Shown: positions 1-64,000 of the stretch, piece by piece
How the letters are laid out: every line of letters begins with the position of its first letter
Position numbering within the stretch: the first letter of the stretch is position 1
Source: Candidatus Pacearchaeota archaeon
GTDB lineage: Archaea > Nanobdellota > Nanobdellia > Pacearchaeales > GW2011-AR1
Reading direction: 5' to 3'
Assembly (NCBI GenBank): GCA_050302495.1
Contig: JBNLBP010000001.1
Span: 191,269-255,268 of the forward strand
DNA length: 64,000 nucleotides
Notes under the pieces: generated by a model
The model's database searches: none
The model's input: the letters and a program-made list of their open reading frames with translations, nothing else
Told to the model about the DNA's origin: nothing
Position numbers and translations under genes: made by a program

Positions 1-3
1 TAT

Positions 4-708
4 TTGGTCGAGGACAGCAGGGAAGAATTTTCTATGGAAAATATAGAAAAGAAAGTTTTGATGTATAGAATGCAGGCAGGAAATCCAATAAATAATCCAA
101 AGTTTCCGATTAAAGAATCTCCTCAATTAACAAGGTTATTGTTTCATCTTTTAGGTGATGGCTATGCAGGAAAGAAAGGAGAGAATGCGGGATATAGAAA
201 CACTTGTAAAGAACTTTTGGAAGAATTTAAAGAAGATTTGAAGATATTTGGAGATGTGCCTCTTTATGAACAAGAATATTCAGTAAAGTTCCCAAGAATT
301 TTAGCTAAAATTATTGAAGATTTTTATTGTGTGGATTGTGGTTGTTATAATAGTAATATTTCAAGAAATATTCTTAGAATTTCAAAAGAAAATCTATGTT
401 TTGGCATAAGAGCTTTTACAGATGATGAAGGATGTGTTTATCCTTATATAATTAGAATTACTTCTGCTAATTTGAATCTTCTTAGTGGAATTAAGGACAT
501 TTTGGATTTTTTGAAAATAAAAAATAATGAAATAAAATTTCAATTCAATTCAAAATCAAAATATGGGAAAGTTTATTATTTGGATGTTAGAGATTTAGAA
601 ACTTATAGAAGATTAATTGGGTTTACATCTCCGAAGAAAAAAGAATTGCTGGATAATTATGTGAAAAGAATTAAAAGCATAAGAAGAAAGAAGCTACTCA
701 AGACCTAA
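4..708 (+). CDS. LAGLIDADG-type homing endonuclease-like protein (double motif), 5' end probably truncated by window edge
   Basis: Motifs LLFHLLGDGYAG and IRAFTDDEGCVY resemble two LAGLIDADG dodecapeptides in one chain. The first in-frame start-like codon at nt 4 is TTG right at the window edge, so the ORF likely continues upstream. The 3' end overlaps the 3' end of convergent ftsY by 15 nt. Confidence 0.55.
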   Translation: MVEDSREEFSMENIEKKVLMYRMQAGNPINNPKFPIKESPQLTRLLFHLLGDGYAGKKGENAGYRNTCKELLEEFKEDLKIFGDVPLYEQEYSVKFPRILAKIIEDFYCVDCGCYNSNISRNILRISKENLCFGIRAFTDDEGCVYPYIIRITSANLNLLSGIKDILDFLKIKNNEIKFQFNSKSKYGKVYYLDVRDLETYRRLIGFTSPKKKELLDNYVKRIKSIRRKKLLKT

Positions 709-1971
709 ACTATTTATGAAGTCGGTTCTATTGAATGGAATTAAATCATCTAATCTCTGTCCAGTGCCCAAATAAAGTATTGGTTTGCCTGTTGTTGCTC
801 CAACACTTAAGGCAGTTCCACCTTTTTCATCTATATCTGCTTTTGTAAGTATTATTCCATCAATTTTTACTGATTTGTCAAATTCTTTTACTTGTTCTAT
901 GATATCATTTCCAGTAATTGATTCTCCAACAAATATCTTTAAATCAGGTTTGCAAACTCTTGTAACTTTTTCTATCTGAGCCATAAGGTTCTTTTCAGTG
1001 TGCATTCTTCCAGCTGTATCTATTAGAACTACATCAATTTCATTTTTCTCTGCATATTTTATTGCATCAAAACCTACTGAAGCTGGGTCTGACCCGTATT
1101 CGTGAGCAATAACTTTTGTCCCTAAAACTTCTGAGTGTTTCTTTAATTGTTCAATTGATGCGGCTCGGAAAGTATCTCCTGCTGCTAAAACAGAGGTTAA
1201 ATTATTTCTTGATAGTAAGTCTGAGATTTTTGCTATCGTGGTGGTTTTTCCTGTTCCATTAATTCCACAGAAAAGTATTATGTATGGTTTCTTTTGTTCT
1301 TTTCCACGGTATAATTTTATGTTTTTTATTACGTTAAATGGTTCGACTAATAATTCATAGATTATATCTTTCAGAGTCTCATTTATTTGAAATTCCATTT
1401 CTTTCTTTAGGAATTCTTTGTCAACAATTCTTTCTTTTAGTTGTTCTATTATTTTTTCAGATACTTCAAATGCAACGTTATTCTCTAAAAGAATTATTTC
1501 AAGATCTTCTGCATATTTCCAAAAATCTTTTTCAGATATTTTTACTTTATTTATTTTGGAAGTGAATTTTCCTAATATTGACTTTTTTGGAGTTTCTTTC
1601 TTTTCTATTAATTCCTCTTCTATTTCTTTTATTTTTTCTGTATCTGGTTCATAGATCTGCCTCCCTTCATTATATTTTAAAGGGGTTTCTATTAATTCAG
1701 GTATTGTTTCTTTTTCTTCATATTCAGGAGGCTCTATTTCAGGTATTTCTGGGACTATTCCTTCTTTGACTTTTGTTTTGGCCTTTTTTGCTTGATTTTG
1801 GGCTTTCTCAGATTTCTTCTCTTTTTTTGCTTTCTTAGTTTCTTCTTGTTTTGGAGCTTTTTCCAATTCTGTTTCTTCTACTTCTTGAATTATCTCTTCT
1901 ACTGATTCTTCACTCTTTTTTGACAGCCCTTTTGTCCAGGATTTCAATCTATCTTTAAGTTTTCCAAACAT
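694..1971 (-). CDS. ftsY: Signal recognition particle receptor FtsY
   Basis: SRP GTPase NG domain motifs: GINGTGKTTT (G1), DTAGR (G3), TKADID (G4). K/E-rich low-complexity N-terminal extension. ATG at 1969-1971. Confidence 0.9.
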   Translation of the reverse strand: MFGKLKDRLKSWTKGLSKKSEESVEEIIQEVEETELEKAPKQEETKKAKKEKKSEKAQNQAKKAKTKVKEGIVPEIPEIEPPEYEEKETIPELIETPLKYNEGRQIYEPDTEKIKEIEEELIEKKETPKKSILGKFTSKINKVKISEKDFWKYAEDLEIILLENNVAFEVSEKIIEQLKERIVDKEFLKKEMEFQINETLKDIIYELLVEPFNVIKNIKLYRGKEQKKPYIILFCGINGTGKTTTIAKISDLLSRNNLTSVLAAGDTFRAASIEQLKKHSEVLGTKVIAHEYGSDPASVGFDAIKYAEKNEIDVVLIDTAGRMHTEKNLMAQIEKVTRVCKPDLKIFVGESITGNDIIEQVKEFDKSVKIDGIILTKADIDEKGGTALSVGATTGKPILYLGTGQRLDDLIPFNRTDFINSLGLE

Positions 1972-2069
1972 GTTTTTAAAAGAAATCTATTATTTATAAT
2001 ATTAACTCTGTTACCACTCTTATTTTGTCTAAATTTTTATAAATAATTTGGTTCTTGTATTTCTATAAA

Positions 2070-3323
2070 ATGAAGGGTATATTTGTTATAATGGATGGGC
2101 TGGGTGATTTGCCTCATCCCATGTTGAAGGATGAAACTCCTTTAGAGGCCGCTAGAACATTAAATATGGACTTTTTTGCTGCTAGAGGGGAGTTGGGCTA
2201 TGTTTATTCTGTTAAGCCTGGTTTTGTTCCAGAGTCAGACGAGGCAATTGTTTCTTTGTTTGGGAATGAGTTGATTTCTAGCTCAAGAGGGCAGCTTGAG
2301 GCTCGGGGTGCAGATATGAAGCTTACTAGAGGAGATCTTGCTTTGAGAATTAATTTTTCTGCAATTGATTCTTTAGATGAAGGGAAGAAGAATATCTTGG
2401 ATAGGCGGTCTGGAAGGACTCTTAGCACCAAAGAAGCGGAACAACTTTCTAAGGCAATAAATAAAATTAAGATGCCGGTCAAATTTGAATTTAAACCCAC
2501 AATTCAGCATAGGGCAGCTTTGGTTTTCAAAGGAGGGTTTTCTGACAATGTTTCAGGGAATGATATGGCTTATGAGGCTGGTAAGAATAAAATTTTTGAT
2601 AAAGTGGTTAAATGTAGACCTCTTGATGAAGAGGACAACACGCAATATACTGCGAATATATTAAATGAATTTTTGGAAAAGGTTTACGATGCTTTAAAGG
2701 ATCACCCTGTTAACGTTGAGAGGGTTAAGAAAGGTCTTATGCCTGCAAATTACCTTTTAGTGCGTGGAGCAGGTATTGAACCTCCAAAATTAAAACAATA
2801 TAAAAAATGGGTTTCTGCTAGCTATATGCCTTTGGAGATTGGTTTTTCAAAAGTATGTGGTATGAAAAATTTTTCTTTCGAATATCCAAAACTAAAATCT
2901 TTAGATGCTTATGAGAATCTTTGGAGAGGTTTAAGGAAAGCTTGTAAGAACGCTATTAAAGTTATAAGTAAAAACCATAAGAAATTTGATTATGCTTATA
3001 TACATTTAAAGGAGACAGATCTTCCAGGACATGATAACAAACCTGTTGAGAAGAAATTAATGTTGGAATATATAGATATGACTCTCTTTAAATTCTTGAG
3101 AAAGTTCTGTCCTTCTAAGCAAGTTAGACTTTTGGTTACAGGAGATCATTCTACTCCTTGTAAGCTTAAAGCTCATTCAGCCGATCCAGTTCCTTTGCTG
3201 TATTATCCTGCTGAAGAAGTTAAGCCTGAAGAGAGACATTTTAATGAAAAGGAAGCTAAAAAAGGTAGTTTAGGAAAGATTGTAGGTAAGGATTTGTTCA
3301 AGAAAGTTAAGTTTTTGAAATAG
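2070..3323 (+). CDS. apgM: 2,3-bisphosphoglycerate-independent phosphoglycerate mutase, archaeal type
   Basis: N-terminus IMDGLGD and VTGDHSTP motif typical of archaeal ApgM. ATG chosen at 2070 (MKGIF); the ORF-track start at 2055 is also possible. Confidence 0.85.
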   Translation: MKGIFVIMDGLGDLPHPMLKDETPLEAARTLNMDFFAARGELGYVYSVKPGFVPESDEAIVSLFGNELISSSRGQLEARGADMKLTRGDLALRINFSAIDSLDEGKKNILDRRSGRTLSTKEAEQLSKAINKIKMPVKFEFKPTIQHRAALVFKGGFSDNVSGNDMAYEAGKNKIFDKVVKCRPLDEEDNTQYTANILNEFLEKVYDALKDHPVNVERVKKGLMPANYLLVRGAGIEPPKLKQYKKWVSASYMPLEIGFSKVCGMKNFSFEYPKLKSLDAYENLWRGLRKACKNAIKVISKNHKKFDYAYIHLKETDLPGHDNKPVEKKLMLEYIDMTLFKFLRKFCPSKQVRLLVTGDHSTPCKLKAHSADPVPLLYYPAEEVKPEERHFNEKEAKKGSLGKIVGKDLFKKVKFLK

Positions 3324-3325
3324 TT

Positions 3326-4462
3326 TTGGATTATAATAATTGTTATAAATGGATTCTTTTTGGCTATTTTATGTCAGAAAGCTATAACTTCGATAAAAAT
3401 ATGTCTTTTGAAGAACTATATGATAGATATTATCTTCTGCAGATGGGAAAACGTGAGATTCCTATTGTAAGGAATTTCCTTGATCTTCAGCAGGGAACTA
3501 TGAAGATTCTCGGAGAAAAAGTCCTTAAGAAGCTTGGAAAGGGCAAGGATACTTTATTTTTGCCCGATAAGTCTCTTGAAGGCCTTGTTAAATTTGAGAA
3601 TTCTTTAGCTGAGGATAAAATAAGGGGTTATTCTTCAGAGATTGAAGGTGAAATTGATTTGCTTAAGAAAGTCATAAAGAATAAGGTTTTAGATTATGTT
3701 CATTCTGATAATTTTAAAGTTAATTTTGATTTATCTTATGGTGGTGCAAATTATGACAACCCTAATGAAAAGGCAATAAAAGAGAGCTTTTCTATGAAAT
3801 TAACTGGCCTTAATTCTGAAAGTGCTTTGGGCGTTTATTATGTTTTTAATGGAGATATTCCTCAGACTGAATTTTTTAGTGAGCAATATGGTTTTGCTTT
3901 AAAAATCTCAAAATTCCCTGAAGTTGAAGAAAAGATAAAGGAGATAAGAGAATTGCATGGCATTAAAAAGCCTCGAGATTTAAGTAGGACGATAGATGAA
4001 AAGGGAAGACATGAGGAAAATAATAAGAAACAAACTAGTTTGCTTTATGCGATTTCTGGTGAAAAAGAGATTTATGACTTTCTTAACGGGTATTTGAATT
4101 TGAATTTTGGTATTCCTGCAAAATCTGATCAGGGTTTTTTATTACCTGCTTTGGAAGAAAAGATGCTTCTTAAATTTGTTTTTGACTATGATAAAAGAAT
4201 AATTAAAAAGAAAAAATCTGACGAAGAATCAAATAAATGGGGTGTTGTTTGGACAGGGGATGTTAGTTTAAATCTTGTGGAGCTGTATAATTATCAAGGA
4301 GATTCTAAACCTAATAATTTTAAGAAAGATTCCTTTAGAGAACATAGCCATTTTGAGGAAGAAGGAGACCCTGAGAAAGTTTGTGCGGTAATTATAGAGA
4401 AATTTGTTGAAAAAGATTTGACTGATAAGCTTAAGATCGGATTGTCTAAGAAATACTATTAG
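3326..4462 (+). CDS. hypothetical protein
   Basis: Long ORF in the coding-dense region with K/E-rich composition like its neighbours. No recognisable motifs. Confidence 0.5.
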   Translation: MDYNNCYKWILFGYFMSESYNFDKNMSFEELYDRYYLLQMGKREIPIVRNFLDLQQGTMKILGEKVLKKLGKGKDTLFLPDKSLEGLVKFENSLAEDKIRGYSSEIEGEIDLLKKVIKNKVLDYVHSDNFKVNFDLSYGGANYDNPNEKAIKESFSMKLTGLNSESALGVYYVFNGDIPQTEFFSEQYGFALKISKFPEVEEKIKEIRELHGIKKPRDLSRTIDEKGRHEENNKKQTSLLYAISGEKEIYDFLNGYLNLNFGIPAKSDQGFLLPALEEKMLLKFVFDYDKRIIKKKKSDEESNKWGVVWTGDVSLNLVELYNYQGDSKPNNFKKDSFREHSHFEEEGDPEKVCAVIIEKFVEKDLTDKLKIGLSKKYY

Positions 4463-4530
4463 TTTTTTGTAACCATTTTTTAAATTACAACAATGATTAA
4501 AAAGAAGGAAAAGTTTTCTGAGGTATTACA

Positions 4531-5088
4531 ATGATAACTTATAATGATATTTATGAAGCGGCAAGAAAAGAAAGGTATTCGGAGCAATTGCAATCAATAC
4601 CTAAGAATTTTATAAAAGAGATTTCAGAGTATCTTAGGGAGAAGAAAGAGGCTGCTTCAAAGGGCAATAGTGACTTTTCTGATAGTGCCGTAAAAGTTAA
4701 GAAACAACTTGAAAATGCAGTTACACTTTTTAGGGAATTGATTATTCGTAGGAGGAAGAAGATTTTGGGCTTGGTCTTAATTGCTTCTGAAACAGGGATT
4801 TCTAAACAAGATTTTGAAAATATGCTTCAAATAGAGAAAGAATTGTTCGAGGAGATAATGAAGTGTGTTGAAGTGTCAGATAAAAAGCTTAGCGAGTTAG
4901 TTAGCGGTAGCGCTGAAGAAAAGACCTCTGATAATAATATGATTTTATTTTTGGATAATGTTGACTCATTTGTGGGTTTGACTGGAGAGAAGATGGGCCC
5001 TTATGAAAAAGGTCAGATTGCAAATATTTCAAAGGAAATTGCGGATATTTTGGTTCAGAGTGGTAAGGCAGAATTAATCGATAAGTAG
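4531..5088 (+). CDS. hypothetical protein (weak resemblance to GINS-family replication subunit)
   Basis: 185-aa alpha-helical ORF. The N-terminal Y-E-E-R-Y-S-L pattern is only loosely reminiscent of GINS A-domains and is not diagnostic. Confidence 0.45.
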   Translation: MITYNDIYEAARKERYSEQLQSIPKNFIKEISEYLREKKEAASKGNSDFSDSAVKVKKQLENAVTLFRELIIRRRKKILGLVLIASETGISKQDFENMLQIEKELFEEIMKCVEVSDKKLSELVSGSAEEKTSDNNMILFLDNVDSFVGLTGEKMGPYEKGQIANISKEIADILVQSGKAELIDK

Positions 5089-5164
5089 TGCGGTAATTCT
5101 GAAAGGGTTTTTGCAGTTCTTAAAAGAGTTTATAAAGTACGGTCATTTTTTAGCAGTAGTTAAA

Positions 5165-5482
5165 ATGGTAGAGCTTTTGACACGAGAAAATTTTGATGAG
5201 GAAGTTATGAATTCCAAAGTCCCTGTAGTTATTGACTTTTATGCGGATTGGTGTATGCCTTGTAGAATGATGGCTCCTGTTTTTGAATCTCTTAGTAAAG
5301 AGTTTGAAGGCAAGGTTAAATTCTTGAAGTTGGATACTCAAGCCCAAAATCAAATTGCTGGAGCTTTTAGAGTTCAAAGTATACCTACTTTGTCTTTTGT
5401 TAAGGATGGAAAAGAAGTGGATAGGTCTGTAGGTTTGTTAGATGAAGATTCTTTAAGGGATGTATTGAAGAAACTTTTGTAA
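5165..5482 (+). CDS. trxA: thioredoxin
   Basis: Active-site DWCMPC (CxxC) inside a typical thioredoxin fold sequence, VIDFYADWCMPCRMMAPV. ATG at 5165 gives about 105 aa. Confidence 0.85.
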   Translation: MVELLTRENFDEEVMNSKVPVVIDFYADWCMPCRMMAPVFESLSKEFEGKVKFLKLDTQAQNQIAGAFRVQSIPTLSFVKDGKEVDRSVGLLDEDSLRDVLKKLL

Positions 5483-5483
5483 A

Positions 5484-5831
5484 ATGATGGACTTTGGATG
5501 TGGTAATTTGGATTTGGATGAAGTAATAAAATGCACTTTTGGTCTTAGCAAAGCAGAATTTAGATTGTTTAATTTTTTTATTAAAAATTCTCAGGGGGAA
5601 TTTTCAAGTGATGATCTTTCTAAGAAAATTGGTTTGGATAAGTCAACAATTCAGAGAGGGTTGAAGAAGCTTCATGCTAAAGGTTTGCTTTTTAGAAAAC
5701 AAATTAATCAGGCTTCTGGAGGGTATATTTTCTTTTACAAAATTAAGAATAAGCAGGCAGTTAGAGAAAAGATCTTTGGGATAATTGAAAATTGGAGTAA
5801 GAGAGTGGATGAGGAGTTAAGTAAGTGGTAA
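5484..5831 (+). CDS. winged-helix DNA-binding protein (putative transcriptional regulator)
   Basis: Central LSKKIGLDKSTIQRGLKKLHAKGLL segment resembles a MarR/TrmB-like wHTH recognition helix. Confidence 0.5.
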   Translation: MMDFGCGNLDLDEVIKCTFGLSKAEFRLFNFFIKNSQGEFSSDDLSKKIGLDKSTIQRGLKKLHAKGLLFRKQINQASGGYIFFYKIKNKQAVREKIFGIIENWSKRVDEELSKW

Positions 5832-5861
5832 GGTTTATTAAATATTAAATCATGTTTTTTT

Positions 5862-6068
5862 ATGGTAAGTATAAGTAGGTTGATTGCAGGAATCTTTTTT
5901 ATCTTGTTGGGTATATTTTTTATCGGGTTATCTTTTGTTGAAACTTTGTTTATTTTGATTTATGGAATACCTTTGATTGTTGTTGGAATCGTTTTATTGT
6001 TAAATAAGAATGAGGATAAGATAGAAGAACGATTGGACGGAAAAGGTAAAACTTTAAATAAAAAATAA
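5862..6068 (+). CDS. small membrane protein
   Basis: 68 aa with two hydrophobic helices and a charged C-terminal tail. Confidence 0.4.
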   Translation: MVSISRLIAGIFFILLGIFFIGLSFVETLFILIYGIPLIVVGIVLLLNKNEDKIEERLDGKGKTLNKK

Positions 6069-6081
6069 TATTTGAATTAAT

Positions 6082-6408
6082 ATGAATAAACAAGTTATTG
6101 TAACAACAGCTTTTGAAGTTCCCAATAGAAAGATTGTTGAAGTTATGGGGATTGTTAGAGGGAATACTGTTAGAGCTAGAAATGTTGGAAGAGATATTGG
6201 TGCTGCTTTTAAGAATCTTGTAGGAGGAGAAATAAAGACTTATTCTGATATGACTGCTCAATCAAGAGACGAGGCTTTTAATAGGATGGTGAATGAAGCT
6301 GTACAAATGGGAGCAGATGCAATAATTGGTTTTAATTTTTCTACTTCAATGGTTATGCAAGGGGCTTCAGAAATGTTGGCTTATGGTACAGCTGTTAAGT
6401 TGAAATAA
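6082..6408 (+). CDS. YbjQ/UPF0145 family protein
   Basis: About 105 aa. Pattern VTTAFEVPNRKIVEVMGIVRGNTVRARNVGRDIGAAFKNLVGGEI matches the UPF0145 (YbjQ) family. Confidence 0.7.
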   Translation: MNKQVIVTTAFEVPNRKIVEVMGIVRGNTVRARNVGRDIGAAFKNLVGGEIKTYSDMTAQSRDEAFNRMVNEAVQMGADAIIGFNFSTSMVMQGASEMLAYGTAVKLK

Positions 6409-6447
6409 TTATCTTCTGTACATCACTGATTGAACAAAAAGTATTAG

Positions 6448-6663
6448 CTAAAATGTTCCCGTTAGAAATGCTATTATTGTTGAAAAATAAAGGTTTAATG
6501 TATAATAGACAAAACATACTACATACATTCCTATGAAAGTTATCAATGCTGTTTGTATTGTTATTGTTGTTCTTTTTGTTTTGAAACCCTTTATTACTTG
6601 GGGGATTAGGGCATAAGTTAGAAATATTGTTGCAGTTGTTAGAACTATATCTTGCCATATCAT
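6448..6663 (-). CDS. PQ-loop / SemiSWEET-like small membrane protein, possibly C-terminally truncated
   Basis: TM1 carries the PQ motif followed by a K-T-K-R-T-T-I stretch (ALIPQVIKGFKTKRTTITIQTALITF), as in SemiSWEET TM1. Only 71 aa. The alternative overlapping frame 6395-6658 is N-rich low-complexity and looks spurious. Confidence 0.45.
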   Translation of the reverse strand: MIWQDIVLTTATIFLTYALIPQVIKGFKTKRTTITIQTALITFIGMYVVCFVYYTLNLYFSTIIAFLTGTF

Positions 6664-6672
6664 TTTAAAAAA

Positions 6673-6762
6673 AGCCTGTGACCGGATTTGAACCGGCGAC
6701 CTACTGCTAACTTGTTAAATTTTAAGTACAAGGCAGCCGCTCTGCCACTGAGCTACACAGGC
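6673..6762 (-). tRNA. tRNA-Thr (anticodon TGT) with an 18-nt intron at canonical position 37/38
   Basis: Reverse complement folds as acceptor GCCTGTG/CACAGGC, D-arm GCTC-AGTGGCA-GAGC, anticodon stem GCTGC/GCAGT, loop CTTGTA..A, T-arm GCCGG-TTCAAAT-CCGGT. Intron about 6709-6726; its ACAAG segment pairs with loop CTTGT, giving a BHB-like helix. No encoded CCA. Confidence 0.8.
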
Positions 6763-6785
6763 GTAATTTACCGAAATCAAAATCG

Positions 6786-6793
6786 CTTTTAAA
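6786..6793 (-). promoter_or_regulatory. TATA-like box for tRNA-Thr
   Basis: TTTAAAAG on the minus strand, centred about 27 nt upstream of the tRNA 5' end. The same spacing recurs at the other tRNAs. Confidence 0.35.
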
Positions 6794-6868
6794 TTTTCCG
6801 CTATTTAATTTTAAATAGATGATTGCATTTGGCATAAAACTTATATACAAGTAAGTTCTATATTTGTA

Positions 6869-7315
6869 ATGAACTGGAGCTACTTTGCTGGATTTATGGA
6901 CGGAGAAGGTTCCATTATTCTTAAACCTCCTAGAGTTAGACTTTATGTGGCAAACACCAATAAGCAAGTTTTAGAAGAAATTAGTAATTTTCTTGGTTGT
7001 GGTAAAGTTTACGATATAAATATGAAAAACAAAAGTGATAAATGGAGTAAACAATATGGTTGGACGATTGCCAATCATAAAGATGTTCTTAGGATTTTGA
7101 AAGGTTTGAAAAACAGATTAATAATTAAAAAACAACTTTGTCAGGATGCAATTAAGTATATTGAAAATAAACGATGGCAGAGGAACTATTTATCCAAGGA
7201 AGAATTGCAAAAGTGGGTTTATTTAAAATCCAGTCGAAAAATTGCCAGAAAATTAGGTGTTAGTCAATCTGCAGTTTTAAATTATCTTAAGAAGTATGGA
7301 ATTTATTATCGGTAA
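6869..7315 (+). CDS. LAGLIDADG homing endonuclease-like protein (single motif, with C-terminal HTH)
   Basis: N-terminal YFAGFMDGEGSI is a near-canonical LAGLIDADG motif. C-terminal SRKIARKLGVSQSAVLNYLKKYG looks like an HTH. 148 aa. Starts 107 nt from the tRNA-Thr 5' end and abuts rps3ae tail-to-tail. Confidence 0.7.
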   Translation: MNWSYFAGFMDGEGSIILKPPRVRLYVANTNKQVLEEISNFLGCGKVYDINMKNKSDKWSKQYGWTIANHKDVLRILKGLKNRLIIKKQLCQDAIKYIENKRWQRNYLSKEELQKWVYLKSSRKIARKLGVSQSAVLNYLKKYGIYYR

Positions 7316-7921
7316 TTATTCTGTTTTTTCTTCAGTTTCTTCATCTTTCTTTTTTTCTGCTTTTGGTTCCTCTTTTGGAGCAGATTCTAGAACTTTCTTA
7401 ACTTGTAATGCTCTTATTTCAAAAGCTGAAAGAGGGTATATCTTCTTTGCTTTAAGACTTATTTCTTTTTGCAGTTTGTTTCTTAGTATGTCTGTGAATA
7501 ATTCTTCGTAAGTAAGGTTTTTTGCATATTCCTTTAATTCTTGATTTACTTTGTTTCTTAATGCTCTTCTTAGAGCTTTAGATACTTTTCTTCTTGTAAC
7601 TAAAATTGGTTTTATTATTAATACTGCATCTTTACAATCCAACTCAAAAGAGTCTTCTACATAATCTGTACCCTTTCTTATTATTCTCTTTACATAATAC
7701 GGAACTATTGATATTTTTCTAGGAGTTGAAGTTGCTTTGCCATCTTTTACTGATACTTCTGAATCTAATAGTATACTTTTTCCTTTGAGTATTCTTGTTA
7801 AGTCGTATTTTATGAATTTTCCTTCTAATTCTTCAACTTCAAATGCAATTAATTGGGTTTCTTTTCCAATTATAGGCATTTCCACTTCAAAAAATCTTTT
7901 TTTACGTTTTGCTATTGCCAT
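7316..7921 (-). CDS. rps3ae: 30S ribosomal protein S3Ae (eS1)
   Basis: MAIAKRKKRFFEVEMP N-terminus and overall profile match archaeal S3Ae. ATG at 7919-7921 chosen over the longer ORF-track start, which would overlap the upstream gene. Confidence 0.8.
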   Translation of the reverse strand: MAIAKRKKRFFEVEMPIIGKETQLIAFEVEELEGKFIKYDLTRILKGKSILLDSEVSVKDGKATSTPRKISIVPYYVKRIIRKGTDYVEDSFELDCKDAVLIIKPILVTRRKVSKALRRALRNKVNQELKEYAKNLTYEELFTDILRNKLQKEISLKAKKIYPLSAFEIRALQVKKVLESAPKEEPKAEKKKDEETEEKTE

Positions 7922-7922
7922 T

Positions 7923-8240
7923 TTATTCTTGTACCTGTTTTCCTGCTCGTTTATTTCTTGTTGAATCTCTGTATTTTGACTTGTTACATTCACTACAGGT
8001 GTACATTATGTTTGTCTTTTTAGTTGTTTTGGATTTTCTCTTAAATTTTGACACAGCTGGTTTAGATCCCCACTTTCCTTTATTTCCTATCCCAATCCCT
8101 AATCCTCTTTTTTTAGCTCTTGAAATTGAACCTCTTGTAAGAGTACCTCTTTTATTTCCAGTCGAGACTAGTTTTATCTTTTGTTCTGTTTTCTTTTTAC
8201 AATATGGACAAAATCTGTTTGTCTTTTTTGGAATCTTCAT
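7923..8240 (-). CDS. rpl44e: 50S ribosomal protein L44e (eL42)
   Basis: MKIPKKTNRFCPYCKKKT...TKKTNIMYTCSECNKSKYR matches the zinc-ribbon L44e/eL42 family. ATG at 8238-8240. Confidence 0.75.
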   Translation of the reverse strand: MKIPKKTNRFCPYCKKKTEQKIKLVSTGNKRGTLTRGSISRAKKRGLGIGIGNKGKWGSKPAVSKFKRKSKTTKKTNIMYTCSECNKSKYRDSTRNKRAGKQVQE

Positions 8241-8305
8241 AGAAATCTTTATTGGAGTTGGTTTATAAAGGTTTTTATAGTATGGTGTCACAGTTATATT
8301 TGTAA

Positions 8306-8581
8306 ATGGCTCGGGTAAAATTCAAAAAAGGAAATCAAAGAAAGTTTCTTCAGGAAGTTTTAATTCGGATTAATTGTCCTTCTTTAAGGGAACTTCGTAA
8401 AAGAGGTTTTGATGTTTCCTACTCTAGCTTGAAAAATTATTTTGTTGAGAGAAGATATTTACCTGAAGAATTGTTTAGGGATCTTTTGGAAATTTCGGAT
8501 ATTCAGGAGAAAGATTTGGACTTTGAGATTGTTGAAGACAATTATGGGCAGATTGTTGGGGGCAAGAGAAGTAGAAAATAA
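8306..8581 (+). CDS. hypothetical protein
   Basis: 91-aa ORF in intergenic context. No motifs recognised. Confidence 0.4.
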   Translation: MARVKFKKGNQRKFLQEVLIRINCPSLRELRKRGFDVSYSSLKNYFVERRYLPEELFRDLLEISDIQEKDLDFEIVEDNYGQIVGGKRSRK

Positions 8582-8618
8582 TTATTTTTTTAAATAGTCT
8601 TTATCTGAGATTTTTATC

Positions 8619-9128
8619 ATGAGCAATCAAAGAAAACCAAATTTAATTAGTAAGGTTTTTTATTTTAACGATAAGGTTTTGAAGGATCTTTATGGCATTC
8701 ACGAATTATTGAAAAGGGTCTCTAATGCTGATAATGTTACCAAAACCTATTCTATTGTTTTTCAATTTACAAGAAATTATTTAGAAGAATCTCTTAAATC
8801 GCCCTTTGAACAAGATTGGACTAACGATTTTAAGTCTATTTTGGATCCTTTGGAAGTTAAAGATTATTTGGATAAGTCCTCTTATAAGAAATGTATTTTT
8901 AATTTTAATAGGGGGACTCTTGATAATATTGAATGGGGGGTAAATTATTTGGGTAGTTATTACCCTCTTCTTACAAGAGAGGATAAGAATATTTTGTTTC
9001 TTGCTTCAGGAGTAAAGTTACTTGAAGATTTTATTGGAACAGAGAATTTTTATTCTGACTCTTCAAATTTTGATCTCGGAGACAAATCTAGAAACCCTTT
9101 TGGAGATTATGATTTTGAGTTAAATTAA
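8619..9128 (+). CDS. hypothetical protein
   Basis: 169-aa ORF ending 3 nt before tRNA-Val. No motifs recognised. Confidence 0.45.
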   Translation: MSNQRKPNLISKVFYFNDKVLKDLYGIHELLKRVSNADNVTKTYSIVFQFTRNYLEESLKSPFEQDWTNDFKSILDPLEVKDYLDKSSYKKCIFNFNRGTLDNIEWGVNYLGSYYPLLTREDKNILFLASGVKLLEDFIGTENFYSDSSNFDLGDKSRNPFGDYDFELN

Positions 9129-9130
9129 AA

Positions 9131-9202
9131 TGGTCCTGCGAGGAATTGAACCTCGATCTCATCCAAGTCAGGGATGCGTCTTAGCCACTGGACTACAGGA
9201 CC
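9131..9202 (-). tRNA. tRNA-Val (anticodon GAC)
   Basis: Reverse complement GGTCCTG-TA-GTCC-AGTGGCTA-AGAC-G-CATCC-CTGACTT-GGATG-AGATC-GAGGT-TCAATTC-CTCGC-AGGACC-A gives a clean cloverleaf. 72 nt, no intron. Confidence 0.85.
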
Positions 9203-9264
9203 CTGTTAATTTGAATTATATTTTTGTCTCCGGAAATATTTAAATATCTATTTATTCTATTTAC

Positions 9265-9465
9265 ATGATGAGGCGACTTAAGACTATACTTTTTGTAATT
9301 TATTTGTTATTGGCTATTTATCTTTTTAATAAGGCTTTTAGCTTTGTGCCTATATCAGAATTTTTGCTTAAAATAGAAAATTGGCTTTTCTTTTTTGCAG
9401 GTATTTTTTTGATTATCGGAGGAATAAATCTTTTGAAGAATAGGAGACGTTCTCATATAATCTAA
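9265..9465 (+). CDS. small membrane protein
   Basis: 66 aa with two hydrophobic segments. Immediately upstream of the 617-aa and giant-protein genes. Confidence 0.35.
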   Translation: MMRRLKTILFVIYLLLAIYLFNKAFSFVPISEFLLKIENWLFFFAGIFLIIGGINLLKNRRRSHII

Positions 9466-9499
9466 TAAAGTTTATATACGTATTTTTCATTATTTTGCT

Positions 9500-11353
9500 A
9501 TGCTATTAAGAGGTGTAAAGAAGGGGCAAGTTACTATTTTTATTATCATTGCAATAGTTATTGTTGCTGCCGTTGGAATTTTCTTTTTATTGAGGAGTCA
9601 GACTAGTATTTCTAGGATTCCTTCTGAGTTTGCACCAACTTACGAAAGCTTTACTTTTTGTCTAGATAGCAAGGTTGAATCAGGGGTTAAGGCTTTGGAA
9701 TCTCAAGGAGGCTACATTGATTTGCCTGAGTTTGTTTCTGGTTCAGAGTATATGCCTTTCTCTTCTCAACTTAATTTATTAGGTAATCCTATTCCTTATT
9801 GGTATTATGTGTCTGGAAATAACATTGAGAAGGAACAGGTTCCAAGTAGGCAAGATATGGAAAATGATTTGAGCGGTTTTATTGAATCCAAAGTTGTTGA
9901 TTGTATCCCTGAAGACTTGGATGAAGGTTTTGAGATTACTGTGGGAGATCCTTTGGTCCGGACTAGCATTAAACCAGGAGAAGTCCAGGTCAATGTTAGA
10001 ATGGATTTTACAATTAGTAAAGATGATGAGTCAGTGAGTATTAATAATCATCAATTGATCTTTGATTCAGAGTTAGGAAGGTTGTATTCTAATGCAATTA
10101 TTGCTTACGAGGCTGAACAAGATGAGTTGTTTTTAGAGAATTATGGTGTTGATGTTTTGAGATTATATGCTCCTGTTGATGGAGTTGATTTTACTTGTAG
10201 CCCTAAGGTTTGGAGTGCTGATGAAATATTTGAGGATCTATCTGTCGCAATACAAGAAAACACACTTTCTATTAAATCTCAGGGTAACTCTGAAGATTAT
10301 TTTGTGGTAGATTCTTTGAATTCAAGAATTTCTGATGGGTTTTATGTGAAATTCCTTAATTCAGAAAGTTGGTCAAGTAGTTTTGAAGTAAATCCTTCTG
10401 ATGGTCCTATTTTAATTGCAAATGCAATTGGAAATCAGCAAGGTTTGGGGGTTTTAGGATTCTGTTATGTTCCATATCATTTTGTGTACAATGTTAATTA
10501 CCCTGTTTTGGTTCAGGTTTATAGTGAAAATACAGATGAGTTCTTCCAGTTTCCTGTTGCTGTAGTCTTAAGGGGTAATAAAGCTAGGGAGGCTGTTGCT
10601 TCTTCTGGTGCTTCAACTTATGAGGGCCCCAATATATGTGAAAATAAAAATACTGGTCTGAGAGTAAGGACTATTGATTCTAACTCGAATCTTGTTAATT
10701 CAGAGATTTATTTTGAGTGCTTTGGGGATAGTTGTAAAATAGGAGATAGTGAAAATGGTATCTTAGAAGATGCTTTCCCTCAGTGCGTTAATGGATATAT
10801 AATTGCAAAGGCTGAAGGTTTTGAGGATACTAGTGTCCAGATAACTAACATTGGTCCTGGGAACTTTGATATTATCATGAATAAACTTTATGATACAGAA
10901 GTTCTTTTGAATTTGGATGCGATTGCTTATAATGGAGAAGCTACAATTACTTTTGAAAGAGAGGGTTTCTCTCAAACATTGGTTTATCCAACTCAAAAAG
11001 AGATTAGTTTGAGTGAAGGGTCTTACAATATCAGTGTTTATATTTATAGAAATGCTTCTTTGAGTTTAGGATCAAGTGTTCAACAGTATTGTATTGACGT
11101 TCCTAGGGCGATAGGAGGTTCTTTGGGTTTGACTAAAGAAGAATGTTTTGATGTAGAAGTTCCTGAACAAATTATTTCTAATGCTCTTTCCGGAGGAGGA
11201 GAAGTTAATTATTATGTTTCTGAAAATCAATTAAGTAGTGCAAGTCAGATTGTTGTGGGTGCAACTAGCCTTCCAGAGCCAAATTCACTTAATCAACTTC
11301 AGCAAAACTATGTTTTATTTGATAGTAAAAGTTTGGAGGTTTTACTTAGATGA
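9500..11353 (+). CDS. membrane-anchored extracellular protein, hypothetical
   Basis: N-terminal TM/signal anchor (TIFIIIAIVIVAAVGIFFLL) followed by about 580 aa of S/N/G-rich non-hydrophobic sequence. Its stop overlaps the giant-protein ATG (ATGA, 11350-11353), suggesting translational coupling. Confidence 0.6.
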   Translation: MLLRGVKKGQVTIFIIIAIVIVAAVGIFFLLRSQTSISRIPSEFAPTYESFTFCLDSKVESGVKALESQGGYIDLPEFVSGSEYMPFSSQLNLLGNPIPYWYYVSGNNIEKEQVPSRQDMENDLSGFIESKVVDCIPEDLDEGFEITVGDPLVRTSIKPGEVQVNVRMDFTISKDDESVSINNHQLIFDSELGRLYSNAIIAYEAEQDELFLENYGVDVLRLYAPVDGVDFTCSPKVWSADEIFEDLSVAIQENTLSIKSQGNSEDYFVVDSLNSRISDGFYVKFLNSESWSSSFEVNPSDGPILIANAIGNQQGLGVLGFCYVPYHFVYNVNYPVLVQVYSENTDEFFQFPVAVVLRGNKAREAVASSGASTYEGPNICENKNTGLRVRTIDSNSNLVNSEIYFECFGDSCKIGDSENGILEDAFPQCVNGYIIAKAEGFEDTSVQITNIGPGNFDIIMNKLYDTEVLLNLDAIAYNGEATITFEREGFSQTLVYPTQKEISLSEGSYNISVYIYRNASLSLGSSVQQYCIDVPRAIGGSLGLTKEECFDVEVPEQIISNALSGGGEVNYYVSENQLSSASQIVVGATSLPEPNSLNQLQQNYVLFDSKSLEVLLR

Positions 11354-14300
11354 TTAAGAATAAGTTTTTTGTTGTAGGTATTTTTGTTTTGATATTGGGG
11401 ACTCTTCTTTTGGGAGGGATAGAGGCTTATAGCGTTTCTACTCCTAGTTATTCTTTGTATAACAATGCTGGAGGTGTTGGGGGAAGTTTTGCAAGTTTTA
11501 CTCAGCAAGGTTTTGATAGCGAATTATGTTCTGCTGGAACAGATTTTCTTTTACAAATACAACCTTTTGAATGTGAGCCTGCAGTTGTGAGGAGTGATCT
11601 TCTTGAAGAACAAGATGTTACTGTTTTGTGTAAAATTGGAGCTACACAAATAAATCCTTTGATTGATGTTCAAGCTATAAACACTCTAAACATTGTTGGG
11701 GAGTATCCTAGAGAAATAAAGAGTATTGGTTATTTCCCTTCCCAGTCTGCTTTGGGTTATTATGATTTTGATGAAACTCTTACTGATCCTGCTTTGAATA
11801 ATTTGGGTTATGTTGCTATAACCCTTAGACAAAACCCTAATGAAAGTTCTATGCCTGATTTTGTTTCTGGAAATCTAACAGCCAAGATTAATTATGATGT
11901 TAAGAATGCATTTGGCGTTGGTCAGGCTGAATTTTATCTTCCTGTTTTGAATGATGAGGATTATTTTAACAATATAAATCAGTATAGTTTTTGGGAAGGT
12001 AGAGGGTACCTTAGGGCTGATAGTGTTGGCACGGATGATGCCAGTATATCTCTTTATTCTGATGTTTCTTCTGGATCTGCTAGTTTTGGAAACTCTGGAA
12101 AGCAAAGAGTTACTCAAGTTAGATTGAATGGAGGTGAAACTTCTGGTTCGATTTATATTCCTGGTTTTAGCCCTTGTTTGGCTTCAATGAAGTTGAAACT
12201 TAATGGTGTTGAAGATCCAGATACTAGAGCAGAGTTGTTGATTAATACAGATCATGTTGAAATTAATGATAATGGTGATTTCTTAGAAAGTAAGTGTACT
12301 GTAACAGATTTGGACAAGAATGGTTTGAATCAGAAAGTTAGTATTAGGTGTAAGGAAGATGATGGCAGTTCTAGTTTTAATTTATTTTTGTCCCCTAGAG
12401 TGAGAATCTCTATTGATGGAATTGCTAAAGATTATTCTGTTGGAGATTATCTTTATTCTAACAATGGAAGAGGTGTTTATTTGGGTTATATTAGTTCTAA
12501 GGGTGGATCAACAGATGTTGAAAATTTATATGCCGTTTTGGTTTCTTTACCTGAAGAGAAAACTAAGTTAACAGAGGATGAAATTTCAAGTATTGCAATA
12601 CAAATGAATCTGTTGTTTTCGGATACTGAAGGTTCAGGAGCAGCGGTTTTTGATATTGGGGCCGAAATTCTAAAGAAATTCTCAGGGGCTTCAGTTACTC
12701 TTGCCAAATGGACTGTTAGCGGACAAAATATACAAAAAGTTGATTTTAAGACAAATGTTGTTTCCCCTCAATATGATTTTGAAGGAGAAAAAGTTTCCTT
12801 AAGTGGTTTTTCTGAAGGAGAAGATAATGGGGTTGTTGAGGTTGTTCCGGAATCTTATGATTTACAGAAAGCTAATTTAGATGTTGGAGGGATTTTGCCT
12901 AAACAAGTTTACAAAGTTTACAAGGATGGAGAAGATACAGGTTATTATTTTACTGCTAGTGAGAGTGGATCTCCTAAATTTATTTTGAGAAAGAACACTG
13001 TGACGGAGATTTTAGGTGTGGGAGAATTTTATGGAAAGGATTGTTCTTTACATCAGTCTTGTTCTGAGTATATTTTATCAAAGGTAGATAACAGCGTTTC
13101 AGGAGACTTTTTTGAAGGAGTTGTTTCAGGAAGTGTTTTAGTTAATGAGAATAAACTTGTTTTAAACAAACTTGTATTTAATTCAAATTCAAACGAGTTG
13201 TATAAACAATATTATGATAAAGCTATAACTGATTTTGAAACTGTTTTGAATAGTTTTGGAGGGTTAAGTATTGATGGGGCAGATGATACTTATGGTGAGA
13301 GAGCTTTGTATCAGGCTATTAATCTTTCTAAAAGGATCAATCAAAATAAGGCTTTGAAACAACTTTGTCAAGAATTTATTGAGAGCTATCCTGATTCAAT
13401 TAAACCTTTAGATATGTGTGAAGATGACTATTCTTTATCTAACTCGGGTATTTCTAATAGAGATGTTTTAGTTAACGGAGAGATAAAAACAATTTCCTTT
13501 GAAGGTATAAAAGAGCCTACTTACCAAGAATACGGTGCAGAAGTTTTGATAAGAAGTTCGGACGGTAAGATCCAGACTTATCAATTAAGAAAGGATAAAG
13601 TTGTATATTTGAATTTAAAAGATAATGCTTCTGGTTCAGAATATATTAAACTAGATTCGGTGGATGAAGATTCTGCAAGGGTTACGGTTTATGTTTCTGG
13701 AGAAAATCTTGCAAATCAATTATTTTCTTTGAATAGCTATACTTTTGATATTGATGAAACAAGAGGTATTGGAGGAGGGTATAGTTTAACCCTTACTGAT
13801 ACTAACATAGAAAAGGTTGCAAGGGTTTCAGTGGTTCCAAGTTTTAATTATCAGAATTCTGAATCTGAATTTGGATTTAATATTGGCATAGAGAAACGTT
13901 CAATACAACTTTCTGACGAACAGATTGAGAATAGGGTTGATAGTTTAAGTAATGCAATTTCTGATCTTGAAAAGGCTTCAAATGCTCTCAATACGTTTAA
14001 TGAAGCTAGTGCTAAGGTTTGTTTAGCAACAGGAGCTGTTTTAACTGCTAAGAATTTCTTGGCTAACTCGGATGGTAAATCTATAGCGAGACAGAAGGTC
14101 ATGCGTAGTTCTGGAGGGTGGAATGATTTTTGTGCTAGTGAAGTAAGTAAAGGGAATTATATTTCTCTAGATGATTGTTTCCTTGAGAATTCTGATGAGA
14201 TAGATTCTCAAGTTGATGAAGTTTTCAATACAATACAAACTCAGAATGAAAGAATAAAACAACTTGAAGCTGATTCTTTGCAAACAGGAACTTTAACAAA

Positions 14301-17300
14301 TAAGGTTGTTGATCAACAGGAATTTATGAAGGATTATTCTCAGATTGGATCTGATTCTTTAGTGGGCTTGGGTAATACTTTCGTCGATCCTACTGGTAAA
14401 AATGAACCTCTTGAGATTGATGAAATTAAGAATTTGTTAAGTTACCAGGGTTGGGAAAGTGGTATCTATAGCATAGATGATCTTAAAGATATAGAGCTTT
14501 ATGCAACTTTAGTTAAGAGTACAAATGATGCTGAGAGCAAGAAGTCTTACAGCCAAACACTTTACTCTTTGCTTTATGACGTTCAAAATAACGCAGGGAA
14601 TTTTGTAGAAAGAACTTCTTTCTTTGACAAGTATTCTCTAGAGGGTCACCAGGGAGGATTTATTTCTTCAGATGATAAGATAAAGAGAATTCAGGTTTCT
14701 GATTTAAAGACTTGGGCAGATGTTGAAAGTTCATATCCTGGAGGGATGAGTGTTGTTTTACTTCCAAATTCGATTATCTTCCCTGGAAACCCTGCAGATT
14801 ATCTTATTGCGGATAATGAATTGGTTTATCCGGTTGTTGATATAGCTACTAATAGGGAATATCTTTTGGTTTTGAATGATGATTATATTGTTACTAGAAC
14901 ATTCCAGTTAAATCCTTTGAATGGTCAGTTGGTTATGGTTAATGATAAAGTAAACCCTCTGAGTTTAGCTTTTGATAAATATGATGAAGGTTCATATGAG
15001 AATAGTTATAAGAATCCAGAAGTAAGGTATTATGAGGAAGACCCTTACAAAGGTTATCCTGCGATTGTTCCTTTAGATACAAATGATGGTTGGTATGCTG
15101 CAACTAAACCTAAGCTTCCTGTTGGAAGTCAGATTACTGCTTATGATGCTTCAGGTAGATTGAATAGTTTCTGGTTATGTAACGTTGGATCTAATGGTTT
15201 GGAAGAATTTTCTAGTTCTGGTTTAGGAGATGATATTTGCCAACAAATTAATGTGGGGGTTCCTGGAACTGTTTATAATCAATTTGCTGGATTGAGTGAA
15301 AGTAAAACTACAAGGCTTGTAACTGATGCTGTTGATTCGATTGAGAAGGCTCAGAGAGCTTATAAGAATGGAGTTAATTCTGTTAGAATCAACGGTCAGA
15401 ATTACAAAGTTGGAGAACCTGCGGTAGAAACTCCCGCAGTTCAGTGTCAAGATTTCATGTCTCCTAAAGAATGTAATTTATTGTTTAATGTTTGTGATCC
15501 TGTTGTTTGTCCTAGCTCAAGATGTGATTTTGGAGGGGCTTACCCTGTTAAGGATGTTGTTCAGACAGGAATAGTTGGAAGTATTGCTCTCTGTGCACCA
15601 AATTATAAAGAGGGGATAAAGGTTCCGGTTTGTACAACAGGTGTTCAAGCTGGTTTGGATTCATGGATAAGTGTCCAGGAATCATATAGGGATTGTTTGC
15701 AGGAAAATTTGGAGAGTGGAGAAACTATTGGTGTTTGTGACGAGATACATAGTGTTTATGCTTGTGAATTCTTTTGGAGACAATCAATACCTTTGGCTAA
15801 AGTAGCTGTTCCAAAATTAATTGGATTAATTTCAGGAGAGAACACCCGTGGTGGAGGAGAATATCTGGGATTACAGAGTGCATGGGATAATGCAAAAGAT
15901 TCTTTAGACTACTTTAAACAATATTATGCTTCTGAATCTTATAATGCTTTCAAAGTTAGAAGTGTTGATGAAGCTGGAACTGCGGTTTGTAAAAGTTATG
16001 TATCTACGGTTTACCCTTCTAGTGCTGAATTATTAGATAGTTTAACTACTCCACGTTCGCCTCCGCAATTTACAGGAAGCTTTGATGAGATTCCATTTAC
16101 TACCGCAACAAATCCTCCCACCTCACAGTATAAGGTTTATTACCACATTTATTCTGGACAAGATTCTGGAGCTTATTACAGAGTTTATCTTAAGGGTGGA
16201 AGTGGGAGTTTCTATCAAGATAGCGCGCTTAATAGAGTAGTTGATTCCGGTTACGTTTCAGTAGGAGATTATGCTTCAGATACAGTTGACTTTACTGCAC
16301 CTTCAGGATATACCCAATTATGTATTGTTGTAAATAATCAGGAAGAGTGTGGTTTCGGAAAAGTGTCAACTTCTTTTGCAGTTAATTATGTTAATGATTT
16401 GTATTTGCAGGAACAAACTACTTCGGGGGTTACAACAGAAGAAGAATGTGTTTCTGGAAGTGCTAGTTTGTATAGCTTATTGAATCCTAACCTTCAAGAT
16501 GTGGCTGAAGGTTTAATCAACCCTGAGCTGTACCAAAAAGGTATTACAAGAGTTTGTGCTACAAACAGCCCTGGTATTGGAACGGATGCTAAGGATGGGA
16601 CTGAAAATGCAAGATGGAGAAAAGTGGGTTACTGTACAGATACAAACGTTGGTTGTTGGCTAGATACTGATTCCGTTAAAGATGCTATTAAATCCTTAGA
16701 TGTTGAGAATTCTGTTTTAAATGACACCGCTCAGAGTTATCTTGATGATTTGGTAAATTCTGGAGATTATGTTAACAATCAGAATTATAGTCAGACTTTA
16801 AGAGACGTTAAGAAAGAATCTGATTCTTCTAAGAAGATAGAAATAATAAATAATATTTTGGATAAGGTATTCTTTAGTAATCAAAAAGCTGAACTTTATT
16901 TCTTGAGAGGTTTGGCTTATGGAGATCTTTCTGGTTTGGAATTTGGTAAGATTGAACAAATAAAAACAAATAGTGTGGACCTTGGAACAATTGTTGATGA
17001 CCAAGGAAACGTTTGCATCTTGCCTCAAGTTCCTAGTGATATTTCTTCAATTGATGATGCTCGGCAAAGAGTATTGAAAGCTGCAGAAAAATTAGATGGG
17101 GGTTTGGCTTTCTCTGGAGATTATGCGTGCTATAGTGCTGCTGTTTATGTATACCAATATGCAGGGGTTTCTGCTGTTCCTTCTTATGCAGATAAATCTG
17201 GGGCCACCTATACCTTAAAGGATTCAAATTCAAAAGTTACAATTGGCGTAGATAAAACTTCTCAAGGAAGTGTTATTTTCCAAGTTGGAACAGGTTATAA

Positions 17301-19425
17301 TAAGATCGGAGAAGATAACTATGATACTAAACTAGCATCTCTTCAACCTGGAGACCAGTTGGATATTGTTTGGGCCTCTAAATTGCCTCACTCGGTTATA
17401 TTTATTTCTTGGATTAATCCTGCCACAAATGAAGAAACTACTTCTGTTACTGGATATGCTAGAATCTTTGATTGGAATGGTGCAGATTTGAAGATCGATG
17501 AGAAAGATGAAAATGGGCTTGTTTGTGGAGAAGATAATAAGTATGTTAGAACTCTTAATAAGGGTAAAGTTAATGAGGAACAATATTGTAATACTTACAG
17601 ATACACGAATTTGTATTTAACTTCTGATGTTCATCCTGTTTATCTATATAGATCTCCTCAATTAAGTGGCACAACTATTTCTACGGGTACTGGTGGTACG
17701 GGAGTTAGTAGTGTTTTAGCCAAGTTTTCTTCAGGATATTCTTCTCCTGATATTGAATTCCAAGATGGAACTAGTTATAGAAATGTTCACTATAAGTTCC
17801 AAGAGGGAGGTTGGTATTGGTTTAATCCCAAAGATAATTTTTGGTATTCTGTTAGCGATAGTATTGAAGGTAAGGCAGTTTCATTGGAGGTGAATAGACA
17901 AATAATTACTTCTCTTCAAGAACGTAATGGCAACTACATAGAGGGTCTTGGAGTTATTATAAATAATGTTCTTAGTTTCAGTGGGGGTGTTTTGTTTGGT
18001 AGAATTAATTTCATTAGTTCTAGTCCGGATTTGAAAACAGAGAATGTTAATTTGAATAGTGAAGGTATCTTTAAGGTAGATCTTTCTTTTAATGAACAGC
18101 CTTATTACTTTAGATTTAAAGAAGGTGTATGGGAATTTAATCCTACTAGGGGTATTGATCCACGTTATTGGTTTGATGTTTCGGACGTTTCATTTAATAA
18201 AGCTGCTAGTCAGGTTTTGGTTTCAGGTGAAGCTAAGGTTGTAGGTTCAATTCCTTCAGATCCAATACAATCTGTTACCGTGAGCCTTGTTGATAAGACT
18301 TATTTTGAGGGGGCTGCCCTGCTTTATGATTTGTCGGATAATTCAATAATTGAGTCTACACAGGATGTTGATTCTCAAAAATTGGATTCTTGGGAGAGTG
18401 AGAATTTAGGAAGCACCGATTTGGGCAGGTTTACTTCAAAACAAATTTCAATACTTTATGATGCTCCTAGTTGCGTTTATTGTGAGAGTTATCCTGATGA
18501 TTGTGATAGTAATTTATGTGCAGTTATTGGTAAAAAATTAGGCGCTTCTTGTCAGTATTATGCAAAGGGTGCAGATATAAGTGATACTCCTATATACAAT
18601 TGTCGTGCAGGAGAAGGGTACACAGATAGAGAATTAAGATCAATATATGAAGCAACTCAGTGTAATGATTGTGGGTCTGGTTTGGGTAACTTCTGTGGTG
18701 AGACTGAATGCTTAGATATTGGGGAAAGAATTGGTAAGACTTGTGAATATGGGTTCTTGAGTTGTAAAGAAGCACAACCTGCTCAAGACGACACTTCTGA
18801 TATTCCGAATTGGAATACTCTTTCTGCTGAACAAAGGGACGTTTATTCTAGTGCAACACAGTGTAGTGATTGTATAACAAGTATAAGTTCTACAAGTGGC
18901 ACTTCTAATTATTGCGATGCTAATCTTTGCGCATCAATTGGTTACAAATTAGGCAAGAATTGTGTTCAGGAACCAGGCTTGACTAAAACTTGTATTGAGG
19001 GAATTGGTTTAGATAATCTTGATCAACAGTTAGTTGATGCTCTTTATAGAGGTCTGGATGACAATAATAGGGCTGAGATAATGTCCTTGATTGAACAAGG
19101 AGCTGATATCAATGTTAAAGATGATGATGGATGGACTCCTTTGATTTATGCATCTCGTCTTGGACATCTTGACCTTGTAAAATATCTTGTTGAAAATGGT
19201 GCAGATGTTAGTGTTAAAGATGGTATAGAAGGTTGGACCGCTCTTATACATGCCTCTATTAAGGGAGATGTTGACATTGTAAAATATCTTGTTGAAAATG
19301 GTGCAGAGGTTAATACCCAAAGTGATTCTGGAGAAACAGCGTTAGATCGAGCTGTTCAACTTAATAATGTTGATGTTGTTAGTTATTTGCAATCTAAAGG
19401 TGCTAAATCTGGGAGTGAACTTTAG
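11350..19425 (+). CDS. giant (2691 aa) secreted/surface protein with C-terminal Cys-rich modules and ankyrin repeats
   Basis: Uninterrupted 8.1-kb ORF. N-terminal hydrophobic signal/anchor (FVVGIFVLILGTLLLGG). Several Cys-rich blocks, e.g. around 15450-15800 and 18468-19010. The last about 125 aa are 3-4 ankyrin repeats (DGWTPLIYASRLGHLDLVKYLVENGADV; GWTALIHASIKGDVDIVKYLVENGAEV; GETALDRAVQLNNVDVVSYL). Confidence 0.8.
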   Translation: MIKNKFFVVGIFVLILGTLLLGGIEAYSVSTPSYSLYNNAGGVGGSFASFTQQGFDSELCSAGTDFLLQIQPFECEPAVVRSDLLEEQDVTVLCKIGATQINPLIDVQAINTLNIVGEYPREIKSIGYFPSQSALGYYDFDETLTDPALNNLGYVAITLRQNPNESSMPDFVSGNLTAKINYDVKNAFGVGQAEFYLPVLNDEDYFNNINQYSFWEGRGYLRADSVGTDDASISLYSDVSSGSASFGNSGKQRVTQVRLNGGETSGSIYIPGFSPCLASMKLKLNGVEDPDTRAELLINTDHVEINDNGDFLESKCTVTDLDKNGLNQKVSIRCKEDDGSSSFNLFLSPRVRISIDGIAKDYSVGDYLYSNNGRGVYLGYISSKGGSTDVENLYAVLVSLPEEKTKLTEDEISSIAIQMNLLFSDTEGSGAAVFDIGAEILKKFSGASVTLAKWTVSGQNIQKVDFKTNVVSPQYDFEGEKVSLSGFSEGEDNGVVEVVPESYDLQKANLDVGGILPKQVYKVYKDGEDTGYYFTASESGSPKFILRKNTVTEILGVGEFYGKDCSLHQSCSEYILSKVDNSVSGDFFEGVVSGSVLVNENKLVLNKLVFNSNSNELYKQYYDKAITDFETVLNSFGGLSIDGADDTYGERALYQAINLSKRINQNKALKQLCQEFIESYPDSIKPLDMCEDDYSLSNSGISNRDVLVNGEIKTISFEGIKEPTYQEYGAEVLIRSSDGKIQTYQLRKDKVVYLNLKDNASGSEYIKLDSVDEDSARVTVYVSGENLANQLFSLNSYTFDIDETRGIGGGYSLTLTDTNIEKVARVSVVPSFNYQNSESEFGFNIGIEKRSIQLSDEQIENRVDSLSNAISDLEKASNALNTFNEASAKVCLATGAVLTAKNFLANSDGKSIARQKVMRSSGGWNDFCASEVSKGNYISLDDCFLENSDEIDSQVDEVFNTIQTQNERIKQLEADSLQTGTLTNKVVDQQEFMKDYSQIGSDSLVGLGNTFVDPTGKNEPLEIDEIKNLLSYQGWESGIYSIDDLKDIELYATLVKSTNDAESKKSYSQTLYSLLYDVQNNAGNFVERTSFFDKYSLEGHQGGFISSDDKIKRIQVSDLKTWADVESSYPGGMSVVLLPNSIIFPGNPADYLIADNELVYPVVDIATNREYLLVLNDDYIVTRTFQLNPLNGQLVMVNDKVNPLSLAFDKYDEGSYENSYKNPEVRYYEEDPYKGYPAIVPLDTNDGWYAATKPKLPVGSQITAYDASGRLNSFWLCNVGSNGLEEFSSSGLGDDICQQINVGVPGTVYNQFAGLSESKTTRLVTDAVDSIEKAQRAYKNGVNSVRINGQNYKVGEPAVETPAVQCQDFMSPKECNLLFNVCDPVVCPSSRCDFGGAYPVKDVVQTGIVGSIALCAPNYKEGIKVPVCTTGVQAGLDSWISVQESYRDCLQENLESGETIGVCDEIHSVYACEFFWRQSIPLAKVAVPKLIGLISGENTRGGGEYLGLQSAWDNAKDSLDYFKQYYASESYNAFKVRSVDEAGTAVCKSYVSTVYPSSAELLDSLTTPRSPPQFTGSFDEIPFTTATNPPTSQYKVYYHIYSGQDSGAYYRVYLKGGSGSFYQDSALNRVVDSGYVSVGDYASDTVDFTAPSGYTQLCIVVNNQEECGFGKVSTSFAVNYVNDLYLQEQTTSGVTTEEECVSGSASLYSLLNPNLQDVAEGLINPELYQKGITRVCATNSPGIGTDAKDGTENARWRKVGYCTDTNVGCWLDTDSVKDAIKSLDVENSVLNDTAQSYLDDLVNSGDYVNNQNYSQTLRDVKKESDSSKKIEIINNILDKVFFSNQKAELYFLRGLAYGDLSGLEFGKIEQIKTNSVDLGTIVDDQGNVCILPQVPSDISSIDDARQRVLKAAEKLDGGLAFSGDYACYSAAVYVYQYAGVSAVPSYADKSGATYTLKDSNSKVTIGVDKTSQGSVIFQVGTGYNKIGEDNYDTKLASLQPGDQLDIVWASKLPHSVIFISWINPATNEETTSVTGYARIFDWNGADLKIDEKDENGLVCGEDNKYVRTLNKGKVNEEQYCNTYRYTNLYLTSDVHPVYLYRSPQLSGTTISTGTGGTGVSSVLAKFSSGYSSPDIEFQDGTSYRNVHYKFQEGGWYWFNPKDNFWYSVSDSIEGKAVSLEVNRQIITSLQERNGNYIEGLGVIINNVLSFSGGVLFGRINFISSSPDLKTENVNLNSEGIFKVDLSFNEQPYYFRFKEGVWEFNPTRGIDPRYWFDVSDVSFNKAASQVLVSGEAKVVGSIPSDPIQSVTVSLVDKTYFEGAALLYDLSDNSIIESTQDVDSQKLDSWESENLGSTDLGRFTSKQISILYDAPSCVYCESYPDDCDSNLCAVIGKKLGASCQYYAKGADISDTPIYNCRAGEGYTDRELRSIYEATQCNDCGSGLGNFCGETECLDIGERIGKTCEYGFLSCKEAQPAQDDTSDIPNWNTLSAEQRDVYSSATQCSDCITSISSTSGTSNYCDANLCASIGYKLGKNCVQEPGLTKTCIEGIGLDNLDQQLVDALYRGLDDNNRAEIMSLIEQGADINVKDDDGWTPLIYASRLGHLDLVKYLVENGADVSVKDGIEGWTALIHASIKGDVDIVKYLVENGAEVNTQSDSGETALDRAVQLNNVDVVSYLQSKGAKSGSEL
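18468..19010 (+). repeat. three tandem Cys-rich modules within the giant protein (coding repeat)
   Basis: Modules SCVYCESYPDDCDSNLCAVIGKKLGASC / ATQCNDCGSGLGNFCGETECLDIGERIGKTC / ATQCSDCIT...NYCDANLCASIGYKLGKNC share the pattern ATQC-DC...C..LC..IG..LGK.C. Confidence 0.5.
19030..19422 (+). other. ankyrin-repeat region (C-terminus of giant protein)
   Basis: Repeated 33-aa units with the consensus G-TPL--A---GH-D-VK-L---GA-VN. Confidence 0.7.
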
Positions 19426-20132
19426 AAGAAATCTCTTAAATCTATAACCGATTTTCTTATATTTTCAAAGGGAGTTGCTATTTTTGGATTGATCCCTCTG
19501 TATATTTCTCCAGGAGTTTTTATTAGTGCACTTTCGTTTTCTTCAGAGATTTCTATGTTGTTGTTAGCAGGGATTACATAAAAGGGTGTTTTTCCTTCTG
19601 CTTTTTCATCGCTGGTTGTTACTAAAGGATATATGTAATCTGTTTTTAATAGGCTGAACGGTTTTAAGGCCCTTTGGATATTGTCTATGGTGTAAACCCT
19701 TATTGTTGAATCTGATTGGAGGCTAGGATTTTTTGAACGATATCCCAGTATTTCTAGTTCTTGAATAAGGTTGTTTTTGGAAGGTGTTTCTGCCCTTGCT
19801 TTTAAGAAAATGTATTCGTTGTCTGGATTAATGTTTTGTTTGACTAGTTTTTTGTTTTCCTTGTTGAAATCATATATTATGAAAGGGAGCATTTCTTCAT
19901 TATTTGCAGTATCACTTATTTCTATCTTTTGTATAAAATATTTGTTAAAACCTTGAATTTTTAGTTCGCCTATCTCTCCAATCTTTTCATATTTTGGTAT
20001 TGAGATGTTTGCAAGTCCGTTTTCTTGATAAGTTGCTCTTGGTTTTGGATTTTCTTGTATTTTATTTTCTATCGAACAACTTGTTAGAGCTAAGATTGTT
20101 GCTAATCCTCCTAAAATTGTAGCTTTGTTCAT
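19422..20132 (-). CDS. putative secreted lipoprotein
   Basis: N-terminal MNKATILGGLATILALTSCS has a hydrophobic signal plus a lipobox-like L-T-S-C. Convergent with the giant gene; its stop overlaps 19422-19425. Confidence 0.55.
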   Translation of the reverse strand: MNKATILGGLATILALTSCSIENKIQENPKPRATYQENGLANISIPKYEKIGEIGELKIQGFNKYFIQKIEISDTANNEEMLPFIIYDFNKENKKLVKQNINPDNEYIFLKARAETPSKNNLIQELEILGYRSKNPSLQSDSTIRVYTIDNIQRALKPFSLLKTDYIYPLVTTSDEKAEGKTPFYVIPANNNIEISEENESALIKTPGEIYRGINPKIATPFENIRKSVIDLRDFF

Positions 20133-20180
20133 GTATTTTTTTTGGGATAAGTATTTTATAAAGATTTATAGAATTTTGAA

Positions 20181-20253
20181 AGCGGAGGGTGGGACTCGAA
20201 CCCACGAAAAGCCGGGTTGCAGCCGACCGCAGTAGCCGCTGTGCCACCTCCGC
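20181..20253 (-). tRNA. tRNA-Cys (anticodon GCA)
   Basis: Reverse complement GCGGAGG-TG-GCAC-AGCGGCTA-CTGC-G-GTCGG-CTGCAAC-CCGGC-TTTTC-GTGGG-TTCGAGT-CCCAC-CCTCCGC-T. 73 nt, discriminator U. Confidence 0.85.
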
Positions 20254-20276
20254 ATAATTATTGGACTAGTTTTAAG

Positions 20277-20284
20277 TTTTTAAA
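20277..20284 (-). promoter_or_regulatory. TATA-like box for tRNA-Cys
   Basis: TTTAAAAA on the minus strand, centred about 28 nt upstream of the tRNA 5' end. Confidence 0.35.
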
Positions 20285-20332
20285 ATCTATGATTTAGAAA
20301 AGTATTTAAAATGAATTTCATTTCATTCTTTT

Positions 20333-20743
20333 ATGTTAGGTGATTTAAACTATTTGTCTGTTGTTGTAGCTCTTGTAGCTAGCTTTGTATTTGGGTGGCT
20401 TTGGTATGGAGTTATCTTTAGCAAGACTTGGATGAGGCTAAATGGTATGAATATGAAGGGGAAGAAGCCTAAGAAAGGTGTTATGGCTAAGGCTATGATA
20501 TTGAATATTCTTGGGACCTTTATTATGGTTTGTGTATTTGGTTTATTGATTTTAGCTACAGGGATGATTACGGTTAGTGGAGTTTTAACACTTGCACTTT
20601 GGATATGGTTAGGATTCTTTGTTAGTACAACTCTTTTAGGAAGTGTATTGTGGGATATGAAGCCTTGGGCGTTATTTTGTTTTAATGCTGTTTATTGGTT
20701 AATCAACTTAGTTATAGTTGGATTGATTCTTGTTTCTATATAG
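20333..20743 (+). CDS. integral membrane protein, hypothetical
   Basis: 136 aa with four predicted TM helices. Confidence 0.55.
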   Translation: MLGDLNYLSVVVALVASFVFGWLWYGVIFSKTWMRLNGMNMKGKKPKKGVMAKAMILNILGTFIMVCVFGLLILATGMITVSGVLTLALWIWLGFFVSTTLLGSVLWDMKPWALFCFNAVYWLINLVIVGLILVSI

Positions 20744-20813
20744 TTTTCTTGGTTGTTACTTTGGGGTTTAGCTAAATTTTTATTTATTTTTCTGTTTATT
20801 TATTTCTTAGGAA

Positions 20814-21551
20814 ATGGAGATTACAGAAGGTCTTTCGGAAATATTTGGAATGTTTGCAGCAGATGGGAATTTGCAGGAGAATCATATTAGTATGTGGGGC
20901 AATATTCATGAAGATAAGGAATACTATGATAGGGTTGTTTGCCCTTTGTTTTCTAAAGTATTTGGAATAAATGTAAATGCACATGAGAAAGAAAGCAATT
21001 CTGTTTATGGGTTTTACATCTGTAGGAAGGAGATAATTAAGATTTTCAAGGATTTTGGTTTTACTCGTAGAAAGACCTATTCGGTAAAAATTCCACATGA
21101 AATTTTATTTTCTAAAGACAAGAACATAATTTCGGCTTTTATAAGGGGTTTTGCTGATTGTGATGGTTGTTTAAATTTTATGAAACGTTATGAAAAAGGA
21201 TATTCTTCTTTTAAGAGAAAATATCATACTTATCCGAGGATTTTTATTGGTGTTGTTTCTAAGCAAATTATTTTTGATTTGAGTTTTTTGTTGGATTTCT
21301 TGAACATTGGCCATTCTGTTCACTTTTCTTCAAAGAAGAAGGTTAATGAGGCAGATGTTTATCGGATTGCTGTTAGGGGTCCAGAAAGAATAAATAAATG
21401 GATGGATTCTATAGGTTTCAATAATTACTCTAAATTTACGAAATATCTTGTCTGGAAAAAACATGGTTTTTGTCCAACCCCTTCTTCTCTTAAACAAAGA
21501 GAATTGATCTTGCAAAATGAATTAATTCCAGAAAGTCTTTATGAAATGTAA
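20814..21551 (+). CDS. LAGLIDADG homing endonuclease-like protein (double motif)
   Basis: Two dodecapeptide-like motifs, IFGMFAADGNL and FIRGFADCDGCL, about 100 aa apart. ATG at 20814. Stop lies 35 nt upstream of the intron-containing tRNA-Leu. Confidence 0.7.
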   Translation: MEITEGLSEIFGMFAADGNLQENHISMWGNIHEDKEYYDRVVCPLFSKVFGINVNAHEKESNSVYGFYICRKEIIKIFKDFGFTRRKTYSVKIPHEILFSKDKNIISAFIRGFADCDGCLNFMKRYEKGYSSFKRKYHTYPRIFIGVVSKQIIFDLSFLLDFLNIGHSVHFSSKKKVNEADVYRIAVRGPERINKWMDSIGFNNYSKFTKYLVWKKHGFCPTPSSLKQRELILQNELIPESLYEM

Positions 21552-21553
21552 AA

Positions 21554-21561
21554 CTTTTAAA
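21554..21561 (+). promoter_or_regulatory. TATA-like box for the intron-containing tRNA
   Basis: CTTTTAAA centred about 28 nt upstream of the tRNA 5' end. Confidence 0.35.
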
Positions 21562-21585
21562 CCCTATTTTATATGATTATAATAT

Positions 21586-21711
21586 GCTCCGGTAACTCAG
21601 CCTGGATAGAGTGCCAGATAAATTGAATAAAATGAGATTTAGGCAAACCTTCTATCCAGTTAAGTCTGGAAAGTAAGCTGGAAGTCGCAGGTTCGAATCC
21701 TGTCCGGGGCA
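21586..21711 (+). tRNA. class-II tRNA, probably tRNA-Leu (anticodon TAA), with an about 41-nt intron at a non-canonical position
   Basis: Acceptor GCTCCGG/CCGGGGC + A, D-arm ACTC-AGCCTGGATA-GAGT (Leu-like AGCCTGG loop), T-arm GCAGG-TTCGAAT-CCTGT. Total 126 nt; a class-II tRNA of about 85 nt would leave an intron of about 41 nt. The only canonical loop reading is U33-UAA-G37 (TTAAG at 21660-21664). This forces the intron (about 21619-21659) to lie after position 32 rather than 37. A 9-bp helix CTGGATAGA (21603-21611) / TCTATCCAG (21651-21659) spans it. Exact junctions unresolved. Confidence 0.6.
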
Positions 21712-21718
21712 TTTATCT

Positions 21719-22627
21719 TTATATCTCAATTGTGTCAAAATCATTTACTATAGAAGAATTCTTGAAATGTTTCTTTGCATTTTTTAATAATTCATCAAGT
21801 CTTGTTTCGTAACGTTGTGAAATATGAGTTAGAATAAGTTTTTGGACATTGGCACGTTTTGCAATTTGTCCTGCTTGTCCTGAAGTCATGTGTTTGTGTT
21901 CCTTTGCAGTTTCTGATTCAGTGTCATCGAAGCTACTTTCGCAAATTAATAGATCAGAGTCTTCTACAAATTTTTCAATTTTCTTGTTGAAAACCGTATC
22001 AATTATGAATGAGATTTTCTTTCCCTTTTCTAAATAGGTGAAATCTTTTGCCTTGTAAGTTTTTCCCTTGACTTTTATGTTCTTTCCATTCTTTAATTCG
22101 GATAAATGCTTTCCGTGAGGAATTTTTGCTTTCTTTAGTTTGTTTTTGTCAATTCTAAGTTTATCTTTTATTACAAAATTATATGCGTTTGTGGGAATTC
22201 CATGTTCCATTATTTCAGATTCTAAGTATAGCTCAGAGTCCTCAAAGAATTTTTGTTTTTTTGTTACTTCTTCTATTTTTGCTTTAAATCTAAAAACGGG
22301 AACGAATATTCTTATGAAGTTTTTTAGATATTCTTTTGTATTCTTTGGACCAAATATTCTTAGTTCTTTATTATATTCGCTTAGAGCTAGGGTTTGGAAT
22401 AATCCGGGGAGACCTAGGACATGATCTCCATGCCAGTGAGTTATTAGAATTTTTGTTAATTTTCCAGGGTTTAGTTTAGCTTTACGGAATTGTCTCTGAG
22501 TTCCTTCTCCACAATCTATTAGAATATTCTCTTTTTTGTATTGAAGAAGTATTGCGGTGTGATTTCGCTTCAAAGTAGGAATGCTTGCAGATGTTCCTAG
22601 AAATGTTATTTTTATTTTCTCTGTCAT
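21719..22627 (-). CDS. rnz: ribonuclease Z (tRNA 3' endonuclease), metallo-beta-lactamase fold
   Basis: ITHWHGDHVLGLPGL (HxHxDH motif) and overall RNase Z profile. Stop lies 8 nt from the tRNA 3' end on the opposite strand. Confidence 0.85.
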   Translation of the reverse strand: MTEKIKITFLGTSASIPTLKRNHTAILLQYKKENILIDCGEGTQRQFRKAKLNPGKLTKILITHWHGDHVLGLPGLFQTLALSEYNKELRIFGPKNTKEYLKNFIRIFVPVFRFKAKIEEVTKKQKFFEDSELYLESEIMEHGIPTNAYNFVIKDKLRIDKNKLKKAKIPHGKHLSELKNGKNIKVKGKTYKAKDFTYLEKGKKISFIIDTVFNKKIEKFVEDSDLLICESSFDDTESETAKEHKHMTSGQAGQIAKRANVQKLILTHISQRYETRLDELLKNAKKHFKNSSIVNDFDTIEI

Positions 22628-22665
22628 GGAATATACAAAGAAAAAGGATTTTTATAATTAGTGAT

Positions 22666-22887
22666 TCATAACCATTTAATGTGTTTCCATTTCTCTCTCA
22701 ATTGACCTATAAAAATCAATATATAAGAAACTATTGAGAATACAAAACCCATTGAAAAACTAACTTTCCATAAATTTGTCCCAAATTCAAAAAAGGTTAA
22801 AATAAATAGGCATATCGCAAAGAAAGCCATAGCCCACCCAGTTTCATATTGCCAATTTTTGTCTGTTTGAATTTTTTCTTTTGTCAT
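22666..22887 (-). CDS. small membrane protein
   Basis: 73 aa with two TM helices. Confidence 0.35.
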   Translation of the reverse strand: MTKEKIQTDKNWQYETGWAMAFFAICLFILTFFEFGTNLWKVSFSMGFVFSIVSYILIFIGQLREKWKHIKWL

Positions 22888-22991
22888 TGTTTTTTTTAGT
22901 AAATGATACTTAATAAAATTTCCTAAAGCTCACACTATCAATAATAAGCCAGAAATCGGCCTCGCGAAAATTAATTAGGCATAATCGCAAT

Positions 22992-23243
22992 TTACTCTTT
23001 CTTTAGTGCTGTTGAAGCTGGAGAAATGTATATGATTGTATCTCCTCGAAGGAAAGTCAATCCTAAACTTTTCTTTAATTCTCCGTTTTGCATTTCTTTG
23101 ACGTTATCCAACACAAGATTTATGTGGATGTCAAAAGCTAGCAAAGTTCCTACGAACTGTTTGTCGCCTTTCAAATGCACTAAAACTTCCTTTCCCTTTG
23201 AGTTGTTCAAAAGGTCAAGAGGTCTTTCGTATCCGTTAACCAT
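22992..23243 (-). CDS. Sm-like archaeal protein (SmAP/LSm)
   Basis: Sm1/Sm2 motifs: VLVHLKGDKQFVGTLLAFDIHINLVLDNVKE ... RGDTIIYIS. Start set at internal ATG (MVNGYERPLDLL) for a typical about 84-aa Sm protein. The ORF-track start at 23330 would add 29 aa. Confidence 0.7.
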   Translation of the reverse strand: MVNGYERPLDLLNNSKGKEVLVHLKGDKQFVGTLLAFDIHINLVLDNVKEMQNGELKKSLGLTFLRGDTIIYISPASTALKKE

Positions 23244-23340
23244 AATGGGATTATTGAGAAATTTGTTTTTAAACATTTCTCTTTGTTTGAATCTGGGTCG
23301 CTTTAGTAAGGTTTTTAAATCAAATTTCAATCAGATTAAC

Positions 23341-23709
23341 ATGACAACGAAGAAAGGTAAAAAGATTTCCGGTGGGAAGTACATTAAACAGAGAAAGAAG
23401 AAGAAAAATGAAAGAACTGGTCAGAAGAAGCTGGTCAAGCTTTCTGAGTCTGATAAGAGAAAATCTTCTAAAGTTTTAGGGGGAAATAAGAAGACTATTT
23501 TGCTTAGGGCTAAGTCAGTTAATATTCAAGATAAAGGAAAGACTATCAAAGCAGAGATAAGTAATGTTCTTGAAACTCCTTCAAATAGATTCCTTGCAAG
23601 ACAGAATGTTATTACAAAGGGGACAATTGTTGAGACCTCTAAAGGAAAGGTTAGAATTACTAGTAGACCTACCCAAGAAGGAACTTTGAACGGAATTCTT
23701 GTAGAATAA
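23341..23709 (+). CDS. rps8e: 30S ribosomal protein S8e
   Basis: MTTKKGKKISGGKYIKQRKKKK...GNKKTILLRAKSVNIQDKGKTIKAEI...TKGTIVET matches the archaeal S8e pattern. The upstream part of the ORF-track frame (23026-23340) is antisense to the Sm gene and rejected. Confidence 0.8.
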   Translation: MTTKKGKKISGGKYIKQRKKKKNERTGQKKLVKLSESDKRKSSKVLGGNKKTILLRAKSVNIQDKGKTIKAEISNVLETPSNRFLARQNVITKGTIVETSKGKVRITSRPTQEGTLNGILVE

Positions 23710-23805
23710 CTTTTACTATTTTTTACGACGACATCTACCGAAAGCTTTATAAATGGAAAAGGTTTATAAACCTTACTTAAACTTTTGAATAGTAAAATTC
23801 TAAAA

Positions 23806-24738
23806 ATGGCGAATATAAGAAGATGTCCTGAGTGTGGAAGTGTTAATTTAACGTATGACTCTCATTTGGGGGAAGTTATCTGTAATGATTGTGGTCTTGT
23901 TGTTGAGGATAAGATGGTTGATACTGGAGTAGACTTATCTGGTAAGTTTGATAAATCTGAGAAAAAGGGTAGGGGTGGAGCTCCTATTTCTATGCAGAAA
24001 TTTGATAAGGGTTTAACTACAAATGTTGGAGAAATTTCAGATATCTATAGATTGGATCCAAAACATACTAGGAAATTCTTAAGATTAAAAAAATGGCAAG
24101 AAAGAGTTAGTACAAGTATTGAAAGAAATTTGAGATTGGCTATGGCTGAATTGAGGGTTATTGCTTCTTATTTGAATTTACCTAATGTGGTAAGAGATGA
24201 AGCTTCAAGAATCTATAATTATGTTTTACAGAGGGGTTTGGTAAGAGGTAGGAGCATGGAGTCAGTTATTGCTGCTTGTTTGTATGCTGCTTGTAGAAGT
24301 TATAATATCCCAAGAACCTTGGATGAGATGGCTACTGCTTCAGATGTTGAAAGAAAAGAAATTGGTAGAACATATAGATTTATTATAAGAAAATTGGGAA
24401 TTAAGGTTGCTCAGAGCTCACCCAAAGATTATATTTCAAGATTCTCTTCGGTGTTGAAGCTTAGCCCTAAGACTCAGAATGATGCTTTGAAGGTTTTGAA
24501 GCAGGCAGAAAGTGTTGAGTTGACTTCAGGAAGAGGTCCAGCGGGTATTGCTGCTGCAGCTTTATATGTTGCTGCACTAATGAATGATGAGAAGAAAACT
24601 CAAAGAGAGGTTGCAGATATTGCAGGTATTACTGAAGTTACAATTAGAAATAGATATAAGGAATTAATAGAGAAATTAGATTTAGAGGAAAAGATAAAGC
24701 AGAAAGAAGCTGAGTCTAAGAAAAAGAAATCTGAGTAA
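23806..24738 (+). CDS. tfb: transcription initiation factor IIB (TFB)
   Basis: N-terminal zinc ribbon CPECGS...CNDCG followed by two cyclin-fold repeats. ATG at 23806; the ORF-track start at 23785 is TTG. Confidence 0.9.
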   Translation: MANIRRCPECGSVNLTYDSHLGEVICNDCGLVVEDKMVDTGVDLSGKFDKSEKKGRGGAPISMQKFDKGLTTNVGEISDIYRLDPKHTRKFLRLKKWQERVSTSIERNLRLAMAELRVIASYLNLPNVVRDEASRIYNYVLQRGLVRGRSMESVIAACLYAACRSYNIPRTLDEMATASDVERKEIGRTYRFIIRKLGIKVAQSSPKDYISRFSSVLKLSPKTQNDALKVLKQAESVELTSGRGPAGIAAAALYVAALMNDEKKTQREVADIAGITEVTIRNRYKELIEKLDLEEKIKQKEAESKKKKSE

Positions 24739-24740
24739 TT

Positions 24741-24989
24741 TTAAGGAATTTCTTTTGATAAAGTGTATTTTGATTTGTACCAGTCAATTTTTTTAAGAAC
24801 TTTGTTTTCATGTTCTTTCTTTAGTTTTATATCCTTTGAAATGAACACGAGCATAAATATGAATACTCCTAATACAAGTAGTGATCCGTATGCTTTGAAG
24901 TACATAAATATAAAGAGTTGCACAACACAAAATAACAGGATCCAGAATATCTTTTTTGATAATTCAAAGGGCATTGCTTCATCGTCCAT
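24741..24989 (-). CDS. small membrane protein
   Basis: 82 aa with two TM helices. Confidence 0.35.
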   Translation of the reverse strand: MDDEAMPFELSKKIFWILLFCVVQLFIFMYFKAYGSLLVLGVFIFMLVFISKDIKLKKEHENKVLKKIDWYKSKYTLSKEIP

Positions 24990-25063
24990 TTTGTTTTTGT
25001 GTTGAATGTCTATTTAAAGGTGATTTACCCAGATTTTGGATAACAATTTTGGATAACCTAAGG

Positions 25064-25071
25064 TTTTTATA
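25064..25071 (+). promoter_or_regulatory. TATA-like box for tRNA-Leu(TAG)
   Basis: TTTTTATA centred 27 nt upstream of the tRNA 5' end. Confidence 0.4.
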
Positions 25072-25094
25072 CTGGTTTTATGATAAATTATTAA

Positions 25095-25178
25095 GCGGAT
25101 ATGCCGGAGTGGTCAAACGGGCGACGTTTAGGGCGTTGTAGCTTAGTGCTTACTTAGGTTCGAATCCTAATATCCGCA
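25095..25178 (+). tRNA. tRNA-Leu (anticodon TAG), class II
   Basis: GCGGATA-TG-CCG-GAGTGGTCAAA-CGG-G-CGACG-TTTAGGG-CGTTG-TAGCTTAGTGCTTAC (variable arm)-TTAGG-TTCGAAT-CCTAA-TATCCGC-A. 84 nt, no intron. Confidence 0.85.
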
Positions 25179-25185
25179 TTTTAAG

Positions 25186-25752
25186 ATGAAAAGAGTTTAT
25201 TTTGTTCATGGTTGGGGTGGAAGTAGTGCTAGTGAAGCTTGGTCTGGTTGGTTAAAAAGTGAATTGGATAAGAAGGGCGTAGAGTTAATTTCTTTTGATA
25301 TGCCAAATACCGAAGAGCCTAAAATTGAAGAATGGATTGGTTTTCTTAAGGAAAATGTTGTTGGTTTAGATGAAGAAACTTATTTTATTGGACACAGCAT
25401 TGGATGTCAGGCAGTTTTGAGATATTTGGAAACTCTTGATAAAGATGTTAAAATTGCGGGTGCGGTTTTTATTGCTCCTTGGATGGAATTAGATCAAAAT
25501 ACTATTGAAGAAGAAGGTCCAGAAAGTGTTGAAATTGCTAAACCTTGGATGGAAACCCCAATAGATTTTGAGAAAGTTAGAGACCATACAGATAATTTCT
25601 TATGTATTCTTTCAGATGATGACCCTTATGTTCCCTTGAGTAATGAAGAATTTTTTAAAGAAAAACTTGGAGCTAAGACTTTGATTAAACATAACGAAGA
25701 GCATTTCAATGAAACTAAGGAAATTCCTGAGATGCTTGAGATATTAAAATGA
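25186..25752 (+). CDS. alpha/beta hydrolase, RBBP9/YdeN-like serine hydrolase
   Basis: VYFVHGWGGS ... GHSIGC nucleophile elbow and about 190-aa size fit the YdeN/RBBP9 family. Confidence 0.65.
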   Translation: MKRVYFVHGWGGSSASEAWSGWLKSELDKKGVELISFDMPNTEEPKIEEWIGFLKENVVGLDEETYFIGHSIGCQAVLRYLETLDKDVKIAGAVFIAPWMELDQNTIEEEGPESVEIAKPWMETPIDFEKVRDHTDNFLCILSDDDPYVPLSNEEFFKEKLGAKTLIKHNEEHFNETKEIPEMLEILK

Positions 25753-26600
25753 ATAAAAAAGAAATTCGGGATATCTTCCAGAATCGTCTTGGGGCATCGA
25801 TTATTAGCATAACAGATTCTTCGAAAGGTGTTGATCAAAAAGTTGATATTGTTGAGACTTCTAAAGGCAAATTTGTTCTAAAAATTCCTCTTAGAGAAGA
25901 AAATAAGATTTCTAAGCAAGAACTGGGTATTAATAAAAGTTCTAGCAAAAAGATACCTGTTCCTAAGATCATCCTTTTGGATAAGAAATTTCTTGTTGAA
26001 AGTTATTTGGAAGGAGAAGATTTAGATGATGTTGTCTTTGATAGAAAGGATTTTGAACAAATATACTTTGAACTAGGTGAAATTCTTAGAAAGATACATA
26101 CAATAAAAGGGGAGAATTTTGGAGACGTGGTTTCCAATAAATTAATTGGGAATTTTTCTACTCAGAAGAAAGCTATTGAGTCTTGGTTTAAGAATGATTT
26201 GCAGAAGTTAGTAAAATTGGATTATTTTTCTAAAGAAGAATTGTCTAGAATATTTGAAAAATATGAGAATAATAAACACTATTTGAATACAAAGAAATCA
26301 GTGATGCTTCATTCGGATTTTGCCGATTATAATATTCGAATTAATAATAGAAAGATTGAGGGGATAATGGATTTTGCCGATTTATCTGTTGGTCCTCCTA
26401 TGCAAGATTTTGCAAGGATGTATATTGATCACAGCGAAGATTATAAGTTTGAAAAGCTTCTAGAAGGCTATCGGAATTATGACTTAGAAGAAATTAAATT
26501 TTATGCTTTTTGTTGGTCAGTTTGGAAGATTTATTCAATGATTGAAAATAGAAAATTTACCAAAAAGTTTTATAGACTGAAGAAAATACTATTAGATTAA
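25749..26600 (+). CDS. phosphotransferase (APH/choline-kinase-like kinase fold)
   Basis: Catalytic loop [10 protein letters not shown] and IMDFAD, the Brenner H-x-D-x4-N and D-F-x motifs of the APH/ChoK family. 4-nt overlap with the upstream gene. Confidence 0.6.
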
Positions 26601-26601
26601 A

Positions 26602-27015
26602 ATGCACACTTATACAAAAAAGATTTTGATTAACACGGAAGAAAAAATAGAATTTGTTAATATTACTGATAAAGTTTTGCAAGTTGTTAAGGAATCTGGA
26701 ATTCAAGATGGTTTGGTTTTAGTTAATCCAATGCATATTACCGCCTCGGTTTTTATCAATGATAATGAAGGAGGTTTGTTAAGAGATTTTAAGATATGGT
26801 TGGAGAAACTCGCACCTCAGAAGTTTGATTATAATCATCATCAGACAGGAGAAGATAATGGTTTTGCTCATTTGTGGAGAACAATCATGGGGAGAGAAGT
26901 CGTTATTTCCCTCACGGATTATAAATTAGATTTTGGTCCTTGGGAAGAAATTTTCTATGGAGAGTTTGATGGTCAGAGAGATAAAAAAATTTTAGTTAAA
27001 ATTATTGGTGAATAA
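26602..27015 (+). CDS. YjbQ/UPF0047 family protein
   Basis: [19 protein letters not shown] ... [20 protein letters not shown] ... [13 protein letters not shown] matches UPF0047. Starts 2 nt after the kinase stop. Confidence 0.7.
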
Positions 27016-27045
27016 CTTTTTATACACTACTTGTTTATTTTTAGT

Positions 27046-28698
27046 ATGTACATAGCAAAACAGAAAATTAATGGAAAAGATTATTTTTATCTTAGGAAAG
27101 CTGTTCGTGAAAATGGAAAAGTTGTAAGTAAACACATGGCTTATTTGGGGAAAACTCGTGATGAGGCTGAAAAAAAGATGACAGAAATTCTTAAAAATAG
27201 AAATGATGCTAATCAAGATATGGAAACGATTCAAGAAGAAAATCAAGATGTTTTGAAGAGAAAAGATGTTTCTGTTGAAGAACTTGCTAAGTTTTGTAAG
27301 GAGAAGGGTTTTGTTTATAGATCAAGCGATATTTATGGAGGTTTTGCTGGTTTTTGGGACTATGGTCCTTTAGGTGTTGAGTTGTTTAATAATATAAAGA
27401 AGGAATGGTGGAATTTCTTTGTTCATGATAAAGACAACATGGTGGGTATGGAGGGGTCTATAATTTCCCACCCTAGAACTTGGAAGGCTTCGGGTCATTT
27501 AGACAATTTTGCTGATGTTTTTGTTAAATGTAAGAAATGCGGAAAGACTGGAAAGTTAGATGAAAATGAAGTTGGTAAAGTTAATTGTCCTGATTGCGGA
27601 GGAGAGTATGAATCTCAAGGTAAATTTAATTTAATGTTTGGAACTGATGTGGGTGTTGGAGAAAGCACACAGAAAGCTTATCTTAGAGGAGAAACTGCTC
27701 AAGGAATGTTTTTGGATTTTAAATTGATCTCTCAAACTACTAGGCAACAATTGCCTTTTGGTGTTGCACAGATTGGAAGATGTTTTAGGAATGAGATTGC
27801 TCCGAGAGACTTTTTGTTTAGAAGTAGGGAATTTCATATAGGAGAATTTGAATTTTTTATTAACCCTGAAGATGAGAAGTGTGATTTACTTGATGAAGAA
27901 CATTTGAATGTTAAATTTAGTTTCTTATCTGAAGAGAATCAAAAGAATGATTCTAACTCTCTTGAGAAGGCAACAATAAAAGAATTAATTGAGAAAAAAA
28001 AGTTGGGTGAATGGCACGCTTATTGGCTTGCTGAACAAATAATTTGGTTTAGAAGATTAAATTTAGACGAAATTAAAATTAGAGAGCATACAAAAGATGA
28101 ATTGAGTCATTATAGCTCTGCAACTTTTGATATTGACTACGAATATCCTTTTGGTTCAAAAGAAGTTGCAGGAAATGCTAACCGTGGCCAGTATGATTTA
28201 ACACAACATCAAAAAGAAAGTAAGGAAAAAATGGAAATTTTCGACGAGAGAACTGGCAAAAAGGTTATTCCGAGAGTTATAGAGCCTACCTTTGGTATTG
28301 AAAGAATATTTTTGGCTGTTTTGACCAAATCTTATTGCGTTGATGATAAAGATAATACTGTTTTGAAACTTCCGTTTAGGCTTTCGCCTATAAAAGCTGC
28401 AGTTTTTCCTTTGATTAAAAGAGAAGACTTTGATGTTTTATCGAAAGATATTGTTAGAAATTTGAAAAAAGAATTTAATGTTGTTTATGACAAGTCGGGA
28501 AGTATTGGAAGAAGATATGCAAGAAATGATGAAGTGGGTACACCTTTTTGTATAACTATCGACGAGGATTCACTAAAAAATAAAGATGTAACTTTAAGAT
28601 TTAGAGATACAAAAGAACAAAAAAGAATTTTGATCAAGGATTTAAGAAATATTTTAAGAGATTTGCTTGATGGAGAGAAAAATTTCTCAGATTTGTAA
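27046..28698 (+). CDS. glyS: glycyl-tRNA synthetase (archaeal/eukaryal dimeric type)
   Basis: FVYRSSDIYGGFAGFWDYGPLGVELFNNIKKEWW and class-II motifs throughout. ATG at 27046; the ORF-track start at 27031 is TTG. Confidence 0.9.
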   Translation: MYIAKQKINGKDYFYLRKAVRENGKVVSKHMAYLGKTRDEAEKKMTEILKNRNDANQDMETIQEENQDVLKRKDVSVEELAKFCKEKGFVYRSSDIYGGFAGFWDYGPLGVELFNNIKKEWWNFFVHDKDNMVGMEGSIISHPRTWKASGHLDNFADVFVKCKKCGKTGKLDENEVGKVNCPDCGGEYESQGKFNLMFGTDVGVGESTQKAYLRGETAQGMFLDFKLISQTTRQQLPFGVAQIGRCFRNEIAPRDFLFRSREFHIGEFEFFINPEDEKCDLLDEEHLNVKFSFLSEENQKNDSNSLEKATIKELIEKKKLGEWHAYWLAEQIIWFRRLNLDEIKIREHTKDELSHYSSATFDIDYEYPFGSKEVAGNANRGQYDLTQHQKESKEKMEIFDERTGKKVIPRVIEPTFGIERIFLAVLTKSYCVDDKDNTVLKLPFRLSPIKAAVFPLIKREDFDVLSKDIVRNLKKEFNVVYDKSGSIGRRYARNDEVGTPFCITIDEDSLKNKDVTLRFRDTKEQKRILIKDLRNILRDLLDGEKNFSDL

Positions 28699-28822
28699 TT
28701 ATTTTATCTCCGACGGTAAAAACTAATTTTTTTATTATAAATTTTTTTACAAAAAATAATTTTACAAAAAGTTTTTAAAGAATTAATACTTGATTCTAGT
28801 AATTAAAAAAGAGGTGGTCGTC

Positions 28823-28984
28823 ATGGCTATGAAAAAGAAAGCAGTGAAGAAAAAGATGCCTAAGAAAAAAATGGCTAAGAAGAAGATGGTGAAAAAGAAA
28901 GCCGTTAAGAAAAAAGCTGTTAAGAAAAAGGCTGTAAAAAAGAAAGCTGCAAAGAAAAAGACTGTTAAAAAGAAAAAGAGATAA
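28823..28984 (+). CDS. small lysine-rich basic protein with KKKAVKKK repeats (histone H1 tail-like)
   Basis: MAMKKKAVKKKMPKKKMAKKKMVKKKAVKKKAVKKKAVKKKAAKKKTVKKKKR. ATG at 28823 follows an SD-like AAGAGGTGG by 7 nt. The ORF-track start at 28790 is further upstream. Confidence 0.55.
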   Translation: MAMKKKAVKKKMPKKKMAKKKMVKKKAVKKKAVKKKAVKKKAAKKKTVKKKKR

Positions 28985-29052
28985 TTTGTTTTATTTTTTA
29001 TTTTATTAGTTTAATATGCAAATGAGCGATTTGGTTGCAATGATTTTGGTTT

Positions 29053-29667
29053 TTAGTCACCCTGTTTCAGGGTTGATTTTATTGTTTTTATTATAGTATT
29101 GTTTTTTGATTCTTTTTTTATTAATTTGTAATCGCTAGGTATTATCTTTGATTTGTTCTTGTTTATTTCTGTTAATTTTATATTATTTTTTGTTGTAGCT
29201 GTTATAAGAATTAATATGAAGGAATTAATTATTTTTTTGTTTTTTACTAAGTGTTCTAGTGATATTGAATTTATTTTTTTAAGTGATATGTCAACATTGT
29301 GTTTTTCTTTCATTATCCTTTTTGCTGCTGTTTCAATTTCCTCTCCTTGTAATAATCTTCCTCCAGGAAGACTTAGTAGATTTTTGTATGGTCTTTTTTC
29401 TCTTTTTTGGAGGAATGCTTCGTTTTTGTTCCCAATTAATATAAGTATTACAGGTAAGGTTGAATTCTTTTCAGATAGATAAGGTATTATATTTTCAGAC
29501 CCTTCGCTTAACTGGTAAAATTCTTTTTGTTTAGTGATTATTCCTTTTTTTAAGAGTTTTTTTAGGTGATAGTCTAGCTTGTTTGATCTTACTTTTAGAT
29601 ATTTTTCGATTTCGCTGAATTTTAATTTATTCTCTGTAAGAAAGAGTTTTAGTATTTCTTTTTCCAT
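29053..29667 (-). CDS. winged-HTH / Nudix-domain fusion protein (putative Nudix-related regulator)
   Basis: The N-terminal about 55 aa look like a wHTH (KFSEIEKYLKVRSNKLDYHLKKLLKKGII). A degenerate Nudix box follows (GGRLLQGEEIETAAKRIMKEKHNV; Gx5E ok, REx2EE degraded to RIx2EK). Confidence 0.55.
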   Translation of the reverse strand: MEKEILKLFLTENKLKFSEIEKYLKVRSNKLDYHLKKLLKKGIITKQKEFYQLSEGSENIIPYLSEKNSTLPVILILIGNKNEAFLQKREKRPYKNLLSLPGGRLLQGEEIETAAKRIMKEKHNVDISLKKINSISLEHLVKNKKIINSFILILITATTKNNIKLTEINKNKSKIIPSDYKLIKKESKNNTIIKTIKSTLKQGD

Positions 29668-29726
29668 TATCCTTAAGTCAATTTTTTTGAGGAATTATTT
29701 AAATATTATTGTGATAAAATTTTTCT

Positions 29727-30224
29727 ATGTCCAATAAAAATCTTACTCATTTTGTTGTTGTTACAGGAATAATTGTTAATCAAGAAGGTAAATTTTTGGT
29801 TGTTAAACGTGCTGATTGGGAAAAAGCTTTCCCTGGGAGGTGGACTGTTCCAGGAGGTAAGTTAGAAGTTTTAGATTATGTTCTTAGAAATAAAGATACT
29901 CCTCACCATTGGTATAATGTTTTGGAAGATTTGTTAAAAAAGGAAGTTAAGGAAGAGGTTGGACTTGAGATTCAAAACATAGATTATGTTACTAGCATGG
30001 TTTATATTCGTCCAGACAAGGTTCCTTGTTTGATTGTTAGTTTATTTGCTGAACTCCTTAAAGAAACAAATGTTAATCTGTGTAATGCTTTAATTGAATA
30101 TGCTTGGGTGAGCTTGGAAGAGGCTAAAAATTACGATTTAATTGAAGGAATTTATGATGAATTGGTCATTCTTGATAGAAAAATTAATGGTGAGAAAACT
30201 GTTTGGAAAGGTAACAATATATAA
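29727..30224 (+). CDS. Nudix hydrolase
   Basis: Nudix box GGKLEV...EDLLKKEVKEEVGLEI (E-x2-EE-x-G-u). Divergent from the wHTH-Nudix gene. Confidence 0.7.
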   Translation: MSNKNLTHFVVVTGIIVNQEGKFLVVKRADWEKAFPGRWTVPGGKLEVLDYVLRNKDTPHHWYNVLEDLLKKEVKEEVGLEIQNIDYVTSMVYIRPDKVPCLIVSLFAELLKETNVNLCNALIEYAWVSLEEAKNYDLIEGIYDELVILDRKINGEKTVWKGNNI

Positions 30225-30254
30225 TTTTTTAAACTTGTTTTGTTTTTTGGTTTT

Positions 30255-30602
30255 ATGGAAGATTGCATTTTTTGTAAGATAGCTTCTGGTGAAGTTACCT
30301 CAGATAAAATCTATGAAAATGATAGCTTTTTTTCTATGCCAGATAAAAATCAACAGATAGAAGGGCATAGTTTGGTTATATCAAAAAGACACTTTAAGAC
30401 TACTTTAGATATGCCTTCGACTGTTGGTACGGAGTTGTTGGATTGTGTTAAACAAACTGCTTTGAAAGTTTTAGACTCTGAGAAGGCCGATGGATTTAAT
30501 CTTGTTCAGAATAACTTTGAATCTGCAGGACAGGTGGTCAACCATGTTCATTTTCATATACTCCCTAGAAAGAAAGGTGGAAAAGTTCCAAGAGTTTACT
30601 GA
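30255..30602 (+). CDS. HIT family (histidine triad) nucleotide hydrolase/transferase
   Basis: CIFCKI N-terminus and HVHFHILPR histidine triad. Confidence 0.85.
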   Translation: MEDCIFCKIASGEVTSDKIYENDSFFSMPDKNQQIEGHSLVISKRHFKTTLDMPSTVGTELLDCVKQTALKVLDSEKADGFNLVQNNFESAGQVVNHVHFHILPRKKGGKVPRVY

Positions 30603-30667
30603 TTTTTGTGTTTAATTATAGAATAGTTCTAAAATATTATATTATTTTTTGTTTTGTATTTGTTGTG

Positions 30668-31447
30668 ATGTTTGATATCAATAAGTTGTCTCATGATGAA
30701 AGATTTGCTCTACTTTATGGAATAATGTTGGGAGATGGATGTTTGTCAAAATATGTTACAAAACAAAAAAGAACGATATTTGGCATATCAATCGTTTGTA
30801 ATTACTACGATGATATTCCTTTTATTAAAGAATTTGTAGCTCCAATAATAAATTCTTTGCGATCTGGGATGAAACCTTTGAGAATTATTAGAAGGCCTGA
30901 AAAAGGAACTGTTGAATTGTTCTTCTCTGATAAAAGTCTTTTTTGCAAAATTAATTCTTTAGGATTTCCTATTGGTAAGAAAGGAACAAAGATAATTATT
31001 CCTGGAGAATTCCATAGGAGAGATCTTGTCAAATATGTTATTCAAGGAATTTTTGCTACGGATGGTAGTTTGGTTTTAACAAAAAATCCTAACAAATTTT
31101 ATCCAAGATTGGAGGTCCATATGATTGCTCATGATTTGATAAGACAAATTCATGAATTCTTGATCGAGAATGGTTTTAATGGTAACATGTATGAATGCAA
31201 AAGGAATAAGGATGAGAGGGGATTTATTAAAATCTTCAAAAAGTTTCGTGTGCAGTTTAATGGGAAAAAGAATTTGATATTGTTTTATAAAAATATCGGA
31301 TTTGTTAATCCTAAACAACTGAAAAAATTCCAGGCATTTATGAGATATGATCGGAAATATCTTTCTTCTAAAAAGGAACTGTTTAATCGGGTAATTTTGA
31401 AAGATATGGCTGCACTGAGATTCGAACTCAGGACCTCAAGCTCATGA
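30668..31447 (+). CDS. LAGLIDADG homing endonuclease-like protein (double motif)
   Basis: LLYGIMLGDGCL and VIQGIFATDGSL motifs. First ATG at 30668; the ORF-track start at 30608 is GTG. The 3' end overlaps tRNA-Met on the opposite strand by 41 nt. Confidence 0.65.
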   Translation: MFDINKLSHDERFALLYGIMLGDGCLSKYVTKQKRTIFGISIVCNYYDDIPFIKEFVAPIINSLRSGMKPLRIIRRPEKGTVELFFSDKSLFCKINSLGFPIGKKGTKIIIPGEFHRRDLVKYVIQGIFATDGSLVLTKNPNKFYPRLEVHMIAHDLIRQIHEFLIENGFNGNMYECKRNKDERGFIKIFKKFRVQFNGKKNLILFYKNIGFVNPKQLKKFQAFMRYDRKYLSSKKELFNRVILKDMAALRFELRTSSS

Positions 31448-31479
31448 GACTTGCGCTCTACCAACTGAGCTATGCAGCC
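31407..31479 (-). tRNA. tRNA-Met (anticodon CAT; elongator, or Ile2-type)
   Basis: Reverse complement GGCTGCA-TA-GCTC-AGTTGGTA-GAGC-G-CAAGT-CTCATGA-GCTTG-AGGTC-CTGAG-TTCGAAT-CTCAG-TGCAGCC-A. G1-C72 argues against an initiator. Confidence 0.85.
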
Positions 31480-31503
31480 TTAATTTATAGAGATCTACCT
31501 ACC

Positions 31504-31511
31504 TTTAAAAG
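31504..31511 (-). promoter_or_regulatory. TATA-like box for tRNA-Met
   Basis: TTTTAAAG on the minus strand, centred about 28 nt upstream. Confidence 0.35.
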
Positions 31512-31526
31512 TTTAAGGTTTTAGAA

Positions 31527-31733
31527 TTATTTAACTTCAAGCTCTGCCTTTTTTATGGCTTCTTGCCTTTTCATTCTAGAAATTAATCCTGCTGTTTTGT
31601 TTCTAAGCTTCTTACTTGGCATTGTATCTCCAAGTATCTTTTTGTTAGTTTCAAAATCTTCTGTAAATGGTAGTCCTTCTTTTATTAGAGTCTCTGAAGT
31701 ACTTCTCATCATCTTTGATTTTATCTTTCCCAT
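31527..31733 (-). CDS. rps17e: 30S ribosomal protein S17e
   Basis: MGKIKSKMMRSTSETLIKEGLPFTEDFETNKK matches the conserved S17e N-terminus (DFETNKK). Confidence 0.8.
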   Translation of the reverse strand: MGKIKSKMMRSTSETLIKEGLPFTEDFETNKKILGDTMPSKKLRNKTAGLISRMKRQEAIKKAELEVK

Positions 31734-31771
31734 GATTAATTCTAAACTATTTCGTTTTTAAAGCTTTCTTA

Positions 31772-32674
31772 TCAAATTTTTTGTATATCTGACATGTTTT
31801 TTAGTGCCTCAATTAGGTTTATTGTCTTTTTTAGAGGTTCTGCAGTGCTTAGTATTGCGTACTTTAGGTTTAAGTCCTGTGCTTTTTTGTTTGCTGCAAT
31901 TATCTCTTTTTCTCCTGCTTTCTTTTTGTAGGCCACGAGTAATTGTTCTTCTTGGTTTTTTCTTACTTTAAATGTTAATTCAGATTTCCCTATTGAAACT
32001 AGGTCTATAATTTCTATGTTATTTTGCGAAAGGTATTCTTTTACCATATTAAAGAATTTATCATCTTGTTTGCTTGCGGTTTTCTTTTTAGAGGTTTTTT
32101 TTGGTTTATCCTTTTTTTCTTTGGGTTCTTCTTTCTCAAATATGTCTAATTCCTCTTTTTTGCTTTCTTGAGAGGGATTTTCTTTTATTTTTGGTTCTTG
32201 AGTTTCTTTAGGTTTTTGGATTTCTTCTCTTTTTTCTTCGGGATTCTTATCTGGGATCCTTACTTCTTCTTCCGATGCTATAAAATACTTCCAATACAAT
32301 TCATTATTCTTCTCTTGAGGTATTGCAAAATCTCTTATTTCTCGCAACGCAACACGTATTGCTGGTTCTTGTTCAGTATCCTTTAGAATTTTATTTTCTT
32401 GGAGTTTTATGAAAGCTTCTTTTTCTTTGCTTTTTAGGTATTTTATTGCAAAACTTTCTAATTGAGACTCTTGTCCTGGAATGTAGTATATGGGAGAACT
32501 TCCTACTTTCATATTAGTTATTTTAATTTGCTTTTCTGAGAGTAGTTCTGAGAGGAATGCGGAAGTGAATAGAATGCTTGTTTGTATTTCGCTGGCTATG
32601 GGCGATGGAAAACCTGGGCCTTTTGCGTTCAGAATTGAAATTATCCTCTCTTTTATTTTGTTTGTATCAAGCAT
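31772..32674 (-). CDS. hypothetical winged-helix protein with long charged K/E linker
   Basis: N-terminal wH-like segment (ISILNAKGPGF...KVGSSPIYYIPGQ), central KEKKDKPKK low-complexity region, and a conserved-looking C-terminal domain. Confidence 0.5.
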   Translation of the reverse strand: MLDTNKIKERIISILNAKGPGFPSPIASEIQTSILFTSAFLSELLSEKQIKITNMKVGSSPIYYIPGQESQLESFAIKYLKSKEKEAFIKLQENKILKDTEQEPAIRVALREIRDFAIPQEKNNELYWKYFIASEEEVRIPDKNPEEKREEIQKPKETQEPKIKENPSQESKKEELDIFEKEEPKEKKDKPKKTSKKKTASKQDDKFFNMVKEYLSQNNIEIIDLVSIGKSELTFKVRKNQEEQLLVAYKKKAGEKEIIAANKKAQDLNLKYAILSTAEPLKKTINLIEALKNMSDIQKI

Positions 32675-32744
32675 AATCTAGAAAAATTATTCTGTGTTAT
32701 AAATATTTGGTTAATTTTATAAATAGTTCTTATTTCTGGATTTT

Positions 32745-33140
32745 ATGGATGTAAAAGATGAAGATTATTACGGGGATTTGATCTTGGATTTAAATCGAAG
32801 TATGGAGGAAAGAATTCAGGGCGCTTTTCAGCTTGAAAATGCTAAAAAAGAAGAGAATCTTATGAAATTGGTTAAAGGTTTATTTACTGATCCTTCTCCT
32901 ATTGTTCGGCATGAATTTGCCTTTTCTTTGGGTGAAACGGGTAGAGGAGATCTTATTGGGAAATATTTGATGAAATCTGTTGAAGAAGATTATAATTTGT
33001 TTGTGAGGCATGAGGCAATATTGGCCTTATCTACTTTAGGAGATAAAGATTTCATTCCGTTTGTTAAGAAATTTTTAGATGCTCCAGAGAAGGAGATGTC
33101 AGAGAGTGCGGAGATTGCTTTGCAGAGACTTGAGAGCTAG
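32745..33140 (+). CDS. HEAT-repeat protein (PBS-lyase-like repeats)
   Basis: Repeated VRHEFAFSLGETG / VRHEAILALSTLGD units typical of PBS-lyase HEAT repeats. 4-nt overlap with convergent endA. Confidence 0.55.
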   Translation: MDVKDEDYYGDLILDLNRSMEERIQGAFQLENAKKEENLMKLVKGLFTDPSPIVRHEFAFSLGETGRGDLIGKYLMKSVEEDYNLFVRHEAILALSTLGDKDFIPFVKKFLDAPEKEMSESAEIALQRLES

Positions 33141-33661
33141 GTTCTAATCCACCTAATTTCGTAATAAGAAATATCGGATTCTTCATCAACTATTGCAATT
33201 AGTAAGTTCTTTTTTGTGCTATGCGCTACACGGTTTTTTGCAGAGAATTCATGCCATGAAAATTTCTTTGATTCGTGTTCGCAGAAAACAATCCACTTTG
33301 AATGTTGGTTTTTTTGTCCTACTTTCACGCCTTTTGGATACACTCTGAAATCTGCTCCAAATTTTAATGCTGTTTTTACTACATATCCTTTTTCTCTTAA
33401 ATCCTTGAATACAGGATATTTTAGTTGAATTCTTGAATCTATTCTTTTTATTTTGTTGAACAATTCGTTGTGACTTAGCACTTTATTTTTTTGTAACACC
33501 TCAATTTTATTTTTTTCTAAAAGATATAATGCTTCTGATAAAGTATATTGTATTTTTTGTCCAGATTGTTCTCCGAATTGAGATTTCTTTTGTAACGTGA
33601 ATGCTTCTGATTCGTTTGTGGAGATTGTTTCTCCAATTAAGTGTGCTTGAATCTTTTTCAT
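33137..33661 (-). CDS. endA: tRNA-splicing endonuclease (EndA)
   Basis: C-terminal catalytic domain ALKFGADFRVYPKG...HSKWIV (conserved Y-H-K arrangement of archaeal EndA). 174 aa. Confidence 0.8.
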   Translation of the reverse strand: MKKIQAHLIGETISTNESEAFTLQKKSQFGEQSGQKIQYTLSEALYLLEKNKIEVLQKNKVLSHNELFNKIKRIDSRIQLKYPVFKDLREKGYVVKTALKFGADFRVYPKGVKVGQKNQHSKWIVFCEHESKKFSWHEFSAKNRVAHSTKKNLLIAIVDEESDISYYEIRWIRT

Positions 33662-33734
33662 ATATAGTATATATTAGGAGAATATTTAAAAGTTGTGAAG
33701 TGAAGTTATTACTTCTTTTAGGAAGTTTTTTAAA

Positions 33735-34052
33735 TTGGAGGTTTGTGGAAAAATTATGAAACTTTATAATATTGTGTGTGAAGATGAAGATGTTAAGAAG
33801 GCTTTAGAAGTATTGCCAGATTCTACTATTGGCGAATTTGTTGCAGGTAATGCAAGATATTCTAAAGATTTATCAGAAGTTGTTGTTTTTATGAATGAGG
33901 CTTTTGATAGCATGAAGTTTCCGAAACTTTCTACTAAGAATAGGTTTTATCGTAAAAATTCTCCGGAAGGTAAATATAATGAATTTCGGTTCACTTATCT
34001 TGACACAAATTATATCTTTTTGGATAGAACAGAGATAAGTAAAGCAAAATAA
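33735..34052 (+). CDS. hypothetical protein
   Basis: 105-aa ORF divergent from endA. No recognisable motifs. Confidence 0.4.
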   Translation: MEVCGKIMKLYNIVCEDEDVKKALEVLPDSTIGEFVAGNARYSKDLSEVVVFMNEAFDSMKFPKLSTKNRFYRKNSPEGKYNEFRFTYLDTNYIFLDRTEISKAK

Positions 34053-34097
34053 TCTCTGAACAATAATTTATTAAATCATTAATTCTATCCTATATAC

Positions 34098-36599
34098 ATG
34101 CCAGAGTCTAATAAAATTAATTTTGCAAAAATAGAACAAAAGTGGCAGAAACGTTGGGCTGATAAGAAAGCTTTTGAAGTTAAAGAGCCTCGAACGCCGG
34201 CGGGCACGAAGAAACCTAAATTTTATGTTCTTGAAATGTTTCCTTATCCTTCAGGTAGTGGTTTGCATATGGGACATGCCTGGAATTATTCAATTGGAGA
34301 TGTTTTTGCAAGATTTAAATTAATGCAAGGGTTTAATGTTCTCCATCCTATGGGTTATGATGCTTTAGGGCTTCCTGCAGAGAATGCTGCTATTAAAGAT
34401 GGGACTCATCCTGAAGATTATACTAAGAAATCTATGAAACATTTTATGAAGCAACAGAAGATGCTTGGATTGAGTTATGATTGGTCTAGAATAATTAATA
34501 CTTCAAGTCCGGATTATTATAAGTGGGATCAATGGATTTTCCTTAAGATGTTAGAAAAGGGTTTGGCTTATCAAAAAGAAGCTTCTGTTAATTGGTGCCC
34601 TTCTTGTAAGACTGTTTTGGCAAATGAACAGGCCCAAACTGGTAATTGTGAAAGATGCGGGACAAAAGTGGAATTGAAGACTTTGAGACAGTGGTTTTTT
34701 AAGATTACAGATTACGCTGAAGAACTTTTAGATAAGATTGATGATTTGGATTGGCCTTCGAGAACCAAAGCAATGCAGAAAAATTGGATAGGAAAGAGCT
34801 ATGGTGCTGAGATTGATTTTGAGATAGAGAGTTTTGGAAAGTTTCCAGTATTTACAACAAGACCAGATACTATTTATGGAGTTACATTTATGGTAATTTC
34901 TGCACAGCATCCTAAATTGATGGATATTGTTGCAAACTCTGAGAAAAAGAAAGTTGAAGCGTTTTTGAAGAGAGTTAAAGGTGTTTCAGAGAAGCAGATG
35001 GAGGATATGGAGAAAGAAGGAATTTTTACTGGAAGTTATGCAATTAATCCTGTAACTAATGAGAAAGTTCCAGTTTATGCAGGAAATTTTGTTGTGGCTG
35101 ATTACGGTTCTGGGATGGTGATGGCTGTTCCCGCGCATGATCAAAGGGATTTCGAATTTGCTAAGAAATATGAAATTCCTATAAAAGTTGTAATTGATCC
35201 TGTTGGTCAGGAAATTGAAAAGCCTGAGAAAATGACTCATGCTTATACTGAAAAAGGCAACCTAATTAATTCTGGGGAATTTAGTGGTTTGGAGAATTCT
35301 GATGCAAAGAAAAAGATTGTTGCATTTTTAGAAAGGAAGAAAATTGGGAGAAACAAAGTTCAGTTTAAGTTAAGAGATTGGTTAATTTCTAGGCAGAGAT
35401 ATTGGGGAACTCCGATACCCGTTGTGTATTGCAATGATTGTGGTGTTGTTGCGGTTAAGGAGAAAGATCTTCCAGTTAAGCTTCCTAAAGAGGTTAAATT
35501 TGGGGAAGGAAATCCTTTGTTGACTAATGATAAATGGGTTAAAACAAAATGCCCTAATTGTGGAAATAAAGATTCTAAAAGAGAAACTGATACTATGGAT
35601 ACTTTTGTTAATTCCTCGTGGTATTTTTTGAGATATGCAGATAGCAAAAATGATAAGAAAATTTTTGATCCTAAAAAGGTAGATTATTGGTGTCCGATCG
35701 ATCAATATATTGGGGGGGCTGAACATGCTTGTATGCATCTGATTTATTTCCGATTTTATACTAAATTCTTGAGAGATTTAGGTTTGTTGAAATTTGATGA
35801 ACCTGCAATTAAATTATTTCATCAGGGTATGTTGCACGGCGAGGATGGAGATAAAATGAGTAAATCTAAAGGAAATGTTGTTTTGCCTGAAACTGTTTCT
35901 GAGAAGTATGGAATTGATACAGCAAGAATGTTTTTGATTTCTGTAGCGTCTCCAGATAAAGATATTGATTGGAGTGAGAAAGGTATTGACGGAAGTTTGA
36001 AATTTATAAATAAATTATTTGATTTTTTTTCAAGAGTTGAGTTAACTAAGAAATCAAGCCCTAAGATTGAAAGTAAGTTGAATAAAATAATAAAAGAAGT
36101 TACAAATCAGATTGAGAGTTTCAAATACAATCTTGCAATCATAAAAGTAAGGGAACTGTTTAATACTTTGTTTGATGGAGGGGAAGTTTCAAAAGATGTT
36201 CTTGAGAAGAGTTTGAAATTATTGAGTCCTTTCTGCCCACATGTTTCAGAAGAGCTTTGGGAAAAGATTAAGGGCAAAGGTTTCATTAGTCTCAGTGAGT
36301 GGCCTAAGCCAGAAGATAACAAAATAGATGAACGTTTTGAGAAGCAGGATGAAGCTGTTGAGAAACTAGTTGGAGATATAATTAACATAAATAAAATTGT
36401 TGAAAGTAAGGGAGAATCTAAAGAAAATGTTTATGTCTATGTTCTTCCAAATGAATTAGATTTCTTTTCAGATGAGGAGATTAGTAAGAGGATTGGAAAA
36501 CCAGTTAAGGTTTATGCTGTTAACGATAAAGATAAATATGATCCAAATAATATTTCTAAGAAGGCTAAACCTCATAAGCCAGGTATTTATTTTGAATAA
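34098..36599 (+). CDS. leuS: leucyl-tRNA synthetase (archaeal type)
   Basis: HIGH motif (PYPSGSGLHMGHAWNY), KMSKS motif (KMSKSKGN), CP1 editing-domain signatures, and an archaeal-type C-terminus. Confidence 0.9.
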   Translation: MPESNKINFAKIEQKWQKRWADKKAFEVKEPRTPAGTKKPKFYVLEMFPYPSGSGLHMGHAWNYSIGDVFARFKLMQGFNVLHPMGYDALGLPAENAAIKDGTHPEDYTKKSMKHFMKQQKMLGLSYDWSRIINTSSPDYYKWDQWIFLKMLEKGLAYQKEASVNWCPSCKTVLANEQAQTGNCERCGTKVELKTLRQWFFKITDYAEELLDKIDDLDWPSRTKAMQKNWIGKSYGAEIDFEIESFGKFPVFTTRPDTIYGVTFMVISAQHPKLMDIVANSEKKKVEAFLKRVKGVSEKQMEDMEKEGIFTGSYAINPVTNEKVPVYAGNFVVADYGSGMVMAVPAHDQRDFEFAKKYEIPIKVVIDPVGQEIEKPEKMTHAYTEKGNLINSGEFSGLENSDAKKKIVAFLERKKIGRNKVQFKLRDWLISRQRYWGTPIPVVYCNDCGVVAVKEKDLPVKLPKEVKFGEGNPLLTNDKWVKTKCPNCGNKDSKRETDTMDTFVNSSWYFLRYADSKNDKKIFDPKKVDYWCPIDQYIGGAEHACMHLIYFRFYTKFLRDLGLLKFDEPAIKLFHQGMLHGEDGDKMSKSKGNVVLPETVSEKYGIDTARMFLISVASPDKDIDWSEKGIDGSLKFINKLFDFFSRVELTKKSSPKIESKLNKIIKEVTNQIESFKYNLAIIKVRELFNTLFDGGEVSKDVLEKSLKLLSPFCPHVSEELWEKIKGKGFISLSEWPKPEDNKIDERFEKQDEAVEKLVGDIININKIVESKGESKENVYVYVLPNELDFFSDEEISKRIGKPVKVYAVNDKDKYDPNNISKKAKPHKPGIYFE

Positions 36600-36663
36600 A
36601 GGTTATCTCTTTTTTATTTTGATTTCTAAAAGGTAAGTTGTAGGAAAATTTATAAATCCTTCT

Positions 36664-37290
36664 TTGACACTACTTATTATGGGAATGGATAAAGCCTGGT
36701 CGCTTGTGAAAGAAAATGATTCTTTTAGTTATAGAGAATTTAATTTTACTTCTTTTGTAGATTATAATGATTCTCTAATTGCAAAAATCGAACGTGAAAA
36801 CTTTAGTGAAATTAATGGTTTGTATAAAGTTGTTCTTGATAAATTTAAGGAGCATTCAGAAAAGATTGAATCTAGAATTCAATCGATGCCTAAAAGATTT
36901 TTAGATGATATTTCCCTTAATGATTCTTTTGTTTCTAAAAAACAAAACAAGGAATATTTTTTCAAAAATATTAAATTGGAATCCAGTGCAACTACAGATA
37001 ATTTGGTTTCAGAATTTAGCAAATTAGGTTATGTTCCTGTAGATTTGCACCAAATGTTAGAAGCTAGTAAAGTTTTTCCCCATATAAAAAAAGACACTGG
37101 GGGTTTGTGGAGTTTGTTGCCTGCTTTTAATTATAAGCATGATTTGTGGTTGCCCTTTTTAGCAAATGTTTCTATGTATGATCAAGACAATTCTTCTTTA
37201 GGTGTTGCATGTAGAACCCCGAAAGAAATTGAGGAAAGAAGTTGGGTTCCTGGGAGAGGTTCTGAGAAATTTGTTTTTGTCAAAAAGTAG
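36664..37290 (+). CDS. hypothetical protein
   Basis: 208-aa ORF. No recognisable motifs. Confidence 0.45.
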   Translation: MTLLIMGMDKAWSLVKENDSFSYREFNFTSFVDYNDSLIAKIERENFSEINGLYKVVLDKFKEHSEKIESRIQSMPKRFLDDISLNDSFVSKKQNKEYFFKNIKLESSATTDNLVSEFSKLGYVPVDLHQMLEASKVFPHIKKDTGGLWSLLPAFNYKHDLWLPFLANVSMYDQDNSSLGVACRTPKEIEERSWVPGRGSEKFVFVKK

Positions 37291-37354
37291 ATTTCTTGAA
37301 TTGAATTTATTTTGAATAATTAACTTTTTATAATCCATTTATGTTTCTTAGATT

Positions 37355-38458
37355 ATGTCTGAAGAGGTTGGTTATGGGGAGGGGAGATTTTGGAGTTTTT
37401 CTTTAAGGAAAAATTTAGTTTATTCTTTTATAGTTCTTATAGTATTACTATTTGTATTAATTTTTGTTTCCTACCTTGTGAATGTCAGTCGGATAAATAC
37501 AATGAGCTCTGTTGAAACTTGTGGGGATGGGGGTTTTGTTGGAACTTGTTCTATAAATAAACCTTATTATTGTAGTTCGGATGGACAATTGGTAAGGAAC
37601 TCAAATTTTTGTGGTTGCCCCTTTAATTCTTCTAAAGTAAATGGAGATTGTTATAGTTCTTATTCTGTTGCGGCTAAAGAAATTAACCTTAGATATCTTT
37701 TAGATGGGAAAGAAAACTCTTTTTCTTTTAGTGTTTATGGGGGATTGGATAATTATCTTTCTTCTCTTGACCAGTCGATAAAGTACCAGGCTTCGGAGAT
37801 TTCTTCTAGGGCAGATTTCAAATTAGATAAAATTAATGAAGATGTTCAGAGAGAATTTTTGATGCCATTAGTGGTGGAAATACAGAATAGAGCTCCTGAC
37901 AATAAAGATGATCAAGCTAGAATTGCGATTAGTCTTGTTCAGAATATTCCTTATGGACAGTCAGATAAGACTTATTCTTTTGCAGGACAGGAGGTTCCTT
38001 ATTCGAGATACCCTTACCAGGTTTTATATGATAATGAAGGAATATGTGGTGAGAAAACAGAATTGCTTTCCTTTTTATTGAGAGAAATTGGTTATGGCGT
38101 TTCATTCTTTTATTATTTGGATGAGAATCATGAGGCTTTAGGTATTAAATGCCCTGTTTATGAAAGTTTTTCAAATACAGGATATTGTTTTATTGAAACA
38201 ACTGCCCCTTCTATAATTGGTGATAGCGGTATTAATTATGTTGATTTAGGAAATCTTTATTCAGACCCTGAATTGTTTTTTATCTCGGAAGGTTTGACTT
38301 TTGGAGAGGATAATTTTTATGAGGTTCGGGATGCAAAGAGGCTAAATAGAATAAGGAGTTTTATTGATAATTATGGTTGGATCGGTCCTTTGAGAAGGAA
38401 TCTTTACGATAGACTTAAAATTAAGTATAAGTTGGTTGACGAATATTATGGAGAATAA
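37355..38458 (+). CDS. membrane-anchored Cys-rich protein with possible transglutaminase-like core
   Basis: N-terminal TM (FIVLIVLLFVLIFVSYLV), a Cys-rich stretch, and GICGEKTELLSFLLREIGY plus a downstream His/Asp resembling a transglutaminase-like Cys-His-Asp core. Weak. Confidence 0.45.
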   Translation: MSEEVGYGEGRFWSFSLRKNLVYSFIVLIVLLFVLIFVSYLVNVSRINTMSSVETCGDGGFVGTCSINKPYYCSSDGQLVRNSNFCGCPFNSSKVNGDCYSSYSVAAKEINLRYLLDGKENSFSFSVYGGLDNYLSSLDQSIKYQASEISSRADFKLDKINEDVQREFLMPLVVEIQNRAPDNKDDQARIAISLVQNIPYGQSDKTYSFAGQEVPYSRYPYQVLYDNEGICGEKTELLSFLLREIGYGVSFFYYLDENHEALGIKCPVYESFSNTGYCFIETTAPSIIGDSGINYVDLGNLYSDPELFFISEGLTFGEDNFYEVRDAKRLNRIRSFIDNYGWIGPLRRNLYDRLKIKYKLVDEYYGE

Positions 38459-38460
38459 TT

Positions 38461-40194
38461 TTATTCTAAAATAGCTTTTATTCTTCTTATTCCTGCACTT
38501 GAAGATTCTTCTTTTTTTATTTTGAATTTTCCTAGTTCTTTAGTGTTGTTTACGTGGGGCCCTGTGCAAATCTCTTTTGAATACCAGTCTTTTGAATTAT
38601 TTGGTTTGTGTATTGTGTATACAGATACCATTTCAGGATATTTTGTTCCAAATTCGGATTGTGCTCCAGATTTAACTGCCTCTTCCAAAGGGATTTCTTC
38701 TCTTGTTATTTCTAATCCTGATTGGATTATTTCGTTCATCTTTTCTTCAATTTCAGTTATTTCTTCGGGGGTTATTTTTCGGGGAAAGGTGAAGTCAAAT
38801 CTTAATCTTTCGGGAGTTATGTTTGATCCACGTTGTTTTATGTTTTTATCTTTGAGTACGAACCTTAGGGTTTCATTAAGTAAATGTGTTGCTGTATGGA
38901 GCTTTCTTGTTTGTTCTGAATTATCTGCTAGGCCTGATTTAAACTTCCCTTCTGATGCTGTCCTTGATAAATCCTGGTGTTTTTTGAATTCAATATTGTA
39001 TTCTTCTAAGTCTATTTTTATTCCTTTTTCATTTGTTAGTTCTTCGGTCATTTCAATTGGGAATCCGTAAGACTGGAATAGTAAAAATGCTTCTTTTCCT
39101 GATATTAAATTATCTTTAGACATCTGTTCGAATTTTTTAAGACCTTTTTCGAGTGTTTGTAAAAATTTTTCCTCTTCTTGATCTAATTCTTTTATTATCC
39201 TTTTATGGTTTCTTTTTAATTCTTGGTGATCTGTGTATTCTCTTATTATTATTTTTGCTATTTTTGAGAGGAAGTTCTTTTCTCGGATGTTTAATTTTTT
39301 CCCATACCTTATTGCTCTACGTATTAATCTTCTTAATACGTATCCTTGATCTGCGTTTGAAGGCACTATTTGTTTATCATCTCCCAAAATAAATGTGGCT
39401 GTTCTTATATGATCTGCAATAATCCTCATATACCTTTTTTCTTCTTGGTTTGATTTGGAGTAGTCTTTTTTGGATATCTTTTCTATTTCGCTTATTATTG
39501 GTTTGAACATATCTGTAAGGTAGTTATCATTTAGATTATTTAAAATTGCTAATGTTCTTTCTACCCCCATTCCAGTGTCAACATTTTTTTGTTGTAATTG
39601 TGTGAATTTTCCCTGGGAATTCTTATTGTATTCCATGAATACATTATTCCATATTTCTACCTTGTTTACAAAAATCTCTGTGTCTGGCCCACATGGTCCT
39701 GTTTGCCCTGCAGGGCCCCACCAGTTATCTTTTTTTCCTAAGAACTTGATATTCTTTATCCCGAGTGATTTCCATGTTTTTTCTGATAGAGTGTCCTTTG
39801 GAGCGTCTTTGTCTCCTTTAAAACACGTTACATAAATTTCTTTGGGAGATATGTTTAGTTCTTCTGTAAGGAATTCAAATGAATATTTTATTGACTCCTC
39901 TTTAAAGTAATCTCCTAAAGACCAATTTCCAAGCATCTCAAAGAAAGTATGGTGCGTTGTGTCTCCTACTTCCTCTATGTCTCCTGTACGGATGCATTTC
40001 TGTACAGAAACTAATCTCTTACCTAGAGGGTGTTTTTGGCCTAAAAGAAATGGTACTAAAGGGTGCATTCCTGCTGTAGTAAATAGCACAGTGGGATCAT
40101 TTTCGGGTATTAGGCTTGCGCTAGGAATATGTTGATGTTTTTTCTTTTTGAAGAATTCTATATACTTTTTTATTAATTCTGATCGTGTAACCAT
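38461..40194 (-). CDS. alaS: alanyl-tRNA synthetase, compact bacterial/eukaryal-type
   Basis: N-terminus IPSASLIPENDPTVLFTTAGMHPLVPF and HHTFFEMLGNWSLGDYFK closely follow bacterial/eukaryal AlaRS, not the archaeal-type N-terminus. Editing-domain HTATHLL and CTGPHV (HxxxH/CxxxH) present. Only 577 aa, with no C-Ala domain. Confidence 0.8.
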   Translation of the reverse strand: MVTRSELIKKYIEFFKKKKHQHIPSASLIPENDPTVLFTTAGMHPLVPFLLGQKHPLGKRLVSVQKCIRTGDIEEVGDTTHHTFFEMLGNWSLGDYFKEESIKYSFEFLTEELNISPKEIYVTCFKGDKDAPKDTLSEKTWKSLGIKNIKFLGKKDNWWGPAGQTGPCGPDTEIFVNKVEIWNNVFMEYNKNSQGKFTQLQQKNVDTGMGVERTLAILNNLNDNYLTDMFKPIISEIEKISKKDYSKSNQEEKRYMRIIADHIRTATFILGDDKQIVPSNADQGYVLRRLIRRAIRYGKKLNIREKNFLSKIAKIIIREYTDHQELKRNHKRIIKELDQEEEKFLQTLEKGLKKFEQMSKDNLISGKEAFLLFQSYGFPIEMTEELTNEKGIKIDLEEYNIEFKKHQDLSRTASEGKFKSGLADNSEQTRKLHTATHLLNETLRFVLKDKNIKQRGSNITPERLRFDFTFPRKITPEEITEIEEKMNEIIQSGLEITREEIPLEEAVKSGAQSEFGTKYPEMVSVYTIHKPNNSKDWYSKEICTGPHVNNTKELGKFKIKKEESSSAGIRRIKAILE

Positions 40195-40218
40195 GATTAT
40201 TCAAGAGCTAGAGAGTTT

Positions 40219-40434
40219 TTAAAAATTGTTTTCTTGAGAGTTTGGGATCTTCCTTAGCAAAGCATCAAGATGGGATTTTGCATTCTTTGTCGCATTTTCT
40301 ATACATTCTTTGAAATTTGTTTCTTCTTGATTTGGATCATATATTTTATACTTTAGAACTTTTTTTATTGCTGGATTTTCAATCACGTCTTTATGTTTTT
40401 CTCTTAAATATTCTAGACTATATTCATTGCTCAT
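40219..40434 (-). CDS. hypothetical small protein
   Basis: 71-aa alpha-helical ORF. Confidence 0.35.
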   Translation of the reverse strand: MSNEYSLEYLREKHKDVIENPAIKKVLKYKIYDPNQEETNFKECIENATKNAKSHLDALLRKIPNSQENNF

Positions 40435-40477
40435 GATTATCTATAATTTTCATGTATAAAAAGATTTGTGTAAAGAA

Positions 40478-40867
40478 CTATTCAAGCTGTTTTAGCTTTA
40501 TCTGTAATTCCATAAGTTCTTTTTCAATATCGCTTTGAGTCATATCTTGTCCAAAGATATCCTCTTTCTTTTCCTTCTTTTTATGTAGTTCTTCAACGTT
40601 TTCTTTAATTATGTCTGGTATCTTTATTTTTGGAAGAGTCTTGTTCAGTTTAGATATATTTGTTTTTGTTTCTTTTATTCTTTTTAGAAGCATTAATTTA
40701 AATTTTAGTTCCTCTATTCTTATTAAATGGAATCTTTTAACTGTTCTTAGAAGCTGAATCAAATTTCTCTGTGTTTCAAGAATATCTTTCTTAGATTTAA
40801 TTGCTTCCTGATAATTTAATTTTATATGTATTATCTCGTCGTTTGCCGGTTTTTTTTCTTTTTTCAT
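40478..40867 (-). CDS. coiled-coil protein, hypothetical
   Basis: 129 aa with heptad-like K/E/L periodicity. Confidence 0.4.
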   Translation of the reverse strand: MKKEKKPANDEIIHIKLNYQEAIKSKKDILETQRNLIQLLRTVKRFHLIRIEELKFKLMLLKRIKETKTNISKLNKTLPKIKIPDIIKENVEELHKKKEKKEDIFGQDMTQSDIEKELMELQIKLKQLE

Positions 40868-40869
40868 TA

Positions 40870-41475
40870 TTATATTTTTGAGAAAATATCCTGGTCTACT
40901 TTGTCTATTTGATTTTTAATTTCCTGGATTTGGTTTTCCCAATCATTTAATTCAGACTCTTCTTTTTGTTTTAATTCTTTTATGTCGTTAAGAAGGTCTT
41001 GTATTTCTGATATTTGTTCTTTTGCTTCTTTAAATATTTCAAGGCTGTCTTCAAATTTATCTAGTCTTATGAAAACGGGACCTTGTGTTTTGTTTTGAGT
41101 GTACTGTGATCTTACTTGAATAGGGTTATTTATCCTTGAAGGCATCTCTCTTTTTGAAGGAGCCCGCATTTCTGGTTCTTCTTGCAGAGTATTTGGCATC
41201 ATTTGATCTTCTTCCATATTCATGGAGTCATCTGCGTATTCCTCTGTCACCTCTTTTTCCCCAGCAACGGCTTCCTTGATCGTGTTCTGAGAAAATTTGT
41301 CCCCTGTAGAACTATTTGGGAAACTGGGTAACTTTGGAAGTTCCATGTTTTCATCTAACTCTTCTCCCATCTCGGGAAGAGAAGGTAATTTTGGCAACTC
41401 TGGTAACCTTGGAGCAGAATCTTGTCTGGCATTCGCCGACGGTTTTTTGTCCTCTTTTTTCTTAAACAATCCCAT
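40870..41475 (-). CDS. acidic protein with LPKLPS repeats and C-terminal coiled coil, hypothetical
   Basis: PRLPELPKLPSLPEMGEELDENMELPKLPSFP repeat region, then a coiled-coil C-terminus. Starts 3 nt after the previous gene. Confidence 0.45.
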   Translation of the reverse strand: MGLFKKKEDKKPSANARQDSAPRLPELPKLPSLPEMGEELDENMELPKLPSFPNSSTGDKFSQNTIKEAVAGEKEVTEEYADDSMNMEEDQMMPNTLQEEPEMRAPSKREMPSRINNPIQVRSQYTQNKTQGPVFIRLDKFEDSLEIFKEAKEQISEIQDLLNDIKELKQKEESELNDWENQIQEIKNQIDKVDQDIFSKI

Positions 41476-41591
41476 TTGACCTCTTTTAAATATTCTTTTT
41501 AATGTATATATGAAAGAATATAGGTTTAAAAACTTTATTTATTTTTCTTTTGGACCGAAAAGTATTTATTTCGGTTAAAATTGGATTTAAA

Positions 41592-42326
41592 ATGCTTAAA
41601 GATTTTCTAAGAGAAGTCGTTGTTATCACCGCCGGAAAACCCGCTGAACCTATTGTAGATTTACTTCATAGTTCTAAGCATGTTAATGAGTTTGTTATAG
41701 CAAAGAAACTTGACTTGACCATCAATCAAACTAGAAACATTTTGTATAAGATTTCTGATTTTGGATTTGTTAGTTCTATTAGGAAGAAAGATAAGAAGAA
41801 AGGATGGTATACTTATTTTTGGAAAATTGAAGTTTTGAAAGCTTTGGAGTTTTTGAAATCTTATACTCAAAAGAGACTGGACCAATTTGAGAACCAGGTT
41901 AATAGTAGGGAGACAAAAACATTCTACATTTGTGAGAGGTGTAATTTAGAGTTTAACGAGGATAATGCAATGAATATAGAATTTACCTGCCCAGAATGTG
42001 GGGATATTCTCTCTCTTAAAGATAACTCTAAGTTGGTTAAGGATTTCAGGAGAAATATGGACAAACTTAATGAAAAGATGGATTTAATTGATGCTGAAAT
42101 TGAAATTGAAAATCAGAAAATCGGAAAAGAGAGAGAAAGGCAGAGGAAAAAAGTTGAGAAGGAGTTGGCTAAGAAGAAAGCTGTTAAGAAGGCAATTAGA
42201 GATGCGGCAAAAAAAACAGTTAAGAAAAAGACTGTAAAAAAGAAATCTACTAAGAAGAAAACTCCTAAAAAAACCGTTAAGAAAAAGGCAGTTAAGAAAA
42301 AGACTATAAAGAAGAAGTCTAAGTAA
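41592..42326 (+). CDS. tfe: transcription factor E (TFE alpha) with lysine-rich C-terminal tail
   Basis: wH domain with KKDKKKGWYTYFWKI (TFE signature), zinc ribbon CERCN...CPECG, then about 55 aa of KKAVKKA/KKTVKKK repeats. ATG at 41592; the ORF-track start at 41550 is TTG. Confidence 0.75.
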   Translation: MLKDFLREVVVITAGKPAEPIVDLLHSSKHVNEFVIAKKLDLTINQTRNILYKISDFGFVSSIRKKDKKKGWYTYFWKIEVLKALEFLKSYTQKRLDQFENQVNSRETKTFYICERCNLEFNEDNAMNIEFTCPECGDILSLKDNSKLVKDFRRNMDKLNEKMDLIDAEIEIENQKIGKERERQRKKVEKELAKKKAVKKAIRDAAKKTVKKKTVKKKSTKKKTPKKTVKKKAVKKKTIKKKSK

Positions 42327-42358
42327 ACTTTATAACAATTGTTTGTTTTTAATTGATT

Positions 42359-43027
42359 ATGGCTTATGTATATACGATTAATGCTCCTGAGAGGAAAAAG
42401 AAATTTAATTTTAGTTTAAACACTTGGATTATTTTTATCAATGTTTTAGCATTTATTATTTTTACTTCTCTTCTTTCTTTAAAAGTTTTATCGATTGATT
42501 CGATAGCAATTAAGCCTTCAAATATTCTTACTGGAAAATATCTTTGGACTTTTATTACTAGTATGTTTATGCATGGTGGTTTTTTCCATTTGTTTGTTAA
42601 TATGCTTTCTTTATTCTTTGTCGGATCCCTTGTAGAGAAGCTTATAGGAAAAAAGAGATACCTTTGGTTTTATTTTATTTCGGGTATTTTTGCAGGTTTG
42701 TTGTTTGTTTTGACTGCTTTGTTCTTTGGTATTGATTTGAATACTTATGCAGTTGGGGCTTCAGGGGCGTTATTTGGTCTGGTTGGTTTGTTAGTTTTGC
42801 TTACGCCTAACCTCCCTGTTTATGTTATGTTTGTACCAATACCTATTAAGTTGAAATATGCTGCCCCTGGTTTGTTGGCTTTGCTTTGGATTATTTCTAT
42901 CTTGGGTAATGTTCCTATTGGAAATGTTGCTCATCTTGGAGGACTTATTGCGGGACTAGTTTATGGATTATACTTAAGAAATAAATTCAAGAGGAAAACT
43001 TCTTATATTAGGAAGCACTTTGTTTGA
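42359..43027 (+). CDS. rhomboid family intramembrane serine protease
   Basis: GASGALFGLVG (GxSG catalytic Ser) and AHLGGLIAGL (catalytic His) in a six-TM protein. Confidence 0.75.
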   Translation: MAYVYTINAPERKKKFNFSLNTWIIFINVLAFIIFTSLLSLKVLSIDSIAIKPSNILTGKYLWTFITSMFMHGGFFHLFVNMLSLFFVGSLVEKLIGKKRYLWFYFISGIFAGLLFVLTALFFGIDLNTYAVGASGALFGLVGLLVLLTPNLPVYVMFVPIPIKLKYAAPGLLALLWIISILGNVPIGNVAHLGGLIAGLVYGLYLRNKFKRKTSYIRKHFV

Positions 43028-43029
43028 TA

Positions 43030-43638
43030 ATGGTTAAAACAAAGGTAGACAAAAAAAGAGGGGAATTCTCTTTTAAGGATCAATACATTAAGAGTTGGAA
43101 TTATTTGAAGGAATCTAAGAATTTTGTTTATGCTATTCTTGTAATCTTTTTTGTTTTTGCTTTTATTGGATTTTTTGTTAAGACGCCTGATGAAATTTCA
43201 GATAAAATATTAAATTATTTTAAAGACTTAATAGAGATGACTTCTGGTTACGGTTTTTTACGTATGTCTAATTTTATTTTCTGGAATAATCTTAGGAGCA
43301 GTTTCTTTTCCTTGTTTTTTGGATTTTTATTTGGGATTTTTCCTTTTTTTGTAGCTCTCCTTAATGGTTATGTTTTAGGTTTTGTGGCTTCCCTAGCTGT
43401 TGATCAATCTGGGATTTCTTCTTTATTGAGTCTTGTCCCACATGGAATTTTTGAACTTCCAGCAGTTTTTATTTCGATGGGATTGGGTCTGAGGTTGGGT
43501 AGTTTTGTTCTTCAGAAGAATAAATCAGAATCTTTTAGGAGATATCTTTGGGAAGGTTTGAGAGTTTTTGTCTTTATTGTTTTGCCGCTTTTAATAATAG
43601 CTGCGTTAATAGAAGGATTTTTTATTTCTTTAAAATAA
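43030..43638 (+). CDS. SpoIIM/DUF95-like membrane protein
   Basis: LNGYVLGFVAS ... PHGIFELPAVFISMGLGLRLG pattern resembles the SpoIIM/DUF95 family. Confidence 0.5.
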   Translation: MVKTKVDKKRGEFSFKDQYIKSWNYLKESKNFVYAILVIFFVFAFIGFFVKTPDEISDKILNYFKDLIEMTSGYGFLRMSNFIFWNNLRSSFFSLFFGFLFGIFPFFVALLNGYVLGFVASLAVDQSGISSLLSLVPHGIFELPAVFISMGLGLRLGSFVLQKNKSESFRRYLWEGLRVFVFIVLPLLIIAALIEGFFISLK

Positions 43639-43641
43639 TTT

Positions 43642-43827
43642 TTACTCTCTAAGTCCACTTATTCCTACAACAACTAGAACTAATCCGATCAATAGAACTA
43701 TCCACATTATTCCTCCCTTAAGGAAATTTAATGCGGCTTCTCCGAAACTAAAGAAATTCAGTCCCCAGACGTAAATTCCTCCTAGAAGGAGAATTAGTCC
43801 GATTAATATTTGTAGTAGTTTATTCAT
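43642..43827 (-). CDS. small membrane protein
   Basis: 61 aa with two TM helices. Confidence 0.35.
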   Translation of the reverse strand: MNKLLQILIGLILLLGGIYVWGLNFFSFGEAALNFLKGGIMWIVLLIGLVLVVVGISGLRE

Positions 43828-43917
43828 ACTAATCTTTTGGTTTCTTCATTTTAAAAGATTTTTGTTTTGGAACATATATTTAGAAAACCTTATATACGTA
43901 CCTTATGTCGGGAAAAT

Positions 43918-44895
43918 ATGGCTACAGATGATATTGCTAGAGATAGTATACTTAAGGAAAGTGATAAGATAGGAGGAGCAATTATAGAAGGTTATGACTT
44001 TAACGAAGGTGTTGATTATGATAAGTTAATTGATAACTTTTCAAATATGGGTTTCCAGGCATCTCACCTATCTAAGGCTATAGAGATTGTTAAAGAAATG
44101 GTGGAATCAAAATCAAATATTTACTTGGGATATACATCAAATATGGTTAGTTCTGGTTTGAGAGAGGTTATTCGTTATCTTGTACAGAATAAGAAAATTA
44201 ATGTTTGTGTTACAAGTGGGGGAGGATTTGAGGAAGATATAATAAAATGCTTGGGAGATACTGTTTTGGGTGATTTTAGGCTTCCGGGTAAGGAATTGAG
44301 AGAAAAGGCAATAAATAGGATTGGAAATCTTCTTGTTCCAAATAACAATTACATTAAATTTGAGGAATTTACTATGCCTGTTCTTGAAGAAATTTATGCT
44401 GAACAAAAAGAAACTGGAAAAGTCTACACACCTTATGAAATAATCTGGAAATTTGGGGAGAAAATAAACGACGAGAAAAGTATTTCATACTGGGCTTGGA
44501 AGAATAAACTTCCTATTTATTGTCCGGCTATTCTTGATGGAAGTTTTGGAGATATGGTTTATTTCTTTAAATATAAACATCCGGACTTCAAGATTGATAT
44601 TGCGGAAGAGACAAAGATGCTTAATGAATCTACTTCTGGTTTAAAAAAATCAGGGGTTTTAATTTTGGGAGCAGGAATAATTAAACATGCTATACTTAAT
44701 GCACATTTATATAGAAATGGTGCAGATTATGCTGTTTATATAAATAATGCTCAGGAGTTTGACGGTAGTGATGCAGGTGCTGTTCCTGAAGAGGCTGTTT
44801 CTTGGGGTAAATTAACTCCTGAATCTAAGAGAGTAAAGGTTTATGGGGATGCGACGATTTTGTTTCCTTTGTTGGTTGCAAAGTGTTTTTGTTGA
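43918..44895 (+). CDS. dys: deoxyhypusine synthase
   Basis: VLILGAGIIKHAILNAHLYRNGADYAVYINNAQEFDGSDAGAVPEEAVSWGK is the characteristic DHS C-terminal region. ATG at 43918; the ORF-track start is TTG. Confidence 0.9.
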   Translation: MATDDIARDSILKESDKIGGAIIEGYDFNEGVDYDKLIDNFSNMGFQASHLSKAIEIVKEMVESKSNIYLGYTSNMVSSGLREVIRYLVQNKKINVCVTSGGGFEEDIIKCLGDTVLGDFRLPGKELREKAINRIGNLLVPNNNYIKFEEFTMPVLEEIYAEQKETGKVYTPYEIIWKFGEKINDEKSISYWAWKNKLPIYCPAILDGSFGDMVYFFKYKHPDFKIDIAEETKMLNESTSGLKKSGVLILGAGIIKHAILNAHLYRNGADYAVYINNAQEFDGSDAGAVPEEAVSWGKLTPESKRVKVYGDATILFPLLVAKCFC

Positions 44896-44949
44896 GTAAT
44901 TGTTATATTTCTCATAAAAGCTTAAATATTTCTTCTTTATGGATTGTGC

Positions 44950-46056
44950 ATGGCCGAACCTGAAGAGAAAAAAGAGAATGTTGAGGATCTTTTTGTTCCT
45001 AATAAGGATTCAATTAAAATAGATTTTGATCAGAAGGATTTTTTTGATGTTTTGAAGATGGTTGCTCCGGGCACATCTATTCGAGCGGCATTAGATGATT
45101 TACTTAATGCAGAGATGGGAGCTTTGATTGTTATTGATAATGGAAGGGTTTCTTCTGTGGTTGAAAAGGGTTTCAAGATTTATTCTAAGTTTTCCCCTCA
45201 GAAACTTGTTGAGCTTGCTAAAATGGATGGTGCAATTGTTTTATCTGGAGATGTTAAAAAGATCCTTTACGCAAACACTCTTCTTGCTCCTGATCCTCAA
45301 ATTCCAACTCGTGAGACTGGAACTAGGCATAAGGCTGCTGAAAGAACTTCAAAACAAACAGGTTCAATAATTGTTGCAATATCCGAAAGGAAGAGAAAGA
45401 TTACACTTTATTATGGAGATAAAAGGCATGAACTTAGAAAATCTTCAGAGGTTTTAAGAAGAGCTTCAGAAAATATGCAAATACTTGAGAAACAGAGAGA
45501 AAGTCTTAACGAATCTGTTTTAGATCTTAACGTTTTAGAATTGCAGAAGATGGTTACTGTTAACGATGTTTCTAAGGTGATTCAAAATTTTGAAATTCTT
45601 AAGAGAATCTCTTCTGTGATAAAGAAGTATCTTATTGAACTTGGTAAAGAGGGAGTTATTGTTAGTTCTAGATTAAGAAATCTTACTCAGGGATTAGATC
45701 GTGAAGAAGACCTTGTTTTAAGAGATTATTTTGCTTCAAATCATTCTAAAATAGAGCAACTTTTGGGGGAAATGGATCTTGATTCTCTTTTAGAAACTCA
45801 GGATATTTCGGATATACTTTTTGATGAAGTTTACGATATGAAAATTTTTCCTAGGGGATTAAGAATACTTAAGAAGACCAATATCCCTGAACGTTATATT
45901 GATTCTCTTGTTGCTCATTTTGGAACTCTTGGTAAAATTTTATCTGCTCGTTATGAAGATTTGCTTAGAATTTTCCAGAGTGAGGGCATGGTTGACTTCT
46001 TTAAAGAAGAACTTTATAATTTAAGAGAGAAAATTAGTTTTGGAAGAAAACTTTGA
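44950..46056 (+). CDS. DisA-like diadenylate cyclase (DAC domain protein)
   Basis: N-terminal DAC-domain signatures DGAIVL...GTRHKAAERTSKQTGSIIVAISE, followed by an about 200-aa helical C-terminal region. Confidence 0.7.
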   Translation: MAEPEEKKENVEDLFVPNKDSIKIDFDQKDFFDVLKMVAPGTSIRAALDDLLNAEMGALIVIDNGRVSSVVEKGFKIYSKFSPQKLVELAKMDGAIVLSGDVKKILYANTLLAPDPQIPTRETGTRHKAAERTSKQTGSIIVAISERKRKITLYYGDKRHELRKSSEVLRRASENMQILEKQRESLNESVLDLNVLELQKMVTVNDVSKVIQNFEILKRISSVIKKYLIELGKEGVIVSSRLRNLTQGLDREEDLVLRDYFASNHSKIEQLLGEMDLDSLLETQDISDILFDEVYDMKIFPRGLRILKKTNIPERYIDSLVAHFGTLGKILSARYEDLLRIFQSEGMVDFFKEELYNLREKISFGRKL

Positions 46057-46385
46057 TTTTTAGAAATATTTATAAGGTTGAGGCTCTTAGATTTTATATG
46101 AATTTCGGACATTGTAAGGCATGGAATCCTATGAATTACTTAGTCTGCACTTCATTTATTAAACTAAGACTCTCAATGTAATTCGGCTTTAAGGCTTGAG
46201 TTGAATGAGAGTATCGGTTTCTTCTTAAGCTTGAAAAGTAATTCATTGTTGGTTTTGGGTTATCAATTAAAATGGCCTCGAAACAAAGAATGGAAAAAGA
46301 ATATGTAGAAGGTGAGTTGAGCAAATTGCTAGAATCAACTCTTCGGTTGGAAGATGAGCTTAACGCGCTTATTCTTAGGTAGTTT

Positions 46386-47834
46386 TTAGTATGTTTTACC
46401 TACGTAGACCCAATAAGAAGGTTTGCTGTCACAGAACATACATTTGGAATTCTTTAAGGGCTCGTTTTTTGGATCCAAGAATAATGTTTTTGCACCATTG
46501 GTTTCTTCTTTTAATTTTGATTCACATTTTTCTGAATCACACATTGGTATTTTTACCATCTTTTTATTTTTTATGAGTTTTATGAGTTCTTTTTTATTTT
46601 CTGTTTTCTCAATTGAATTTTTTAAGATTTCTTCTGCTTTGGAATAAAGTTCCCTTTGCATTTCTTCTAGTATTTCTGGTATTTTTTTTGATAGGTTGGA
46701 TATTTTTATTTGGTTTTTTTCAAGAGTGTTTCTTTTTACAAGTGTTACTGAATTCTTTTCTAGGTCTTTTGGTCCAATTTCAATTCTTATGGGCACCCCT
46801 TTTAACTCCCATTCTGAGAACTTTCTTCCTGGAGAATATTCTTCTCTTGAGTCTAAGATTGGGTTGAATTTCTTTAAGACCTTATTTATTTCTTCAGATT
46901 TCTTTATGACTTGTTTTTCTTTTCCTTTGATAATTATTGGAACTATTACGATTTTATTTTCTGCAATTCTTGGGGGGATGACTAACCCTTTATCATCAGA
47001 ATGCATTGCTAACATTGTTCCAAGCATTCTTGTTGTAATTGCATGGGTATTTTGGTGTACTAATTGATCTTTTTCATTTTTGTCTTTGAATTTTATGTCA
47101 TAGGCTTTTGCAAAATTTTGTCCGTCATAGTGGAAACAAGTTCCTTCAATTATTCTCCCGTTTTCAAGATAGTGGTGGACCTTTTCTGTGAATACTGCTC
47201 CGGCAAATTTCTCATTATCTGTTTTCCTTCCTTGGATTCCGGGCAGAGCCATTAGATCTTGAGTTATTTTGTTGTATGCTTTCATTACTTTATTTCCATG
47301 TTCTATAGCTTCTTTTTCAGTTGCAAATGCAGTATGTATTTCGTTCCATAAAAATTCCCTTGTTCTAAAGAAAGGTACGGGGTTGTTAAATTCCCAACGA
47401 ACTACATTACACCATTGGTTTAGTAATAAAGGTAGATCTCTCCAGCTTCTTATCCATTTGGAATACGATTCGTACATGATTGATTCTGATGTTGGACGGA
47501 TTGCAAGTTTTTCACTTAATTTTGTGTTTCCTGCTTGGGTAACCCAAGCTACTTCTGGAGCGAAACCTTCTACATGTTCTGCTTCTTTCTCGAAAGATTT
47601 TTCTGGTATAAATAGTGGGAAGTAACAATTTTTTAATCCTATTTTTTTGAATTCTTCGTCACAAGAGGCTTTTATTTTTTCCCATAGTTGGTAGGATAGA
47701 GGTCTAAATATAATACATCCCGAAACAGAGGAATAATCTGCCAATTCAGATTTAATCATTAATTGAGTGAACCATTCTGTGAAACTTTCTTCTTTTTTTA
47801 TTGTTAATCCTTCTTGGGACTTTTTGCCTGCCAT
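46386..47834 (-). CDS. proS: prolyl-tRNA synthetase (archaeal/eukaryal type)
   Basis: Class-II motifs and a C-terminal zinc-binding tail (CMFCDSKPSYWVYVGKTY) typical of archaeal ProRS. ATG at 47832-47834; the ORF-track start is TTG. Confidence 0.85.
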   Translation of the reverse strand: MAGKKSQEGLTIKKEESFTEWFTQLMIKSELADYSSVSGCIIFRPLSYQLWEKIKASCDEEFKKIGLKNCYFPLFIPEKSFEKEAEHVEGFAPEVAWVTQAGNTKLSEKLAIRPTSESIMYESYSKWIRSWRDLPLLLNQWCNVVRWEFNNPVPFFRTREFLWNEIHTAFATEKEAIEHGNKVMKAYNKITQDLMALPGIQGRKTDNEKFAGAVFTEKVHHYLENGRIIEGTCFHYDGQNFAKAYDIKFKDKNEKDQLVHQNTHAITTRMLGTMLAMHSDDKGLVIPPRIAENKIVIVPIIIKGKEKQVIKKSEEINKVLKKFNPILDSREEYSPGRKFSEWELKGVPIRIEIGPKDLEKNSVTLVKRNTLEKNQIKISNLSKKIPEILEEMQRELYSKAEEILKNSIEKTENKKELIKLIKNKKMVKIPMCDSEKCESKLKEETNGAKTLFLDPKNEPLKNSKCMFCDSKPSYWVYVGKTY

Positions 47835-47880
47835 TAGGAAATAAGGCAAGAAGGTTATTTAAAATATTTGATTGATAATT

Positions 47881-47888
47881 TTTTAAAT
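47881..47888 (+). promoter_or_regulatory. TATA-like box for tRNA-Arg
   Basis: TTTTAAAT centred 27 nt upstream of the tRNA 5' end. Confidence 0.4.
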
Positions 47889-47911
47889 GGTGTAATTGTA
47901 GTATTTTTGTA

Positions 47912-47983
47912 GGGCGCATAGTTCAACGGATAGAACGCTAGGTTTCGGCCCTGGCGATGGAGGTTCGATTCCTCCTGCGCTCA
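47912..47983 (+). tRNA. tRNA-Arg (anticodon TCG)
   Basis: GGGCGCA-TA-GTTC-AACGGATA-GAAC-G-CTAGG-TTTCGGC-CCTGG-CGAT-GGAGG-TTCGATT-CCTCC-TGCGCTC-A. 72 nt. Confidence 0.85.
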
Positions 47984-48026
47984 TTTATTCAAAACTTTTT
48001 TATATGTTTATTTGCTTTTTCATTGT

Positions 48027-49151
48027 ATGAGGGGTAAGAATTCAATAACTGCAATTTCTGTTTTGGTTGGGGCATGTATTGGTGCAGGGGTTTTAGGTAT
48101 ACCTTATGTTGCATCGAAATCTGGTTTTCTTATCGCATTGATTTATATTGTTGTCTTGGGAGCGGTTATGCTTTTTACCAATCTTTGTATTGGCGAGGTT
48201 TCTTTGAGGACAAGAGATGACCATCAGCTTGTAGGATATGCTGAAAAGTATCTGGGCATGAGAGGTAGGAGGTGGATGGAATTTGCAACAATCTTTGGTA
48301 TTTATGCTGCAATAATTGCTTATTTAGTGGGAGTTGGAGATAGTTTGAGTTTCCTTATATTTGGGAATATGGATTATTCTGTTCTTTTGGGGGTTTTATT
48401 TGGGGGTTTGATGTCTCTTATTATTTGGAATGGTCTTGGTTCCCTTAAGCAGTTTGAGAGAGCAGGAGTTTTCTTTATTCTTATTTTGATGTTGATAATA
48501 TTCTTTATTTTTATTGGAGATGTAAATCTTGCAAACCTTGCTTACTTAGATAAGTTTAATTTTCTTCTGCCTTTTGGGGTTGTCTTATTTGCTTTGATGA
48601 GTTTCCATGCTATCCCGGAGGTTTCTTTGGTTTTGGGTAATGGAAAGGCTAAACTTAAGAAAGTTTTATTCTGGGGAACGATAATCTCTATAATTTTCTA
48701 CATCTTGTTTACTTTAGTTGTTGTTGGGTTTAAAGGATTTGATACTCCTCAAATTGCAACTCTTGCTTTGGGAAGTATTTTTGTTGTTTTGGGTATATTG
48801 ACAATGTTTACCTCTTATCTTGCTTTAGGTAATGCACTTCAGGAAGATTTTATTTTTGATGATCATTTCTTGAGGAGGAAATCTTGGGTTCTTTCGGCAG
48901 TTGTTCCAATCTTTTTGTATCTTGTTGTTAGTTTCTTTGATTTCTTTTCTTTTACCAAGATATTGTCTATAGGAGGGGTTGTCTCGGGAGGGATAATTGC
49001 TGTTTTAAGTTTGCTTATGACAAAAAAAGCTAAGATTCAGGGAGATAGAAAACCAGAATATAGTGTGCCTTTGAGCTGGGTTGTTATAATCTTGTTTGTG
49101 TTGATTTTTGCATTTGGAGTTGTAAGGGAAGTATTTCTTGCTTTGAGGTAA
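48027..49151 (+). CDS. amino-acid permease-like transporter (about 11 TM)
   Basis: GAGVLGIPYV near the N-terminus and a multi-TM topology resemble amino-acid/aromatic permeases. Confidence 0.55.
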   Translation: MRGKNSITAISVLVGACIGAGVLGIPYVASKSGFLIALIYIVVLGAVMLFTNLCIGEVSLRTRDDHQLVGYAEKYLGMRGRRWMEFATIFGIYAAIIAYLVGVGDSLSFLIFGNMDYSVLLGVLFGGLMSLIIWNGLGSLKQFERAGVFFILILMLIIFFIFIGDVNLANLAYLDKFNFLLPFGVVLFALMSFHAIPEVSLVLGNGKAKLKKVLFWGTIISIIFYILFTLVVVGFKGFDTPQIATLALGSIFVVLGILTMFTSYLALGNALQEDFIFDDHFLRRKSWVLSAVVPIFLYLVVSFFDFFSFTKILSIGGVVSGGIIAVLSLLMTKKAKIQGDRKPEYSVPLSWVVIILFVLIFAFGVVREVFLALR

Positions 49152-49188
49152 CCAACAGATTTTTAATTAGTTGGTTCTTTTTCTAGTC

Positions 49189-50487
49189 ATGGTAAAAATT
49201 AATGCTTATCCTGGAGATAGAGTAGAACTGCATTTTATGAAGACTATTTATGAAGGTACTTTGATTGAAAGTCCCGAGTCGGATAAAGGGGTTGTTTTGT
49301 TAAAGTTAGATAATGGGTATAATATTGGTTTTAATAAGAAAGACGTTATGAAGACAAAAGTTCTTAAGAAATCTAAATCTGTTGAAGAAAAAATTGAAAT
49401 TAAGAAAAATCCTTCTAAACCAAATATTGGGATGATAATTACTGGAGGTACAATTGCAGCTAGACTTAATCCTAAGAAAGGAGGGGTTGATTGGTTGGAT
49501 ACTCCAGAGAGTTTATTTAGATTTTATCCGGAAATTTTTGAGAAAGTTAACGTTTCAAAAGTTGAAATTCCTTTTATGAAAGCTTCAGAAGATATGGATT
49601 ATAGGGATTGGCAGAAGATAGCTAGATCTTGTGAGAAATTACTCAATGATTCAAATGTACAGGGTGTTGTAATTACTCATGGGACTGATTTTTTGCATTA
49701 TACTGCTAGTGCTTTAAGTTTTTTCTTTTCTGATAAATTAACTAAACCAATTGTTTTAACATATTCCCAGAGGAGTATTGATCGTGCTTCGAGTGATGCA
49801 AATTTGAATCTGGTTTGTTCTGCAGAGATTGCGGGTTTGAGTGAGATTGCTGAGGTTGTTTTGGTAGGACATAGTAGTTCCAATGATGATTATTGTTATG
49901 TTATGCCTGGTACCAAAGTTAAGAAGATGCATACTTCAAGAAGAGATGCTTTTCATGTTATTAATGATACTCCTATTGCAAAAGTGTTTTCTGATGGGAA
50001 CTTGGAAGTTTTGGATAATTACAATAAAAGAAAAAAAGGGAAGGTTAAATCTGATTTGAAGTTTGAAGATAAAATTGCTCTGGTTAAGATTTATCCTGGG
50101 CAGGATCCGGGAATACTTGACTGGTATGTTAAGAACAAGTATAAAGGAATTATTTTAGAGGTCTCTGGTTTGGCCCATGTTCCAACAATGAGGTCTAGAA
50201 CAGGATGGACTAAAAAATTGAAAGAAATAATTTCTAAGGGGATTGTTGTTTGTGCAACTGCTCAGACAATCAACGGAAGGTTAGACCCTTATGTTTATTC
50301 TAATGGAAGGGAAGTGTTAGATGCGGGAGTTATATTCTTGAAAGATATGTTGTCTGAGACGGCTTTGACTAAATTGGGATGGGTTTTAGGACATGAAGCT
50401 TGGGCTAAAGATAAGAAACTTGTGAAGGAAAAAATGTTAGAAAATATTTCCAGGGAATTTAATGATCGTTTGGAATTTGAGAATTAA
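49189..50487 (+). CDS. gatD: Glu-tRNA(Gln) amidotransferase subunit D
   Basis: Asparaginase-like domain motifs ITGGTIAA and HGTDFLHYTA (threonine-containing HGTDT-like). An N-terminal GatD-specific domain is present. Confidence 0.8.
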   Translation: MVKINAYPGDRVELHFMKTIYEGTLIESPESDKGVVLLKLDNGYNIGFNKKDVMKTKVLKKSKSVEEKIEIKKNPSKPNIGMIITGGTIAARLNPKKGGVDWLDTPESLFRFYPEIFEKVNVSKVEIPFMKASEDMDYRDWQKIARSCEKLLNDSNVQGVVITHGTDFLHYTASALSFFFSDKLTKPIVLTYSQRSIDRASSDANLNLVCSAEIAGLSEIAEVVLVGHSSSNDDYCYVMPGTKVKKMHTSRRDAFHVINDTPIAKVFSDGNLEVLDNYNKRKKGKVKSDLKFEDKIALVKIYPGQDPGILDWYVKNKYKGIILEVSGLAHVPTMRSRTGWTKKLKEIISKGIVVCATAQTINGRLDPYVYSNGREVLDAGVIFLKDMLSETALTKLGWVLGHEAWAKDKKLVKEKMLENISREFNDRLEFEN

Positions 50488-50488
50488 T

Positions 50489-50920
50489 TTATTTTTTTCC
50501 GCCTATTTTTCTATCTATTCTATCTAGAACTTTCTTTAGATCTTGTATTTCTCTTTCAGCTTTTCTATTAACTGCGTAATCGTATTCGGCTCTTTGCCTG
50601 TCTTTTTGAGCTTCCCTATTTTGACTCATAAGTATTATCGGAGCTTGTATTGCCGCTAAGCAAGATAATGCAAGGTTTAGTAATATGAATGGATAGGGGT
50701 CCCATGTTTTTCCGAAAAGTATCCATGAACTATTTACTATTATCCATAGAACTAAAACTACTAGAAATCCGATTATAAATCCCCAACTACCCGCAACTTT
50801 TGTTAACGCATCTGCAGATTTCTCTCCGAATGTTCTTGGGAGTATGTTTGGGTGAGTTATCATTTCTATAACTCCTTTTTTATTTTTCTTTAGAGATATT
50901 CTATCCTCTTTTTCTGCCAT
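50489..50920 (-). CDS. DUF1003 family membrane protein
   Basis: DPYPFILLNLALSCLAAIQAPIILMSQNREAQKDRQRAEYDYAVNRKAEREI matches the DUF1003 consensus. Confidence 0.65.
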   Translation of the reverse strand: MAEKEDRISLKKNKKGVIEMITHPNILPRTFGEKSADALTKVAGSWGFIIGFLVVLVLWIIVNSSWILFGKTWDPYPFILLNLALSCLAAIQAPIILMSQNREAQKDRQRAEYDYAVNRKAEREIQDLKKVLDRIDRKIGGKK

Positions 50921-50999
50921 ATTATTTCTTGTGTAAAATTGGTTATAAATTTATTGTTTTTTTGGGAAGCTTTAAATAATTCTTAAAATTGTTGTTTTT

Positions 51000-52460
51000 A
51001 TGTCAGAATTAATTGATTATGCTAAATTAAAATTTAAGTCTGGTTTAGAGATTCATCAGCAGTTAGATGCTAATGGAAAGAAATTATTTTGTGATTGTCC
51101 TGCTGTTCTTAGGAGTGATGAGCCTGATTCTTCTGTCAAGAGAAGACTTCATGCTGTTGCAGGAGAGAGTGGGGAAGTTGATGTTGCTGCAAAATATCAG
51201 GCTTCTTTAAACAAAACATTTGTTTACAAAGGTCATAAAGAGAACTCTTGTTTAATTGATTTTGATGAAGAACCTCCGCATGAAATTAATCCAGAGGCTT
51301 TGAAAATTGGAGTTCAGATTGCTTTGCTTTTGAATTGTAATATTATTCCTGTTGCTCAAATAATGAGGAAGACTGTTGTTGACGGGTCAAATACTTCTGG
51401 ATTTCAGAGAACCGTTTTAATTGCAAGGGACGGTTATGTTGAAACGTCTTCTGGAAAAGTAGGAATTGACACCGTATGTATCGAAGAAGATTCTGCTAGA
51501 AAAATTAAATCTGAGAAAGAGGAGGTTCATTATACTTTGGACAGATTGGGAATACCTTTAATTGAAATTGCTACATCTCCCGATATTAAAACTCCTGAAC
51601 AGGCTAAGGAAGTTGCTTTGTATATTGGAGAGGTATTAAGAAGTTGCAAAGTTAAGAGAGGTCTTGGAACTATAAGACAGGATGTCAATATTTCTATACG
51701 TGGAGAGAATCGGGTTGAGTTGAAAGGTATGCAGGATATGAAGACTTTTTTGAATACAATTGATAATGAAGTTCTTAGACAGAAAGAATTATCTGATAAA
51801 AAAAATCCTACTCCTGCAGAAGTAAGAAATGCATTGAATGACAAGGATTTTGGGACAGAATTTCTTAGGCCTATGCCTGGAGCAGATAGAATGTATCCTG
51901 AGACTGATTTGCCTTTATTGAAAATTTCTAGAGATTTCATAAACGAATGTAAGAAAGATCTTCCTAAGCTAAGAAGTGATATTGCAGGAGAATTGAAAGA
52001 AAAAGGTTTGAGTGAAGAAATGATTAAACTCTTATTGAAGATGGATAGAATTAATGAATTTAAGGATTTGCTTAATGTTTATGACAAGGTTAATTTTGTT
52101 GCAAAAATGATGTTACTTTTCCCTAAAGAAATTTCTTCAAAAGAAAATAAGAGTTTAGAAGAAGTTGAAGAAATCTTGAGTGATTATTATGTGGAGATTC
52201 TTAAGAAAATAAGAGATAAAGAGCTTCTAGAAAGTGATGTGAAGGACATATTGATCAAATTAACTAAGGGCGAAGAATTTGATAAGGCTGTAAAAGTAGA
52301 AAAGAAAGATACTTCTGAAGTGGAGGAGAAGATATTGAAATTGATAAAAGAAAAACCTGGATTGAATGCTAATGCATATATGGGATTAGTTATGAAAGAG
52401 TTTAAAGGACAGATTAATGGGAAGGAAGTTATGGAGATAGTAAATAAACTTTTAAAGTAG
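51000..52460 (+). CDS. gatE: Glu-tRNA(Gln) amidotransferase subunit E (GatB/GatE family; short form)
   Basis: N-terminal KSGLEIHQQLD..KLFCDC core and C-terminal GatB/YqeY-like helical domain. Called GatE because gatD lies 500 nt upstream. 486 aa, shorter than the typical about 620-aa GatE. Confidence 0.7.
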   Translation: MSELIDYAKLKFKSGLEIHQQLDANGKKLFCDCPAVLRSDEPDSSVKRRLHAVAGESGEVDVAAKYQASLNKTFVYKGHKENSCLIDFDEEPPHEINPEALKIGVQIALLLNCNIIPVAQIMRKTVVDGSNTSGFQRTVLIARDGYVETSSGKVGIDTVCIEEDSARKIKSEKEEVHYTLDRLGIPLIEIATSPDIKTPEQAKEVALYIGEVLRSCKVKRGLGTIRQDVNISIRGENRVELKGMQDMKTFLNTIDNEVLRQKELSDKKNPTPAEVRNALNDKDFGTEFLRPMPGADRMYPETDLPLLKISRDFINECKKDLPKLRSDIAGELKEKGLSEEMIKLLLKMDRINEFKDLLNVYDKVNFVAKMMLLFPKEISSKENKSLEEVEEILSDYYVEILKKIRDKELLESDVKDILIKLTKGEEFDKAVKVEKKDTSEVEEKILKLIKEKPGLNANAYMGLVMKEFKGQINGKEVMEIVNKLLK

Positions 52461-52477
52461 ATTTTGATGGTTTTATT

Positions 52478-53296
52478 ATGAAAATTCTAGTAGTTGGAGA
52501 TCCTCATGGAGATATGAAGAAACTTTCGAAAGTTCCGAATAAAGATATTGATTTAGTTTTATGTACTGGTGATGTTGGCAAAGCAGATTTCGCGAGAAAA
52601 TTTTTCTTTGAAAACATAAAAAGAAAACAACAAGGGCTAGAAGAACTTGAATATGACGGAGAGGCTTTAAAAAAATCTTACAAAGAAATTTGTGATTCTT
52701 CCTTAGATGTTTGGAAATATCTTTCAAAGATTGCACCAACATACTCCATCTTAGGGAATGTTGGAATGAGCATGATTTATGATTCAGAAGTTAAAAAAGA
52801 TGAAAAGAAATACAACATAAAACTACCTTCATTAAGACAAGGAATGAATAAAATTGATAATTTTTATTTCATAAGAAATGTTGTCAGAAATATCAATGGG
52901 CTAAGAATTGGTTTTTTAGAATATTTTAATGATGTCTGTTGGAATAAAGAATTTGGAACAAAAGATAAAAAGAAAATCTCAAAGGCGAAAAATGAAACTG
53001 CAAAAGCAAAAAGGTTTTTGAATAATTTTGGTGGTTTGGATATCCTTGTTTGCCACCAGCCTCCGTTTGGATACCTTGATAAGGTTTCTGGGAAATGGGG
53101 AGCTCCGAAAAATTATGTGGGAAAACATGCTGGAAGTAAAGTTATTTTAAATTATATAAAAAAATACAATCCAAAATATGTTTTTTGTGGACACATTCAT
53201 GAAGGAGAAGGAAAAGCAAAGATTGGGAAATCTGAGATCTACAATTTGGGTGTTGCATCTTATAAAGTTATTGAAATGACAAAATCAAAATCTTAA
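52478..53296 (+). CDS. metallophosphoesterase (calcineurin-like)
   Basis: VVGDPHGD, LCTGDVG, VCHQPPFG, FCGHIHEGEG are the standard MPE metal-binding motifs. Confidence 0.75.
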   Translation: MKILVVGDPHGDMKKLSKVPNKDIDLVLCTGDVGKADFARKFFFENIKRKQQGLEELEYDGEALKKSYKEICDSSLDVWKYLSKIAPTYSILGNVGMSMIYDSEVKKDEKKYNIKLPSLRQGMNKIDNFYFIRNVVRNINGLRIGFLEYFNDVCWNKEFGTKDKKKISKAKNETAKAKRFLNNFGGLDILVCHQPPFGYLDKVSGKWGAPKNYVGKHAGSKVILNYIKKYNPKYVFCGHIHEGEGKAKIGKSEIYNLGVASYKVIEMTKSKS

Positions 53297-53301
53297 TAAA
53301 T
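53283..53301. repeat. 19-nt direct repeat copy 1 (AATCAAAATCTTAATAAAT) at the 3' end of the MPE gene
   Basis: Identical 19-mer recurs at 53663-53681, at the 3' end of the next gene. Both genes therefore end ...KSKS-stop. Confidence 0.6.
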
Positions 53302-53322
53302 GGTTTTTTCTTCTATACACTT

Positions 53323-53676
53323 ATGGACCCAGAGAAAAGAGGAGTGTGGAGAGCGGTTTTGCTTGTGACTTTGCTTTTTTCCTTAATTTTTGTTTCTGCG
53401 AAAGTTTTTCAGAAATTTGAAGGGTGGAGTTTTATTGATGCAATTTATTTTACTGTTATCACCTTTACAACTATTGGCTACGGGGATTTAACCCCTCAGA
53501 CTTCAGTAGGGAAGATTTTTACTATAGCGTTTTCTTTTTTGGGAATAGTTATTGTATTTTATGTTGTTTCTTTAGTGGGGAGTCATGTTTTCAAAAAGAA
53601 GATTGATCAAAAAGTGAACCAAATAAAACAAGCAACCAAAGAACAGGAATCTGTTAAAAAGGAATCAAAATCTTAA
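53323..53676 (+). CDS. minimal two-TM potassium channel
   Basis: Selectivity filter TTIGYGD between two TM helices. 117 aa. Confidence 0.75.
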   Translation: MDPEKRGVWRAVLLVTLLFSLIFVSAKVFQKFEGWSFIDAIYFTVITFTTIGYGDLTPQTSVGKIFTIAFSFLGIVIVFYVVSLVGSHVFKKKIDQKVNQIKQATKEQESVKKESKS

Positions 53677-53681
53677 TAAAT
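53663..53681. repeat. 19-nt direct repeat copy 2
   Basis: Same 19-mer as 53283-53301, covering the last codons and stop of the K-channel gene. Confidence 0.6.
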
Positions 53682-53703
53682 ACTTCTTGATTGGTTAAGA
53701 TGC

Positions 53704-54984
53704 ATGGAACAGACTTATGTTAAAGATTTGAGGACTTCTTCTAAGGAAGTTTTGTTGAAAGGTTGGGTTTATGAGATAAGAAATCTAGCTAAGCTTGGAT
53801 TTGTTCTTTTGCGAGATAGAACTGGAATTGTTCAATGTGTTGCTAAATCTGAAGATATTATGGCTAAGATTTCGGGGTTGTCTTTAGAGAGTGCAGTTGA
53901 AATTACTGGGAAAGTTAAAAGTGCTAAGGTTAAGGCGGAATTTACTAGAGATGATGTTGAAATTGAAGTTACGGGATTAGAAGTTATCTCTATTGCGGGT
54001 AAATTACCTATACATGTTAATGAAAAAAATGAAAAACCTGCTTCATTCCAGAATAGACTTGACTATAGGTTTTTGGATATTAGAAAACCAAAGGTTCAGG
54101 CAGTTTTTGAGATACAATCAACAATAATGAGTGCGTATAGAGAGTTTATGATCAAAGAGGAAGGGGCTTTAGAAGCGGTATTTCCTTCAATAATTGCAGC
54201 TAGTTCTGAAGGCGGTACTGAATTATACAAATTGAAATATTTTGAAAAAGATGCTTATTTATCTCAGAGCTGCCAATTGTATAAACAAATGATTGCTTGT
54301 TCTTTAGAGAAGGTTTTTACAATCTTTACTGTTTGGAGAGCAGAAAAGCATAATACTCCTAGACATTTAAATGAATCAAGGCAGCTGGATTATGAGCAGA
54401 GTTTTGCCGATGAGTTTAAGGTTATGGATGTTTTGGCTAGGTGCGTTCAGTTTGTTATACAGAAAGTTATAGACACTAATAAAAGAGAACTAGATATTTT
54501 GGGTCTGAGTTTGAAGATTCCTAAGACTAAATATCTTACTTTTGAAGAAACAAATCAGTTATTGAGAAAAAACAAGATACATACAGAGAAATTAGATTTG
54601 ACTGGAGATGGAGAGAAGAAATTAGGGGAATTATTTCCAGATACAATTGTTTTTGTTCATGATTGGCCTATAGAGGGAAAACCCTTTTACATAATGCCTA
54701 AGGGAGATGGTTTAAGCGGAGGATTTGATGCTATTTATCAAGGCATGGAAATTTCTTCGGGTGGGCAGAGAGTACATATTCCAGAATTGCTTGAAAAGAG
54801 GTTGAAAGTTAAAGGTTTGAATCCTAAGGACTTTAAGGGTTATATTGATAGCTTTAGATATGGTGCTCCGCCTCATGCTGGATGGGGTCTTGGTTTGGAA
54901 AGATTAACTATGCTAATTTTAGGGCTAGAAAATATAAGAGAGGCAGTTTTGTTCCCTAGAGATAGGACAAGATTAACTCCTTAA
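53704..54984 (+). CDS. aspS: aspartyl-tRNA synthetase (archaeal type)
   Basis: Class-IIb synthetase. Motif-2 region WRAEKHNTPRHLNESRQLDYEQSF (RHLNE...D.E pattern of AspRS) and C-terminal GAPPHAGWGLGLERL...FPRDRTRLTP. Confidence 0.8.
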   Translation: MEQTYVKDLRTSSKEVLLKGWVYEIRNLAKLGFVLLRDRTGIVQCVAKSEDIMAKISGLSLESAVEITGKVKSAKVKAEFTRDDVEIEVTGLEVISIAGKLPIHVNEKNEKPASFQNRLDYRFLDIRKPKVQAVFEIQSTIMSAYREFMIKEEGALEAVFPSIIAASSEGGTELYKLKYFEKDAYLSQSCQLYKQMIACSLEKVFTIFTVWRAEKHNTPRHLNESRQLDYEQSFADEFKVMDVLARCVQFVIQKVIDTNKRELDILGLSLKIPKTKYLTFEETNQLLRKNKIHTEKLDLTGDGEKKLGELFPDTIVFVHDWPIEGKPFYIMPKGDGLSGGFDAIYQGMEISSGGQRVHIPELLEKRLKVKGLNPKDFKGYIDSFRYGAPPHAGWGLGLERLTMLILGLENIREAVLFPRDRTRLTP

Positions 54985-55035
54985 AGATTTTTATTTCCTA
55001 ATAAGATATATAAAAGAAAATGTCTTTTTCAGATA

Positions 55036-56079
55036 ATGTTAACTAAGAAACAAGTTTCTGAAATTAAGGATCACTTGGATAAGGCGCAAAATCCTCTTTT
55101 TCTTTTTGACAACGATCAGGATGGTTTGTGTAGCTATCTTTTGTTGAGAAGATTCTGTGGAAAAGGAAAAGGTTTCCCAATAAAAGGAAATGATTTGTCA
55201 ATAGACTATTTTAGGAAGATTCATGAGCTGGAAGCTGATTATATTTTTGTTTTAGATAAGCCACGAATTTCTCCAGAATTCTTTGAAGAGCTTAAGAAAT
55301 TCAACATTCCTTTGGTTTGGATAGATCACCATGAAAATGATAGGAAAACAATCCCGAAGTTTATTTTTTATTATAATCCTTTATACAATAGAAAGAAGAG
55401 TAACGAGCCTGTTACTGCCTTATGTTATCAGATTTCAGGTAAGAAGGAAGATTTGTGGTTGGGGATGGTAGGTTGTATATCTGACAGGTTTATTCCTGAT
55501 TTTTATAAGAATTTTAAGAAAGAATATCCTGAATTGTGTTTAGATGATAAGAAGCCAAAGGCTTTTGATTTGCTTTACAAGTCTGAGATTGGGAAAGTAG
55601 CTAGAATATTTGGCTTTGGAATAAAAGATAAAACTACTAATGTAATTGGGATGATGAATTTCTTAGTTAAGTCTAGTGGTCCTTACGATGTTCTACAAGA
55701 GAATAATTTTAATAAGGTCTTTTATAAGAGATTTTTAGATATTGAGAAAAAATATTCTTCAATAATGAGTAAGGCTAGGAGTAAAGTTGATGAATCTAAA
55801 GTTTTGTTTTTTGAATATTCAGGAGAGATAAGTATGAGTTCTGAGATATCCAATGGTTTGAGTTATCTGTTTTCAGATAAGGTTATTGTTGTGGTTTATG
55901 CTAAGGGCCCTAGAGTAAACATTTCTGTTAGAGGTTTGAAAGTTAGAGATAAAATTGTCAAGATTATATCCAAGTTAGATAGTGCAACCGGAGGAGGGCA
56001 TGAAAATGCGGTTGGGGGCCAGATAAGGAAAGAGGATTTGGAAAAATTTGAAGAAATGGTTAGAAAGGCCTTTAGCTAA
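55036..56079 (+). CDS. DHH/DHHA1 family phosphoesterase (RecJ-like / nanoRNase-like)
   Basis: Motifs LFDNDQDGLCS (DHH motif I/II-like), WIDHHEN (DHH), and C-terminal TGGGHENAVG (DHHA1 GGGH). Confidence 0.7.
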   Translation: MLTKKQVSEIKDHLDKAQNPLFLFDNDQDGLCSYLLLRRFCGKGKGFPIKGNDLSIDYFRKIHELEADYIFVLDKPRISPEFFEELKKFNIPLVWIDHHENDRKTIPKFIFYYNPLYNRKKSNEPVTALCYQISGKKEDLWLGMVGCISDRFIPDFYKNFKKEYPELCLDDKKPKAFDLLYKSEIGKVARIFGFGIKDKTTNVIGMMNFLVKSSGPYDVLQENNFNKVFYKRFLDIEKKYSSIMSKARSKVDESKVLFFEYSGEISMSSEISNGLSYLFSDKVIVVVYAKGPRVNISVRGLKVRDKIVKIISKLDSATGGGHENAVGGQIRKEDLEKFEEMVRKAFS

Positions 56080-56111
56080 ATTTTTATAAATAGCTTATTG
56101 TTTTTACTCTT

Positions 56112-57413
56112 ATGGTGGATAAGTTTGTTTCAATTCAGGATGCAATGAAGAAAGGTAAAGGAGATCTTTCTATTCGAGGATGGGTTTATAGAGAGCGTGG
56201 AAGTAATAAGATGAAATTTCTTGTTGTAAGGGATTCTAGTAATATAATTCAATGTGTTCTGAAGAAAGAGGATTTTGATAAGCAATGGGATGATATTGAT
56301 AAGTTGAAAGTTGAGAGCTCTGTAGAAATTACTGGAATTATAAAGAAAGATGATCGAGCTCCTACTGGATATGAAGTTTCTGTTAAAAAAATAAATATTG
56401 TTCAAATTGCAGAAGATTTTCCAATAAAGAAAGATCTTAATGAAGAACTTTTGGGAGATAGAAGACATCTTTGGTTGAGAAGTATGAAGATGACTGCTAT
56501 ATTGAAAATTAGAAGTACTGTCTTTGGAGCAATACATGAATATTTTAGAGATAATGGATTTTATGAGTATCAGAGTCCAATTTTCCAGGCAGTTCAGGCA
56601 GAAGGTGGAAGTACTTTGTTTAATGTAGATTATTTTGGAAAGAAAGGAGTATTTTTGGCACAGACTTGGCAGTTATATGCTGAGCCGGCCATTTTTGCTT
56701 TAGAAAAGATTTACACTATTGCTCCTTGTTTTAGGGCAGAAGAAAGCAAGACGTCTAGACATTTGACTGAATTTTGGATGAATGAAATGGAAATGGCTTG
56801 GGCTTCATTTAAGGATATACAGGACCATGGAGAAGGTTTGTTGAAACATATTGTTAAGAAAGTTCTTGAAAAGAATAAACCTGAATTGAAAATATTGGAG
56901 AGGGACGTTAAGAAATTAGAACCTACGGTTAAGAAGAAATTTCCAAGAATGACCTATGATGAAGCTTTGAAGATACTTAAGGATAAATGTAAAATGAAGG
57001 TTCCTTGGGGTAAAGATCTTAGAACTATTGAAGAGGATAAAATAAGCAAGTTATATGACACTCCAATAATTATTACAGAGTATCCCAAGGCTGTTAAGGC
57101 CTTTTACATGAAAGAGACTGAAGGCAACCCCAAAGTTGTTAATGGATGCGATTTTATTGCTCCTGATGGCTATGGTGAGATAATTGGAGGTAGTGAGAGG
57201 GAAGCTGACCCTGAGAAAATAAAGGAAAAATTGTCAGAAATGGGGGAGAATCCTGAACAGTATAGTTTTTATTTGGATACTAGAAGATATGGCAGTGTAC
57301 CTCATGGAGGTTTTGGTATGGGTGTTGAGAGAGTTATATCTTGGATATGTGGTTTAACGACGATAAAAGATGCTATCCCTTTCCCTCGAACTATGACTAG
57401 AGTTAGTCCTTAG
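56112..57413 (+). CDS. asnS: asparaginyl-tRNA synthetase
   Basis: Class-IIb synthetase with FRAEESKTSRHLTEFWMNEMEMAW (the EFWM pattern typical of AsnRS rather than AspRS) and C-terminal GGFGMGVERV...FPRTMTRVSP. Confidence 0.8.
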   Translation: MVDKFVSIQDAMKKGKGDLSIRGWVYRERGSNKMKFLVVRDSSNIIQCVLKKEDFDKQWDDIDKLKVESSVEITGIIKKDDRAPTGYEVSVKKINIVQIAEDFPIKKDLNEELLGDRRHLWLRSMKMTAILKIRSTVFGAIHEYFRDNGFYEYQSPIFQAVQAEGGSTLFNVDYFGKKGVFLAQTWQLYAEPAIFALEKIYTIAPCFRAEESKTSRHLTEFWMNEMEMAWASFKDIQDHGEGLLKHIVKKVLEKNKPELKILERDVKKLEPTVKKKFPRMTYDEALKILKDKCKMKVPWGKDLRTIEEDKISKLYDTPIIITEYPKAVKAFYMKETEGNPKVVNGCDFIAPDGYGEIIGGSEREADPEKIKEKLSEMGENPEQYSFYLDTRRYGSVPHGGFGMGVERVISWICGLTTIKDAIPFPRTMTRVSP

Positions 57414-57534
57414 GTTTGCTATTTTGTATTTTTGGTTTTTAAATATTTCTTATTTTTTTATCTATTTTTGAGTGTACCGCAATCTTTAAAAGCAATTAAG
57501 GAAATTGGGTTTTAACTAAAATGGAGGTCTTATA

Positions 57535-57615
57535 ATGGCTGAAGACGAATACGAAGAAGACGATATGGACATGGAAGAAGATGATGACATGTCTGATGAT
57601 GAAGACGACGAATAA
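57535..57615 (+). CDS. hyper-acidic 26-aa peptide (MAEDEYEEDDMDMEEDDDMSDDEDDE), hypothetical
   Basis: ATG preceded by GGAGGT at 7-nt spacing and followed by a T-rich tract. Not in the ORF track because it is under 60 aa. 21 of 26 residues are D/E. Confidence 0.35.
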   Translation: MAEDEYEEDDMDMEEDDDMSDDEDDE

Positions 57616-57694
57616 TTTTTATTATTTTTTTCTATTTTCTTTTTTGGGATTTTTTTATAAAAATCCTTAAAAACCTTTGTTGTTTTTTTGTTAT

Positions 57695-58360
57695 ATGAAT
57701 TTTGGAAATATTGAAATAAAGTGGCTTGGTCACTCGGGATTTTTGATTAAAAATTCAAAGGTAATTTATATTGATCCTTATAACATAAAGGAAGGTTTGG
57801 ATAAGGCAGACATAATTTTGATAACCCATAGCCATTATGACCATTGTAGTTTTGCGGACTTGGAGAAGATTGTTAAGGAAGGCACTAAAATTATTATCAC
57901 TGCGGATTGTCAGAGTAAAATTGTTAGGTTTAAAGTTCCAATAAAAATCGAAATTATTGAGCCTATGCAGGAAATGGACCTTGGAGGAATTTCTATCTCA
58001 ACTATTCCCTCTTATAATACTGATAAACATTTTCACCCTAAAGATGAAGGTTGGGTAGGTTATGTTATTAAGATGAATAATGTTATTATTTATCATTCTG
58101 GAGATAGTGATCTTGTACCTGAGATGCAAAGACTTACTGGCCATAAACAACCTGGAAAGGAGTTTATTGCTTTACTTCCTATTGGAGGAAGGTTTACTAT
58201 GAACGTAGAGGAGGCCGCTGAGGCCGCTAAATTGATTAAGCCTAGTGTTGCTATTCCTATGCATTGGGGGAGCATCATTGGCTCTGAGGATGATGCTAAA
58301 GAGTTTAAGGAACTTTGTGAAGAGAATAATATAAAGTGTGAGATTTTGAGGAAAGAATGA
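57695..58360 (+). CDS. metallo-beta-lactamase fold hydrolase
   Basis: ILITHSHYDHC (HxHxDH) and downstream His/Asp ligands. ATG at 57695; the ORF-track start is TTG. Confidence 0.75.
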   Translation: MNFGNIEIKWLGHSGFLIKNSKVIYIDPYNIKEGLDKADIILITHSHYDHCSFADLEKIVKEGTKIIITADCQSKIVRFKVPIKIEIIEPMQEMDLGGISISTIPSYNTDKHFHPKDEGWVGYVIKMNNVIIYHSGDSDLVPEMQRLTGHKQPGKEFIALLPIGGRFTMNVEEAAEAAKLIKPSVAIPMHWGSIIGSEDDAKEFKELCEENNIKCEILRKE

Positions 58361-59388
58361 AATATCTCTTAGGCTCTCCTGACGACTTTCATAATTTTGT
58401 TAATTCCATTAAAGAAGGAGATAAAGTTGGGGTTGTTACCCACACAGATGTTGATGGTTTGGTTTCAGGATTGTTTTTACAAAAGATTTTGGAATCCCGA
58501 AATATTGAAATTAATTTTATTGAATTTTTGAATTATGGCGCCGGTGTCTTGGAAGAATTTTATTTTAGAAGAGATTATGATAAATTATTCTTTACTGATT
58601 GGAAGGTTGATGAGGATTTAGATATATTGAATCTTTTGAGGGAAAAGGGAGAAGTCTTGGTCTTTGATCATCACCCTTTGAATGAAGAACTGAAAGATAG
58701 AAAATTGATTATAAAAACTGAAGGACAGTATTGTTCTGCTCATGCCCTTTTTGATTTAGCTAAGGATTATTTTGATATTGAAGAATTGTCTTGGTTGGTC
58801 TGTTCGGCAGTTATTACGGATTATACCTATAATAACGAGGAGGTGTGGAGTTTTTTGAAGAGTTTTTATCCGGAGGTAAATAAAGATGACATTTATGAGT
58901 CTATTCCTGGAAGGAATGGATTGACAATTGATAATGCTCTAATTTATTACAAGCCGGATTTTAAGAAAGTTTATGACTTGGTTCTTAAAAAGGACTTAAT
59001 TTCTTTAGAATCCGTTAGTGGAGAGGTTGAAGAAGCTGCACTTGATGCAGAAGTTACTTACCTTTCGGAGGCAGAATATTTCCCTGAAAAGAACCTTTAT
59101 TTTGGTTATATTAACCCTAAGTTTGGTATGCTGTCTAAAGTAATCTCTAAGATTTCTCATGAACACCCCGATGAGGTTTTTATTATGGCTGCAGATTCAT
59201 CTAGGGAGGGATTTGTGAAGCTTTCTGGGAGGGTTCAGTCTGTGAATGTCGATTTGGGTGTTTTGTTAAAGAAATGTGTTGAAGGTTTTGAAGATGCATC
59301 TGCGGGGGGGCATCCAAAAGCCTCTGCAGCTAGTTTTCCCAAGAAATATTTGGAAGAGTTTAAGGAGAGATTTCTTAAAGAATTGTAA
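58357..59388 (+). CDS. DHH/DHHA1 family phosphoesterase (second copy)
   Basis: VVTHTDVDGLVSG (motif I/II), VFDHHPL (DHH), and C-terminal SAGGHPKASAAS (DHHA1). ATGA overlap with the upstream MBL gene. Confidence 0.7.
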   Translation: MKYLLGSPDDFHNFVNSIKEGDKVGVVTHTDVDGLVSGLFLQKILESRNIEINFIEFLNYGAGVLEEFYFRRDYDKLFFTDWKVDEDLDILNLLREKGEVLVFDHHPLNEELKDRKLIIKTEGQYCSAHALFDLAKDYFDIEELSWLVCSAVITDYTYNNEEVWSFLKSFYPEVNKDDIYESIPGRNGLTIDNALIYYKPDFKKVYDLVLKKDLISLESVSGEVEEAALDAEVTYLSEAEYFPEKNLYFGYINPKFGMLSKVISKISHEHPDEVFIMAADSSREGFVKLSGRVQSVNVDLGVLLKKCVEGFEDASAGGHPKASAASFPKKYLEEFKERFLKEL

Positions 59389-59497
59389 AAATCCCTATTT
59401 TCTAACGACATAATTCTTATAAATAAGGATGGGCTGTTTTTTCTATGAGAATTTGCTTAGCAAATAAAAAATATAATTTGAAAGGAGGTAAAAAGAG

Positions 59498-60577
59498 ATG
59501 GTATTAGATTTTGCAAAAGAGGCAATACAGAACGCTGAATCCCATAGTATTAACTTTGATGAGTTGAAAGCTGGAAAAGCTAACATTAAAGTTGTAGGAT
59601 GTGGTGGATGTGGAGCTAATATGATAACTTGGCTTTTCAATAAAGGTATAAATGGTGCTACTGTTTATGCTGCAAATACAGACGCTCTTCATTTGAGTGT
59701 TACTAAAGCTGATGAGAAGATTCTTATTGGTAAGGAACATACAAGAGGTCTTGGTGCTGGTGGAAAACCTAATGTTGGAAGGGAAGCCGCAAAAGAAGCA
59801 TTGACTGATGTTAAAAAAGCTGTTGGTGGTGCTGATATGGTTTTCGTTCTTGCAGGTATGGGTGGTGGAACTGGTACAGGTGCTGCTCCTGTTGTTGCAC
59901 AAGTTGCTAAAGAATCAGGAGCTGTTGTAATCGGAGTTGTTACAATGCCTTTTGAATCCGAAAAAGCAAGAATAGACAAAGCTGAGTTTGGTTTGCAAGA
60001 ACTTAGAGAAGTAACTGATACTTGTATTGTTTTAGATAACAACAAGTTGGTTGACATTGCAGGACAATTACCTATCGAACAAGCCTTTGCTGTTGCTAAC
60101 GAATTAGTTTCAACTATGATAAAAGGTATTGTTGAAACTATTACTTTGCCTAGTTTAATTAATTTGGACTATGCAGACGTTTCTGCTATTATGAAGAATG
60201 GCGGAGTTTCAGTTATAGGTATTGGAGAGGCAGATACACAAAATAAAGTTGTAGAAGCTGTACAACAAGCACTTACCAATCCTCTACTTGATGTGGATTA
60301 TAAAGGAGCTAGCGGTGCACTTATACATATTACTTGTGGACCTGACTTAAAATTAGAAGAGTTTGATGTTATAAGTAGAACTGTTTCAGAAAACTTAAGT
60401 CCTGAAGCTAATGTTATAATTGGTGCTAGAATTAGTAAAGACTTTGCCGGAAAGGTTAGAGTTATTACAATTATGACAGGTGTTAAATCTCCATATGTTC
60501 TTGGAAGAGAAGTTGAAGAATATTCAAAACCAGTTGGAAAGGAAATGTCCGACTTAGGTATTGAAGTTTGGAGATAA
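59498..60577 (+). CDS. ftsZ: cell division GTPase FtsZ
   Basis: GCGGCGANM and tubulin signature GMGGGTGTGAAP. SD-like AGGAGGT 9 nt upstream of the ATG. Confidence 0.9.
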   Translation: MVLDFAKEAIQNAESHSINFDELKAGKANIKVVGCGGCGANMITWLFNKGINGATVYAANTDALHLSVTKADEKILIGKEHTRGLGAGGKPNVGREAAKEALTDVKKAVGGADMVFVLAGMGGGTGTGAAPVVAQVAKESGAVVIGVVTMPFESEKARIDKAEFGLQELREVTDTCIVLDNNKLVDIAGQLPIEQAFAVANELVSTMIKGIVETITLPSLINLDYADVSAIMKNGGVSVIGIGEADTQNKVVEAVQQALTNPLLDVDYKGASGALIHITCGPDLKLEEFDVISRTVSENLSPEANVIIGARISKDFAGKVRVITIMTGVKSPYVLGREVEEYSKPVGKEMSDLGIEVWR

Positions 60578-60609
60578 AAAGACACCTAACGGTTTCTTTT
60601 TTAAGCTTC

Positions 60610-60689
60610 CCTTAAGTTACGCTTAAGGCTAATGCTTCAAAGAATTTTTTATTTTTTTATTTTGATTCCCCTTGAGAAATTGAGGGGAA
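60610..60689. terminator. two hairpins flanking a T-rich tract between convergent ftsZ and the nitroreductase gene
   Basis: Hairpin 1: CCTTAAG-ttacg-CTTAAGG (60610-60628). Hairpin 2: TTCCCCT-tgagaaattg-AGGGGAA (60666-60689). An oligo-T run (60634-60662) lies between them, the usual archaeal termination signal. Confidence 0.4.
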
Positions 60690-60692
60690 TTT

Positions 60693-61244
60693 TTATGCAC
60701 TTAATTTATCTGGAGACTGCATTTTTGTGTTTCCATATTTGTTGAAGAAAATGTTTGAGTCTAAATCTGGAATTGATTTCTTTTTTGGTTTTTCATTCGC
60801 ATAGCCAATTGGGAAAATTGCTTCTAATTCTGTGTCTTCAGGGATTTTAAGGAGTCTTTTTATTTTGTCGTCATAGAAGTGCCCGACCCAACAAGTAGAT
60901 AATTTTGAGTTTTCAAGGCTTAATAAGAAATTTTGTATTGCTGCTCCTGCTTGTTGTCTTAGGTATTTTTCTGCTCTATCTCCAAAAGATATTTTTGTTC
61001 TTCCTTCTTTTGAACAGACCGCGACAACATATTGAGCATTTTTTATGAATTGTTGTTCTGAATGTTTTGCAATTTCTTCTATTATTTCTGGATCGTCAAT
61101 TAAAATGGTTTTTATGGAATAATTTCCACCGGCCATTGGAGCATGCCTCATGGAATCAATACATTCAATTATTACCCTCCAATCAGGAGTTTTTGATTTG
61201 TATTTTTTTATGGACCTTCTTGATTTGATTAGTTTGTCTAGCAT
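60693..61244 (-). CDS. nitroreductase family protein
   Basis: RRSIKKYK N-terminal FMN-binding motif and a size of about 180 aa. Confidence 0.75.
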   Translation of the reverse strand: MLDKLIKSRRSIKKYKSKTPDWRVIIECIDSMRHAPMAGGNYSIKTILIDDPEIIEEIAKHSEQQFIKNAQYVVAVCSKEGRTKISFGDRAEKYLRQQAGAAIQNFLLSLENSKLSTCWVGHFYDDKIKRLLKIPEDTELEAIFPIGYANEKPKKKSIPDLDSNIFFNKYGNTKMQSPDKLSA

Positions 61245-61278
61245 GTTTGTTTTAAGAAAAGCACTTATTTAAATTTAA

Positions 61279-62403
61279 TCAAAAGGAGATTTCTCCTCCA
61301 CCAATACATTTCTCTCCTTGGTATAAAACAACAGCTTGTCCTTCAGATACCCCTGTTATTGATTCTTTAAGTGTGATCTTCCATTTTTTATTTTTGTATT
61401 CCAATATGCTTGGAAGTAATTCTCCAACATGCCTTATTCTAGATAAGACTTTTGTTTTTTTCTTCTCAAAAGTTGTTTTCTTATCGGATATTAAATAGAA
61501 ATTCTTTACAATTATATTTTTACGGAAATTTAAAAGATGGTCTTTTGGTGCTGCAATGATTGTATTTTTCTTTATGTCCTTCCTTGCTACGTACCATCTT
61601 TCAATTTTTTCATGAGAATTCTTTTGTCTTTCTACTTCAAATCCGTATCTTGGGCCAAGTCTTTCACCTATTGTGTAATAAAATATTCCATCATGTTTTC
61701 CTATAATGTTTCCTTCAGGATCTAATATTTTTCCTGGTTTAGGGGGGATCTTTTTTCTAAGGAAATCTTTGAAATTTATTTTCCCTATGAAACAAATTCC
61801 TACTGTTCCTTTTTTATTGTAATTTGGAAAATGATTCTTTTCTGCTATTTCTCGGATTTGTTTTTTTGTATAGTTGCCTATTGGAAATAATGTGTGCCTT
61901 AATTCAGATTCTTTGGTTCTATATAGGAAATACGATTGATCTTTTGATTCATCCAAACCTCTATATAATTCGTATTTCTTCGTCTTAGGATTTTGTTTGA
62001 CTCGGGCATAATGCCCTGTAGCAATAATATCTATTTTACGTTTCTTTGCTTCTTTTAGTAATAAAGGGAATTTTATTTTTTGGTTACAATCTATATCTGG
62101 ATTTGGTGTAATTCCTTTTTTGTATTTTTCAAACATTTTTTCAATAACGTCTTTTCTGTAGATTTTTTCAAAATCAAGGGTTATTAGGGGAATGTTTAAT
62201 TTAGAAGCGATTTTTATTGCCATTTTTCTCTCTCCACGCCAGGCACATATCCCAGTTAGAGGGTCTTTTGTATCTGACCAATTCTTCATGAATGCACCTA
62301 TAACTTCATACCCTTGTTTTTTTAGTATTAGCGCAGCTATTGAGGAATCTACTCCTCCAGACATTGCTAGAAGAACTTTTTGTTTTTTTGTTTGAGATTT
62401 CAT
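61279..62403 (-). CDS. mnmA: tRNA-specific 2-thiouridylase MnmA (bacterial-type)
   Basis: PP-loop LLAMSGGVDSS, GAFMKNW, TPNPDIDCNQKIKF, ATGHYAR are all MnmA hallmarks. Confidence 0.85.
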   Translation of the reverse strand: MKSQTKKQKVLLAMSGGVDSSIAALILKKQGYEVIGAFMKNWSDTKDPLTGICAWRGERKMAIKIASKLNIPLITLDFEKIYRKDVIEKMFEKYKKGITPNPDIDCNQKIKFPLLLKEAKKRKIDIIATGHYARVKQNPKTKKYELYRGLDESKDQSYFLYRTKESELRHTLFPIGNYTKKQIREIAEKNHFPNYNKKGTVGICFIGKINFKDFLRKKIPPKPGKILDPEGNIIGKHDGIFYYTIGERLGPRYGFEVERQKNSHEKIERWYVARKDIKKNTIIAAPKDHLLNFRKNIIVKNFYLISDKKTTFEKKKTKVLSRIRHVGELLPSILEYKNKKWKITLKESITGVSEGQAVVLYQGEKCIGGGEISF

Positions 62404-62447
62404 AGAATTGTTAGTAAAATTTGAGTTAAAAAGTTTGGGGGAAAACC

Positions 62448-62455
62448 TTTAAATA
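62448..62455 (+). promoter_or_regulatory. TATA-like box for tRNA-Asn
   Basis: TTTAAATA centred 27-28 nt upstream of the tRNA 5' end. Confidence 0.4.
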
Positions 62456-62478
62456 AGAAAATTATCTTCAGATTTAAT

Positions 62479-62566
62479 GCCCTGGTAGCTCAGTTGGTTA
62501 GAGCGAACGGCTGTTATTTCCCAAACAGATACCGTTAGGTCGCAGGTTCAAGTCCTGCCTGGGGCG
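62479..62566 (+). tRNA. tRNA-Asn (anticodon GTT) with a 14-nt intron at canonical position 37/38
   Basis: GCCCTGG-TA-GCTC-AGTTGGTTA-GAGC-G-AACGG-CTGTTA[TTTCCCAAACAGAT]A-CCGTT-AGGTC-GCAGG-TTCAAGT-CCTGC-CTGGGGC-G. Intron at 62517-62530; its AACAG pairs with loop CTGTT, giving a BHB-like helix. Confidence 0.8.
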
Positions 62567-63609
62567 TATTTCCTTCTTTTATTACATATTTCTAGTAGGT
62601 CTTGATGACCTATTTTTCCTTTAATTAATGCTATTCGTTCTGTTGTTTTTGAATTTGGGAAAGTATTTCTAAATTTTATGTAACATTCATATTTTGAAAG
62701 GTGTTTTATATTGTTTAATTTCCATTTATTTATTATTTCTATTGCTCCTTTTTTGTTGATGTAGAATCTTCCGTATCCTTTATATTTTGTTAGTTTAAAC
62801 TTGATTTTGTTTTTTGTGAATATTTCTGCTAGTTGGTCAAGAATAGTAAAACTTGCTAATTTTCCTGTGATTGCTATCGAACTTGTTATACTAAAATCGG
62901 TATCAATAATCCCTGCAGCACATCTTTTTGATAACTCTTTGTTTTTCATTATTTCTCCAGGAATTTTTATTTTTTTCTTGTTTCCAGAATCTAATTTTAG
63001 AATATTCTTTTTAAATTCTGTCACGGCTCTGGACTTAATTCTTGTTTCAATGGAATTTTTTGATGGTCTTTCTATAATTGTTGGTTTTATTCCATAAATC
63101 TTATGTAATAATTCTTTGAGATGCTTTTTGTGATATATTTCTTCATCTTTTAAATCTCCAGTAATTGTGTAAACATAATATTTTATTCCATCTTTTCTTG
63201 GTGCATTTTGCAGATTTCCGTCTCCTATATGTATTCCTACCTCTTCCGCTAGATCTCCTGTTATTTCTTTTGGTATTCTTACTCTTCTCTTTATGTCTGG
63301 CCAAGAAAGATGTACTTCTGAATGATGTTCAATATCTTTAAAGAAGATTTTGTAAAGATTTTTTGTAGATCCAAATTTTTGTCTTATTACTACATCACTC
63401 CCGTATCCTGCAATCCAAGTTGTTATGTAAGAATTTATTTGTCTAAACTTTTCATATTGTATTCTTGCAGCTTCAATTAATCTTGTTTTTGGGTCTTTTA
63501 TTTTCCTAATGTTTTCTATTTTTGATGAAGATATTTTGAATTCTTTTTCAGGAATATTTAATCTTTCTTCTTTCGGCAACTCTCTCCATTTTTTCTTTAT
63601 AGAAATCAT
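62548..63609 (-). CDS. LAGLIDADG homing endonuclease-like protein (double motif, N-terminal extension)
   Basis: LAEEVGIHIGDGNL and RCAAGIIDTDFSIT motifs after an about 110-aa N-terminal region. ATG at 63607-63609. Last 19 nt overlap the 3' end of tRNA-Asn on the opposite strand. Confidence 0.7.
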   Translation of the reverse strand: MISIKKKWRELPKEERLNIPEKEFKISSSKIENIRKIKDPKTRLIEAARIQYEKFRQINSYITTWIAGYGSDVVIRQKFGSTKNLYKIFFKDIEHHSEVHLSWPDIKRRVRIPKEITGDLAEEVGIHIGDGNLQNAPRKDGIKYYVYTITGDLKDEEIYHKKHLKELLHKIYGIKPTIIERPSKNSIETRIKSRAVTEFKKNILKLDSGNKKKIKIPGEIMKNKELSKRCAAGIIDTDFSITSSIAITGKLASFTILDQLAEIFTKNKIKFKLTKYKGYGRFYINKKGAIEIINKWKLNNIKHLSKYECYIKFRNTFPNSKTTERIALIKGKIGHQDLLEICNKRRKYAPGRT

Positions 63610-63655
63610 TTATTTTTAATATCTATAAAGTATTTATAAGTTTCTATGTCCACTC

Positions 63656-63961
63656 TTAGGCGTTCTTTTCTTTTTTCTTTAATCCGAGGTCTCCTAGGGG
63701 CTTTGGTTGATGCTTTTCGAGGTGGGCATATACATTTCCTATTTTAGAACCCTTTACTATTGAGATTATTGCTTCTTGAGCGTTCTTTATGAATTCTGGC
63801 TCTCCTATTATTCCTATGTTGTTATCTTTTATTTCTAGATAGCAATTAGATAAATCTGAGATTGTTTTTAGGACTTTTCCCCCCTTTCCAATGATTCTAC
63901 CTCTTACTCTTTGGAGGTTCTTTTGATTGCTATATTCTTTTATGTTAAGTGTTTCGAACAC
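63656..63961 (-). CDS. KH-domain RNA-binding protein
   Basis: GRIIGKGGKVLKTISDLSNCYLEI contains the KH GxxG loop. Start codon is GTG (63959-63961) with an in-frame TAG just upstream, so the ORF is complete at 101 aa. Confidence 0.55.
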   Translation of the reverse strand: MFETLNIKEYSNQKNLQRVRGRIIGKGGKVLKTISDLSNCYLEIKDNNIGIIGEPEFIKNAQEAIISIVKGSKIGNVYAHLEKHQPKPLGDLGLKKKEKNA

Positions 63962-64000
63962 TAAATCTTCTGTTTTTAGTTCTGATACTGTGGAATAGGG

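What the first reader, a model, noticed from the sequence alone, without database searches (positions are those of the whole stretch)
20814..21711. Class-II tRNA (Leu-like) with a long intron at a non-canonical position, immediately downstream of a LAGLIDADG gene
The tRNA at 21586-21711 has unambiguous acceptor, D- and T-arms, but 126 nt between its ends. The anticodon region cannot be folded as a contiguous 5-bp stem plus 7-nt loop. The only canonical loop reading is U33-UAA-G37 (TTAAG at 21660-21664). This requires an intron of about 41 nt after position 32 rather than at 37/38. A 9-bp long-range helix, CTGGATAGA at 21603-21611 with TCTATCCAG at 21651-21659, ends exactly at the inferred 3' splice site. 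This may be a relaxed or non-canonical BHB substrate. An alternative reading places a second micro-intron in the variable region, suggested by the direct repeat CTGGAAAG / CTGGAAGTC. The LAGLIDADG ORF 20814-21551 ends 35 nt upstream. This is the most direct place to test the intron-endonuclease link.
Basis: seen in the sequence. Interest (0 to 1): 0.7.

Follow-up and report, generated by a model that had tools for sequence, protein, structure and literature searches.

The report
Two-intron tRNA-Arg(UCU) beside LAGLIDADG gene
The odd 126-nt tRNA is not a leucine-type tRNA with one strange intron but an ordinary arginine tRNA (anticodon UCU) interrupted by two standard archaeal introns, and the neighbouring LAGLIDADG nuclease gene is tied to the tRNA gene itself, not to its introns.

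Summary
The tRNA at 21586-21711 is real (Rfam 42.5 bits). The Leu-like, class-II, single-intron reading is wrong. It is a class-I tRNA-Arg(UCU) with two bulge-helix-bulge (BHB) introns: a 30-nt intron at 21618-21647 (non-canonical 30/31) and a 21-nt intron at 21655-21675 (canonical 37/38). Splicing gives a 75-nt cloverleaf whose anticodon arm is identical to intronless orthologues at the same locus. It is the outer helix of the 30/31 BHB, pairing the D-loop with the anticodon loop plus the start of intron 2. Fifteen orthologues carry a 30/31 intron, and the central 4-bp helix covaries at all four positions. 30/31 introns, multi-intron tRNAs and disrupted tRNAs in DPANN archaea are already described, so this is a new member of a known kind. 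The LAGLIDADG gene lies outside the introns. It adjoins tRNA-Arg(UCU) in all 105 loci with room, with 0-3 introns and on either strand. LAGLIDADG-free syntenic alleles exist. Two paralogues in the window abut tRNA(CAU) and tRNA-Asn(GUU). This tRNA-gene linkage is unexplained and is the more novel lead.

The parts
20814..21551 (+). Free-standing LAGLIDADG protein gene (245 aa, two LAGLIDADG motifs). It is not inside any intron.
   Evidence: Pfam LAGLIDADG_3, 26.3 bits. There are 107 homologues of about 245 aa in Pace-, Woese- and Nanoarchaeota MAGs. D17 and D117 are invariant. The AlphaFold model has pLDDT 93.9, and its best PDB matches are the TliVMA intein endonuclease domain, I-Tsp061I and I-DmoI.
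21554..21561 (+). TATA-like box CTTTTAAA, 25-32 nt upstream of the tRNA. It is the likely promoter of the tRNA itself, inside the 34-nt spacer.
   Evidence: Read from the sequence. TTTWAA starting between -40 and -22 (mostly -35 to -30) occurs in 49 of 82 distinct orthologous upstream regions. That it acts as a promoter is inferred.
21586..21617 (+). Exon 1: tRNA positions 1-30 (acceptor 5' strand, D-arm, N26, first 4 nt of the anticodon stem CCAG).
   Evidence: Rfam alignment, enumeration, orthologues.
21618..21647 (+). Intron 1, 30 nt, non-canonical position 30/31.
   Evidence: This is the only placement that gives a canonical anticodon arm with a BHB: central helix 4/4, inner helix 6 bp, outer helix 10 bp. 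RNAalifold predicts the same structure independently. Fifteen orthologues have an intron at the same site.
21648..21654 (+). Exon 2, 7 nt: C31 C32 U33 U34 C35 U36 A37, holding anticodon UCU.
   Evidence: The intronless L004 orthologue has GAGTG-CCAGC-CTTCTAA-GCTGG-AAGTC, identical to the spliced window sequence.
21655..21675 (+). Intron 2, 21 nt, canonical position 37/38, with an internal hairpin (U)CCAG/CUGG(A).
   Evidence: BHB central helix 3/4 (one C35.A mismatch), inner helix 4 bp, outer helix 5 bp once intron 1 is removed. ARAGORN on the intron-1-deleted sequence reports tRNA-Arg(tct) with intron i(38,21).
21676..21711 (+). Exon 3: positions 38-73 (A38, GCUGG, variable loop AAGUC, T-arm, acceptor 3' strand, discriminator A73). 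No CCA is encoded.
21602..21611 (+). 5' strand of the outer helix of BHB-1 (D-loop and 3' strand of the D-stem, CUGGAUAGAG). It pairs with 21650-21659.
   Evidence: MFE fold, RNAalifold, and orthologue table with 4-12 bp and compensatory changes.
21650..21659 (+). 3' strand of the outer helix of BHB-1 (U33-A37 plus the first 5 nt of intron 2, UUCUAUCCAG).
   Evidence: The helix extends at least 3 bp into intron 2 in 12/13 genes with both introns, against 0/23 genes with only the 37/38 intron (Fisher p = 1e-8).
21612..21615 (+). Central 4-bp helix of BHB-1, 5' strand UGCC (tRNA positions 25-28). It pairs with GGCA at 21642-21645. The 5' bulge is AG^A at 21616-21618.
   Evidence: Paired in 15/15 orthologues, with two or three pair types at each of the four positions.
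21642..21649 (+). Central helix 3' strand GGCA (21642-21645) and 3' bulge AA^C(C) (21646-21649). Cleavage is predicted between 21647 and 21648.
   Evidence: The 3' bulge is AA^CC in 13/15 orthologues. The cleavage position is inferred from the BHB rule, calibrated on the canonical introns of the window.
33137..33661 (-). tRNA-splicing endonuclease EndA (174 aa, N- and C-terminal domains), the presumed enzyme for both introns.
   Evidence: Pfam tRNA_int_endo 97.5 bits plus the N-terminal domain. TIGR00324 endA 111 bits. It aligns over its full length to M. jannaschii alpha4 EndA 1a79 and to the N. equitans alpha subunit 3iey_A.
21719..22627 (-). RNase Z (tRNA 3'-end processing), convergent with the tRNA.
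   Evidence: Pfam Lactamase_B_2 and the tRNase Z domain. The adjacency is kept in only 19/72 related loci, so it is ordinary local synteny.

Best explanation
The locus encodes the cell's tRNA-Arg(UCU), the decoder of AGA. AGA is the dominant Arg codon in this 33% G+C DPANN (Pacearchaeota-like) genome. The gene is in three exons split by two archaeal BHB introns.

**Intron 1 (21618-21647, position 30/31).** It is presented to the splicing endonuclease EndA in a non-cloverleaf fold of the precursor:
- a 4-bp central helix, tRNA 25-28 UGCC with intron GGCA;
- a 3-nt bulge AG^A on the 5' side;
- an AA^C(C) bulge on the 3' side;
- an A/U-rich inner hairpin;
- a 10-bp outer helix in which the D-loop and D-stem pair with the anticodon loop and the first 5 nt of intron 2.

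**Intron 2 (21655-21675, position 37/38).** It has a near-canonical BHB. Its outer helix is the anticodon stem, which is only continuous after intron 1 is removed. Its inner hairpin uses the same UCCAG that pairs with the D-loop.

**Inferred order of events.** The two BHBs are mutually exclusive, so splicing is probably ordered: intron 1 first, refolding, then intron 2. Ligation would give a 75-nt class-I tRNA, and CCA is added afterwards.

**What is shown and what is inferred.** Shown by computation: the exon structure, the BHB geometry, its covariation and the orthology. Inferred: the exact cleavage phosphates, the order of splicing and the enzyme.

**The LAGLIDADG gene.** It is an independent free-standing gene and plays no part in splicing these introns.
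For: **The tRNA and its class**
- Rfam finds the tRNA and aligns it as class I, with a 60-nt insertion in the anticodon arm.

**Exon structure**
- I enumerated all 1- and 2-intron decompositions. Only 30/31 (30 nt) plus 37/38 (21 nt) has BHB motifs at both introns, and it gives CCAGC-CUUCUAA-GCUGG.
- ARAGORN calls the spliced 75-mer tRNA-Arg(tct). On the intron-1-deleted form it calls Arg(tct) with a 21-nt intron at position 38.

**Orthologues**
- At the same position, next to the same LAGLIDADG gene, sit intronless tRNA-Arg(UCU) genes. The L004 anticodon arm is identical to the predicted spliced product.
- L116 carries the same arm.
- The 87 distinct orthologues comprise 27 intronless, 24 with 37/38 only, 17 with an upstream intron only, and 19 with both.

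**BHB of intron 1**
- In 15 orthologues with a 30/31 intron the central helix is paired in all cells. Pair types are UA/CG, GC/AU, CG/AU/GC and CG/UA/UG.
- The 3' bulge is AA^CC in 13/15, and an inner helix is always present although its sequence is free.
- RNAalifold on the three closest precursors predicts the same outer helix, 4-nt bulge, 4-bp helix, 3-nt bulge and inner helix. The MFE fold of the window precursor gives the same outer and central helices.
- The outer helix extends into intron 2 in 12/13 against 0/23 genes.

**Supporting context**
- An EndA gene is in the window.
- AGA makes up 112 of 180 Arg codons in the eight long ORFs sampled.
- 30/31 is a described non-canonical site (PMC4090602). 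DPANN genomes with alpha4-type EndA are described as rich in disrupted tRNA genes (PMC5829648).
Against: - There are no RNA data, so the splice junctions, the order of splicing and expression itself are all inferred.
- The long outer helix needs a 4-nt 3' bulge (AACC) rather than the strict 3 nt. A strict 3-nt register is possible but leaves only a 3-bp outer helix.
- The central helix of BHB-2 has one C.A mismatch in the window. It is 4/4 in the twin orthologues L049 and L102.
- EndA here looks like the alpha4 type, classically considered strict. Whether it tolerates these deviations is untested.
- The orthologue sequences are phylogenetically related, so the Fisher test overstates independence.
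- The MFE fold of the unmodified mature sequence does not return a cloverleaf. This is common for tRNAs and is uninformative.
Confidence: 0.9

Rival explanations
1. This is a class-II, Leu-like tRNA with anticodon UAA. It has one intron of about 41 nt after position 32 and a 17-nt variable region, and it is spliced through a relaxed BHB whose 9-bp helix ends at the 3' splice site.
For: TTAAG can be read as U33-UAA-G37. CCAGA/UCUGG can pair as a 5-bp stem. ARAGORN with introns allowed on an artificial intron-2-deleted sequence calls a Leu.
Against: - All class-II solutions shown in the (truncated) enumeration output need two introns, and none has a BHB: central helix 3/4 or less (4/4 in two isolated solutions), with inner and outer helices absent or of 3 bp or less.
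- The 17-nt 'variable arm' has no stem. The D-stem is 4 bp with U8-A9, as in class I, whereas the window's true tRNA-Leu(UAG) at 25095 has a 3-bp D-stem and a stemmed variable arm.
- Every orthologue at this locus is tRNA-Arg(UCU), and many are intronless.
- Rfam aligns it as class I.
Confidence: 0.01
2. The locus is a decaying tRNA pseudogene. The insertions are junk rather than spliceable introns.
For: Default ARAGORN does not find it. The Rfam score is lower than for the other tRNAs in the window.
Against: - All stems are intact, and both insertions sit in BHB motifs that covary across orthologues.
- The same two-intron architecture is kept in L049 and L102 despite many substitutions.
- It occupies the conserved tRNA-Arg(UCU) slot, and AGA is the main Arg codon.
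- A TATA-like box lies at -31 to -25.
Confidence: 0.03
3. About the LAGLIDADG neighbour: it is a free-standing homing endonuclease that homes to the tRNA gene or its immediate flank. It therefore always travels with, and stays glued to, its cognate tRNA gene. Intron-bearing tRNA alleles may hitch-hike with it by co-conversion.
For: - It has the monomeric double-motif LAGLIDADG endonuclease fold, with both motif aspartates invariant.
- Its closest sequence relatives are intein endonuclease domains.
- It adjoins tRNA-Arg(UCU) in 105/105 loci with room, although the wider synteny is kept in only 19/72.
- The tRNA lies on either strand.
- LAGLIDADG-free syntenic alleles exist (L116, L117), and L035 carries a frameshifted copy.
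- Paralogous subfamilies are each tied to another tRNA: CAU in the window plus 4/4 sampled contexts, Asn(GUU), and Cys(GCA).
- Phage T4 SegB sets a precedent among tRNA genes (PMC2330249).
Against: - No target site or cleavage activity is known.
- Copies are overwhelmingly intact and 45-70% identical over deep divergences. This looks more like vertical inheritance under purifying selection than a homing cycle.
- 27/87 adjacent tRNA genes are intronless, so introns cannot be the general immunity mechanism.
- No relatives were found on viral contigs.
- Only two LAGLIDADG-free alleles were sampled.
Confidence: 0.35
4. About the LAGLIDADG neighbour: it is a domesticated host protein, either a DNA-binding regulator of its tRNA gene or an RNA chaperone or maturase-like factor for its cognate pre-tRNA. 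Alternatively the adjacency is only inherited gene order without function.
For: - The family is highly conserved in length and sequence across more than 100 genomes.
- WhiA and the bI3 maturase are among the structural matches, showing that LAGLIDADG folds have been domesticated before.
- In some Woesearchaeota the tRNA starts 0-7 nt after the ORF, which suggests co-transcription.
Against: - The invariant catalytic-type aspartates are not needed for a pure binding role.
- The protein is dispensable in close relatives (L116, L117).
- Adjacency survives strand inversions and loss of all other synteny. Plain inherited order does not explain that.
- The tRNA partner is often intronless, which argues against a role in splicing.
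Confidence: 0.3

Closest known systems
[quoted passage not shown] 2007/2008, cited from memory; review PMC4090602)
   Same: - Protein-spliced introns are defined by a bulge-helix-bulge motif.
- One intron is at 37/38 and one is in the anticodon stem.
- 30/31 is a listed non-canonical site (PMC4090602).
- The BHB of a non-canonical intron needs a non-cloverleaf fold that pairs exon sequences.
- EndA is encoded in the genome.
   Different: - The host is a Pacearchaeota-like DPANN archaeon with an alpha4-like EndA.
- The outer helix of the 30/31 BHB is extended by the 5' end of the second intron. This extension co-occurs with the two-intron state (12/13 against 0/23) and implies an ordered, mutually exclusive two-step splicing. 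I did not find that detail described in the papers I could read.
Disrupted tRNA genes of DPANN archaea associated with alpha4-type EndA carrying the L3 loop (Kaneta et al. 2018, PMC5829648)
   Same: That paper reports that DPANN lineages, including a Pacearchaeota and a Woesearchaeota genome, have increased tRNA gene disruption. It also reports that standard predictors miss some of their tRNAs. Here default ARAGORN missed this gene.
   Different: The paper gives genome-level statistics. This specific tRNA-Arg(UCU) architecture and its population of 0-3-intron alleles are not described there. I only saw that the window EndA has a Tyr-His loop 2 residues longer than in M. jannaschii and 4 shorter than in N. 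equitans alpha. I did not establish the presence of L3.
Archaeal intron-encoded LAGLIDADG homing endonucleases (I-DmoI, I-Tsp061I, I-PorI) in BHB introns of rRNA genes
   Same: The protein has the same fold (TM-score normalised to target 0.79 for I-Tsp061I and 0.71 for I-DmoI). It is monomeric with two LAGLIDADG motifs and acidic residues, and it occurs in archaea that use BHB splicing.
   Different: Those enzymes are encoded inside the intron they mobilise. Here the ORF lies outside the tRNA, 34 nt upstream, and the two introns (30 and 21 nt) are far too small to encode anything. The gene is present next to intronless alleles as well.
Free-standing homing endonucleases in phage tRNA gene clusters (T4 SegB, GIY-YIG; PMC2330249)
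   Same: A free-standing nuclease gene is embedded among or next to tRNA genes. For SegB, cleavage in the tRNA gene region drives preferential inheritance of that region.
   Different: The nuclease family differs (LAGLIDADG rather than GIY-YIG) and the setting is cellular archaeal genomes rather than phage. Here there is one paralogue per specific tRNA gene, and no activity has been shown.

Membership tests
Archaeal BHB (EndA-spliced) tRNA intron | Exon-intron junctions lie in two roughly 3-nt bulges on opposite strands, separated by a 4-bp helix (hBHBh'). | tested here: met
   Intron 1 has a central helix of 4/4, a 5' bulge of 3 nt, a 3' bulge of 3 or 4 nt depending on register, an inner helix of 6 bp and an outer helix of 3 or 10 bp. 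Intron 2 has a central helix of 3/4 (one C.A mismatch), 3-nt bulges, an inner helix of 4 bp and an outer helix of 5 bp after intron 1 is removed.
Archaeal BHB (EndA-spliced) tRNA intron | The helices of the motif are maintained by covariation in related sequences. | tested here: met
   The central helix of the 30/31 intron is paired in 15/15 orthologues, with double changes at all four positions. The inner helix is always present with unrelated sequences. RNAalifold agrees.
Archaeal BHB (EndA-spliced) tRNA intron | Removing the introns restores a canonical cloverleaf with a 7-nt anticodon loop. | tested here: met
   The 75-nt product is called tRNA-Arg(tct) by ARAGORN. Its anticodon arm is identical to the intronless orthologues L004 and L116.
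Archaeal BHB (EndA-spliced) tRNA intron | A splicing endonuclease is encoded by the organism. | tested here: met
   EndA lies at 33137-33661(-). Pfam PF01974 97.5 bits, TIGR00324 111 bits.
Archaeal BHB (EndA-spliced) tRNA intron | Cleavage at the predicted phosphates and ligation (RtcB) are observed. | not testable with these tools
   This needs RNA sequencing or an in vitro assay. I did not look for RtcB.
tRNA-Arg(UCU) | Anticodon UCU in a C32-U33-NNN-A37-A38 loop, and orthology to annotated or recognisable tRNA-Arg(UCU) genes. | tested here: met
   The loop is CUUCUAA after splicing. There are 87 distinct orthologues with the same loop at the same genomic slot. A20 is present in the D-loop; it is an Arg identity element in E. 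coli (from memory) and was not tested for archaea.
Class II tRNA (Leu/Ser type) | A long variable arm that forms a stem-loop, a 3-bp D-stem, and a Leu or Ser anticodon. | tested here: not met
   The 17-nt segment has no stem, and the D-stem is 4 bp. Compare the true tRNA-Leu(UAG) at 25095-25178. Rfam aligns a 5-nt variable loop. No class-II decomposition has a BHB.
LAGLIDADG homing endonuclease | Two LAGLIDADG motifs with conserved acidic residues and the alpha-beta-beta-alpha-beta-beta-alpha double-domain fold. | tested here: met
   The motifs are GMFAADGNL (D17) and FIRGFADCDGCL (D117), and both Asp are invariant in 25 sequences. The model has pLDDT 93.9. Foldseek gives E = 8e-14 to the TliVMA intein endonuclease and 2e-10 to I-Tsp061I.
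LAGLIDADG homing endonuclease | Encoded within the intron or intein that it mobilises. | tested here: not met
   The ORF 20814-21551 ends 34 nt upstream of exon 1, and the introns are 30 and 21 nt. It is free-standing.
LAGLIDADG homing endonuclease | Site-specific DNA cleavage of endonuclease-free alleles, with a patchy presence/absence distribution. | tested here: inconclusive
   Two LAGLIDADG-free syntenic alleles (L116, L117) and one frameshifted copy (L035) were found. Cleavage activity cannot be tested here.

The most novel reading that the evidence does not exclude
The free-standing LAGLIDADG genes of these DPANN archaea form a family of tRNA-gene-associated nucleases. Each subfamily is physically locked to one specific tRNA gene: Arg-UCU, CAU, Asn-GUU or Cys-GCA. 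They would act as homing endonucleases, or derivatives of them, that recognise the tRNA gene or its flank. This would be a cellular, archaeal counterpart of phage SegB. Their DNA breaks and co-conversion tracts could help explain the rapid turnover seen at these loci, meaning the inversions and the 0-3-intron alleles.
Probability: 0.35. Interest if true: 0.75.

Novelty: new member of a known kind. Interest (0 to 1): 0.45.

Why it matters
- **Annotation.** This is the decoder of AGA, the most used Arg codon in this genome. Default ARAGORN misses it, and a sequence-only reading takes it for Leu. Genomes of this lineage will look as if they lack tRNA-Arg(UCU).
- **RNA biology.** The 87 orthologous alleles with 0, 1, 2 or 3 introns at one locus form a natural series for studying BHB intron gain and loss. 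In the two-intron alleles the second intron's 5' end has been recruited into the first intron's BHB. This predicts an ordered, refolding-dependent splicing pathway that can be tested with the EndA encoded 11 kb away.
- **Mobile-element biology.** The strict, intron-independent linkage between LAGLIDADG paralogues and particular tRNA genes is unexplained. I found no description of it in the searchable literature.

Tried and rejected
- **Default ARAGORN** misses the gene. It also mislabels two intron-containing tRNAs in the window.
- **Exact-sequence look-ups** of the window's RNase Z and LAGLIDADG proteins found no contig on record.
- **Class-II/Leu decompositions** were enumerated and rejected for lack of any BHB.
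- **My first automatic parser** (strict 5-bp stems) failed or gave spurious two-intron solutions for about 25 orthologues with a 28/29-type intron or a stem mismatch. I re-parsed the 30/31 class by structural position and classified the rest only as upstream or downstream insertions.
- **Five loci that seemed to lack the tRNA.** Four were read by eye, and all four have tRNA-Arg(UCU). L105 was not read; it is assumed from its apparent identity to L023 (same 45.49% match and same tRNA coordinates).
- **MFE folding** of the spliced and half-spliced RNAs does not give a cloverleaf. I did not use it as evidence.
- **The 268-aa ORF next to the tRNA in L117** is not a LAGLIDADG protein.
- **IMG/VR viral contigs** hold no relative of the LAGLIDADG protein.
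- **Sugahara et al. 2007** could not be read, so the precedent for stepwise multi-intron removal is cited from memory only.
- **An intron-as-immunity idea** (introns protecting the tRNA gene from the adjacent nuclease) was considered. It is weakened because 27/87 adjacent genes are intronless.
Full report
**1. The observation**

Rfam's tRNA model matches exactly 21586-21711(+), 126 nt, at 42.5 bits against a gathering score of 29. Default ARAGORN does not report it.

The sequence shows:
- a perfect acceptor stem, GCUCCGG/CCGGGGC, with a U3.G70 pair;
- U8-A9;
- a 4-bp D-stem ACUC/GAGU with D-loop AGCCUGGAUA;
- a T-arm GCAGG-UUCGAAU-CCUGU;
- discriminator A73.

The anticodon region is not contiguous.

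A G.U pair extends the helix to 10 bp. On shuffling alone a perfect inverted repeat of 9 bp or more appears in 1.2-1.9% of trials, so its significance rests on the comparative evidence below.

ORF 20814-21551 is a LAGLIDADG_3 protein, and its stop codon is 34 nt before the tRNA. EndA exists at 33137-33661 but on the minus strand.

**2. What the tRNA is**

Rfam aligns the gene as class I. The anticodon stem is CCAG (21614-21617) with CUGG (21678-21681), followed by a 5-nt variable loop AAGUC. Sixty nt sit where nine should be.

I calibrated the BHB cleavage rule on two canonical introns elsewhere in the window. Each splice site lies after the second nucleotide of a bulge that follows a strand of a 4-bp helix. 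The two reference genes are tRNA-Thr(UGU) at 6673-6762 and tRNA-Asn(GUU) at 62479-62566.

I then enumerated every way of removing one or two introns from the 68-nt middle segment that leaves a 5-bp stem and a Y-U-NNN-R-N loop.
- Only one solution has BHB motifs at both introns. Intron 1 is 21618-21647 (30 nt, between positions 30 and 31) and intron 2 is 21655-21675 (21 nt, 37/38; its boundary can slide by sequence identity, but the BHB picks 37/38).
- The product is ...GAGU-G-CCAGC-CUUCUAA-GCUGG-AAGUC..., a 75-nt tRNA-Arg(UCU).
- ARAGORN calls the spliced sequence tRNA-Arg(tct). On the intron-1-deleted sequence it calls Arg(tct) with a 21-nt intron at position 38.

**3. Comparative proof**

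The LAGLIDADG protein has 107 homologues in Pacearchaeota, Woesearchaeota and Nanoarchaeota MAGs. I fetched 115 loci around them.

Next to the gene there is always a tRNA with loop CUUCUAA. In L001 and L003 it is intronless. In L004 it is intronless and its anticodon arm (GAGTG CCAGC CTTCTAA GCTGG AAGTC) is identical to my predicted spliced product.

Among 87 distinct orthologous genes:

| Intron state | Genes |
|---|---|
| Intronless | 27 |
| Only a 37/38 intron | 24 |
| Only an intron in the 5' strand of the anticodon stem (27-31) | 17 |
| Both | 19 |

L017 and L089 add introns in the T-arm and D-arm. L049 and L102 have the same two introns as the window.

**4.

I analysed fifteen orthologues with an intron at 30/31 by structural position.
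- **Central helix.** It pairs tRNA positions 25-28 with the 3' end of the intron, and it is paired in all of them. The sequences covary: UGCC/GGCA, CACU/AGUG, CACU/GGUG, CGAC/GUCG, CGGC/GCCG, CAGC/GCUG and CAGU/GCUG. That gives two or three pair types at each of the four positions.
- **Bulges.** The 5' bulge is NG^N. The 3' bulge is AA^CC in 13/15.
- **Inner helix.** It is always present, 1-8 bp long, with unrelated sequences.
- **Outer helix.** It pairs the 3' half of the D-arm (UAGAG and upstream) with U33-A37 and beyond, over 4-12 bp.

The first 5 bp of the outer helix come free with this tRNA, because UAGAG is complementary to UUCUA. Anything beyond that must come from intron 2.
- In 12 of 13 genes with both introns, the first 3-7 nt of intron 2 (UCC.., UUC..) extend the helix.
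- In 0 of 23 genes with only the 37/38 intron do they extend it by 3 bp or more (Fisher p = 1e-8). The sequences are related, so this is not a strict probability.
- There are compensatory changes, for example C17-G in the window against U17-A in L019.

RNAalifold on the window, L049 and L102 predicts exactly this structure: outer helix, 4-nt bulge, 4-bp helix, 3-nt bulge, inner helix. The MFE fold of the window precursor has the same outer and central helices.

**5. Mechanism**

Shown by computation: the exon structure, the two BHBs, the covariation and an EndA gene.

Inferred:
- UCCAG (21655-21659) pairs either with the D-loop CUGGA (as the outer helix of BHB-1) or with CUGGA at 21666-21670 (as the inner hairpin of BHB-2).
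- The outer helix of BHB-2 is the anticodon stem, which is split by intron 1.
- The two BHBs therefore cannot coexist.
- The likely pathway is: intron 1 is cut and ligated, the D-arm refolds, BHB-2 forms (central helix CUUC/AAAG with one C.A mismatch; 4/4 in L049 and L102), and then intron 2 is removed.

The tRNA has its own TATA-like box, CTTTTAAA, at -31 to -25. A similar box is found in 49/82 orthologous upstream regions.

EndA here aligns over its full length to the M. jannaschii alpha4 enzyme.

One caveat applies. The long outer helix implies a 4-nt 3' bulge, while the strict 3-nt register leaves only 3 bp of outer helix.

**6. Comparison with what is known**

- Non-canonical BHB introns at 30/31, and tRNA genes with two or three introns, are described for Crenarchaeota and Nanoarchaeota (PMC4090602).
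- DPANN lineages, including Pacearchaeota and Woesearchaeota, with alpha4-type EndA are reported to have many disrupted tRNA genes, some missed by predictors (PMC5829648).
- Hence this tRNA is a new member of a known kind.
- The recruitment of intron 2 into BHB-1 is a detail I did not find described. The key paper on multi-intron prediction could not be read.

**7. The LAGLIDADG gene**

It is a bona fide monomeric double-motif LAGLIDADG fold.
- The model has pLDDT 93.9.
- The best PDB matches are the TliVMA intein endonuclease domain, I-Tsp061I and I-DmoI.
- Both motif aspartates are invariant.
- By sequence it resembles intein endonuclease domains.

It lies outside the introns, so it is not an intron-encoded enzyme.

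The adjacency to tRNA-Arg(UCU) is striking.
- My script found the tRNA within 101 nt of the gene (median about 12 nt) in 100 loci.
- Ten more loci simply end at the gene.
- Of the remaining five, four were read by eye and also have the tRNA; the fifth, L105, was not read and is assumed from its apparent identity to L023.
- I therefore count 105 of 105 loci with room.
- The tRNA is downstream on the same strand in 55 loci, downstream on the opposite strand in 35, and upstream on the opposite strand in 6.
- By contrast, RNase Z is retained downstream in only 19 of 72 loci with room.
- The adjacency is independent of intron content.

Syntenic alleles without the gene exist.
- L116 has RNase Z, then an intronless tRNA-Arg(UCU), then tRNA-Cys, with no LAGLIDADG gene.
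- L117 also lacks it.
- L035 carries a frameshifted copy.

The pattern generalises to other tRNA genes.
- The window holds two more paralogues. ORF 30608-31447(+) has its 3' end overlapping the intronless tRNA(CAU) at 31407-31479(-). ORF 62548-63609(-) has its 3' end overlapping tRNA-Asn(GUU) at 62479-66(+).
- L001 has a paralogue abutting tRNA-Cys(GCA).
- For the CAU subfamily (369 or more homologues), all four independent contexts sampled have a convergent tRNA(CAU) starting at or overlapping the ORF's stop codon. Two of these tRNAs carry a 37/38 intron.

The link is therefore LAGLIDADG gene to tRNA gene, not LAGLIDADG to intron. Whether these are active free-standing homing endonucleases (compare T4 SegB among tRNA genes, PMC2330249) or domesticated factors is open. 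I found no paper in the held library describing this.

**8. Verdict**

- The tRNA is a new member of a known kind.
- The tRNA-linked LAGLIDADG family is the most novel lead and deserves its own follow-up.

Noticed in passing
window 30608-31447 (+) and 31407-31479 (-): A second LAGLIDADG paralogue (279-aa ORF; E = 1.9e-12 to the profile of the first family). The last ~40 nt of the ORF (stop codon included) overlap, antisense, the 3' part of an intronless tRNA(CAU). In 4/4 independent homologous contexts (L118, L121, L122, L123) a convergent tRNA(CAU) starts at or overlaps the ORF's stop codon. Two of these tRNAs carry a 37/38 intron that ARAGORN misreads as Ser.
   Followed up: partly
window 62548-63609 (-) and 62479-62566 (+): A third LAGLIDADG paralogue (353-aa ORF; E = 1.2e-10). 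Its 3' end overlaps the 3' end of tRNA-Asn(GUU), which carries a 14-nt intron at 37/38. Three of the eight tRNA genes in the window therefore have a LAGLIDADG gene against them.
   Followed up: partly
L001 84-944 (+) and 859-930 (-): A 286-aa paralogue of the LAGLIDADG family (hhalign probability 99.9%) abuts tRNA-Cys(GCA). The same locus also has the Arg(UCU)-linked copy.
   Followed up: partly
L116 3487-3638; L117 4260-4336: These are syntenic loci (TFIIB, S8e, LSM, RNase Z) in close relatives. They have an intronless tRNA-Arg(UCU) but no LAGLIDADG gene. In L116 tRNA-Arg and tRNA-Cys are 2 nt apart. This is a presence/absence polymorphism of the LAGLIDADG gene.
   Followed up: partly
window 6673-6762 (-) and 62478-62567 (+): Default ARAGORN mislabels two intron-containing tRNAs. 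The first is tRNA-Thr(UGU) with an 18-nt intron at 37/38, called Leu(taa). The second is tRNA-Asn(GUU) with a 14-nt intron, called Thr(tgt). Both have textbook BHB motifs.
   Followed up: yes
window 25095-25178 (+): ARAGORN and my stem scan find tRNA-Leu(UAG), with perfect stems and a stemmed variable arm. It is absent from the Rfam gathering-threshold list for the window.
   Followed up: no
L089 1206-1387; L017 2067-2203: These tRNA-Arg(UCU) orthologues have introns outside the anticodon arm. L089 has one in the D-arm, one at 37/38 and one in the T-loop. L017 has one at 30/31 and one in the T-arm. The neighbouring tRNA-Cys(GCA) genes also carry 0-2 introns (for example L004 at 133 nt, and L007 and L021 at 141 nt). 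Intron turnover is therefore general in these lineages.
   Followed up: partly
L035 1501-2011: The LAGLIDADG gene next to tRNA-Arg(UCU) is split into two overlapping reading frames. It is probably a frameshifted, decaying copy.
   Followed up: no
window 11350-19425 (+): A giant 2691-aa ORF with an N-terminal signal or transmembrane segment, Cys-rich repeats and C-terminal ankyrin-like repeats. It ends about 750 nt before tRNA-Cys at 20181-20253, with the minus-strand ORF 19422-20132 in between.
   Followed up: no
loci L015, L018, L020, L021, L026 and other Woesearchaeota-type loci: In many loci the tRNA-Arg(UCU) 5' end starts 0-7 nt after the end of the LAGLIDADG ORF. No separate promoter is visible there, which suggests co-transcription and release of the tRNA by RNase P and RNase Z. 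These genes usually have an intron at 28/29 instead of 30/31.
   Followed up: no

Follow-up and report, generated by a model that had tools for sequence, protein, structure and literature searches.

The C-terminal domain of the linker histones H1 and H5 probably neutralizes the charge of DNA and, in its free state, is probably disordered; lysine accounts for approximately 40% of this domain in H1, and kinetoplastid H1 consists of the tail only. Among bacterial proteins, Hc2 of Chlamydia (hctB) and BpH1 of Bordetella are DNA-binding proteins of variable size with lysine-rich pentamers and acid-free C-terminal domains, and BpH1 is dispensable (PMC2848022). Hc2 also binds RNA with high affinity and represses translation, and Hc1 of Chlamydia (hctA) joins an N-terminal dimerization domain to a lysine-rich DNA-binding tail (PMC2848022). 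The demonstrated role of Pseudomonas AlgP is to space and organize polyphosphate granules; it is not a classical chromatin protein (PMC9239181). A search of the open-access literature found no description of comparable lysine-rich mini-proteins in DPANN archaea.

We analyzed a window of 64,000 nucleotides from the genome of a Candidatus Pacearchaeota archaeon in which an earlier note had pointed out a stand-alone lysine-rich ORF of 53 codons at positions 28823 to 28984, a reading that translation bears out. The product, MAMKKKAVKKKMPKKKMAKKKMVKKKAVKKKAVKKKAVKKKAAKKKTVKKKKR, has 53 amino acids and is encoded from an ATG at 28823 to a TAA at 28982-28984. It contains 31 lysines (58%) and a single arginine, 15% alanine, 11% valine, and no aspartate or glutamate, so that lysine and arginine together make up 60% of the residues and the net charge is +32. 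After the opening MAM, the protein consists of ten KKKxx units and nothing else, ending in KKKKR, and the autocorrelation of its basic residues reaches 0.88 at a lag of 5. When the window was examined in all six frames, strongly periodic lysine-rich stretches were found only in this mini-ORF and in the tail of the transcription factor TFE. An Rfam scan of the window returned tRNAs only and placed no RNA family at the mini-ORF locus. An upstream TTG at 28790, which would extend the product to 64 amino acids, was rejected as the start because it precedes the predicted transcription start and because all orthologs begin at an ATG spaced from the Shine-Dalgarno (SD) sequence.

At the DNA level, TRF returned periods of 15, 30, 45, and 60 nt at the mini-ORF and none of 24 nt. 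The repeat unit is therefore 5 amino acids, or 15 nt, and not the 24 nt first described; the description as KKKAVKKK with a 24-nt period had counted one KKK twice. The DNA units share a mean identity of 65%, and exact internal repeats reach at most 13 nt. The units depart from their consensus at 33 places, 22 of which are third codon positions. The repeats are thus imperfect, which makes the present DNA less prone to slippage than had been suggested. Over time, repeat units were nonetheless gained and lost, as ortholog lengths of 16 to 107 amino acids, with the frame always kept, indicate.

Hc2, BpH1, and Hc1 are the closest analogs of the mini-protein and not its homologs. As in Hc2 and BpH1, lysine-rich pentamers follow one another directly with alanine, valine, threonine, and proline as spacers, the positive charge is evenly spaced, and acidic residues are missing (from the C-terminal domain in the case of Hc2 and BpH1). 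The likeness extends to size, which varies widely between relatives as repeat units are added or dropped in frame, and, for BpH1, to dispensability, as the mini-gene appears to be dispensable in some relatives. Unlike the archaeal mini-protein, which is a bare repeat of 53 amino acids, Hc2 and BpH1 are bacterial proteins of 149 to 237 amino acids with conserved flanks and 36-amino-acid higher-order elements, and they carry two basic residues per pentamer where the mini-protein carries three. The Pfam models Hc1 (PF07432) and HC2 (PF07382) matched neither the window ORF at E values up to 1 nor its orthologs at E values up to 10. The resemblance to Hc1 lies in the longer members of the family described below, which join a conserved N-terminal helical part to an acid-free lysine-rich tail; in contrast to Hc1, the window protein has no N-terminal helix, and the long-form element spans only about 20 to 30 residues.

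Resemblances to other polycations are looser. The composition of the mini-protein is similar in kind to that of the C-terminal domain of H1 and H5, a lysine- and alanine-rich, acid-poor, low-complexity polycation, although the two have no alignable homology and the mini-protein lacks the winged-helix globular domain (no match to PF00538 at E values up to 1). It also departs from the H1 domain in its single proline, its lack of S/TPKK motifs, its strict five-residue period, and its denser lysine (58%). AlgP is likewise a low-complexity lysine-rich repeat protein labeled H1-like, with KPAA-type repeats and a much greater length. Protamines are dominated by arginine, unlike the mini-protein with its 31 lysines to one arginine. 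No ribosomal protein was matched in Pfam, NCBIfam, or PDB sequences, and length varies from 16 to 107 amino acids across the family. Of the resemblances drawn in the earlier note, that to bacterial H1-like proteins holds as an analogy, best with Hc2, BpH1, and Hc1; no homology to H1, Hc1, or Hc2 was detected.

Direct searches with the 53-residue sequence returned no relatives. Against a set of 5.8 billion proteins, 215 candidates shared words with the query and none reached an E value of 1e−3 or lower; Pfam (E values up to 1) and NCBIfam gave no match, and PDB sequences gave only a chance match to AbiQ (E = 5). The exact product has no called gene on record. Because the low-complexity bias of the query makes such null results uninformative, synteny was used instead. 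Loci encoding glycyl-tRNA synthetase (GlyRS) were gathered from species-representative genomes (53 loci) and from metagenomes (80 loci); the relatives found through GlyRS and TFE are all metagenome-assembled genomes labeled Woesearchaeota, Pacearchaeota, or Nanoarchaeota. Slot occupancy was counted over the 119 loci with at least 400 nt of sequence after GlyRS. A same-strand lysine-rich mini-ORF with an SD sequence is present in 50 of them, 47 of these within 400 nt of GlyRS; in the window, it starts 124 nt past the GlyRS stop codon. The earlier note had held that absence from close relatives would mark the ORF as spurious, and besides the 50 loci overall, all six with at least 75% GlyRS identity to the window carry the gene, in every case as the tail-only short form found in the window. 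The slot is empty in some fairly close relatives (L042, L010, L016, L017, L005, and L006), where the gene may have been relocated elsewhere in the genome. Metagenomes were also scanned for near-identical strains in which the number of repeats might be polymorphic, but GlyRS identity exceeded 82% in none of the relatives found.

The signals that surround the ORF are conserved along with it (Table 1). In a gap-free upstream alignment of 20 orthologs, the pattern aaAAgTTT(T/A)TAAA is conserved, and the order of elements on the 5′ side is a purine-rich BRE, TTT(T/A)TAAA, TAATTAAA, GAGGTG, a spacer of 5 to 8 nt, and ATG. The TATA-like element was found in 40 of 41 distinct orthologs, as was the TAATTAAA motif, and among the 41 orthologs in which both motifs were found, 30 have a distance of 29 nt from TATA to AATTAA. 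The pattern AATTAAA..GAGG..ATG occurs once in the window, at the mini-ORF. Judging from the TATA spacing, transcription likely starts inside TAATTAAA. Few ORFs of the window have an SD sequence as strong as this one, which had already been noted as good. Of the 73 window ORFs of at least 100 amino acids, only 4 show a 6-nt anti-SD match, even with any start within the first 60 codons allowed, and such a match occurs at fewer than 1% of random positions. Downstream, a run of five or more T residues lies within 35 nt of the stop codon in 42 of 43 distinct orthologs, and the T-rich tract of the window is likely an archaeal oligo-T terminator.

Table 1. Positions of the mini-gene, its flanking signals, and related features; positions are those of the window unless a locus is named
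Feature	Position	Strand	Basis or remark
Archaeal BRE/TATA-like element (acaaaaag + TTTTTAAA)	28764..28779	+	Ortholog alignment
TAATTAAA motif, ~26 nt past TATA center	28800..28807	+	Conserved in orthologs
Shine-Dalgarno GAGGTG, 6 nt before ATG	28811..28816	+	Conserved in orthologs
Poly-lysine mini-protein CDS (short form), stop included	28823..28984	+	Slot orthologs, AAG-enriched Lys codons, limited A-runs
Ten KKKxx pentapeptide units, 15-nt period	28832..28981	+	TRF, unit table, autocorrelation
T-rich tract TTTGTTTTATTTTTTATTTTATT	28985..29007	+	T5+ runs after ortholog stops
Lys-rich KKKxx tail of TFE, 51 aa	42171..42323	+	Fused module of same type
Third-variant ORFs	L011 2628-2810; L083 4296-4466; L123 1669-1836		Same promoter/UTR slot after GlyRS

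The coding sequence itself bears marks of translation. Orthologs begin mostly with MA and otherwise mainly with MP or MV, and they end in KKKR(R); short forms contain one acidic residue in 660. In 21 orthologs, AAG makes up 47% of the lysine codons, compared to 22% in the GlyRS genes next to them (odds ratio, 3.1; P = 7e−25). The longest run of A residues is 6 to 8 nt in each of the 21, and at 16 of these loci, fewer than 5% of simulations with GlyRS codon frequencies gave a run as short as that observed. Ribosomes slide on poly(A) (Koutmou et al., 2015; PMC4363877). The AAG bias and the limited A-runs are what translation of the mRNA and selection against poly(A) tracks would be expected to produce. 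An arginine lies among the last three residues in 40 of 41 orthologs, though arginine is rare elsewhere in the short forms (one of 53 residues in the window, at 28979-28981); this arginine could serve to protect the C terminus or have to do with the context of a stop codon that follows A-rich codons.

A spurious ORF in an A-rich, low-complexity spacer would be in keeping with the 32% G+C content of the genome (28 to 36% across the window), with the missing called gene, and with the lack of family or homology matches for the 53-amino-acid sequence. It would not account for the conserved position, strand, promoter, SD sequence, start, C-terminal end, and terminator, for a frame kept through many indels, for the AAG-enriched lysine codons with limited A-runs, for the bias of unit differences toward third codon positions, or for the opposite strand, which has no ORF of 30 or more amino acids at this place. 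The conservation of the slot, its signals, its ends, and its codon pattern makes a spurious ORF very unlikely, the least probable of all the explanations considered here. On this comparative evidence, the mini-ORF is a real and conserved gene with its own predicted promoter in ultra-small DPANN archaea of the Woesearchaeota and Pacearchaeota. The arrangement of signals indicates that it would be transcribed independently, as a monocistronic unit, and probably strongly expressed.

The proteins encoded in the slot share a tail type and differ at the N terminus. Among 50 loci, 24 encode the short form, which is tail only as in the window protein, 23 encode a long form, and 3 encode a rare third form. 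The long form begins with MAKxKTPKQ(L/I)xIKIxSLKKQ(V/I)xxLE, followed by the lysine-rich tail; this N-terminal helix is missing from the window protein. The third form begins with M(V)AKKRRTTAKQKxAARxNLVKARKKWKxM(S/T)HKxRKAxMP, followed by a K/R tail, and this N terminus had no Pfam match. When the loci are ordered by GlyRS identity, short and long forms are intermingled, which indicates that the helix was lost or gained repeatedly and that the tail is the constant part.

Against the 5.8-billion-protein set, a profile of long forms retrieved 113 members, all annotated as hypothetical and without a Pfam domain. An exhaustive search of 1.84 billion representatives yielded 47 long-form clusters, nearly all of them of 33 to 94 amino acids; the exceptions were two long coiled-coil proteins and one protein of 218 amino acids that matched over the first 29 residues only. 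In an alignment of 110 long-form sequences, T6, K8, and L17 are invariant, and hydrophobic residues at positions 10, 14, 17, 21, and 24 follow the a/d pattern of a heptad repeat. PDB searches with the profile returned only GCN4- and tropomyosin-like coiled-coil noise (E > 0.3), which is consistent with a heptad helix and with nothing more. AlphaFold2, run on the long-form alignment, predicted a helix over residues 7 to 36, with block-mean pLDDT values of 91 to 98 over residues 1 to 30, and a helical tail at lower confidence. For the window protein, it predicted one helix over residues 13 to 52, which is weak evidence, the input being one low-complexity sequence. To judge from the open-access literature, the lysine-rich mini-proteins are an undescribed family of DPANN archaea.

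In relatives, the gene lies in a syntenic block of the order S8e-TFB ... GlyRS - [mini-ORF] - HIT ... EndA, and since the whole block is syntenic, the adjacency of the mini-ORF to GlyRS is largely inherited. The association is not fixed. In L027, the mini-ORF adjoins HIT with GlyRS 1.3 kb away, and on GW2011_AR13-type contigs, it adjoins HIT with GlyRS replaced by another gene. Four more distant lineages have a family gene between M50 peptidase/aIF5A and the L1-L10-P1 operon, with no HIT, and one lineage has a family gene between LSm and S17e. A functional link to GlyRS was rejected as the main explanation, given that the family also occurs elsewhere and that the whole block is syntenic.

Several features of this neighborhood were observed in passing. 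GlyRS and HIT are the neighbors in most relatives, and in the window (27031-30602) and five relatives, two NUDIX genes are inserted, one of which is fused to an ArsR-type HTH. A functional cluster is suggested by what GlyRS, HIT, and NUDIX enzymes have in common, the making or hydrolysis of ApnA or aminoacyl-adenylates. The GlyRS of the window has an N-terminal extension of about 75 amino acids (KINGKDYFYLRKAVRENGKVVSKHMAYLGK..., 27031-27255) with no Pfam match, as well as a Zn-ribbon-like insert at amino acids 164 to 194 (about 27520-27615). The extension is kept in relatives whose match starts at residues 1 to 7 and is missing where the match starts at about residues 75 to 80, and relatives without it mostly have no mini-ORF directly downstream. 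Further along, a LAGLIDADG-domain ORF (30608-31447, plus strand) overlaps the 3′ part of a tRNA-Met gene (31407-31479, minus strand) by about 40 nt. A conserved protein of 300 amino acids (31772-32674, minus strand), with an internal lysine-rich segment and no Pfam match, adjoins the tRNA-splicing endonuclease and is syntenic in most relatives.

Elsewhere, the genes of the window include TFE, TFB, S8e, S3Ae, and a tRNA-splicing endonuclease, which mark it as archaeal. A single ORF of 2,691 amino acids (11350-19425) directly follows one of 617 amino acids. Rfam identified a 126-nt tRNA at 21586-21711, probably intron containing, that ARAGORN missed, and ARAGORN identified a tRNA-Leu(tag) at 25095-25178 that is not listed in the Rfam gathering scan.

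The position of the gene upstream of HIT in most relatives raises the question of a regulatory leader ORF, whose translation would sense the supply of Lys-tRNA and tune the downstream HIT gene (a Hint-type aminoacyl-adenylate hydrolase) while the peptide itself would be functionless. Hint enzymes hydrolyze lysyl-AMP, and in most relatives only 50 to 130 nt separate the mini-ORF from a HIT gene downstream in the same orientation, an adjacency that persists where GlyRS is absent or distant, as in L027. In the window, however, the ORF and HIT have the two NUDIX genes between them, one of which lies on the opposite strand. Furthermore, 42 of 43 orthologs have a predicted oligo-T terminator after the stop codon, four lineages have a family gene next to the L1 operon with no HIT, and 16 to 107 codons would be long for a leader peptide. 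The conserved N-terminal peptide of the long form, with T6, K8, and L17 invariant, implies a functional protein. We consider a leader ORF quite improbable.

A target in RNA or on the ribosome is a more serious alternative, which we regard as possible without thinking it probable. In this explanation, the protein would serve RNA as a chaperone or counter-ion, act at the ribosome as an associated or hibernation-type factor, or assist tRNA binding non-specifically in trans; the last would resemble the lysine-rich domains appended to eukaryotic aminoacyl-tRNA synthetases. Every conserved neighborhood is translation related (GlyRS in 50 of 119 loci, L1-L10-P1, and LSm/S17e), and the tail of TFE weakly matches tails of ValRS and topoisomerase I, which are generic nucleic-acid binders. 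Hc2 offers a precedent in its strong RNA binding and repression of translation (PMC2848022). Such neighborhoods are weak evidence, however, because information-processing genes dominate DPANN genomes. The mini-gene has its own predicted promoter, a spacer of 60 to 180 nt, and a likely terminator, it is never fused to GlyRS in 133 loci, and the family is found away from GlyRS as well, including in L027. A stoichiometric ribosomal protein would not typically range from 16 to 107 amino acids or be lost from close relatives, as this one is, and no ribosomal protein family was matched.

The lysine-rich module is also found on a DNA-binding protein. The TFE ORF of the window (41550-42326, plus strand) matches Pfam TFIIE_alpha and NCBIfam TFE. 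The 100% identical NCBI protein (P0152, 258 amino acids) uses the TTG at 41550 as its start, and homologs start at MLKDFL (41592), the probable start of TFE. Its tail is 55% lysine, with Thr-rich spacers and a lag-5 autocorrelation of 0.61. The TFE homologs listed for the clade are 232 to 323 amino acids long, compared to 162 to 185 positions in the NCBIfam TFE models, and in each of the 20 homologs inspected, a Glu/Lys-rich helical linker leads into a KKKxV-type tail whose length varies. These tails span 30 to 130 amino acids in the clade, and the tail in the window weakly matches the lysine-rich tails in the NCBIfam ValRS and topoisomerase I models. Together, the linker and tail appear to extend this basal transcription factor in an undescribed way that is specific to the lineage.

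The tail of TFE and the free mini-protein share the KKKxx period and the composition, and the tail is preceded by a helical, coiled-coil-like segment. They differ in that the tail is covalently attached to an initiation factor specific for sequence context and has Thr-rich spacers. The two are alike in kind, and a similarity of such low complexity is uninformative about common descent. The module thus occurs both free and fused, as the earlier note had it, in the window and throughout the clade; that note had also called the two copies near identical, and of this the shared module type survives but not the near identity.

The presence of the same tail on cytoplasmic, DNA-binding TFE bears on a further explanation, in which the mini-protein would act on another polyanion or surface, such as polyphosphate granules, acidic lipids, the S-layer, or a host surface. 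In the last case, the polycationic peptide would serve an episymbiont, as DPANN archaea typically are, in adhesion or penetration. A charge so extreme and so free of acidic residues would bind any polyanion. AlgP, moreover, organizes polyphosphate granules (PMC9239181). Besides the tail on TFE, it speaks against such a target that the mini-protein has no signal peptide, hydrophobic segment, or amphipathic periodicity (the period of 5 spreads the non-lysine residues all around a helix) and that no polyphosphate or secretion genes lie nearby. A role of this kind is unlikely, though conceivable.

By analogy with the proteins compared above, the mini-protein is most likely a non-specific polycation that would coat nucleic acids. 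We tentatively propose, with somewhat less than even confidence, that it binds nucleic acids non-specifically through its charge, with DNA as the favored target, and that it neutralizes and condenses the chromosome. DNA is favored because TFE, an initiation factor that binds DNA, bears the same tail and because the best-characterized proteins of such design (Hc2, BpH1, and Hc1) bind and condense DNA; in E. coli, Hc1 and Hc2 compact the nucleoid. As a polycation, the protein would bind by charge and without sequence specificity; it would be disordered when free and may turn helical once its charge is neutralized on a polyanion. The AT-rich chromosome would be neutralized and condensed in a dose-dependent manner, the mode of action of Hc2, BpH1, and the C-terminal tail of H1. 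If the heptad-patterned helix of the long form pairs, it would create a two-tailed bridging molecule, as in Hc1, and the lysine-rich tail on TFE would raise the affinity of TFE for promoter DNA. Loss from the slot and extreme variation in length are a better fit to a non-specific binder of the dose type than to a fixed structural subunit.

Other observations temper this proposal. The neighbors of the family are translation related (GlyRS/HIT, the L1-L10-P1 operon, aIF5A, LSm, and S17e) and never chromatin genes. Searches of Pfam, NCBIfam, and PDB sequences detected no homology to any chromatin protein. Given the strong binding of RNA by Hc2 itself, a preference for DNA cannot be taken for granted in such a polycation. 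A phmmer scan of the six-frame ORFs of the window with histone, Alba, MC1, and HU queries found none, in a 64-kb stretch too small to speak for absence from the genome. Histones may be absent from the lineage according to the earlier note, but Table 1 of Henneman et al. (2018) contradicts this in listing histones in Woesearchaeota and Pacearchaeota, and Alba genes are also reported (PMC6136690). With both reported, there is no packaging gap for the mini-protein to fill, which counts against the DNA-packaging reading.

A more elaborate form of the DNA proposal is possible but, in our judgment, doubtful. It posits a gene-encoded polycation system in which an abundant, tail-only, linker-histone-like mini-protein, with or without a dimerizing zipper, would neutralize and bridge the AT-rich chromosome of ultra-small cells together with the tail of TFE, either supplementing histones and Alba or replacing polyamines, which the reduced genomes of Woesearchaeota and Pacearchaeota may be unable to make. 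If true, this would be the first class of H1-tail/Hc2-like architectural proteins described in Archaea. The archaeal chromatin proteins known so far are folded domains: histones, Alba, MC1, Cren7/Sul7, HU, and TrmBL2. A role on DNA, if true, would add to them a tail-only charge neutralizer, a type so far bacterial (Hc1, Hc2, and BpH1) and eukaryotic (the H1 tail and protamine-like proteins). Genes of this kind are systematically missed, as the ORF goes uncalled, low-complexity sequences are discarded, and tryptic peptides are too small for standard proteomics. With its tail alone, helix plus tail, and tail on TFE, the family is a natural series for relating nucleic-acid condensation to length and dimerization.

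Follow-up and report, generated by a model that had tools for sequence, protein, structure and literature searches.

A free-standing gene for a LAGLIDADG homing endonuclease runs at its 3' end into a convergently oriented tRNA(CAU) gene within the 64-kb stretch of DNA analysed here (below, the window). Comparison with related loci suggests that the two genes probably constitute a single mobile cassette of ~0.9 kb, which would target the tRNA gene while carrying a resistant replacement for it. We infer the cleavage, its site, the resistance and the route of repair from sequence comparison. The window is archaeal; it encodes ribosomal protein S17e, its G+C content is 32.7%, and its best protein matches are named Pacearchaeota, Woesearchaeota or Nanoarchaeota (DPANN).

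The nuclease gene and its overlap with tRNA(CAU)

The nuclease ORF occupies positions 30668..31447 of the plus strand and encodes 259 amino acids followed by a stop codon, as judged from the ORF list, Pfam, homologues and AlphaFold. An alignment with 39 homologues places its start at the ATG at 30668 (MFDINKL...) and not at the GTG at 30608. On the minus strand, ARAGORN calls a tRNA-Met(cat) at 31407-31479, and the Rfam tRNA model recognizes this interval, over its full length, as a canonical cloverleaf (72.8 bits, E 1.7e-15). This non-initiator tRNA has no intron and carries G1:C72 and G37. Archaeal initiator tRNAs have three G:C pairs, which the tRNA at 31407-31479 lacks; as it also has G1:C72, what is generally known of tRNA identity makes it a tRNA for elongator Met or for Ile2.

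The two genes share 41 nt (31407..31447), the stop codon included. Codons 247-259 of the nuclease (MAALRFELRTSSS) and its stop are read antisense from tRNA positions 73 to 33, the TGA at 31445-31447 being the complement of U33-C34-A35, and inspection of the sequence shows no in-frame stop in the ORF before 31445. The initial annotation had described a LAGLIDADG gene that converges on tRNA(CAU) with an overlap of 41 nt, and this agrees with the Pfam match given below, with ARAGORN and Rfam, and with the ORF coordinates. It had also listed the acceptor 3' strand, the T-arm and part of the variable loop as the regions of the tRNA that are covered. These regions are indeed covered, but the overlap does not stop there; beginning at the discriminator, it continues through the 3' strand of the anticodon stem and into the anticodon loop as far as position 33.

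The insertion site is flanked on the tRNA-3' side by a host gene for a HIT-family hydrolase (30240..30602, plus strand; Pfam HIT) and on the tRNA-5' side by that for ribosomal protein S17e (31527..31733, minus strand; Pfam). The location first described, between Nudix/HIT genes and the tRNA, is correct. Between the HIT stop and the nuclease start lies an A+T-rich spacer of 65 nt (30603..30667, plus strand) that contains the TATA-like sequence AAAATATTATATTA. This spacer is presumed to be the promoter of the nuclease gene, by analogy with loci L034, L038 and L041, where a tRNA relic is joined to AAAA-TATTTATATA (see below). The nuclease is an independent ORF with its own start, placed between HIT and an intact tRNA gene and outside any intron or intein. 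It lies antisense to an intron-less tRNA and reaches outside it, and is not contained within a bulge-helix-bulge intron.

LAGLIDADG homing endonucleases recognize targets of 14-40 bp and make double-strand cuts that leave 4-nt 3' overhangs. The protein encoded in the window matches Pfam LAGLIDADG_3 above the cut-off (E 7.9e-07) and contains two LAGLIDADG motifs, LLYGIMLGDGCL and IQGIFATDGSL, with D23 carried by LLYGIMLGDG and D132 by IQGIFATDG. A search of 5.8 billion proteins returned 378 homologues with 45-59% identity, and in an alignment of 40 sequences 29 columns are invariant, as are both D23 and D132. AlphaFold yields a confident two-domain model (pLDDT 89.4, pTM 0.86), which shows the order of elements expected for the tandem alpha-beta-beta-alpha-beta-beta-alpha fold that makes up the DNA-binding saddle of these enzymes, and an extra C-terminal helix at residues 215-233. 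The nearest proteins are I-DmoI and I-Tsp061I, both by profile search (E ~1e-4) and by fold (Foldseek E ~1e-9, target-normalised TM 0.70-0.76), and the best 25 Foldseek matches in the PDB are I-DmoI, I-Tsp061I and E-DreI. By its sequence and predicted structure, then, the protein is a monomeric two-motif LAGLIDADG homing endonuclease, and neither the sequence nor the model presents signs of lost catalysis.

Linkage, occupancy and tRNA relics in related loci

We collected 80 loci from GTDB species representatives, of which the 52 with at least 42% identity form a close set. In ~49 of these 52 loci, from DPANN, a non-initiator tRNA(CAU) is located on the opposite strand at the end of the nuclease ORF; ~40 of the ORFs overlap the tRNA by 10-84 nt, 7 abut it at 0-3 nt and 2 leave a gap of 7-28 nt. 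The tail-to-tail overlap geometry, which recurs in ~47 of the 52 homologous loci of other genomes, is far beyond chance, and the adjacency of nuclease and tRNA is a trait of the family and not incidental. Several tRNAs of the homologous loci that were missed by default ARAGORN contain introns. In L161, the locus of the closest relative of the window protein, the overlap is 42 nt and a short relic lies beside HIT. The gene order HIT > nuclease > < tRNA(CAU) < S17e < hyp300 is found in many loci, and within it the order hyp300-S17e-tRNA(CAU) is conserved. Some loci have the tRNA between HIT and S17e in inverted orientation, and here too the nuclease adjoins the tRNA 3' end; because this placement persists upon inversion, the position of the nuclease tracks the tRNA and not the neighbouring genes. 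Relatives with 26-41% identity adjoin other tRNAs, mostly with introns (initiator, Ile(UAU), Asn, Lys, Val-like and Gln tRNAs and multi-intron CAU tRNAs). These relatives may be convergent or co-directional with the tRNA, which in most cases they touch with the 3' end of the ORF.

The window itself contains four LAGLIDADG genes, each beside a tRNA, and three of the four tRNAs are intron-containing. No paralogue of the nuclease was found in the window by tblastn, and a search with a family HMM found three. A distant paralogue of 353 aa (62548..63609, minus strand; ORF list; family HMM E 1.7e-10) is convergent with an intron-containing tRNA-Asn(GTT) at 62478-62567 (plus strand; ARAGORN -i) and overlaps it by 20 nt, with its stop in the antisense of the T-loop. 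This pair is the other convergent overlap to which the initial annotation had alluded, and it is real. Another paralogue, of 245 aa (20814..21551, plus strand; family HMM E 1e-17; Pfam LAGLIDADG_3), is followed 33 nt downstream by an intron-containing tRNA in the same direction (21585-21712), which is detected by ARAGORN -i and missed by default ARAGORN. The remaining gene encodes a single-motif LAGLIDADG plus HTH protein of 148 aa (6869..7315, plus strand; Pfam LAGLIDADG_3/LAGLIDADG_1/HTH_50) and is divergent from an intron-containing tRNA-Thr(TGT) 107 nt away (6673-6762, minus strand; ARAGORN -i).

For an unbiased sampling of sites, metagenomes were scanned with the neighbour gene hyp300 as anchor, and this provided 53 loci that include the tRNA. 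The nuclease is present in 6 of these 53 otherwise syntenic HIT-tRNA-S17e sites and absent from the other 47 (~89%). At many of the empty sites HIT is only 25-160 nt from the tRNA, and a family HMM search of the empty sites for degenerate nuclease remnants, tRNA-HIT gaps of 380-700 nt included, found none (all E > 0.8). When loci are compared by hyp300 similarity, the occupied and empty ones interleave; the nearest relative of the window, L081, is empty, and many occupied loci have an unoccupied one as their nearest host relative. The divergence of the nuclease is also uncoupled from that of its neighbour. The pairwise identities of nuclease and hyp300 give a Spearman coefficient of 0.02 (n=311), whereas hyp300 and S17e at the same loci give 0.63, although the nuclease identities span a narrow range of 40-65% and saturation may contribute to the absent correlation. 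HIT was unusable as a further host-marker control (rho 0.04-0.07 against hyp300, probably owing to paralogy), and correlations that would reveal co-travel of tRNA and nuclease are weak (rho 0.19-0.34) and not decisive. We read the nuclease as horizontally mobile because of its sporadic presence, the lack of remnants, the interleaving of occupied and empty loci and the uncoupling from hyp300; to judge from these comparisons, the pattern is that of a gene that comes and goes horizontally and not that of a core gene.

Upstream of the nuclease start and promoter, a significant relic of another tRNA(CAU) 3' part (positions ~29-73) was mapped in at least 13 independent occupied loci. Each relic has the orientation of the intact tRNA and stops at the tRNA 3' terminus, and none extends 5' of position 28. 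The best are those of L021 (30-74), L034 (29-75) and L009 (28-72), and most relics are closer to the tRNAs of empty sites than to the intact tRNA of their own locus. The junction at which the relic is joined to AAAA-TATTTATA, a TATA-like box, recurs in distant loci, and because of this recurrence the data suggest that the junction is inherited with the element. In the window a search upstream of the nuclease, which included the spacer 30603..30667, found no relic above the shuffle threshold, nor did any tRNA relic exceed the shuffle controls beside any of the four window nuclease genes. Because the window is without a relic, the history of its cassette is reconstructed from relatives.

The arrangement in L034 bears most directly on this history. 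Along the plus strand the order is a relic running from position 73 to 29 (2519-2565), the promoter, the nuclease gene (2599-3261), the new intact tRNA (3220-3293, minus strand), 6 nt, and a second relic running from position 20 to 1. The latter belongs to a different tRNA than the intact one, and the acceptor strands of the two relics are complementary. Joined together, the relics equal an L134-type tRNA minus exactly TAGAGCGC (positions 21-28, 8 nt). Because the two relics rebuild this tRNA so completely, L034 is, as far as its sequence can tell, a resident tRNA gene that was split by an insert consisting of a new tRNA and the nuclease gene, and the new tRNA appears to use the promoter of the resident. 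A mirror case is seen in L072, where a duplicated initiator-tRNA 5' part (1-33) is located upstream of a co-directional relative; among the distant relatives, flanking repeats are clear in L072 only. A search of the 52 loci for 5'-part relics of a resident tRNA next to the intact tRNA gave a clear result only in L034, with an ambiguous, self-type copy in L008. Relics at the empty sites would point to a past loss of the nuclease; of the 47 sites, L118 and L142 have a clear relic and two others a possible one.

The locus might instead contain a vertically inherited, domesticated LAGLIDADG gene that came by chance to lie beside the tRNA, where deletion bias in a compact genome removed the spacer and the stop, with no mobility involved. 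Many genomes share the HIT-nuclease-tRNA-S17e-hyp300 block in synteny, the 29 invariant columns show a well-conserved protein, its tail is unconstrained and disordered, and the window holds no relic, all of which would be expected of such a gene. Indeed, long vertical persistence of the conserved block together with repeated loss explains part of the pattern. However, a domesticated gene would not be expected to be missing without remnants from 47 of 53 equivalent sites, to diverge independently of hyp300 while S17e tracks it, to follow the tRNA 3' end when the tRNA is inverted, to be flanked by tRNA relics or, as in L034, by the halves of a resident tRNA, or to have relatives that adjoin many different tRNAs. 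We therefore consider this explanation unlikely. The same comparison argues against the original view of the locus as an ordinary intergenic spacer at a cluster boundary and indicates a mobile cassette, one that is lacking at most equivalent sites and is accompanied in relatives by displaced-tRNA relics.

The frequency of introns in the adjoining tRNAs raises another possibility. Among the non-CAU tRNAs in the fetched loci, introns are predicted in 10 of the 15 that lie next to a family member and in 9 of the 56 located elsewhere (p 3e-4; the intron mode of ARAGORN is imperfect). There is no intron enrichment at the tRNA(CAU) locus itself, where introns are found in ~21% of occupied and ~40% of empty sites. 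The enrichment would be understandable if the substrate were RNA, or if tRNA expression were affected, the protein being a maturase-like or WhiA-like factor that is kept in cis and that processes or regulates the neighbouring, often intron-rich tRNA. LAGLIDADG maturases and WhiA are examples of the re-use of this fold, and a maturase is among the fold matches. Yet both catalytic Asp residues are invariant, the window tRNA has no intron and the gene is dispensable at most sites. Further, a trans-acting factor would need neither to overlap its target gene nor to be accompanied by duplicated tRNA fragments, and as a whole these considerations make such a role very unlikely.

Integration into tRNA genes classically leaves a tRNA 3' part as a direct repeat, and a comparable combination of a tRNA fragment and a recombinase element has been described in Caldiarchaeum (PMC3293823). 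It may thus be asked whether the duplicated 3' parts are att-type repeats of an integrase-driven element or plasmid, of which the LAGLIDADG gene is the surviving cargo. An additional 292-aa gene between the relic and the cassette in L161 would suit this idea. However, in none of the loci examined do the repeats enclose a gene for an integrase or recombinase; what separates relic and tRNA is usually just the nuclease ORF, with or without an ORF of 42-68 aa. (A ribbon-helix-helix identity that was considered for this small upstream ORF is unsupported by Pfam.) The intact and relic copies differ in sequence type, where identical att copies would be expected, and the same junction of relic and promoter recurs with the nuclease across distant loci. 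An integrase-driven origin of the repeats is, in our estimation, very improbable.

The tails of the homologues shed light on the nature of the overlap within the nuclease-tRNA cassette. The C-termini of homologues extend into the tRNA by 0-84 nt, and they do so in three different frames. The tails MAALGVEPRTSSS, MATPRVELGTSCS and MAAPGIEPGTPSS are tRNA antisense in the frame used in the window, WLHQELNLGPPAHETGALTN is tRNA antisense in a second frame that reads through the anticodon, and the tail MALRGI represents an early stop at a TGA from the T-loop antisense. Some homologues terminate just before the tRNA, and the spacing from the last conserved protein motif to the tRNA is variable. In the AlphaFold model of the window protein the tRNA-encoded residues 248-259 have pLDDT values <50. 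Because the tails are tRNA antisense in three frames and are predicted to be disordered, the 13-residue tail looks incidental, an apparently unconstrained read-through that has no conserved role in the protein, which is the outcome that the initial annotation had envisaged for a comparison of the last residues. A disordered and unconserved tail would also be found if the ORF were over-extended, the real protein ending before the tRNA (e.g. through transcript termination) and the overlap being an artefact of calling, a reading that is scarcely credible, given that the window ORF has no in-frame stop before 31445, that ~40 of 52 homologues are likewise without a stop before the tRNA in a 33% G+C genome with frequent stops, and that most homologues end inside the tRNA and not, as had been suggested for a miscalled ORF, before its boundary.

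A candidate target site and a proposed mechanism

LAGLIDADG enzymes prefer pseudo-palindromes. When the 5' parts of linked and unlinked tRNAs were aligned, a palindromic motif, AGAGCGCNGCTCT (AGAGCGCNGCTCTCAT, positions 21-36), was found in 30 of 47 empty-site tRNAs and in 0 of 52 nuclease-linked tRNAs (Fisher p = 1e-13), a contrast that is a correlation, confounded by phylogeny and by the different sampling of the linked and unlinked sets. Within the metagenome set alone the motif is present in 0 of 6 occupied and 30 of 47 empty sites (p = 0.004), the occupied sites representing ~4 independent loci. The two arms, AGAGC and GCTCT, are each other's reverse complement about position 27; the relic junction (28/29) and the 8 nt missing from L034 fall at this same centre. 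The empty-site tRNA of the L134/L126 type carries TTAGAGCGCTGCTCTCATGAGG and reads …CAGAGTTTAGAGCGCTGCTCTCATGAGGCAG…. The window tRNA reads AGAGCGCAAGTCT and is without the AGAGCGCNGCTCT motif. Elsewhere the linked tRNAs break one arm or the other, with AAAGC, AGAGT, AGAAC or AGTAGC and with matching changes in the D-stem.

Because of these motif statistics and the positions of the relic junctions, we advance the hypothesis that the target is the pseudo-palindrome (T)TAGAGCGC-N-GCTCTCA, at about tRNA positions 20-35. The window tRNA would then be the cassette-borne, cleavage-resistant copy. Sequences of the "resistant type" are also present in several unoccupied tRNAs (L089, L106, L119, L121), and these fit a past loss of the nuclease, although they are no proof of it. 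Another candidate for an immunity mutation, the G37 that follows the CAU anticodon (forming the palindrome CTCATGAG), was rejected, as G37 is found in occupied and empty sites alike.

The mechanism that we propose for the cassette is as follows. The enzyme would cut the resident tRNA(CAU) gene near positions 21-33, that is in the 3' strand of the D-stem and the 5' strand of the anticodon stem. The donor cassette would comprise a resistant tRNA, the nuclease gene with its promoter and, usually, an arm consisting of a tRNA 3' part. Repair templated by a copy that bears the cassette would install the nuclease gene together with the variant tRNA, with replacement of either the whole resident tRNA or only its 3' part, and the new copy would be resistant in that the variant tRNA breaks the palindrome. 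The 3' part of the resident (~29-73) would persist for a time upstream of the nuclease promoter, as a relic without function that decays, and in the window it would already be gone. A nuclease ORF that lacks a stop of its own would run on, antisense to the tRNA, until the anticodon loop supplies a TGA; in the frame used in the window, the anticodon loop of any tRNA(CAU) yields this codon. The 41-nt overlap would thus arise because the nuclease ORF is packed tightly against the tRNA, with nothing between them. Because the nuclease and the tRNA share 41 bp, the whole nuclease ORF cannot be deleted cleanly without damage to the tRNA, and we speculate that the overlap protects the nuclease gene from clean deletion beside an essential tRNA.

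Significance and comparison with known systems

F-CphI is a free-standing endonuclease encoded beside the intron-containing psbA gene of cyanophage S-PM2; it engages in collaborative homing, and protection is provided by the intron. "Cleave and rescue" (ClvR) gene drives are synthetic, engineered constructs. The proposed cassette resembles both, in that a nuclease gene would be tightly linked to an uncuttable version of an essential target so that the pair spreads together. Unlike F-CphI, it would owe its protection to substituted bases in the tRNA, with introns at 20/21, ~30 or 37/38 perhaps playing this part in some relatives. We know of no natural tRNA-based example of cleave and rescue, and the literature searched contained no account of archaeal LAGLIDADG genes in linkage with tRNA genes. 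Going beyond the window, we would tentatively raise the possibility that DPANN harbour a large family of natural cleave-and-rescue elements, in which a tRNA-destroying LAGLIDADG nuclease is fused by antisense overlap to a resistant replacement tRNA, and whose invasions drive the turnover of tRNA alleles, scatter relics of tRNA halves and select for the introns and odd substitutions by which DPANN tRNA genes are so disrupted.

It is an old idea that the disruption of tRNA genes is a defence against mobile elements, and such a family, if it existed, would be the first concrete agent for it. Should the cassette reading itself hold, an essential target would be kept working by the supply of a replacement tRNA gene and not by a self-splicing intron or an intein, and free-standing, tRNA-linked homing, familiar from T4-type phages, would be found on archaeal chromosomes as well and among LAGLIDADG enzymes. 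The enzymes would be new meganuclease scaffolds with specificity for tRNA genes. With relatives located beside many, mostly intron-containing tRNAs, the long-standing question of why archaeal tRNA genes are often interrupted or fragmented becomes testable. On the practical side, the nuclease ORFs and the intron-rich tRNAs that adjoin them are prone to mis-annotation.

Fuselloviruses of the SSV type and plasmids of the pNOB8 type integrate into a tRNA gene and bring with them a copy of the tRNA 3' part that restores the whole tRNA; SSV-type elements also have an ORF that extends over the att sequence derived from the tRNA. The cassette would be similar to these elements in its insertion into a tRNA gene and in the displaced partial tRNA copy, present as a direct repeat in at least 13 loci but not in the window. 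It differs from them in the lack of an integrase, in the small size of the unit (~0.9 kb) and in that the repeats are of different tRNA sequence types. In addition, the junction is near 28/29, beside the pseudo-palindrome, as would be expected for a LAGLIDADG cut followed by recombinational repair.

Like I-DmoI and I-Tsp061I, the window protein combines both motifs in a single chain and has a pair of acidic catalytic residues. Both of these monomeric homing endonucleases have their genes within a bulge-helix-bulge intron of archaeal rRNA, which is removed by splicing, whereas the nuclease described here is encoded outside introns, and host function would be kept by a replacement tRNA, or tRNA part, and not by splicing. 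The extra C-terminal helix (215-233) and the tRNA-encoded tail are further points of difference.

By analogy, the behaviour of the cassette would be closest to that of SegB of phage T4, a free-standing endonuclease encoded in a tRNA gene cluster that drives the preferential inheritance of its region (PMC2330249). As with SegB and the other free-standing T4 homing endonucleases, which engage in intronless homing and localized marker exclusion (PMC2330249), the nuclease gene is located among or next to tRNA genes and is sporadic among relatives. In T4, cleavage of the nuclease-less allele leads to co-inheritance of the nuclease gene and the neighbouring tRNA allele, and the proposed cleavage by the window enzyme would have the same effect. 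SegB is a GIY-YIG enzyme of a phage, whereas the present one is a monomeric LAGLIDADG protein encoded on an archaeal chromosome, and the latter system is further distinguished from SegB by the physical, opposite-strand overlap of nuclease and tRNA and by the duplicated or displaced tRNA part.

Peculiarities of the syntenic tRNA(CAU)

In the tRNA(CAU) at 31407-31479 of the window, which is overlapped by a LAGLIDADG nuclease gene, and in the syntenic tRNA of loci L001-L160, G37 is near-universal, giving the loop CUCAUGA. A37 is the usual base in tRNAs that read codons starting with A. G37 turns CTCATGAG of this tRNA into an 8-bp palindrome, and it is found both with and without the nuclease gene. 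A second oddity is encountered in many of the tRNA(CAU) copies at empty sites, those that lack a nuclease gene: a T-loop of sequence TTAAAAT, with A in the place where C56 is expected.

Non-canonical introns are present in nuclease-linked tRNA(CAU) genes of other genomes (L018, L040, L049 and L055-L057). These lie either in the D-loop (at about 20/21) or in the 5' strand of the anticodon stem (at about 30), positions that border the proposed target region on either side.

Duplicated tRNA parts at empty sites

Certain empty sites (L118 and L142, and possibly also L107 and L112) possess a duplicated 3' part of the tRNA, 90-150 nt downstream of tRNA(CAU), in the absence of the nuclease gene. The spacer of about 100 nt at these sites carries a common motif resembling GACCGAGG…GAGGT(C/T)GAGC, which is also present in loci L085 and L148. 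Empty sites of the L118/L142 type could be scars left behind when a nuclease gene was lost; alternatively, they may represent a different small element.

Genes accompanying the nuclease gene

Directly upstream of the nuclease gene, a subset of loci (L161, L001, L005, L006, L015, L017, L023, L032 and L111) carries a conserved ORF of 42-68 aa (…ITLRGDRDLWIDFIAKIKKERKNVWEVLEQFIKHYLKK), which is missing from the window; in L006, L015, L017 and L023 a tRNA relic lies upstream of it. This ORF looks like a small DNA-binding regulator, an assignment for which Pfam gave no support.

In L161, which contains the closest relative of the window's nuclease, the small ORF (2871-2999) ends 1 nt before the nuclease start. 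A gene for a predicted membrane protein of 292 aa (1920-2798) is located between the unit of small ORF, nuclease gene and tRNA and a tRNA relic (1843-1859) that adjoins the host gene HIT; the membrane protein gene could be a passenger of the cassette or have been inserted later. The tRNA splicing endonuclease gene of L161 (tRNA_int_endo, 5558-6076) is about 1.7 kb away from the cassette, with Alba and two ORFs in between, one of 63 aa at the S17e position and one of 280 aa at the hyp300 position. The nearness of tRNA_int_endo is probably mere synteny.

Other LAGLIDADG genes, including apparently decaying copies

Within the window, a LAGLIDADG paralogue (20814-21551) is followed after 33 nt by a 128-nt tRNA gene with at least one intron (21585-21712, plus strand), which ARAGORN misses in default mode. 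Its intron mode does recover the gene and labels it Arg(tct), a putative identity. Two 90-nt tRNA genes also have LAGLIDADG neighbors: tRNA-Thr(TGT) (6673-6762, minus strand) and tRNA-Asn(GTT) (62478-62567, plus strand), with introns of 18 and 14 nt, respectively, at the canonical position 37/38. Default ARAGORN mis-assigned these as Leu(taa) and Thr(tgt), respectively; placing the intron at 37/38 gives the identities stated. Finally, the nuclease family members in L035, L073, L076 and L077 contain truncations or premature stops and have the appearance of decaying copies, of the kind expected at a late stage of a homing cycle.
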